Origin: Pavona decussata
Lineage: Eukaryota
Assembly: GCA_977016875.1 (NCBI GenBank)
Contig: CDRNST010000221.1
Span: 62,001-126,000, forward strand
Direction of reading: 5' to 3'
Length of the DNA stretch: 64,000 nucleotides
In this document: piece by piece, positions 1-64,000 of the stretch
Numbering within the stretch: the stretch's first letter is position 1
How the letters are laid out: the number at the start of each line of letters is the position of its first letter
Made by a program: the position numbers and the translations under genes
Notes under the pieces: generated by a model
The model's input: the letters and a program-made list of their open reading frames with translations, nothing else
What the model was told of the DNA's origin: nothing
The model's database searches: none

Positions 1-27
1 GAAGAGCCATACACTAGGTAGCATACC

Positions 28-306
28 TCAAGGCAGTCTTCCTTTCACTCGTTCAACAACCTTCCTCGCTATTTCCAGGGCTTCTCTTGCCTTCTCTGCT
101 TTGTACACGTCATTTGGGATCTGGGGGTAGGACATTCTGTCGGGATAACGCATACGTGTCGAATCCCCCACAAGGCTCTCCAGCTCTGTGGCTAACTGGG
201 TCAATTCAGGGTCATCCAAATTGTTGCAATTCTGAACCAAGTTATGGACATTAGTCTTGCTTGCGTCTACATCATACTGCGCAGCCTTTAATGCCTTCTC
301 TGCTGC
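28..306 (-). CDS. SACS: Sacsin-like last exon: C-terminal half of HEPN domain
   Basis: Acceptor ttttcctag|GCAGCAGAG; reads [27 protein letters not shown]...TRMRYPD...KGRLP*, continuing WACFKCHQ from the previous exon (phase 0). Confidence 0.93.
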   Translation of the reverse strand, partial: AAEKALKAAQYDVDASKTNVHNLVQNCNNLDDPELTQLATELESLVGDSTRMRYPDRMSYPQIPNDVYKAEKAREALEIARKVVERVKGRLP

Positions 307-3300
307 CTAGGAAAATAGAACATTGTAGCATTAGAAAAAGGAAATTGAATTCAAAATGTGTTTAAGGGATTAACGGTCGCGTTACACAAAACAATTGAAC
401 TAACAACCGTTTTCTTTAAATAACAAAGAAATAATAACAAAATCAAAATGGAACTAGCACCGTAAGTTCTACGTTTGCACACAGTTGTCCTTCTTATCGA
501 TCGGGTTTTAAAATGTAATGGCAGGCAACAATCATGGACAAGGGTGACTTGCATTTGGCACTCAAAAGAACCACGCCTACGTTGCTGTTATAAGTTTAGG
601 AAAAAAGACAATGCCTTTTGTGAGCACATAGCCACTGATAGGGCTTCTCACTGTTCAAACACTTGCAAGATTCTAAGCAATGCCTTAGTTTATGTTCGGC
701 TTATTGTTTTAATATTTTAGATCATGCTTCGACCAATTTCCAGCTCAAGATTGGAGAAGTCAAGCTATTTAGATCCAGTGTAATTTACCATTGTACCGCG
801 TTAATTTAAAACTATCTTTACAGTCACACAATTTCACGTGTTCTTAAATTAATCTGTTGTAGTTTATTTTCTCATTAGCATTTGTATGTACTTGATATAA
901 AATCACCATTGAACTTTACGATTTAAAACCGAAGATTACAGAAGAGCTGTAGAAACTCAAAAACTTTTGTCCTTTTTTTATTATCTTATAACTTGCCTGC
1001 TGCTATCTGGACCTTTTGGCAAGTAATACAGTGCTGTTGCCCTTAATTCATTTTCCACCACCCTTTTTTGTGTTTATATATTGAAGCATTTACTTTCTGC
1101 ACAACAGAAAGAAAACAAAACAACAGAAACCTCCATCACTACCGCTTTTTACCTTTACGGGTTTAACATATCAAAAGTGTCCCTGAACAAAAAACAAAAG
1201 ACAAAAAAAGTCATGCATTATTTTTACCTGGTGACATTTAAAACATGCCCATTCATACGAGGGTCTGCTGAAGGCAATTTCATTTGTACCAGCATCGAGG
1301 TCGGCTTCAGCTTGTCTGAACCAGCGCTTGGCCTCTCCTGGTTGACGATTGCTCTTGCAGAAACTTGGGGGAACATTCCTCCATGACTTGCTTCCCGATG
1401 ATCCCCAGGAGCCGTACTTTCGGCTGAAGCTTTCCCTGTACTTCTGTCTCTGAAAGGCATGCTCCCTTGCTCGTTCTTCCAAAGAGGCGAACAAATCGTC
1501 GTAAGCACCGCCGAGTCGAGAGACTTCTTTCTGTATGTGCTGAAAGGCCGCTCTGTAAAATTCTTCATCACCTAAATTCTTCTCTGGGTGCCATCGCAGA
1601 CACAGGCGCTTGATAATTTGCCTTCTTTCTTCTTCTGGTAATTTCCATGCTTCTTTCAACATGTTTGATATTTCGTCAAAGATCTCATTCTTTGTTCTAA
1701 GACATCCCGTCTGCTCATCAAAAATCTCTTTTGGCCGGTGAAATTTATGAAGCTTGACGGCACTGACTACTTCTGGTCTTTTGTCGTGTCCAATGTTGAT
1801 TTTGTACTTCTTTGTTAAGCCAACGGCATCTTCGTTAACAACTTCCTCAATGATCATTGCGTAGATGTATGTGGCAACGCCGTGCTTTAGGTCTAAACTT
1901 GGATCGTCTAGCTGGTAGCCTACGTATTCTCCAGGTTCAAATTCTTCAAAGGCGTCATTCAGTAGATGGTGGTCCTCGATTGGAATTAAGGTACCAGGCT
2001 CTGGATAGATATCCGTTTCTGCTGCATTGCAGCTGCTGTCGTCCTTTCGAATACTCATCCTATTCAGAAGTGACCAAATGCTTCCAGGAGAGCAACGCAA
2101 CATGTCAGAGATGACAAACGCTTTCTTTCCGAGAAATTCTCCATACATCTCTACAATCACGTTTGTTACAAGAGACGTGCACGAGATGGTGTCATCCATT
2201 CCGGCTTCTGTACTAAGGTACAGCTTCCACGCCTCATCGCCAGAGACTTCTCGCTTCTCTTGAAAGTACGGTACCTCTGCTTCGCTTCCTGGGATCAGAA
2301 CGCCATTGTGAAAAAGTGAGGTTACAAGGCGTTTCACGGCACAGAGCTCGATGTTTCGAAGACGTTTTTCGATGCCTAGAATTACGCTTTCGTCGAAGTC
2401 TTTCCTATGAGAGTTGACATGTCTTATAATTCTGGCAATTCCACGAGCAAACTGCACGGAAGAAAGCTGTCGTTTCAATGCGTTTACGGCTCCACTTGCC
2501 ACTGTGACTGTACTCTCTAGATTTCTCAATTTTTCCTTCACGACAGAGGATAACATTTTGGGCTGTAAGGAAGTGGGAAGTTTCATCATTAGATCTGCAT
2601 AGTTCGTCATGGACGATCTGCATTCGACATCCATCAGCCTGAGTTCTAGCACAAATGGATGATTAAATCCCTGGATCCGTTCGCCGTACGTAGGAGCATC
2701 ATCGAATACCAGCTCTGTTGATTGACGTAAAGTGACAGGGATTGTATTCAGAGGCTCATTCGAAGTGCCACATCCTGGAGGCATTGCTGGTAGATACAAC
2801 GTAGGGATAGAAGGCACATCTTCGTCAACATCCTGCAGTTTTTCAAAGAATCCCTTCACCGCCCTGGAACAAATTACAACTTCGTTTGGATGAAGTTTGG
2901 CATGATGGCAATTCTTTTGTAGCATGTCTAAGACCATAGCGTAATGGGTTATTTTGACAAGCTTGGAACAGCCTAGAGATTCAAACAATGACCGAAACTT
3001 GCCGAATTCAGGAGGCAGTCTGTAGAGAAACGGCTTGATCTGAAGATGCTCATACAGTTCGAGGACCGCTTGACGAGGTAGAACAAATTTTCTTCCTTCT
3101 TCAACCAAAACACAGCAAGTCCTTTGGAGAAGCATCTTGGAGTTGCTGTCTGTCATCGCGTTGTCTTGCAGAAACTTGTAAATGTGCTCCATGACCGCCG
3201 CTACCGTTAAACGCTGTTCGCGTGGAACTTTTTCTTTCTCGTTGTTGTTTTCAAAATGGAAGCAGACAGTTTGGCAGTGTTTTGTAACAAGACCAACCGA

Positions 3301-6300
3301 TGGCTTCTTTACAACTTGGAGCCCGGCAAGAAAATCATTGAGATACTGGTCAATCTTAACTCGAGAAGGACAGCCAAGTTCGTACCGACGTGTCCTTGGA
3401 TCCGCCCATTGTGGGAGTAAATGCGCTTTTGTCCAAACGATTTCTTCATAATCACTAACAACGGCCCCTTTAAATGAAATAAATGGAATGTCGTCTTCCT
3501 TCTTTTGTGCATATGGTGGACAAAGGGCTTGCAGTTGTTCCTTAACAGGAACTGCTTCCACGAAGGGAATGTCACGGACGCGACGTAATAGACCCTCACC
3601 AACCACATTAGGTCGAGAGATGAGGTGACGGACTAGTACTTTAGACTGCTCGATGGTCTTCTCAGTTTGCGCTTTTTCGGCGTCACTTGCAACTTGTCTG
3701 GCAAATGTGAGAAAGTCGTTTTCAGAAACATCCTGAACCAGGCCTACTGTCTTCAAAAACGGCAACCATTCATAGGTATCGAAGGGTTTGGGTGGAAACC
3801 GGTCTTTTGATAGCATTGAGCGGAAAACTTCATTATGCGGGTCATAGAAACTGGACGCTGCCTTCAACGTACCATCCTTTGTTGGGATGAATTCAACATT
3901 TTTCAAAAGTTGGAGCAGCCTTTCCTTCTCAGACGCTTCCTCTTCTTTCTCGTATATATTTGTCTGGCAAACCCATTGACGAAGATATTGAAGATGGGCC
4001 AACTGCCCCTCAAGACTTAGATGTGGAAAACATTTCAGGACAAAATCCATGTACACGTCAACAGGCGTTACGCGCTTAACTTCAAGGAAGTCATAGAGGT
4101 CTATCAGGCTTCGACGAGATTCCAGAAACAAACATTTAAGTATGGATTCCACAACGTGCAAATCGTTCTTGGGGATATCAGGTGGTAGCAGGAAAACTTT
4201 GTCACCCTCAAGATTTGCAAGACCACCACTTGCCGTTGGATAAAATGGTAGCTTCCTCAAAGTTTCTTTGTCAATTTTTGTCAGACTTTCGGTGTTTCTA
4301 CTTAAATAATCGACGACAACTACGGCATCTGATGGTTTCATTTTGTCATGAAAGGCATGGGAATTTGTCTGCAGCTTCTCTTTAAGCACCATAACAAGAG
4401 AATGGGGCGTCTTCAGTGTGGCTACTAGATCTCTTGCCAACTCATATGAGGCCCTTTTGAACACTGCGCCGGTGCTCATCGTTGTTGACACGGCAGAGTT
4501 AAGCTCTGGCAAGCCCAGATCCCTTAGAATCGCGACGAGCCTTTGGCTAGACATGCCACAGTCACTGAAATCAATGACAGTTTCTGCTTTATTCAGCGGC
4601 ACCAACAGCTGATGTAGGACTGTTTGCTGGTTTTGCATGGAGGTTGGGACCTGAAGCATTTGTAAATTACTTGTCTCAGTTGCTGGAAGAATGCTCCATG
4701 GAGAAAGTGGCAAGAGCAAGTCACGAATGAATCCAACTCTATTTTCTTCACTGTCATCTCTTTCCTTCATAGCGTCGCTAACAAACGTTCGTAAAAAGTC
4801 CCAAACTCGGTAAATCCAGCGACGGTTTGGCAAAGGAGCAGCCGGATGGTCATTGGGCATCCACCTCATGTAGCGATCTTCGCTACGAAAATCAGGAGGC
4901 AAGGTTAGGTGCAGCTGCGTAGTGAAAATTGCAACGTCCAAGGGTCGGAAAACAGGCGAAGTTAGGCAATCAACACTGTTAAAAACCCGGCAGCGAAGAG
5001 CTTTGTGAACAAAAATGGACGGGGAATTTGGTAAAATATCGTTATATTGACTCAAGCACTTGGGGTCACTTCCACTAAATGCGTTCAAGCAGTTATCTTG
5101 AGTGAGAAGCAATGGAAGCCCAGAGAGATTCTGAAGGAAGTGCTCATCATCTTCGCAGTATTCTAGAACGCAAATTACTCCTTCTTGATTCTTGAATGGC
5201 GTCTTTTCAACATGACATGGAATCGCTCCAACATTGCAAAGCGGGTCCGCTTCACTAAAGGATTTGTAAAAGTCCATGACCACAGAAGGCGAAACACAGC
5301 AGACATCTACTTCTGCTTCTCTAAATGAATCGAAAACGGCTAATGAGAATGCCACCAGGTTGAAACCAGTTTCCAGCAAGGTTTCTTGAAATTTCGTTCT
5401 CTGCGTAATCCTGTTCTCTTCTCGTCTCTTTTGATCCTCTTCGTTCTCGTCACGTCTTGGTGGTAATGCAGCAAAACATCCGTTTACTTCAAGACTGTTG
5501 AAGAATGTTCGTTCCTTTCCTGTGCCTGTCGGGGGAAACCAGGTCAACCGAACCCTCTTAGACCCAGAAGATTCCTTAGAGCGACCTGAATATCTTGTTC
5601 TCACACCTCTCACCACGGGAATCAGTCGCATTTTCCTTTTGTCCATTTCTTGGTAGACTGAATTAGCCAGTGTCCTCCAGTGTGGATCTTCAATAGGACG
5701 GACTGGGAAGAGCTTCTCATAGGTGCTTAACCTTTGCGACATGGTATTTTCACTGTAGGTTGCATTAGAAGATGTAGCATCTTGTGTGCCAGGTAAGTTA
5801 ATGAATTCACGCACCTCTTCCAAAAGTGTGAGATAGCAGGACGCAATAACATCACGCAGCAAAGCATTATTCCAGTCACTCCGATAGCCACTAGCATCAT
5901 CTCTCCACAAATATCTTCGGGTCTCGTGGTCCAGTGCAAAGTGACCATTGATATGCACTGGGAGATCAGTTTCAAATGGAAGTGGAAGGAAGCAGTAAGC
6001 TTTCTTCTTTCCTTGCAGTTGTGAACTCGGTTTCTTGGTTTCTAAAAGGCAAGCCACCCCACCACGAGGGAGCATCCCAAGCTGGTTTGTCTTAAAGGCA
6101 TTCAAAATACTCTTCTCAATCGGTTTCTCAAAGCCAACCTGTTGGACAACGAGCCATTTCTCTTCCATGCCACGGTTGTCTCGTATCTTCATAGTATAGG
6201 TACATTTCTTTACCTTTATGTTTGTTGGAAGAAAATTCTCCTTCTTCACTTGTCTTCCCACTTCTCTCAAATATTGAGAAAGTTCTTGCCTTTTCTTTTC

Positions 6301-9300
6301 ATCATTCGGGGTCATTTCCACTTGAACGGAGTAACTCTTTCTAAGGTGACCACTTTCGTTTATGGCAGAAATGCTAATATTCTTCACATTGTTTACAAAC
6401 AGGAGAACTTCAAACAACTCCTTCTTCAGTTCCTTCATCATTGCATCTAATTTCGCTTCTGTGACCGGAATTTGTGATATCTTAGATTCTTTAGCCATTT
6501 CCGTGGACTTCAACGGAAACCTGAACATTGTTGCATTCTCTATGGGAAAGTGTTGCTCAAGATAACCACTGAAAACATCGGGGAACTTTTCCTTCAACTT
6601 TTCGATGCCTTTATACCTTCTTCCAGGATTTTCATTAGTTGAAAAGGGAACGTACTTACAATGTGGGTCGAAAACGCATAGAACATCTCCAATTTCCTCA
6701 CCTTTTGAAATGAACGAGGGGACGTCAGTCAAATGGTACACTGCATTGAAGCCAACTCCATACTGGCCGGTTTTGGTTGGATCTTCTCCCTTGCTGCCTT
6801 CCCCAAGGTCGCATATTCCTTGGATATCGGCATTAGTGAATGGCTTGTTGTTGTACACACACAACGCAGGACCCTGCAGCGGTTTCCACCTGTCATCGAA
6901 CACTCTTTCGTCAGGGTGCTTTCTAGGATCTTTAACAAAGCAAATCTCACTTGCTTGGGCATCATCGGCATTTTGTAGAAGTTCTTTCAAAATCTCCTTC
7001 TCGCCTGGGTAGCCTGTTAAAATGCGTTTTAATCGATTTGTGAGTTTCTCTTTCTGCCCGAATGGAAACCCGACGTCATGGTGTTGCAAAGCCCCTTGCC
7101 TACGTGTTTTAACTCCCAGCTTTTCGCAGATAGACCAAGGAATCTTCTCATGGACAAAGTGTTCAGTGGGATCATCAGGTATCCAGGGGCAATCTTTGAA
7201 GCAAAGATCAGCGACATAACGCATTACTCCTCCAGAGTCTGGAAGATAAACATTTCCACACTTCTCTTGCGAGGAATCACCACATGATCCTTCCAAGGTG
7301 TCGCCGAGCTGATGCGCCATATTAACTGCCACTTGTAAAGTTCGCTCGTCAAGCTGGTTGGCACCAAACTCTCTCTGCACTTCTTGGAGACCTGAAATAT
7401 AATCTTTGGCTTCGAACTGCTTCCTTACACCGCCTAATTCAAAGATTTCGTAGTAGCGGGCGGATAAATCTTCTGGAAGTTTGTTAAGGTATGGGGAACA
7501 GTCCACTTTGGCCTCAAAAGCCACATGGTTTGCAGAGAAAAATCTTTTCCCCACAAGAACGAATCTCTTGTTAAGAAGGAATTTCTCAAGACTAGATCCG
7601 GCGTTGGCTGTCTTATTCTGTAAAAATGAATAAGCCGCTGTACAAACCAAGCGTATTTCTTCGAAACCATTACAATCCAGCGTATCCGTCTTGGCAGCGA
7701 TGGCCTGCTCGAGTTGTCTCATGACGTGCTCTTTAGTAACTTCTTTGTCTTCAAGCTTCAACAAGTCCTTCACTTTTTTCTGGATTTCTCGGTCAGCAAG
7801 CGGCTCCGTACAACACACAAGGTACTTTTGCTCCTTTAAGAAAATATCTTTAGCAGCTACCAGAGGCTTTCTTCTTTCCAGATAATCGTCTCCTTTCCAG
7901 GAAAGAGGGAACGACTCTGGTTTTTGCAGGACTGGAAGAAATTGTGCCTCGAGAAGGCGATTCAAAGTGGGCTGTGATGGTTCTTCACTTTGGCTTTTCA
8001 TTTTCCTTTCTATGAATTTGAGTAACGCCTTCACACGCTTAAAGGCCGCTTTACTGTCAACTACATGGAGCCTCTGAACACTCTCGGCTCTCTCAGCAAT
8101 GTCTTCCCAAGGAAGATCGTCTGACATCATTCCCAGCTGCTCAAGCTTTTCAAGTCGCACAGTTCTTAGAAACGTGTCTTCACCACATGGAAACCTGCCA
8201 TCGTTAGGGCCAAAGAGTGAGGCGACCTCTTTTTTAGGATTCACCAATTGGCTTGGACGCTTCGGTCTTTTCCCACCAGGCGATGTTGGAATACAGGCAT
8301 GCTTCTTTATCAGTTCATCAAAATCCTCGCTGTTGTGATCTAAAGCATGCAACACCAAAACATCTCTCAAACCCGATTGAACAATTGAAATGTTCGGGAA
8401 AAACAGCTCACAGAAAAACCGGTTCTTGTCATACGTTTTACTATCCATGAGAGCCCCCAATCCGCAACGTTGAAACGACTCAAACACATCAGCTGGCAGG
8501 TCAATAACCACGTCATTTATTTTGGACAAATGCTGAAAAACTGTAAAGGAGGCTTCTCCTATATCGGAATCGGCGCGGAGATCTGGATGCAGGAAGACCA
8601 CTTGAGTAAAGCTTACCCATTCATTGCCATCAAAGAACAGAGAATGACCTTCAGTTGAAAGTTTCTTGTAGAACGACGTCAAAATAGGAGAGCAGCCTTG
8701 CATTACTTTGGAAGCCCTCGGCCACAATAAATAGAACGCATATGAATCGTCATCGGGAACAAGTGACTTCACATCCTCAAGAAGAGAAATGTAGGCACTT
8801 GAAATAGAATCTTCCATCAGCATGCTGTTCCATTTAACTCCAATGCAAGTCTTGTCATCTTCTAGTTGCTCTTGCAAATGACGTCTGTTGGAAGTTACTG
8901 CAAATGCGCCATTTATGTGAACAGGAAGGCCGCTGTGAATTGGCAGTGGCAAATAACAGAAAATGGTGCCATTGAGATCCAGTCCATCGGTCTTCTTTAC
9001 AATAGGCATGGGCAAAAGTTTGTCTGACGTTCTTGACACTAACTCAACAGCTATTCCCGCCGATGGAAGAAAAGAAGGACCACTTTTCGCAAATTGCATT
9101 GCCTCTCCATTTCCCATTGATGACACAACAAGCCAGGTACCACACTCGTGGCGACGATGCTCGTCTACATTAAAGAATTCCAGACCGGGATCGGTTATAT
9201 TGCACTTGATGTTAACTGCAATCGAAGATTTGGGAAATGCTTTTGGGTTAACCTTATGTGTCGCAGCATCCTTTTTAACCTTGGAACACGCTTGAAGAAA

Positions 9301-12300
9301 GTTGCATTGCTTCAATAAACGTTGCTGGTCAGCATCCAATTTCTTTGCAGTCGCTGGAAGAGTGACAGGGACAGACAATGGTCTTACTATTCCAGTTTGA
9401 GAAAATGACTTATTCACTTTGAATAACAACGTAGGCTGCGTATTTTGGCAAGATGATCTTGGCAATCTGTATATTTCGACACAGATTACGTTTTGTGTGA
9501 ACATAAGCAGCAATTTTGCTCTGTCGAGGAACATTTCCAAGAATTCTTTCATTTCCTTATGACTGTAATAGAGCTCTTTAATCTCACTCCTTGCGGCTTG
9601 TTCTCTCGTTCGTAATGGAAATCGAAATAGCGTTCCTTGAAAGGAGTTATCGCCTTTCTCCAGATTGCAACCAAAGATGCCATCGAATGGCTTGAATTGA
9701 TCACGGAAATCTCGAAGTAGCCTTGTGTTCTTCTTGATGTCAATCCTCATTCCAGGTTTGTTCCTGATTGCTTTACCCAGATATAGGGTGTGCGGATCAA
9801 AAACTACAAAATAGTTTCTGCTAAGGAACATGGGGACATCCGTCAGGTTGTACACGGCATTGAAACCAAGTCCAAACTTTCCAATTTTCTCAGTTTCGCG
9901 TTCTTTTGTACCACCATTCAGTTTTGTAATGTTTACAAAATCTTCATCTCGAAACTCGGCGTCGTTGTAAACCCACAAGGCGGGACCTTGACACTCTTTC
10001 ATTCCTTTGTCAATCAGATAGGTCATGGCAGTTTCGTTGGTTCTTTCATCGTACAAAAATCTGACTTCAGTGGCACCAGCATCGTCTGCATTTTGAATAA
10101 GCTCTTTTGCCACTGCAAATCCATCCGTGTAGTCCTCCAGTAACCTATTAAGCCTATCTGTAAGTTTCTCTTCTTGACCAAACTCTTCTCCTAGTTCTTC
10201 AGGATCCAGTATTCTGTTAGTCAGGGTTCGAACTTTCAATAGTTCAGCAGTGCTGCTAGGAACATCCCGATGGACAAAGAAATATTCCGTGTCTTCATCT
10301 GGTGGTATAAACTCACCTTCACGATACACGCAGTCTTCAAAGGGTTCAAGCTTGACAAAAGCATCGCCTTCCACGTACGTTGGAATGAGAATTTGTTCTT
10401 GAATTTCAGAGGGCAGCCTATCACCATCTTGTGGCTTTACCTCATTCAGGATGTTAATAGATAACCGTAGGTCCCTTTTGACGTCTTCAGGGTGAAATTT
10501 ATCCTCTTTACGATCATACTTCTTTTTCATCAAGTGAAGAACTCGAAGAAAAACGAGTTTATCACATGCTTCTTTCATGCCTAACTTCAAGAATAATCCA
10601 TGGTACTGCTTCATTTCAGAGGGCAGGAAGGAAATGTACGGTGCAAGGTCAAAAGAAGGCTTTTCAGCAAGAATAGTAGATGGAGATGAAAAGCCGTCTC
10701 CATTCCAAATCCAACTTGTATTCGCAATCTCTTTCAAGGCCTCTATGACATCAGTATGATCTGCAGTAAAGAGGAAAGAGTACGTCTCTTCAAGTACCAA
10801 CATATAGCGCCGCTTTTCTTTTTGTTTATAATGCTTGATGACCATCTCAAGATGCTTAACAACGTCTAAAGCTCCAGGTTTCTTGTCCCAGGCAAAATAC
10901 TTGGCTACTTGGCTCGAAGATTCTGCGTCAACAATCGGTTTTACTGTCCCAATGAGGTTTACGTTTTCTTTACTCGTGACTTCTTTGGGCTTGCAGAATT
11001 TGGACTCTTCCCTAGCCTCTCCCCAGAAAAGAAGGCTTTTTGGAAAACTGTCGGGCTTTTTGGTCACTCTGCATACCCATGGGACTTCTCGAAGCAGTTC
11101 TCCCAGTGGTTTTTCATCAACGTTTTGTTGAAATTCCATTGGCTTCCTTTCTAAACACCCCAAAATAGCTTTTGATTTACGCTTTGCGGTCGACATGTCT
11201 GGGATCTGAGGGACCTTTAGGGCACTTAGGTAAAGATCTTGGGCGCTGATTTCGTCCTCGCTTTTCATTCCAAGTTTCTCCAGAACTAAAAGGACTGAAG
11301 GGTCATTATACTGCCTGCCGGTAGGAAAGACATCTTCACCAACGAAGATGTCTTGAAGACGGTCGTTCCTAGGATTAAAGAGGTCAACTGCTCTAACCCG
11401 GCCTTTCTTGGTTGGCACAAATGACAAAGCTTTCATCTTTTCTTCAAAACTGTTACAGCCATCAGCGAGGGGATCGTATCTCTTCATCACAAAATCCATT
11501 AGTCTGTCAATTTCTTCTTCTGAATACCTTCCCTCTTTAACATCTGGAAAAACTCCTGTAAGAAGGAAATTAGACGGTGTCAGGGTTGTGATGTCAAGTA
11601 GACGCACCATTCGTCTGGCATCTTCGTCTTTAGTGTCGATAAAATCTCTTCGGGGAGTCACCGGAAACTCACAGGCATCCTCTGGTGCTGCGTTAAAAAC
11701 CTGTTTCTGTGACACGAACTCCTCTGAGCTTCCCAATTTCTCAAAAAGGGGCAAGCAAAGAAGAAGATCCTTTTCTTGTGCATCGAAATCCGAGGCCTTG
11801 GCAAAGAAATTTCGCAAGGCACGTTTCTCCTCACGGCCTTTTTCTAGCAAGATGGCCGAGAGCATTCCTTTATCCATTTCAGTGGAGGTAATGTGCATGG
11901 CCTGTAGAACACCACGGACAGTTGGTCGCTTGACAAATTTTTCCAGAGCAACAGGATGGCTTCGCACGAAGCTTGGACAACAATCCATGACCATCACTCC
12001 CAGATCCTTCAAAAGGTCGCCCACCCGTTTCTCTAAATGATCCTCATCCAGCACTCTAACGACAATTTTAGAAGATTTCTTTAGCCTTGTTAGGGTAACG
12101 GGATATTGCGTGAAGTCGAGGGGAATCAAAGGGAGGTTTTCAAGCTTAGACAATTCATTTTCCGTCACAAAGTGTTTTCTTAGGTAGTCCCACACGCAGC
12201 TGAGCCATTCTTTTGTTGGATGATTTAACTTTTCGTCACCAGGGAACCATTGAAGTTTATCGCCATTTGACCAGGCAGAAGGTAATGACTCCCAAAGAAG

Positions 12301-15300
12301 AGTAGGTACGTGATCACTATGAAGACGCCGTAATTGAGTACATTCTACAGGAAAAGTAAAAGCTGAACTGAATCTTTGATACACAAGCTTATATTTCGCC
12401 TTCATAGTGTCAATCCTGGAAATAAACAACTATACATAACTCTCAGAGGCAAAGTCAAAGTGAAACCCCAGTTGTATAGCTGTATAGAGGTATAGCTAAT
12501 TTTGTTGCTATTGACCTCGGTATTTTTACTGTTGTCTTATGGTGCAGCAACTTATATAAAGCGCTCACTTCGACAAATCAAAACACATACCTTTCTCTGC
12601 AACATCTTCTAGTTTTCGTAATGTTTCTTCATCGGCGTCTTGGTCCAGAATGCGATGCTTTAGACCAGGAAGAAGCTCTGGCGGATGCTCTGGGGATGTG
12701 ATATAAATGTCACCGTTAGCTGAACGTTCAACAAAAGATACAACTGTTCCATCGGAGACAGGTAAAAGTTCCAATCCAGGAAGTTCAGAAAAGTTATCAT
12801 CTTTGAGAACAAACTTGAGAAGGGAAAACTTTTCCTTTCGTCCTAGGCTCCTGTAGCAAGAAGGAGTGGCCTTGAGAATACAACGCACAAAAGATGGGGT
12901 GATCTCTTTGGCAGTAGTCGTGCAAACGGATTCCAACACATGATTGGGCAGAGTGGCAACGTTTTGACAGGCCTCTAGTAAAACCTTCCGAAGCAACTCC
13001 TTTAGATCATCATTTTCATCAAGTTTGTCAAAGATGGCGTCTTTGAGGTTAATCCATTTCCCTCCATGAGCTTGAGTGTATATGAATCGTCCACTGCGAA
13101 GCAACTCAAATAAGGGTTGTTGAATTCTCTTCCAGGTTTGTTCAATATTGTTGACATCTGGCCACGCTCTGTTTGACACAATAATGCCAGAGTGGTAATT
13201 AGTAGTGACTGATAGGTTTTATCGAGACCGCTATACACACTGATTAAGAGCGGCTGCCGGTAAGAATCGAGAACTGCATTTCAGCGACCCCTTGGTCGAA
13301 TTTCTGATACTTCGCCGGAAGATACCCTTGAATTAACTATTTTCGAAAATCATATTTTAAAGTTCCAAGGTATTTTATTTTTTGAGAAAATTACGAGAGT
13401 TTGAAATGCGGCCTACGTGCGGTATCTTCAGACGAAATATCAGAAATTCGACCAAGTGGTCGCTGAAATGCAGTTCTCGATTCTTACAGGCAGCCGCTCT
13501 TAAAACTTTAACTCTTCGAAAATTTGGCCTGTCGTACGCAGTACATTCTATATTTATCTTCTGTGGTTAGGTCGTCAGCCTATTTCCCTAATTCCTTTTG
13601 ATTCCTATGGGTCGCCACAAAACGCTCAAATTATATGTGGTATTGTTGTATGTTGGTATTGTTGCATGATGTTGAGGTCTCGGGGTCAAAGTCATTAGTC
13701 TAAAGAGAAAGAAGGTGTCCCAGTTTTTTCAATGGAAAAATATCATACCAAGTGTGCCGCACAGGCTAAACCTGTTTTAAACTTACTTGTAAATTGAATC
13801 TGGTGGCACATTTCTCTTAATGGCCTCACATATCAAGGCTGCATATGCATTTGGAACAGCTTCCTCCAGCAGACAGCGGTTCCACAACAAGGACTTGTCA
13901 GTCAGCTTCCCGCGATCCTCTTGATCGGCATTTGGTGTCTTGATGTGACGTCTGTTCTGGCTCAGAGCAAAGAATCCGTTCACATGCACTGGTAAGCCTG
14001 TCATGCTTTTGTTTTGCACTGGCAAAGGAAGAGCGCAAAACACGTGACCTGAAATGTCGGGCGTTTGAGGGTTGATGCCGGATGGTAGCGCCATGGCCAC
14101 GCCAACTGAAGGCAATAAGCTAAGGCTTTCATCTCCCAAGAGCTCTTTAAACTTGACCGAGACCTTACCTCCGTAGCAATAACTTGTAACAAGAAAGGAA
14201 TGCCTTTGCATCTCGCCATTCGTCTCTGTCTCAATTGTGAGCGGGTAGGTTACAGTTACCGGTTCCGTCATGTGTTCAGACTGTTTGACTCGGGCATAGA
14301 ACTCTTCCCTCTTATCTCGAGCTAACTGAAGACTGTCTTCCCCGATATTAACTCGAAAGATTCTTGTAAGTGCGGTTTCTGATTCTTCTCGTACGTAAAG
14401 CTCAATAGACTCAAGTTTTCGCAGAAACAAAAGTACCAGATGAGCGTCAGCAATGAAACTCTCGAACAAACTTTCAACCTTCTCGACGGAATACAACGTC
14501 TGCGACAACTTGGATGGGTTGGCACGAAAGGGAAAACGGAACAATGTCCCGTTGTAATGCCCACGAGCGAACACCTCATCGTCACAGTCAAATATTCCTC
14601 TGTAAGGAAGAAACTGATCGGGTATTTTTTCCATGATGTTTGGGACATCACTTAACCGCCAATCATATCCCGTTCTCCGGTCTTCACCTTCGTTAAAGTG
14701 TTCCTCGTGCGGGTCAATGAACCCGATTCGTGTGTTGCTGAGGATGCTTGGTAGATCTAGAATACGAACAAGAAAACTTGTTGGATGATATGCAGTAATG
14801 GGTGATATATAGGTGGCACTTGTATTCAGCCTAAGAAAACAAGGACACGAATTTGTTCAAATCCGCTGCACGTGTGAAATACTTCCCCCTTTTGACGCAA
14901 AAATAAATGCAACAGGTTTGAAAAATGTAACATGCAGTCGCAACAGACCATTTTACAGTTTTGTACTAAGTGTTACCTTTGGGTGACAGCGAGACTGGAC
15001 CTGTCTTTGTATTGATGCAAACCTCACTCGCTTTTCATATGTAAACTATGTTTGTTATGCCAACTAGTCTGCATTTAAACAAGACATGGTTTACATATGA
15101 AACGCCAGTGAATTCTGTGTCAAAGCAAGTGTAGCTACCGCAGGAAACCATGAGAGTCACGGAATTTGTTTATATTGCTTTCGTTTTATCAAGTTGTTAT
15201 TTGTTTAAGAAAAGCCGTTTTTTTTATTTTAGGAATCGGCCTATGTAAGTGTAACGGTTTTCCGTAAGTAATGTTTTTAGTCTTTCCTAGAAAACGCGTA

Positions 15301-18300
15301 ATTTAAAAGCGCACGTTCTTGCCGATCACGACAGCGCAAATCAAGAAAAGTCAAAAGACTGTGTTCGTTTTCGAATCGCTGGAGCTACAGCAAGCTCTAA
15401 ACTAGCCTCGCTTCCACTCAGAGGCCAGATCACCAAGCCCATAACTTTAAAATTGACCACTGGCGAGTAAACAAATTTTCTCCCCATTTTTTTTTTCGAG
15501 GAATACTGGCTAGATTTTATGTTTAAAACTGGAAAATCCTCATCTAAGCTTGTTTTCCGAGTTCTTTTCTCGCTACACCAAGTGTCTGTCAAGGCATTTG
15601 AAAGTTAATACTGATGACGTCACAAATGATACAATTTGCGTGCTACCCAGACTGCCAAACCATGAACGAAAGAGTGTTAAATTAGTCGTGATGTATTTAC
15701 CTGTCATGTGAAACACGGATTTAAAGCCCAAGCCAAATCGACCCACTTTCATGGGATCCTTAACTTTAATACTGTCACTCAGCATTCTGATGCCCTTCCA
15801 GTCATCTTTAGAAAACTGGGCGTTGTTGTAGGCATAAAGTGCCGGACCCTGTTGAAGAATAAAATAAAGAAGTAAATCAACAAAATTATTCAAATAAGTA
15901 AATTTTTTGAGATGCTCTTGGTCATAAAAGCCAGCCCCTAAAAACGAACGACGTTTCCACTAATCATCAGTTACTTTCAAGTTCGAGTTATTGTTTAGAA
16001 ATTTTACAGATACATTACACACCATCGCAAAAGATGGCAATTTTTAACGATCCTGGAAGACATCAAAAATGTGACGCTGCGGTGTAGAAGTGTGAAGTTT
16101 CTTTGTCAATTTACAAGTATGTATGTATCGGCATTTGAAACGTGACATAACTTTAATGAATGTAGGTTCAAAAGCAACGGCAGATAATTTTTTATAGTTA
16201 GATTTTATCTTAAGGGGTCCACTTGGTAAATAATTAAAATTGATCCCATCCTTTCAAATAGTATTGAATCCTTTAGGACGGTATTTGGGAAAACCAAACT
16301 GAAACCACAACGTGAACGCAAATCGATCCCGTATTGCTAGAAAAATGGAAAATTTTCAGGAGAGTTAAATCGAGATAGAGTTGAGACGACAGTACTGGCA
16401 TTCACTTATCTTTAGCCCTCTCGGGATATGGTGTGGTGTGTGAACCCAGTAAAGATATGGATAAACAATTAGCACGAACTTCCTTACGTCAAATCCATTC
16501 ATTCGGTTGAAAGTAAAATAAAAACCGCACCTGAAACTGTATGAGGCCCTCACTGTACAGTTTTTGTGTTCCGTAGCTGTGCTTGTCGTAAAGAAATTTA
16601 ACTTGAGTTGCTTCTGCGTCTTCCGCATTCTGTATAATCTCCTAAAACAGCGGACAGACTCATTTATGAGAACTTAAACTATATAGAGACCGTACATGAA
16701 GAGACGTAGTATTTTATAACAACCATAATATGGTGGACGCGTTTGCCCAGATTTCAATTTTCCCGTTTTCAACTCATTTAAATTAAAATGCTTAAATTAT
16801 GAACCATTCATAAATGTGGTAGTGTGTTATCCAGTGATTCAATGTTTAATAAACAACTATTATGCACTTTTCCCCTTTTTGGGTTGCATTTATTTTTAGG
16901 TTGCTTTTGGTGTCCAAAGAAAACAAAATCCCACTCTAAGACAAGTATTTTTACCTTGAGTATCTGTCCATCATCCGGGTACTCATCCAGGATTTTCCTC
17001 AACTGCTGGAGGAGCGTTGGTTGAATCAAATTAAATCCGTCGTCATCACCATCAACTTCCACTACGGAAACAGAACACGATTGATAAATAAGAAACAACA
17101 ACAACAAAAGAACAAACGAACAAACAAACAAACAAACAAGAAAACGGTTGCATTTCCTCCTGACCCACGTCTTCCTTAAGGATATTACCCTTGGATAAAC
17201 AGCCTCTCAGCTACATATATAGAAACAAGATCTAGACCAACTGTAGACAAATCTGGAAAAAATTGGGTCCGACAAAGTGCTAAAACGTCAGCTCGTTAAT
17301 GGACATCAGTTAACCTTGCCAGCTCAGTAGACAAAACCAAACACATTTTTTACTCCCCACCAACGCAGCACCACAGTTTCCTTAAAAACTGACCCCTTTA
17401 ATCCATTTGAAAACAAAAAAGGAAAGAAAACAATTGCGTATAAACTGCCAAAACTTAAGATCTTCTGTTGTCCTGACTGAGACGTTCAAAGCATGCCTTA
17501 GCCTCAGTCATTCAAATACGAGAGCCTATGTAGGACAACTGGACAACTGAGCTTTCAAAAGACCACTGTGCTCATCCTTTCGTTCTTGCTTATCAATGAA
17601 AAATTGCATTTGCTTTTGATACACATATAGAAGTAAGTAAACTTTATTTAGACAGGGTGGCCCAATCAGCTACGGGGCTGTTATCCTGAGGGGCCCTGTA
17701 TACACCTAAAATAATTATTCTTATGGTATGAGAAAAAAATATACAATATATATGACTCAAACACTTTTAAATTAAAATATCATAGGATAGAAAAAATAAA
17801 TAAAAACATTTGCACACTAAGAAAAAAATCTATGCAAAATCGTGTCTCATCATTAGTCGCTTAAAAGCCTCCAAGGACGCTGCCCGTTTGTATGTTTCAG
17901 GTAACGAATTAAATAAAATCGCTCCGGAGTATCTAAAAGTTCTCTTCCCGAGGCTAAGTTTGGGTCTTGAAGGATGAATGTCTTCACGCCGACGTGTATT
18001 GTAACTATGGAAACTGTGGTTTCTATTAAATTAGAAGAGTACAAACTGGGAAATGCATTTTCAAATGCCAACAATTCAGCGATAAATTCTTTAAAAAATA
18101 TAAAGAAAAGTACTTTGTTCAATATTTTATCTGTATTGAATCAATGTTAGTATAGGCGTTATTGTATTGATGAATGTCATTCTTAGAAAAAGGTTGGCCG
18201 ACATCACCTTTTTGGCCGTTCCATTTATTTATTCAGTAGTCCAGGTTTGGTCAGGCCAATTGTAAAACTCACGGTCAAATTTTCTTCGGTTCATCAAAAT

Positions 18301-18643
18301 GTCTCTACAAAAGTTTATCTAAACTATCTAGTATATTGCTGAAATAAGACTTCCTCAATCCGTATAACGACCTCACAACAGGGACAACACATATTTTATT
18401 TCAAATCAACAGGTTTAGCTTCATATGCAGTTGACGGAGGCTGCGAGCAGTGAAGTTGGGCACACAGCAGTTATTGTAATGAACTACACAACCCTTATGT
18501 ACCTTTTGCATGAGGCCACAGAGTGTGCCGTATTCATGGATATTGCAAAATTAAACGTCTTGTGTCAGCTATATCTAAAGCATCTAGTCATGCATCGGTG
18601 TTTGGCCCGTATTCCTGTATTATAAGGGAATTGTTTACTTACT
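28..18643 (-). CDS. SACS: Sacsin-like gene, whole spliced CDS span (8 coding exons, ~4,436 aa; SRR1-SRR2-SRR3-J domain-HEPN)
   Basis: Exons joined at GT-AG sites with matching phases: 18643, 16955-17061, 16531-16641, 15701-15848, 13787-14756, 12591-13168, 1228-12344, 28-306; total 13,311 nt, divisible by 3, ending in TGA. Three HSP90-like repeats ([12 protein letters not shown] / [12 protein letters not shown] / [12 protein letters not shown], each followed by GPAL.xYN and a G.FG.GF-type glycine loop), then J domain and HEPN. The 5'-most exon is inferred; orthology versus paralogy to vertebrate SACS is untested. Confidence 0.9.
1228..12344 (-). CDS. SACS: Sacsin-like giant exon (11,117 nt): SRR2, SRR3, J domain, start of HEPN
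   Basis: Part of uninterrupted ORF 1171..12429; acceptor ttttcctgtag|AATGT (phase 1), donor CACCAG|gtaaaa; motifs [49 protein letters not shown]. Confidence 0.96.
12591..13168 (-). CDS. SACS: Sacsin-like internal exon (SRR1 C-terminal part)
   Basis: aaacag|AGCGTGG ... GAGAAAG|gtatgt; reads (K)[12 protein letters not shown]...LEDVAEK; phases 2 and 1 match the neighbouring exons. Confidence 0.92.
13248..13499. mobile_element. MITE with long TIRs and TTAA target duplication (Kolobok-like), in sacsin intron
   Basis: ttaa|GAGCGGCTGCC..AAGAATCGAGAACTGCATTTCAGCGACC ... GGTCGCTGAAATGCAGTTCTCGATTCTT..GGCAGCCGCTC|ttaa. Confidence 0.85.
13787..14756 (-). CDS. SACS: Sacsin-like internal exon (SRR1 core)
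   Basis: ttctag|ATCTACCA ... TTTACAA|gtaagt; [44 protein letters not shown]. Confidence 0.93.
15701..15848 (-). CDS. SACS: Sacsin-like internal exon (SRR1 ATPase-like motifs)
   Basis: caacag|GGTCCG ... ATGACAG|gtaaat; [12 protein letters not shown]...[16 protein letters not shown]. Confidence 0.93.
16531..16641 (-). CDS. SACS: Sacsin-like internal exon (111 nt; its reading frame is not in the ORF track)
   Basis: ttttag|GAGATT ... TTTCAG|gtgcgg; [37 protein letters not shown], phase 0-0. Confidence 0.92.
16955..17061 (-). CDS. SACS: Sacsin-like exon starting SRR1
   Basis: ttccgtag|TGGAAGTT ... CTCAAG|gtaaaa; [36 protein letters not shown]; begins in phase 1 with TG. Confidence 0.9.
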
Positions 18644-18690
18644 GGTAATCACAGATAGCCAGAGCCTTTAAGTTGTTCGGTAATCATGAC
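18643..18690 (-). other. Candidate 48-nt 5'UTR exon of the sacsin-like gene supplying the A of a split ATG; contains a 12-codon uORF
   Basis: tttccttaccag|GTCATG...GATTACCA|gtaagt; splicing to TGGAAG yields ACCATGG. Confidence 0.6.
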
Positions 18691-19674
18691 CTGGTAAGGA
18701 AAGAAAGACTTTTGTTACATTACGTACGAAATCAGCCATTTGTTCTAAGAATAGATAATTATACCTTTTAGGACATGTCCTAATCTGTTGCACTACAGCG
18801 AGCGAAAACTATAATTACTCTTCAATTCCCATTACCCGCGAGACAGCATATTATATTAAGCAGTACAGAGAGCTTTCAAAGCTTCGCGATTAAATCTGTT
18901 GGGAAAAGGGAATGAGCATCTCCCGACGGCTTTACTTAACGGTGGTGTTGCAATGGGCAACGTTACAGAAATAAAATACCGATGGTCATTACTACCGACT
19001 TAATTCAGTGCTTAGTGTGTCAAATACTGGATATCAGATTCTAGCATGATCTAGCGATTGTGATGAACCATCACTACGGTCTCATGATCAGGCAATGATA
19101 TAAAAATTAAATCAATCCACAGTACAAAAACGAACTTCCACAGACATGAACATTCATATAGAAAAGCATCCGTCAATTTCCTTAATCTTTAATCCGGCGG
19201 GCGTTTTTAAACTTGAGCTCACCTGTCGACCGGCAAACTATGACAAGCAAAATCAGCACGGCGGGCTTATTATAGGTGAGAAATCGTGTTTGAAAAAATC
19301 GGGTGTGAACACCAAAGAGTAATGTATAACGATGATTATTTTTTAAGGAAGTAAGTATTTGTGCTGTGGAGTTTAATATTTTGAACGAGTCGAGATGTTC
19401 GAATCATAACCGTATTGTCATGCCCATGAAACCCGGATCCCTCCATAGCTTCGAAATCGGCCGTGAACATAACTCCATAAACATACATCTAGCAAGTTTT
19501 TGAAATTCTTACTGATGCTTGCTGCTCGGTTGCAAAGAACTTCTCGAAATTATTTAAACAACAAAAACCCCGTGGGAGATGATCATTGCTAGGCATGTTT
19601 AATATATTATTAGAGAGTACGACACCAGCAAGAAAGCCTTCGTCTGATGTTAGTCAACACAAGCTAGCAGTTGT

Positions 19675-19751
19675 TTCTCGGAATTTCACGGCAATTTAAC
19701 AAGCTCCCTTTTCTCGGAATCGTCAGCTGAAAATACTGTGAACGTCACGTG
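19675..19751. promoter_or_regulatory. Candidate promoter core A: two GAS (STAT) palindromes plus CRE/E-box composite
   Basis: TTCTCGGAA 19675-83 and 19711-19; ACGTCACGTG 19742-51; further pair TTCTTGGAA 20668-76 and TTCGTGGAA 20690-98. Confidence 0.5.
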
Positions 19752-21214
19752 AACAGATTGCTAGGAATATCGACACGCTTCATCTCACATCCGTTGTTAT
19801 CTGCATATCGAAAATCTCACAATGAAGGTTTAAAGTTAAGCGGAATGGATTTTAAATTCTATTTAAATGTTTTGACGGAGTGTTAATGTGCGTTTCACGA
19901 CTTTTTTCTCACGTTATCGTTAATATACTTCTGTTAGATGAGCTTGGAGAAACAACTTTTTTATCGTTGGAAAGCTAAACACATTTTGTGCGGCTCCTCC
20001 CAACCACGTTAAAACTAAATGAAACATGTTATATAAGAAAATATAAGTTTATAAAGAGCGTTTTACTATGTTAATTCAAAACTAAATTCGCCTAACTTGA
20101 CCGTATTTCCGTTCTCTCATTATTAGTTTTCCCATCAATTCAAAACTTCCTCACTATCTTGTTCAGTTCGACCCTATAACACAAGGTTTACCTTGAAAGT
20201 GAGGCTAACAAACCTTTTCATATAAAAACTAGTTTTGTCTGCATATGAATGAAAACTAATTTTCATAATAAAAACCATGCATTTCGCCTGGCTTTCACAA
20301 TGAGGTTCAAAGCAACTCGTAAATGGCCCATTAAGGCCAAACTATTCAGTGTTAGCTAACGCTTCAGCATTAAATCTTTTATAACTGAAGAGAGTTTTGA
20401 TGGGGGATAATTCTCTCTACAACTTCACCTTGAATAATACAGGCGTACAAATTTCACCAAGAAAGCTTACAAAACATGCAACGAAGATATATTGTAAGCA
20501 TGAGGGCGACAAAACTAACTACTGCTACAAAATGCTTCGTCATATCTGCCGTATTACCGTTCTCTCGTTATTAGTTTCCCCATCAATTCAAAAGCCAAAA
20601 ACTCAATGAAAATGAAGCAGTTGCTATCAACTCGTTGCTCCTTGATGGAAATTCAACACGCTACAGTTTCTTGGAACTTGTTATGTGCTTTCGTGGAAAA
20701 AATGACAGCTGAATAAACACTGGCTGCATGACATCAAATTCTCACAATTGAACCTTCACCAGCTTACTGATAACAAATTATTGTTTCTTCTCAAGGGTTA
20801 CACGAAAGACAGTTTTGTTAATTCTTAAGACTATGTAACAAAATCTTAGGAAAAACCAGACTTAGGATCAGTTATTAAAAGATAGTTTAGACGGTGTTTA
20901 ACAAAACCACGTTCTATGCCTTTTTCCATTTTGCTTCCAATCACATCTAAACATAATGGCTGCTGCTGACGGTAGAAGACTAGAAAACTATTTATGTAAT
21001 TAAAATAAAACACTTATAAACAGATTTGGAGGCCCACTGATTGCCTTAAGCCGCGGCCTAAATAAGACTTTGTTTAAATGACTAACCTTTAGTGAATTAC
21101 TGGCTCAAGATCTTGGACAAGTTTAAAGTGAATGTTGAATTGTGAGGAACGAAATCCGACTAGATACTTGTAAGCTTTATGTGTTCTTGTGGCTAAGACG
21201 TATATATGCGTCAT

Positions 21215-23060
21215 ATATTGCAAAATTAATGGTCTTGTATGGATATATATACAGCATGTAGTCACACATAGCGCTTAGCTCACCCTTGCATTATAAGGAT
21301 ATTGTTACTCACTCGCTCACAGGAAGTCAGAGTCCTCTCAAAGTGTTTGGCAACCAAGCCATAGCAAGAAAAAAATTTATGATGTAAGATATGATATTCA
21401 TTATTCAACCATTTGTTCAGATCTATTGCACTTTCTTAGCTCTAGTAAACTAATAACAGGTTGTCTAAAATCATTACTGTTTTAAATTTTCCAAAGAGTT
21501 GGCCTCGACACAGCCATTTTATCCAAAGCCTCGCGAGTAAACGTGTTGGAAAAAATGAACGTTTCTTGAACTGAGAAAGCCTTATCTGGTGGCTATAGAT
21601 TTCAATGCCGTGTACAAACCATGAACGTTCGAATTCAGGTAAGGTTCGGCCATGATTTATCGGCTGCGACCTATAGGAAATGCTACCATTAAATAAGTTC
21701 ACAGCATGACTCTAACCTTCAGAAATACTAAACATTCTGGACAACTGAAAAGGATCTGTGAATTTCAATTCCTTCAGCATTTTCTGAAAAAAGGCAAACA
21801 ATTCCCGGCCGGTGAATCGTAACGGACAAAATCACGAGGGGCGAATGGCACTTAACCGTCAAAACTAATGTCCGTCTTCCAATTTTCCATCGCCATCAAC
21901 GGGAACATCTCTAATCGGCCGCAAACATACACCTTGCAAAATTTCTTATCCCTCATCGCAATAGCTGCGAAGAGTAGAACGCAGTTCCTGATTTCTCGAA
22001 ACCTTTATAGCAACGAAGAAACTGTGGGAGGTGTTCGTTGCTGGGCAAGTTTCCAAGTTTTAATACACCGGCATAGTTCATCAAATTTTGTTGAGAAACA
22101 TTTCGACGGAGCGCTAGCAACTGAAAATATGACTGTATGGCCGAAGCTCTCGAACCAAAGACAACAAAAATGATTGAACTGACTCACCCAAAGCCAGGAA
22201 CATGCAAGAACTCTTCGTCTGATGCCAGTCAACACAAGCTTGCCGGTTTTTCCCGGAATTTTGCGGCAATTTAATAAGCTTTCTTTTCGCGGAATCGTCA
22301 GGTGAACAAACCGTGGACGTCACGTGAACAGATTCAGTCGAAATACTACACGCCTTTCATCCGGTGTAAATGTTGAAATATAATTACCATCCTTTGAAGA
22401 AGTCTTTTTTTCTTACGATTAATGTATTTCTGTTGTTGAAAACGGAAGAGATTAGACGAAACATGATTTATAAGAAAATATTAAGTTATAAGACGCATTC
22501 AACTCCAATTTTTTTATTCGATCCACATTCGTTTAAATTTAGTATGAAATCCTTTAAAATGGTGTGTAATACCTCGAGAATATCTCTGCCAATAGCGGCT
22601 TTGAAAGTGAGGCCAACAAACCTTTTCATATAAGGACTAATTTTGTCTGCACATGAATGAAAACTAATTTTCATAATAAAAAACCATGCATCTAGCCTGG
22701 CTTTCACAATGAGGTTCAAAGCAAAACTATTCAGGGTAAACAAAATCTTCGTCACATGTCCCGCATTTGCGTGCAACATTTTGTCATTTTCTCATTATTG
22801 CTCTCTCCTGGTAGCTCCGTGTATCCAAAACTTCTTGCTATCTTTTACGACAGCACTGATAAATGATTTTACTCTTATTTTCAACAGCTAAATGACTTAC
22901 ATTACAACTATCAACATGGAAAAGAAGTAGATCACATTACTCTTTGTTTTCTGATGAAAATTCAGCAGGCTACAGTTTTCTTGGAATTTTTCCGATGCTT
23001 TCTTGGAAAAGTGGCAGCTGAATAAACACAAATTCCGTAATAGAACCTTGTTCTCCAGCG
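21215..23060. repeat. Upstream module copy B
   Basis: ATTGCAAAATTAA block matches 18542; core 22200-22360 matches 19625-19790; shares the embedded MITE fragment (22600-22725 vs 20190-20330) and the 22960-23030 vs 20645-20720 block. Confidence 0.8.
22250..22326. promoter_or_regulatory. Candidate promoter core B: two GAS palindromes plus CRE/E-box composite
   Basis: TTCCCGGAA 22250-58, TTCGCGGAA 22286-94, GACGTCACGTG 22316-26; further pair TTCTTGGAA 22978-86 and 23000-08. Confidence 0.5.
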
Positions 23061-23979
23061 TATGCAAAACAAACTATTTGTTCCTCTCACCCCGCAAAAC
23101 ACAACCTTAAAAAGCAAAAAGACTGCATAGCATTCTCTCGTCCTATTCTAGGACACACAGGTTGCATATTCAGTCTTGTTTGTATCCGTGATACGCAAAT
23201 TTCTTTCAACGGTAAAAAAACAAATCCGCCATTTTGAAATTTGACCACTGAGTAAACCGCACGAAAGGCCCGAGTTTGTGTAATGGGGAATAAGAAAGCT
23301 GCATGGGCAACGCTGCAGGAATAAAGTGCCAATGAATTTATAGCTGATTTGGACTACTTGAAACTCAGAGCACCTTAAGATTAGTAAACTTGCCAAGTAT
23401 AAAAATGATATGTCCGGAAGCGAGCGAAGATATAGTTCTGCAAAATCGCCAAATTTTACAGACGTTTATACCATACAAGCGTCTGTAAAATCTCGTGCCT
23501 TTGCGGATGCATGCTCTCATTAGTTTTAAACATGTCACTCTCAAACTTGGAAAACTTATTAATTTTAAGGCGTTCTTTCCAGCGGTGTCGGTGGATTTTT
23601 GCTAACTGGTCCAAGTCAAAACCATGGAAGGGTCTAAAAATTTGAACATTTCCCGAAGAAAGCCGCATCTAACGGCGATGTTAAAACAAGGCGACGTTGC
23701 AGTAATAAAATGCCACGATAATTATACCACCGAACCAACTGGTGATAAATTTCCCCAAGATTTTGGAGATTGGCAGATGAAATTTTCTCACATTCACACA
23801 GAGAAATTGTAACTATGAAAGAACTTCAAAAGTTTGGAATAGTGAACGAGGCATTCAGGTTGTACATTTTGTCCTTATCCTGAATCGATAGAACAAACAT
23901 TTTAAGGTGACTTCATACATTGTCGTATCCAGACAAAATCATGACCAAATCACCGACGTTCGTATCTTCTGATTATAAC

Positions 23980-25185
23980 TGAGAAACAAGTTTATACCTT
24001 GAACAATGTCAATTATCAGGTCCCCGGCAGTCAAACGCAGAATATACTTGTTTCTTATATATTTAAAGCAGTATATTTACACTTGCAGAAGTTTTAAAAG
24101 CTAAAGGCCCGTGAAATGCCAGTGTACATGTTACTCAGTTAGTAAACGTGCCATCTAGTAACAGACACAACTGAAACGTCGATTTCACTGATACAATGTA
24201 TGATTTCCCCGCTGTAATGGACCTTGAAGATTGGCTCAGGATAAGGCAATGATGAATCAAATTCTCCCATTAAATAAACAGACAACGCAAAAAGTAACTT
24301 TTAGAGATATTCATATAGAAAAGGATCCTGTAAACTTGAGCTCACCTGCTCGACAAACCGGTAAACTATGACAACAATTTAAATCAACATGGCGGGCTTA
24401 TTATAAGCGAGAAATCGTGTTTGAAAAACTCATCTCTGGTGTGTACACTAAAGGGAAATATATAAAAATGATTACTTTTGTGGAAGTAAGTATTTTTGCT
24501 ATGGGTTTTAATATTTTGAACGAGTACTGCTGTTCGAATCGCGTGTCCATTAACATAGCTTTGAAAATCGGCCGTAAAAATCACTCCATAAACACACACC
24601 CGGCATGGTTTGCTAGTAGTTATATCCCTTATTGCGCGGTTATGAAGAACTTACAATTAATTTCTCGGAATTATTTAATCAACGAAGAAAATGCAACCGT
24701 GAGAGATGTTCGTTGGTTCGCACTACTATTACCGCAGTAAGCGTAACCGGCATTTCTCACGCAATTTTGCCGCTGCCTGCGAAAAACAATTGAACGAACC
24801 GTTGAGCAGTTGATCATCTCGAATAAATACCAATAAAACCAACAAATAACTTACCAAAAACTTCACAGACAAGAAAATTTCCCCCTGATGTAAGTCAACG
24901 TAAATTTGCAGACCCTTCTAGAACCTTCAAGGTAAAGTTCTTCCAGTGATTTCCCGGAATCGTCAGCTGAACAAACCGTAGACGTCACGTGATCAGGTTT
25001 CTCGGAATATCGACGCACCTCATCGCACATCCGGTGTTATATGCATATCGAAAACCTTACAATGAAGGTTTAAAGTTAAGGTTGAGCCGAAAAGATTTAT
25101 ATTCAATTTAAATCTTTCACGACTTTTATCTCAGGATTTTCGTACTTCTGTTAGAAAAATTGTTTAAAGTTGGAAAGCTACGTAA
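23980..25185. repeat. Upstream module copy C
   Basis: ATTCATATAGAAAAG..AAACTTGAGCTCACCTG..GGCGGGCTTATTATA matches 19150-19290; core 24880-25080 matches 19640-19840. Confidence 0.8.
24951..25007. promoter_or_regulatory. Candidate promoter core C: GAS - CRE/E-box - GAS
   Basis: TTCCCGGAA 24951-59, GACGTCACGTG 24981-91, TTCTCGGAA 24999-25007; also TTCTCGGAA 24662-70. Confidence 0.5.
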
Positions 25186-25737
25186 CACAGCTAGATATAA
25201 ATAAATGCGTTAGATCATATGCAAAACAATCTTTAAAACCTTATCGCAAAATGCAAAGACATTAATTCACGCAAAATAAAAGTACCTACTATAAGAAGAT
25301 TGCTTGTTTTGCAATCGAAAATTTGCGTTACCCTAAATTAAAAGAGAAGGGGACTAGAACGTCTCGGTCGCAAAATCGGGATTTAGATTGGCTGGAAAGC
25401 CGGATATACTACTATATTATGCAATATTGCATGGCAGCTTAGATTATTTTTTGACAAATTTTAAGTATGAAGTAAATGAAGTATGACAGAAATGTTGTCC
25501 CTTTGTTATCTTAATTTAATAGACTTAAAATAGTTTGATGCCTGAGTGATTTTTCCTGTTTCGTTATCTGCATACGAAAGAACTTCACTGCAAGTGATGG
25601 TAAGACAATAAAGCACTAACAAATTTACAATTTACAATTTCAGGCTGTCCTGTGTTGTTAAATAAACAGAATTTTTCAGGTCAAAAACATTTCAATTTTC
25701 AGGTGCCGGGGGTTAGCTTAGTTCGCTTTCTGCAAAC

Positions 25738-25844
25738 ATGGTGAAGCAAACCACTGTATGAAATTTTTCTGTTGTTCAGTGTACTTGCTGTGTTCGGAAT
25801 AAGAGATACTGCATACGGAAGTAAAGAAGTAACAAGTTACGTAG
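25738..25844 (+). pseudogene. Candidate frameshifted signal-peptide exon, possibly of the ZP-domain gene
   Basis: Acceptor ttttcag at 25702; ATG GTG AAG CAA +1 nt, then PLYEIFLLFSVLAVFGIRDTAYGSKEVTSYV G|gtaggt; the hydrophobic core is only reachable through a 1-nt frameshift. Confidence 0.35.
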
Positions 25845-26745
25845 GTAGGTAAAATCAATTAAGAACATCAAGCATGCATTGTTACGGTCGCGTATGATCT
25901 GAAATGAGCGGTTGAATCTAGAACCCGGTGCTCTTTTCTAGGACTATTTCGAAATAAGGAGTACTTGAAAGATATAGCAATTAATTGTACTGTTTGCTGT
26001 TTCGAGCAATATTCCATACGCATTTTCGTGATTAATACTCGTGATTAATATTCCTGCTCCCGAATGTCAGTAGAATGATAGCTTACCGATACATTGGTTC
26101 GGCTGAATAACACACAGGTGCGACATTTGGTAAACTGTACATGTGATTTTTTCTCAAAAATGAAAGGCAATGCAAAATACTTAAAACGCATTGAATGCTG
26201 TTCTCTGTTATCTCCGATCATCATAGTGTTAGAGTTATCATAGTTTTAGCTGTTTTGGAACGTTGTTTAGCTTATTGTTTAGCTCCTAATTAGCTCATAT
26301 AACAATTTCACCTACATCATTACAAAATGAGACCTTTTCGCTTGTTTTCCTTCTTTATTTTTTTTAAGAATTGATTAGGAATCCTTGAGCCTATACTCAG
26401 TTGATCATAAGCATGGGTATAACAAACACATTTACGTCACAGCGTCTTCACATTCTTGTTTATTTTTAGCTGGAACTTCAATCGAATTCAAAGGATACTT
26501 GCTAGCCAATCAGGAGGTTGACATTATTTTCACGCGGACCGAAACTTAAACTTTCTCGGGAAAAAGTAATCTTGATCGTGCCTAAAAATAGAGTGTTCTG
26601 TGAAAACACCGTCCCACACGCTTAATATAGGAGTTATACGCTCGCAGTAATGAGCTTCCGATTTTTCTTAGCTTTTTTCTTGTAGTCTTAAGCTTGTCTT
26701 TGCAATAATACGCTCGATATAGATTACAGACTGCAGCGATTACAT

Positions 26746-51665: not shown

Positions 51666-52631
51666 AAAATGAAATGTGTGAAAACTTTGAACTTTGAACC
51701 AAGAACTTTGAAATGTTGAAATGAATACTTTAACACTATGTATGAATTTAAGACTCTGCCGTTTTCAGAAAGAAAACAAACCTTTTCAAGCGGTAAATCG
51801 AAAGAATAACTTCTGCGTAGTACTTGACAGTCTAAACGGTGGAGATTTGAGAGTTCACAGCGAAGAAATTACGCTTTGGCAAACAGATCGAATAATTCAA
51901 TGCGAAGGAAACCAGACCCAGCTAGTACAGTGATCACTGGTGCGTGACGCTGCAGACTTTGTCGAACTGATGCCTAAGCACTACTGGTAATCGACTAATT
52001 TAAAGAAAAAAAAATTAAAAGGTTTCATTTTCAATTTCAGTACTAAAACGTTTCATCTAGGAAAGCTTTGTTTCTGTTTGTAACTGGGTTGTCAGATTGC
52101 TAAGTGAGAACGTAACTACTATACAGGGGAAAGCATTTGTTGAGAAGAAATTACCTCGTGCTTTATACGGACGCTTTGATCCTTACGTTTTTACCTTTAA
52201 TTTGGAGATAGAAACCGTTTCTACATTGATTATTTTTCAATAGTAAACGTGAGTCAGATCCCCTTATCTGTATCTGTCATCAGTGTTGCCCAGCGCAGCG
52301 CCCAGCGGGGTCATGACGTTATCAAAAAGTTATTTCCGGTATGATTTCCAGTAAGACAAAGATAAAATATCACGCAATCTTTCTGAATAAAACTATTCAA
52401 TTATTTTAATCGAGAAGGGTGGATAGCTTTAAAAATCTGCGAAGCATACAATGAGAATAAATGAGGCCACATTAAGGTTCCTGCGAAAATGCCTTTAGGG
52501 GCATCTTGTCCACTTTTGTGGCGGCCATATTGTCTACATGTTTTAGACTCAACTATGCCATTTTCAAAAAGAAAATAACCCCTTTTGAAGCGGTAAATCG
52601 AAAGAATAACTTCTAAGAAGCACTCGACAGT

Positions 52632-55600
52632 TAGAGAAGTGGCCAACAAACTAGACCTTATCCTGGCAAGACTAAGCAGTTTAGACTCGAGAAAGGAGGA
52701 ATTGAATAGTACGGTAAAAGGTCTACAAAGCAAATTCCTTCCATGGAAATTGATATTAACTCGGTTAAGGACAAGCAGAAGAGTCTTAACCAAAAGTTCA
52801 CTCACACTCCAAATTTGTGGATGAGAATATCAAGCAACTTGAGGGCAGCTTGCAAAAAAGTAAGGCTGAAGTGGTCGAATGTCACAAGAAAATTCTTTAC
52901 TTAAAGGCTTACAGTCGAAGAGAAAATCTAAAATTTGAAGGAATTCCAGAAGTTGTCCAACGCAATACAACATCTAATCGAAGTGAGGACACGGAGTGTG
53001 TTATTGTTGACTTTCTTGAGAATGTCCTTGGAATTGAGGACGCCAAGTCCATCGAGTTTCAGCGAGTGCACATCGGTTAGGCAAGCCGAAGAATGGTAGC
53101 GGAGATGGCGGCCGAACGATCATAGCACGTTTTCTAAGATTCTCTGATAGAGAGCGAGTTTATAAGCAAGGACGTAGACTTAAAGGCACTAATTACAGAA
53201 TGTTTGAAGACATTCCAATGGAATTACACCAAAAGAGAAAAGCACAGATGGAAAGGCTCAAAGAAGCGAGGAAAGAAGGCAAACGCGCCAACTTTAGTGG
53301 ATCAGATAAATTATATATTGATGGCAAATTCGTCAAAATGTAAAATATTTTGGCTTAAACGATTCACGCTGTACTCAGTCAGCTTTTTCCAATATATTGT
53401 ACTGTGTATTATGATGTAGGCCTTTTCAACATTTGTCAAATGTTTCTCTTATCTACCGTAACAGTAGAGCAAAATCACCTCTATTTTCAATTTGGGTTCC
53501 ATAGACACCTTTTTGTTTGTTTGTTTTTTTTTTGTGAATTTCTTACTCGATTTGATATGTGGTGGAGGAGCATGATTGCCTTTTTGTTCATTTTCCTAAA
53601 CTATCTTGTTACCAACGGATGGTTGTTCAGTAGATGGAGATGGACCTAGTACCTTTTAATCTGGAACACGAGGTAAGTATCTTTAGTTAATATGTTTTTT
53701 CCTCTTGTTCCAGTCTTGTGTTGTGTTTGTAGTAAATTTTTTTTACTGTTTTCGATATGTATTGATGATAAATATCATGCCGTTTCCCTGTAACACAAGT
53801 AGAATGTTTAGATATTTTGTTAATTGCCTCAGAAGCCCAGTTAAGCACATGTTACGTAACAATCACATGCCATCATTTGGCATCAGCCCATTCTGTTTTA
53901 TTCTACTGCTTTCTTCTGCAATCCTAGAGCTGTTCTATTTTTCTAATGTCCACTAGATAAGCGCTAGTACGTTTAAATTAATTTCGCTAAATGTGAGAGG
54001 CATGAGCAATTTTAAGAAAAGAGAAATGATATTTACTTGGTGTCGAAAACAGAAGGAAGATGTTATTTTCTAACAAGAAACTCACCCTAAAAAAGACACA
54101 GAAATGTATTGGAAAAACGAATGGGGAAGTGAGATTATCCTGGCCCATGGCAGCTCAAATTCATGTGGGGTGACAATCCCTGTTAATAAAGTTGTTGATT
54201 GTACAATTCACTCTAAAATTCTGTATCCCTCGGGACGGTATGTAATGCTAAAAGTAGAAATTGAAGACAAAATGTATATATTGATCAATATTTATGCTCC
54301 CAACAAAGACACAAATATCGTCAACTTTTTCAACATTTTGCTTATGACGTTGCGGTAAAATGATTTTGATGAAGAAGAAAATATTATTATAGGTGGGGAT
54401 TGTAACTGCCCTCTTAATCCACTTCTTGATAAGAAAGGGGTCTTTTAATTCCAAGAAAATCTGTCGTAACCTCAATTGATAACCTACAAGAAGAGCTAGA
54501 TCTTGTCGATAAATGGAGAATAAAGAATCCTGCGAAAAGAAGCTTCACATGGAGCCAAACTTCTCCCATGATTTTTTGTTGATTGGACTTTACAGTATGG
54601 GAGGGTAACAGTAATAAAATCCTTGGTTATCCCAAAGTTTGTTTATGTATCATCCTTATTAACGATGCCTTAGGGAGTCATCAGAGAACTAAACCAATTG
54701 ATATTTAAATTTCTATGGAAAGGAGTTGATGAAGTCACTCGCTTGGCAGTAATAAACGATTATCGAAAGAGCGGCTTGAAAATGATTGATCTTGAAACTA
54801 TGGTTAAGTCTTTAAGGTTAGCCTGGCTGAAGAGAATTTTTGGCGAAAATGACAGCACATGGAAAAATTATTTACGTCACCCACTGAAACGTTTTGGCGG
54901 CCTTTTCTTATTCCACTGCAATTATGATATAAAAGACTTCACAATCTCTTCTAAATTCTATAGTGAACTGCTTCAGTGGTGAGCAGAGTTTCGTGACGAA
55001 TTTTCTTCAAAGAAACAATGTAATTTGGAATAACAAAGACATTTGCGTAAATAATAGGCCGGTATTCTACAAAACGTATCTCGAGTCCGGTTTTATTGAG
55101 GTAACAGATCTTCTATTCGATTTAAATATTACAGAATCCTTTAATACTATTTAAAAAAAGATTGATAAAACAAATTTTCTAGTCTGGGCAGGTCCAGGCA
55201 TGCTATACCGTCCCACTTAAAATCAAAACCAAAAACTCATTATCACACCTTTTTGGTAGGGCCACCTACCCTGATAATTAATAACAACGCTTTTGATATT
55301 TTAAGGAAAAAATCAAAAGACTATTACACACTGATTATAAGCAAAAAAGCACAATTTTCTAAACTTTCGTTAGTTTTTAAACGTGATTTTAATTTAAGCG
55401 AAGATCAATTAGAAAAAGTGTGTACTTTACCTCATATTTTGTGTTCCGAGCCTTATGTTAAGGCCTTCAATACAAGGTTTTTAACTCTATACTATACAAT
55501 AATATCAAATTATATAAGATAGGATTTATTACAGACAATAAATGTTCCTTTTGTACGTCTGAACCGGAAACTATGTTACACCTTCTTTTCGACTGCATAT

Positions 55601-56400
55601 ACTTTCGAACGTTTTTGGAAAGATTTTGAATTTTATTTTTATTCTTTATCAAAAGAATTCTTTCATCTCAGTTGGCAAGATGTATTAGTAGGTATTATTA
55701 CTTCAGAATGCCCCTCACTGAACTACTTTCTATTGATAGCCAAAGTGTATCTATGGGATTGCAGAAGATCTCAAATACTCCCTAGCTTAACTGGGTTTAA
55801 GGTAAAGATCAAAATTAAATTTGAAACAGAAAAATATATTTGTACTCAGAACAACACCCTCAATTAATTTAACAAAATATGGGCAACGATCTGTCCTCTT
55901 TAATTTTCATATTTAGGTATTATTACTTCAGAATGCCCCTTACTAAACTACTTTCTATTGATAGCCAAAGTGTATCTTTGGGATTGCAGAAGATCTCAAA
56001 TACTCCCTAGCTTAACTGGGTTTAAGGTAAAGATCAAAATTAAATTTAACACAGAAAAATTTATTTGTACTCAGAACAACACCCTTATTCAATTTAACAA
56101 AAAATGGGCAACAATGTCTCCTCTTTAATTTTCATATTTATGTTTTATAAGATATTCTTTACGTAGTAAATTGATTGTATGTAGCTTTTCTTTTCGTAAC
56201 TTCCTATTTTCTTTGTGCATTGACTGTATTTTGAAAATGTAAATAGTGCAATTTAGGTTTAGTTATTGTAAGTTATGTTAAAGTATGGTAAGTAACGCGT
56301 GGTTTAATTAGTTAGAAATGTTAGTATTGTAAGTTATGTTTTGCTTGGAATAAACTTGCATTAAAAAAAAATAAATACATAAATAAATAAATAAATAAAT
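52632..56400 (+). mobile_element. Decayed L1/Tx1-like LINE: ORF1, APE endonuclease, RT deleted, C-terminus and A-rich tail
   Basis: ORF1 coiled coil + YSRRENLKFEGIPE, FQRVH, RTIIARFLRFSDRE; ORF2 LISLNVRG..QETH..NIYAPN..IGGDCN..FTW; then jumps to RVTVIKSLVIPKF..FKFLWKG..SGLKMID; AATAAA followed by (TAAA)n to 56400. Confidence 0.9.
55689..56140 (+). repeat. Tandem duplication (2 x ~225 bp) of the LINE ORF2 3' end
   Basis: TAGGTATTATTACTTCAGAATGCCCC at 55689 and 55914; near-identical copies. Confidence 0.9.
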
Positions 56401-59400
56401 CTTTTGGCAAAGTTTGTGTATGCAGGTATTTGCCTAACCTCATTATCATTATCAGCAGATAAGTAGCGAGGCGGTAACAGATCCAGTCTGAACACCAATG
56501 AGGCAGTCTTAAAACACACAAAATGTTTGCCGACACGCACGCCGCTACACACGTTGCGCGGGCCTACCTATTCGAAAATAAATCCAAGAAACTTTTGTCT
56601 TTTTGCCACGCCAAATTGCACTCGAAAACGTTTTGAGGGATCAATTTAGTTCGCGATTAATTTGGAACAATGCCTCTTTGAATCTTTTCAAAGTCCAGCC
56701 TGATGGAACACATCCGCTTAGTTGGTTACGTGGGTGGGTTGTTCGTGCCACTAAACGCGCGCAAGAGATTGGTTGGCAGACCATGCATACAAAAAAAGGC
56801 CCATTCGTTAAATGATGTGGTTAATTAATATGTTTTATAAATATACACCGAATGTTCCAATTTCCTTCAGTTAATCGAATCTCTGATTTAAAACTGAGTC
56901 GTTAGAAGAGAAATTTTCAGGATAAAATTTCGAGTATTTGCCTTGAATCTTGGGTGCCTCTTTGGAGTCTTGGAAAATCGGTAAGTTAGTCTAAAATTTA
57001 AAACTAATTTACTGTTCGATGAAGGGGTGACATTATTCACAAAAGCTTCAAATCTTTCCTGAGGTGAGATTCTTAACTCTTGTTATGAAACTTAACCCTG
57101 AAGATCTGCCAAAAAATCTAAGATGAACCTTAAAGGCGCTCTTTAAGTTGCATTTAAAAGCCTTTTTTGAATTCTTATAGGGATAACCGCTGTACACTCG
57201 TTCCCAGACTACCGTTCCCCGTTCCCCGTTCCCCGTTCCCGTTCTCCGTTCCTGATTTAAGTAACATCCCTTATATATCTACAGAATACAAAAAGTAAAG
57301 TACGTTCCTTTGTTTACATGGCTTAGATGATGCAACATCAACGTAAAATCACGAGCTCAACACAGCAAATGTAACCTAGAATGTATTATTTTCACGTGCG
57401 TTTAATTGTTAGGAGTTCCTTATTAGGAGAGTACTTTAACGGACTACATCTATAACAAAGGATACTGAACTTTGATTGCGGAAAAAGCAAGCACATCAAA
57501 AGAATTGCTGAGTCGTAAGATGACAGGACAAAGGTTAGGGACTCGCGATCGCGTGATCGAGCAAGGTACCATGTACATTACACGTGTACAAGCCTAAGTC
57601 CAAATAGAATAAATTAAAGTAAGAGCCTTTTGTTTGAAAACCTTATGCTGGCTTTTAATGAAAGCGAACGATTATAAGCGAAAATTACGTAAGACTAGAA
57701 GGAATCAAGGATTATTGAGTGCATTCGAATGTTTGTTTTGGGTATTGAGGTTTTCCATATTTGACCTGAAGGAGAGTACAATGACTCAAATGATCAACTA
57801 GTTTTCTTTCTAGCGAACTCTTTCTTATCGATGGAATGTCACAGGACGATAACATGTGCCATACTTGTTTCTTTGTAGCTGGAATAAACGACTTTCTGTA
57901 CGCTTGAGAAGCAGTAAACAAGTTCCTGGTCAAGCTTCGTTCTATTAGAGATATGAAATTTCAAAAAAAAAAAAAGCAAAAAAAACATTGCAGTTAACTT
58001 GCAAAATTAATTGAGATTAAACTTACTGAAAAGAGGCCTAGTGGTTAATGGTACTAAGTATTGAATAAGAAGATTAAGGAAAGTAGAAAATCACTGAGTG
58101 AAGTTATTATTGAGGTTGTAAAAAATGCAGAGTACAGTTTGATCGTGTTGTCACATGGGCGAATTTGGTATACGCTGGAGGATTTCGGTTTGTTTGCACA
58201 GCCATGGTTTGTTTTTTGGTTTACATAAGATCGCGTAGTGAAGAAATTTCGTGAATAAAGACACACAGAAAAACAGACAATAAGCTTTCTTAAATAAAAA
58301 AAAAATAATAATCAGACAGTTCTGTGTTCACGCCTCTGTATTCATCGCCTCACAATCGTTGCAGTGATGTGCGATCGCACATGTTTAAGTTCGCTTTGAC
58401 AAATTCTCGAACAGTAATTCCTTCGCTATGAATTCATTGATTCCCTCTGTTTAAACAGTCGAGTGTTCCTTAGAAGTTATTCTTTTGATTTACAGTATTG
58501 AAAACCTGTGTTTTCCTTCCAAACACCTCAAACTGCTACCCTCGAATTCACGCATGAGAGAGGCGGTAGCCATTTTGAATTGTTTGTCATCCGTTCACAT
58601 GCCCTGCGTGCAGCCTTCGAACGGATACCGTAATGAACGTTTTCGCGTGAGAGGTTACCGTTTTGGTTCGACATTTCTTTACCTAAAGTCAGCATTGAAA
58701 AGCTCTTACAGAAACAACAGACGCATTCAATTACCAAAATCACCTGGGTGGAAGAGAGACGACGACTTATAAGTGCAGAAGCACGACAGCGCGCATTCTT
58801 TCCACAAAATCACCGGCAGAAAGCTGGGGGAGCAGGTTTGATTTCAAATACAGAGGATCTGTATGCCAACACCCTTACAGACGGTTTACAAGATACATAC
58901 CAGCAGATGCTACCTCCGCAGTTGCCAAGTAGACAGCCAAAAAGATAGTTACTTTCATCGTTTCCATCCTCAGTGTTATAAATCCCGTGATGGAGATTAG
59001 TTAAACAGGTGAACGGCCAAAACTGTAATGTCTTAATCAGTGTGAGAATCTGCCTTCGCGTTCGACGCAGTTGCTATACGATCTGATGCAAGTCAACTCG
59101 GCGACAACTCCCTTATCACACTGATCTCCAGCTGACGTCAACGAGGTCACATGTTCTGAATGGTGGTCGTCAATTGGGAGCCAGAAAAAATATTTACCAT
59201 TGACAGACAATCCGAACAGTTTATTTATTATTATTATTTTCATTAGTTATGGAATCACAGCTGACAATCCATCTGGAGCGAAATCTTTATGGCTAGATTG
59301 ACATTTTTTTGACGTGGAGGAAAGTCACATGGTATCTTCGTCTTGGCATTTACTGGCATTTTGTTTACGAGCAAAAGTTGTCTCATTTCTGATTTCAGTG

Positions 59401-61337
59401 CAGCTCAGGTTTTACCTGGTAACGTATAAAATACTAGTTATGTAATTGGGGGTACGAGATCATTTAAAAAGTACATCGGGTGGCCAACAGCAAAACAAAA
59501 CAAAAAAAAAAGTGCAACAGATAACCAATGCACCTAACACTGTGGTAAAACAAAATGAATAAACTAATTAGGCAACTAAAATTAGACATATTATGGTAAA
59601 ATAATAACTCGTTTAATTAATGCATTTTGTGATTCTCAGTAAAACAGGAAATCTACTGATGTAAACCTGCAGTGGACTTTGCCTTCAAATTAAGTCATTA
59701 GAATAAGTTTTATGGGTAAAAAGCATTTCGAATATGTTTCTCAGAAAAGCAGGTCTATGATGTAATGCAACAGGGCTTTCCCTTCCATATGAGTCATCAA
59801 ATTGCTATTGTTTCAGTCGATCATCATGTGACAAGTTTTAACTAATTAATAATTATCTTATACATTTGGTGATTATTGTCCAACGCGTTGAGGTAGCTGA
59901 AGGAAAATACATTTACAAGCTGAAAGAAAGCACCAATTTATCATATATTCTCTTTTAGATATAACAAACAAGTTTAAGACATTATAGGGTACTCTGCCTA
60001 GTTAGCAAAATGTTAATTGCACTATAATATAGTCAAGTGACCACCTTATGTAGAAACTTTTGTTTCCCGTGCGTGGGTTGACCGTATAACGGGTCTATAA
60101 CCAGAATATTATTACAGACTGAAGAAAAGAGCCCAATTTGGTACATATCTTGTGTTTGTATAAGAAAAATGTACTAACGTGCCATGAAAATGTGATTAAG
60201 GGAAAGCTCAACGAAAATCATTGATACTTATTGCAAAAGATAGTGGTGAAGCGGAGAGGAGGGGGGGAGGGATGGTGGTTATACCAGTTGGGAAAAAATT
60301 ACCGTAGAACAAAGCAGGACGTTTGGCAGCTACAGGATCCTGCTTTTTTAATTTTTCAAAATAAAATCAAAGGCTCCTGTGAGCCAACTCGTGAATGCAG
60401 AAGTGAATAGTGGCAGCCGTATTAACAGAGGTACTACGCTACAAGGATTCGTGGTCGCCATCGGTGGCTCCGCAGCAGACCATTTCAGGCTGCATACGCA
60501 ACTAGCCTGCGTTTCCGTTATTACCGGGAATGCCTCGATTTCGCGGCCCTCGAATTGAGGCCTTAAAATACACTAAAGAACACTTATAATATATAGCGGT
60601 GAAATCCTGTTTCTTGTAGAAAGCCAGGTTTTTGAGAAGGCAAAGAGTTTGAAATCAAGTGAAGATAAATTCCGATGAATTGCGGCGATACGTTTCTCAG
60701 GATATCGGAAGCAATTCCTGGAAGTCTACGGAAAATACATTCGATGTTTTATGCAGATTTACTTTGTTGTGTTTATTGAAATGATGCAATGCTGCAGTTA
60801 TTAAGAACTTTTGTGGAAAAGTCGCGTTGTCTACTTGAGACGTTTTATTCGGGAATGGCTTTGCCTAGCAACGCAAAAAGAACTTCAGAGTAAATTTACC
60901 AGTTTCCAGTACAAAGCCAGCGCGGCGCTTTATAGAACCACATCACTACCTAAATCCTTTTAAATTCTCGCACACGGTAACCATAAACATCAGTATCTCC
61001 CGCTCATTTAGTCTCCATAAACACAACATTTACAAGCTCTGCAGTTAGGCCAGTGACCATATGTAACCCTTCTCGCCAATTCACGATGAGGCTTTTAATG
61101 GTGAAGTTAATCTTACATTTCACGCCTTGAAAAAGTCATGGTTGATTTCACGCCGTGGAATAGGCTCACGTCGTGAAATATCAGTGAAAGCTTACAAAAC
61201 ACCCTGGTTGTAAAACTTTTCGTCGTCAGCGAGAATATAAAACTTTTGTGCCAAACTTATCAGGTAAACCATCAGGCATCTATCGAATGTGACACTTCGA
61301 CCGTAAGGGATCGAGACTTCGGGAGGATTGTACAAAC

Positions 61338-62116
61338 GATCATGACTAAAACACCACACGAGTACATACGGGTAACATACGGGTAACATACGAGTAACAT
61401 ACGAAACATACGGATACATACGACTAACATATGAGTCATACGACTAACATGCGGATACATACGAATACATACGACTAACATACGACTAACATACGGATAC
61501 ATACGAATACATACGAGTATAACGAATGTTTTTCTTATAAAGGAAGCTCTTATTATAAGCCTTGCAAGCATTTTTCACGTCAGCAAACACGTACCCGGTC
61601 CAATTTGAGGTTGGGGGGGGGGATGTTGATCGCCCCCCCCCCCCCAACCCCCCAAGGCTTAAATTTAGTCACAGTAAAATAAATTCACATGGAGTGCAAA
61701 ACCATTAGCTTGCGCTACAAGATAAAATTATATTTTGCATGGCACTGACGTCGTATGACGTCAGCAAATCCGCCATCTTGATTTCACTATTTCACCTTAG
61801 TTGGTTATGAGAAATGGCAAAAAATCAGTGCAAAATCAAGCCAGAAAGCTTAAATGTAACCATGTACATGTAAAAATGTCGAATTTTGGGAACAGTTGAC
61901 ACATTAATTTAATCGTATTTTATTACTCGTATGTATCCATATGTTATTCGTATGTATCCGTATGTTACTCGTATGTTAGTCGTATGTATCCGTATGTTAG
62001 TCGTATGTTAGTCATATGTTAGTCGTATGTATTCGTATGTATCCGTATGTTCCGTATGTTACACGTATGTTACCCGTATGTTAGTCGTAAGTCGTGTGGT
62101 GTTTTAGGTCATGATC
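61338..62116. mobile_element. Foldback-like element: TIRs plus inverted subterminal ~10-11-bp minisatellite arrays
   Basis: GATCATGACTAAAACACCACACGA + (TAACATACGAC / GGATACATAC)n at 61338-61520, mirrored by (GTATGTTAGTC)n + TCGTGTGGTGTTTTAGGTCATGATC at 61925-62116. Confidence 0.8.
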
Positions 62117-64000
62117 TGTGCTAATAACCGAGGAGTGTGACTCTCCATTAATTTAATTAAAATGTTCACAACATTTTCCTTCTGCTTCCCGTGGATTTAT
62201 TTTTGTGCGCGATCAAAAACAAACAAAGAGGTTTTCAAAATACTTGGTCACGAAATTTGACTCCTTGCACATCACTATTTCTGTACTCAAAATGAATATC
62301 ATTGTGTTTGGAAGAAGTAATTACTGAAAACGTACAAGCGCTTGCGGGATTTATATTTCATGAACATTTCACGCGAGGTGAAGGCGATTTGAAAATAGTA
62401 AATCTTGTTCCACTCCTAGCAGTTTTTAAAACAGTGAAATTTAACTTATAATCTCGCTGTTCTCTAAAAATTGAAGAGTCTTCAAGTTTTGTTTGGTTTA
62501 TAATTTATTATACTCCTATCAATTTGCATGGCGAGAGAAATATTCTGTCAATTTCGCGGCGTGAAAATTTTCACTATTTGCCAAGTTCATAAGCAAACTA
62601 CATCAAGCCGCTCAATTGTTCACTATCTCAAGTACATGCAATCATGCACTTTACCCGCAGCACTTCACTTTCCAATGGAAACTACTAGTGTACATGTTTT
62701 TTGCTTACCGCGCAAAACAATTAAATTACAGATGTACACGCACTCTGATTCATTTCAATACGCAAAGCAACGCAAAGGTGGACGTGTACGTTCTTTTGGT
62801 GGTTTTACGTGGTTATCAATCGACAAAAAAGCGTCCAGTTTATCTTCCTCGCGTCGTGTTCTTGCCAAATGAAACATGATACATGTGAACAATTTTGTTT
62901 TCCTAGCACGTGACCTAAATCTTACTGTTTTCTGTATGGTAATTAATACTCCTTTCTACGTTCAAACGGAAGAAGCTTTCAATCTTGTTGAAGTTACTAT
63001 TTTGGCTTTATCCAAGTGAACGTAAATATAGAAACACGTCAAGCGCTGATTGTTGCTGTGCATAAGCGAACTTTCAGTGTTTACATTTGTTCTGCTGCAA
63101 AGAGCTTATCGCTCACACTAGACCCCAACTGAAATTTATTTCGAAGCTTTAGTTTTAGTTTCCTACTTTACCCTTAGCCTTTCACCTACGGAATTGTCTT
63201 GAATCTTTAAAGTTAATTGAACGTGTATTTTTTTATATATTGCGGCCAGAGAAATAGAATGTTTTGTTCGGCTGTATGTAAATTCAATGTTTACGGCCTG
63301 ATCTTATCGATTAGGTTTGACACCAAAGGGGGTTTATCGCACTGTGGAATTTCGTATTCTTTCAGTGACGTTGTTTCCTCGGATTTTTACGGTAAGCTCC
63401 TTTAATTTCATGTTTGCGTTTGATGTTTTCTGCAACGAGCAGCTCCGCCTATCAAAGTGTAGCCCCTCTTAAAGATGCTCTTTTGGCTCGTCACGCAATC
63501 TTTCCTCCCCAGCGAGAAGAGCCAAAAGAGCGTCTGCGAGGGAGGTTAATCGAGGTCGAACTTTTGGAAAATATCCGTCCCGAAAGGAAAGTTGCCGCTT
63601 AGTTTCGGTCAATGGAAGGAGTTAGCAGACAACACACATATTAGCTGTTTTCTTTTAAGAATACGTTATTCGTTGAGTTGATTTTACGACCTTGTTTTTT
63701 GTCCCGTAATGGCGGCTTATGATGAAACGACAACAGCAGAATACAGTTTATGAAGTAGAATCCATATGAAAATTAGCCATGTGGAATTTTTCGTGTTGAG
63801 CCAATGACGTCAATTCCTGTAATTTGAGCCTTAACTTCCGGAACAAGGCCAAGCAATGGCGGCCGTGAAATCTCGAATAAAAAGCTAAAAAAAAAAAATA
63901 CTTCCAATCGCCGTAAAGGATTGAAATTTGGTAACATGAGTAAGAAGGTCATATTCTACACGAAAATGCAAAAAGATGGAAAATGAAATTTTCGTCCCAG

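What the first reader, a model, noticed from the sequence alone, without database searches (positions are those of the whole stretch)
18535..25185. Triplicated upstream module packed with STAT-type GAS sites in front of an intact sacsin-like gene
Seen: three diverged copies of a module directly 5' of the gene carry 11 perfect TTCN3GAA palindromes (19675, 19711, 20668, 20690, 22250, 22286, 22978, 23000, 24662, 24951, 24999). Pair spacing is identical in copies A and B (36 nt and 22 nt). The TTC/GAA arms are kept while the central N3 and the flanks vary. An ACGTCACGTG (CRE half-site overlapping an E-box) is invariant in all three copies. Copy C has lost the first core site (TTCTAGAA) but has two sites that A and B lack, which looks like binding-site turnover. 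Known: TTCN3GAA is the STAT-binding GAS consensus, and paired GAS sites support cooperative STAT binding. Inference: an array of tandem STAT-responsive promoters or enhancers makes this giant HSP90-like/J/HEPN protein an inducible immune or stress effector in an invertebrate that would lack canonical interferons. Caveat: the copies are not independent observations.
Basis: partly seen in the sequence, partly recalled or inferred. Interest (0 to 1): 0.8.

Follow-up and report, generated by a model that had tools for sequence, protein, structure and literature searches.

The report
Duplicated STAT-site promoter cassettes of coral sacsin
Upstream of a giant sacsin-like stress/immune gene in a stony coral lie three diverged copies of a promoter-like cassette whose STAT-type TTCN3GAA sites and an E-box have been kept while the DNA around them drifted, which gives a testable but still unproven idea of how this gene family is switched on.

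Summary
All 11 TTCN3GAA sites are at the stated coordinates, plus a twelfth at 18743, against about 3.4 expected. The 36-nt and 22-nt spacings are real.

The module is not a transposon. Its core has six copies in the 602-Mb genome, three here and three upstream of the neighbouring sacsin paralog. The scan had already noted that second locus (s1-497898).

The gene runs on the minus strand (34-17062), so the array lies 5' of it.

- half-site arms differ at 1 of 60 positions, flanks at 86 of 562 (P=0.0014)
- GTCACGTGA is unchanged in 8 of 9 copies
- central triplets vary freely, mostly as CpG decay

Conserved minus-strand splice donors and a relative's transcript point to alternative promoter/leader-exon cassettes.

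The genome has a complete STAT gene with its own dense TTCN3GAA cluster upstream, and a probable JAK exon. Similar clusters lie upstream of other sacsin paralogs and of an Oculina sacsin-like gene.

Corrections:
- the CRE half-site is not conserved
- site 24999 in copy C is ancestral, not a gain
- copy C's "lost" site is a perfect heat-shock element

STAT binding and inducibility are untested. Triple GAS clusters also occur in dispersed repeats.

Verdict: partly supported; a plausible new instance of a known kind.

The parts
34..17062 (-). Sacsin-like gene, coding part. Seven coding exons: 17061-16955, about 16641-16450, 15851-15702, 14763-13786, 13170-12589, 12342-1225, 279-34.
   Evidence: tblastn of the relative's full-length protein P0004. 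One uninterrupted 3752-aa ORF at 1171-12429. Pfam SACS domain E=2e-162, plus a further SACS hit in the 13783-14634 exon. A J-like stretch with HPE (DnaJ E=0.038), and HEPN split over the last two exons.
16955..17061 (-). First coding exon. It begins with TG after the acceptor ...ccgtag|, so the A of the start codon must come from the upstream leader exon.
   Evidence: Sequence. The BLAST match of the relative's transcript L015 starts exactly at 17061, and that transcript reads ...CCTGA|TGGAAGTT.
18643..18690 (-). Leader mini-exon 1a, 48 nt: acceptor ...ccttaccag|G, donor ...ACCA|GTAAGT. It supplies the A of ATG.
   Evidence: Alignment of the three paralogous copies keeps A|GTRAGT in all three. 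The motif GTCATGATTACC matches nt 34-45 of the relative's 5'UTR.
21216..21375 (-). Paralogous leader segment 1b. The donor ...GCGA|GTGAGT puts the last exon base, A, at 21312. The acceptor AG is not kept.
19638..19782 (.). Core A. TTCN3GAA at 19675-19683 and 19711-19719. Site 3 is decayed to TTGCTAGGAA. E-box GTCACGTGA at 19744-19752.
19208..19588 (.). Proximal part of cassette A, shared with C at 70% identity. It holds TTCTCGAA (N2) at 19541 and a minus-strand CAG|GTGAGC donor-like site at about 19222.
20629..20721 (.). Distal element X, with paired TTCN3GAA at 20668 and 20690 (22-nt spacing) followed by CAGCTG.
   Evidence: Only 3 copies in the genome. Both sites are intact in all 5 copies, including the related genome.
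22204..22334 (.). Core B. TTCN3GAA at 22250-22258 and 22286-22294. Site 3 is altered to N4 spacing (22333). E-box GTCACGTGA at 22319-22327.
22176..22193 (-). Minus-strand splice donor CTTTGG|GTGAGT downstream of core B. The exon would end at 22188.
   Evidence: Kept in B, B1', B2'. Its exon end resembles the ...GGTTTTGGAT end of the first 33 nt of the relative's 5'UTR. This is an inference.
22939..23029 (.). Distal element X', with paired TTCN3GAA at 22978 and 23000.
24895..25117 (.). Core C. Site 1 is replaced by TTCTAGAACCTTC (24916-24928), a perfect three-unit HSE. TTCN3GAA at 24951-24959 and 24999-25007. E-box GTCACGTGA at 24984-24992.
24850..24859 (-). Minus-strand splice donor TTTTG|GTAAG downstream of core C. 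The exon would end at 24855.
   Evidence: Kept in C, C' and Co.
24331..24715 (.). Proximal part of cassette C, with TTCTCGGAA at 24662-24670.
20193..20335 (.). High-copy palindromic MITE embedded between core A and X. A second copy lies at 22601-22724. It is not part of the regulatory module.
   Evidence: More than 1600 first-look candidates genome-wide, matching on both strands at the same places.

Best explanation
The interval holds tandemly duplicated promoter/leader-exon cassettes of a stony-coral sacsin-like gene that is transcribed leftwards on the minus strand.

Read in the gene's direction, each cassette has:
- a distal pair of TTCN3GAA palindromes (X)
- a 130-bp proximal core with up to three TTTCYNGGAAT palindromes and a GTCACGTGA E-box
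- a splice donor 60-90 nt further on
- in units 1 and 2, a 48-nt leader mini-exon that ends in the A completing the split start codon A|TG

The palindromes and the E-box are under purifying selection. The palindromes are most likely bound by the coral's STAT, whose DNA-binding exons resemble STAT5/STAT92E. The E-box is most likely bound by a bHLH-ZIP factor of the MITF/TFE/USF type. This would give inducible transcription from alternative starts.

Shown: the anatomy, the copy number, the conservation pattern, the presence of a STAT gene, and the recurrence of such clusters at other sacsin genes.

Inferred: which factor binds, where transcription starts, and that the gene is inducible.
For: Position and copy number
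- The gene is on the minus strand and its first coding exon lacks the A of ATG.
- A relative's transcript shows the same A|TG junction and a leader homologous to mini-exon 1a.
- The core has only 6 copies in 602 Mb, all upstream of two neighbouring sacsin paralogs. X has only 3 copies.

Conservation
- Nine-copy alignment, including a related genome: arms 1/60 against flanks 86/562, Fisher P=0.0014; E-box 0/45.
- Fitch changes per column are 0.56 in the arms against 1.11 elsewhere, permutation P=0.017.
- Donors GG|GTGAGT or TG|GTAAGT are kept in B, B1', B2', C, C' and Co.

The candidate factor
- A STAT gene lies on contig C8 with collinear exons for STAT_int, STAT_alpha, STAT_bind (two exons), STAT_linker and SH2.
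- Its own 5' 10 kb has 15 TTCN3GAA against 4.05 +/- 2.25 in shuffles.
- There is a JAK-type FERM_F1 exon, E=3.5e-5.

Recurrence elsewhere
- The 10 kb upstream of other sacsin first exons is enriched: g2 has 11, C143 has 15, Oculina has 15, against about 5 expected. g4 has 4 sites in 135 bp.
- g4, C143 and Oculina share an alignable three-site module.

Literature
- TTCnnnGAA is the STAT92E 3n site, and clusters of conserved sites mark STAT enhancers (PMC2877871).
- Sacsin is listed among the antiviral effectors of the oyster IFN-like pathways, which that paper links to JAK/STAT (PMC7064767).
- Sacsin-like expression in Acropora responds to poly(I:C), as cited in PMC8626496.
Against: - There are no expression, TSS, chromatin or binding data for this species.
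- The first 33 nt of the relative's 5'UTR could not be matched to any cassette.
- Copy A has lost the donor region. Copy Co in the related genome has lost the E-box and site 3, so not every copy is constrained.
- The copies are few and related (B was compared with three kin), so the P values overstate independence.
- The deep alignment was made on regions chosen for having clusters.
- Part of the contrast between centre and arms is CpG decay.
- Genome-wide there are 68 places with three TTCYNRGAA sites close together. Many lie in two dispersed repeat families and in tandem repeats, so such clusters are not specific to immune promoters.
- Four of nine sacsin upstream regions show no enrichment.
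- Nematostella STAT knockdown did not reduce cGAMP-induced genes (PMC8713801).
Confidence: 0.5

Rival explanations
1. The palindromes are real, constrained cis-elements of these promoters, but a factor other than STAT binds them. That could be another dimeric factor recognising TTC/GAA half-sites, or HSF for the N2 variants. STAT signalling would then play no part.
For: The arms are conserved, but nothing identifies the protein. Copy C and C' carry a perfect HSE, TTCTAGAACCTTC, at the place of site 1, and A and B have TTCTCGAA where C has TTCTCGGAA. Coral literature treats sacsin as a heat-stress co-chaperone (PMC8626496; bioRxiv 10.64898/2026.04.01.714264). nvSTAT knockdown had no effect on cGAMP-induced genes (PMC8713801).
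Against: Three-nucleotide spacing is the STAT hallmark and does not fit HSF, which needs two. The extended consensus TTTCYNGGAAT fits STAT5/STAT92E-type sites. The HSE is not kept in the related genome, where Co has N4 spacing. The STAT gene itself carries the same kind of cluster.
Confidence: 0.2
2. The region is neutrally drifting duplicated intergenic or intronic DNA. The motif excess is one ancestral set of sites multiplied by duplication, and the apparent constraint comes from few, related copies, ascertainment and CpG effects.
For: The copies are not independent. C and C' are 91% identical, like neighbouring non-module DNA at 89-93%. Co shows decay. Triple clusters also occur in repeats.
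Against: In copies not used for discovery the arms are 1/60 against 86/562 for the flanks, and the E-box is 0/45. All 10 X sites are intact across 5 copies. Conserved donors and the leader exon give the region a gene-linked anatomy. Non-alignable sacsin upstream regions in the same genome and in Oculina also carry clusters.
Confidence: 0.15
3. Some cassettes, above all the outermost copy C at 8 kb from the first coding exon, act as enhancers or as a promoter for the divergent plus-strand ZP-domain gene to the right, not as sacsin promoters.
For: ZP-C exons lie on the plus strand at 28640-28852 and 29276-29515. The ZP gene is duplicated together with the unit. The sites are palindromic and so have no orientation. 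Core A aligns slightly better in plus orientation to the g4 module (score 30 against a null maximum of 24).
Against: Minus-strand donors are conserved downstream of B and C. Units 1 and 2 are followed by leader exons that complete the sacsin start codon. The 5' end of the ZP gene was not located.
Confidence: 0.1
4. The module is a fragment of a transposable element that happens to carry GAS-like sites.
For: A high-copy MITE sits inside each unit. Dispersed repeat families with three TTCCGGGAA-type sites exist in this genome.
Against: The core has 6 copies and X has 3, all at the two sacsin loci. The MITE is separate from the sites. The repeat families do not align to the core.
Confidence: 0.03

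Closest known systems
GAS elements in STAT target promoters and enhancers (vertebrate ISG and SOCS promoters; Drosophila STAT92E 3n sites, PMC2877871)
   Same: TTCN3GAA palindromes with the preferred Y at position 4 and G/A at position 6. They are clustered and paired, with conserved half-sites and a free centre. They sit upstream of a gene family linked to antiviral and stress responses. The STAT gene itself is flanked by such sites.
   Different: There is no binding or induction evidence. No interferon is known in cnidarians. The sites lie in tandemly duplicated cassettes. One copy has swapped a GAS for an HSE.
Alternative promoter / first-exon arrays (UGT1A or clustered-protocadherin type; recalled from general knowledge)
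   Same: Several upstream cassettes, each with its own regulatory core and splice donor, could join the same downstream exon.
   Different: These first exons are non-coding leaders and supply at most the A of the ATG. Only two or three cassettes exist, and their use is not shown.
Heat-shock elements bound by HSF1
   Same: Copy C and C' contain a perfect nTTCnnGAAnnTTCn. Sacsin is regarded as a heat-stress co-chaperone in corals.
   Different: All other sites have 3-nt spacing, which HSF does not use. The HSE is absent from the related genome's copy.
CLEAR / M-box type E-boxes (GTCACGTGAC) of MITF/TFE and USF factors (recalled from general knowledge)
   Same: GTCACGTGA is invariant in 8 of 9 copies, with the flanking T and A typical of this class.
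   Different: There is one copy per core. The factor is unknown, and the element is absent from the g4, C143 and Oculina modules.

Membership tests
STAT-binding GAS element | 9-bp palindrome TTCN3GAA | tested here: met
   12 exact sites in 18535-25185. The extended consensus is TTTCYNGGAAT.
STAT-binding GAS element | Half-sites conserved beyond the flanks in paralogous and orthologous copies | tested here: met
   Arms 1/60 against flanks 86/562, P=0.0014. Fitch permutation P=0.017. Caveat: the copies are few and related.
STAT-binding GAS element | A STAT with DNA-binding and SH2 domains is encoded in the genome | tested here: met
   Collinear exon hits on G000:C8 for STAT_int, STAT_alpha, STAT_bind (two exons), STAT_linker (E=2e-9) and SH2. 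The exons were searched singly and not joined.
STAT-binding GAS element | STAT occupies the sites (EMSA, ChIP or DAP-seq) | not testable with these tools
   No binding data are available.
STAT-binding GAS element | Transcription depends on STAT activation | not testable with these tools
   No expression data for this species. The Nematostella STAT knockdown was negative for cGAMP-induced genes (PMC8713801).
Promoter / first-exon cassette | Lies upstream of the gene on the gene's strand and is followed by a splice donor | tested here: met
   The gene is on the minus strand. Donors are kept in B, B1', B2', C, C' and Co. Leader exons end in A|GTRAGT.
Promoter / first-exon cassette | Transcript evidence for a start and for the splice junctions | tested here: inconclusive
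   A relative's transcript supports the split ATG and the leader mini-exon, but its first 33 nt match no cassette.
Transposable-element fragment | Many dispersed copies unrelated to gene starts | tested here: not met
   The core has 6 copies and X has 3, all at two sacsin loci. Only the embedded 140-bp MITE is high-copy.
Heat-shock element | At least three alternating nGAAn units with 2-nt spacing, conserved | tested here: inconclusive
   Perfect in C (24916-24928) and in C'. Absent from A, B and Co.
Sacsin-like protein | Repeated SACS/HSP90-like regions, a J domain and a C-terminal HEPN domain | tested here: met
   SACS E=2e-162, plus an extra SACS hit in the 13783-14634 exon. HEPN halves E about 3e-4 each, and the J-like region is weak (E=0.038, HPE instead of HPD). 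Full-length coral relatives of 4429-4455 aa.

The most novel reading that the evidence does not exclude
An old three-site GAS promoter module, shared between paralogs of this coral and Oculina, puts the expanded coral sacsin family under a STAT pathway that works without interferon. It would belong to a wider STAT regulon, since the scan also noted GAS-dense promoters at ZNFX1 and BTB genes. In this gene, duplicated cassettes have diverged, so that one promoter carries a heat-shock element and the others carry GAS sites. The gene would then integrate immune and thermal signals, at a gene family repeatedly flagged in coral heat-tolerance studies.
Probability: 0.25. Interest if true: 0.7.

Novelty: new member of a known kind. 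Interest (0 to 1): 0.45.

Why it matters
Sacsin-like genes are repeatedly named as candidates for heat and bleaching tolerance in corals, and as antiviral effectors in molluscs. How they are regulated is unknown.

Conserved STAT-type sites in defined cassettes give precise, mutable targets for reporter, EMSA, ATAC and CRISPR work. They would also be one of the first concrete cis-regulatory links between a cnidarian STAT and an effector gene.

The GAS-to-HSE swap in one cassette suggests a simple way for duplicated promoters to split immune and heat inputs.

All of this is still prediction.

Tried and rejected
- Transposon origin: rejected. The core has 6 copies and X has 3. Only the embedded MITE is high-copy.
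- STAT_bind search at the default threshold found nothing. A relaxed search and exon-by-exon Pfam scans then showed the gene.
- Jak1_Phl search: blank. FERM_F1 gave one exon just under the cut-off, so I call JAK probable, not shown.
- The relative's 5'UTR (L015 1-85) was compared with this window and with six other sacsin upstream regions. Only the coding junction and the leader mini-exon are recognisable; the first 33 nt match nowhere.
- The look-up of the Acropora muricata model P0016 was not on record. The Oculina model P0034 was used instead.
- Orientation of the core relative to the g4/C143/Oculina module: inconclusive.
- HSE as a general explanation: rejected. Only C and C' have one.
- The CRE half-site reading: rejected. 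ACGT is not kept in 5 of 9 copies.
- Genome-wide triple-cluster scan: 68 places, many in repeats. The tool's reversed-pattern control (1261) is dominated by other repeats and is not informative.
- The ZNFX1/BTB lead from the scan (s1-488917) was not tested.
All exon work was done by reference, exon by exon.
Full report
**Where we are.** The window is G000:C221:62001-126000 of a 602-Mb genome. The closest named proteins to its largest ORF are sacsin-like proteins of Acropora, Montipora, Oculina and Porites, so the organism is a stony coral. I did not determine the species.

**The gene.**
- The sacsin-like gene lies on the minus strand.
- It has one 3752-aa exon (1171-12429) with a Pfam SACS hit at E=2e-162, and a further SACS hit in the 13783-14634 exon.
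- tblastn with P0004, a relative's full-length 4429-aa protein, places seven coding exons between 17062 and 34.
- The C-terminus has a weak J-like stretch (HPE in place of HPD, DnaJ E=0.038). HEPN is split over the last two exons.
- The gene looks intact.
- I searched exons one at a time by reference. I built no joined model.

**The observation.**
- The window has 54 sites against 33 +/- 5 in shuffles. The 6.65-kb interval has 12 against about 3.4.
- Spacings of 36 and 22 nt are exact.
- Self-comparison shows two fuller units and a partial third:
  - Unit 1 (18534-20721): leader segment 1a, cassette A, a MITE, distal element X.
  - Unit 2 (21140-23291): leader segment 1b, cassette B, the same MITE, X'.
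  - Cassette C (24159-25478).

**Not a transposon, but a duplicated locus.**
- The 211-bp core has six copies in the whole genome. Three are here and three lie 78 kb to the right.
- X has three copies.
- The right-hand copies lie upstream of the next sacsin paralog, also on the minus strand. The whole gene-plus-upstream unit is duplicated.
- DNA identity between the two units rises from about 65% in the 3' coding part to about 90% in the upstream region and beyond. The C/C' similarity alone therefore says nothing about constraint.
- The stretch 20193-20335 is different. It is a palindromic MITE with more than 1600 first-look candidates genome-wide.

**Gene-linked anatomy.**
- The first coding exon starts with TG directly after an acceptor.
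- A Logan RNA contig from a related coral (L015, encoding P0004) reads ...CCTGA|TGGAAGTT. Its match to the window begins exactly at 17061. The start codon is therefore split A|TG, as another first-stage note (s1-480846) proposed.
- The A can come from a 48-nt mini-exon (18690-18643) with a good acceptor and an A|GTAAGT donor. Its paralogs at 21312 and in the second locus keep A|GTGAGT.
- The mini-exon is recognisably homologous to nt 34-85 of the relative's 5'UTR (GTCATGATYACC...).
- Further upstream, 60-90 nt gene-downstream of the site clusters, B, B1', B2', C, C' and Co keep GG|GTGAGT or TG|GTAAGT donors.
- In A that stretch is deleted. A and C share another donor-like CAG|GTGAGC.
- This is the layout of alternative promoter/leader-exon cassettes.
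- I could not match the first 33 nt of the relative's UTR to any cassette, so the starts themselves remain inferred.

**Are the motifs conserved beyond the flanks?**
- I walked along a contig of a related genome (ENA ERZ26692669, 88-94% identical) and recovered the orthologous cassettes Ao, Bo and Co. They are separated there by insertions that include an LTR retrotransposon.
- Site by site in the nine-copy core alignment:

| Element | Intact in | Altered or lost in |
|---|---|---|
| Site 1 | A, Ao, B, Bo, B1', B2' | C, C', Co |
| Site 2 | eight of nine copies | B2' |
| Site 3 | Ao, B1', B2', C, C' | A, B, Bo, Co |
| GTCACGTGA | eight of nine copies | Co |

| Columns | Mismatches |
|---|---|
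| Arms | 1 of 60 |
| Other columns | 86 of 562 |
| Central triplets | 10 of 30 |
| E-box | 0 of 45 |

  Arms against other columns gives P=0.0014.
- A parsimony count gives 0.56 changes per arm column against 1.11 elsewhere (P=0.017).
- The central changes are mostly CCG or TCG turning into CTG, CCA or TCA, which is CpG decay.
- Both X sites are intact in all five copies.
- Caveats: the copies are few and share branches, and Co has lost the E-box and site 3 by deletion.

**Corrections to the reading.**
- The CRE half-site is not conserved: B1', B2' and Bo have AAGTCACGTG and Ao has ATGTCACGTG. The conserved unit is the GTCACGTGA E-box.
- Site 24999 in C is ancestral and was lost in A, B and Bo. 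Only 24662 is specific to the C lineage.
- The 'lost' TTCTAGAA in C is part of TTCTAGAACCTTC, a perfect three-unit heat-shock element. C' shares it, but Co does not.

**Is STAT plausible?**
- On contig C8 there are collinear plus-strand exons hitting STAT_int, STAT_alpha, STAT_bind (two exons), STAT_linker and SH2.
- The 10 kb around the gene's 5' end carries 15 TTCN3GAA against 4.05 +/- 2.25. Seven of them lie within 1 kb upstream of the STAT_int exon. Self-regulation is usual for this pathway; that point is from general knowledge.
- One exon on C60 hits the JAK-type FERM_F1 domain at E=3.5e-5, just below the cut-off.
- TTCnnnGAA is the 3n site of Drosophila STAT92E, and clusters of conserved sites have been used to find STAT enhancers (PMC2877871).

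**Recurrence at other sacsin genes.**
- The first coding exon has eight copies in the genome, five of them in a tandem array on this contig.
- TTCN3GAA counts in the 10 kb upstream:

| Upstream region | Observed | Expected from shuffles |
|---|---|---|
| this gene | 14 | 4.5 |
| g2 | 11 | 5.0 |
| C143 | 15 | 4.6 |
| Oculina patagonica sacsin-like gene | 15 | 5.3 |

- g4 has four sites in 135 bp followed by a donor. g0, g3, g5 and C18 are not enriched.
- The g4, C143 and two Oculina clusters align as one three-site module with spacings of about 38 and 19 nt.
- The very low P value is inflated, because I chose those regions for their clusters.

**Limits.**
- Genome-wide there are 68 places with three TTCYNRGAA sites close together. 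Many belong to two dispersed repeat families or to tandem repeats, so such clusters are not specific to immune promoters.
- In Nematostella, knockdown of the single STAT did not reduce genes induced by 2'3'-cGAMP (PMC8713801).
- On the supporting side, sacsin is listed among the antiviral effectors of the oyster IFN-like pathways, which that paper ties to JAK/STAT (PMC7064767). Acropora sacsin-like expression is reported to respond to poly(I:C) and to be linked to stress (PMC8626496).

**Verdict.**
- The promoter-cassette reading is well supported by anatomy. Selective retention of the palindromes and the E-box is supported statistically.
- STAT as the binding factor and inducibility are reasonable but untested. 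I put the whole explanation at about 0.5.
- It is a predicted new instance of a known kind of element, of moderate interest because of the role ascribed to sacsin in coral stress tolerance.

Noticed in passing
window 18643 / 17061 (minus strand): The start codon is split by an intron (A|TG). The A comes from a 48-nt leader mini-exon. Paralogous donors at 21312 and in the second locus also end in A.
   Followed up: yes
window 24916-24928: TTCTAGAACCTTC is a perfect three-unit heat-shock element, exactly where copies A and B have their first GAS site. C' shares it; the related genome's copy does not.
   Followed up: partly
L029 766-1555 (G000:C8:3608766-3609555): The coral's STAT gene has seven TTCN3GAA sites within 1 kb upstream of its STAT_int exon, and 15 in 10 kb against about 4 expected. 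This suggests autoregulation.
   Followed up: partly
window 20193-20335, 22601-22724, 50288-50447: A palindromic MITE of about 140 bp with more than 1600 first-look candidates in the genome. It was inserted before the unit 1 / unit 2 duplication and before the gene duplication.
   Followed up: partly
window 1-31500 against window-equivalent 68900-115650: A 47-kb duplication unit (sacsin gene, upstream array and ZP gene) shows an identity gradient, from about 65% in the 3' coding region to about 90% upstream. This points to gene conversion of the 5' part or fast divergence of the coding 3' part.
   Followed up: no
window 28640-28852 and 29276-29515 (+): Exons of a ZP-domain (ZP-C) gene lie on the plus strand, divergent from the sacsin gene. 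Its 5' end was not located, and it could share cassette C.
   Followed up: no
G000:C221 (first coding exons at 25441, 78955, 157457, 215065, 262447, 309295), plus C18 and C143: There are at least eight sacsin-like genes, five of them in a same-strand tandem array on this contig at 47-78 kb spacing.
   Followed up: partly
G000, e.g. C11:35145-35202, C51:2511311-2511367, C123:5170145-5170201: A dispersed repeat family carries three TTCCGGGAA sites in 57 bp. A second family carries TTCTAGGAA...TTCCCGGAA...TTCTTGGAA. These are possible mobile carriers of GAS-type sites.
   Followed up: no
L027 1-3257 and L028 7310-11446 (related genome): An LTR retrotransposon (RT, RNase H, integrase) and other insertions separate the cassettes in the related coral. 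Its copy Co has lost the E-box and site 3.
   Followed up: partly
window 46484-46559: Three TTCN3GAA sites lie within 76 bp, outside the sacsin upstream region. I did not examine them.
   Followed up: no
window 1171-2100 (minus): The J-like region reads RWHPEKN (HPE instead of the HPD needed for Hsp70 stimulation). The relative P0004 reads RWNPINN.
   Followed up: no
L031 1375-1707 (G000:C60, minus): One exon has a JAK-type FERM_F1 hit (E=3.5e-5, 24.2 bits against a cut-off of 26.1), so a JAK-like kinase is probably present.
   Followed up: partly
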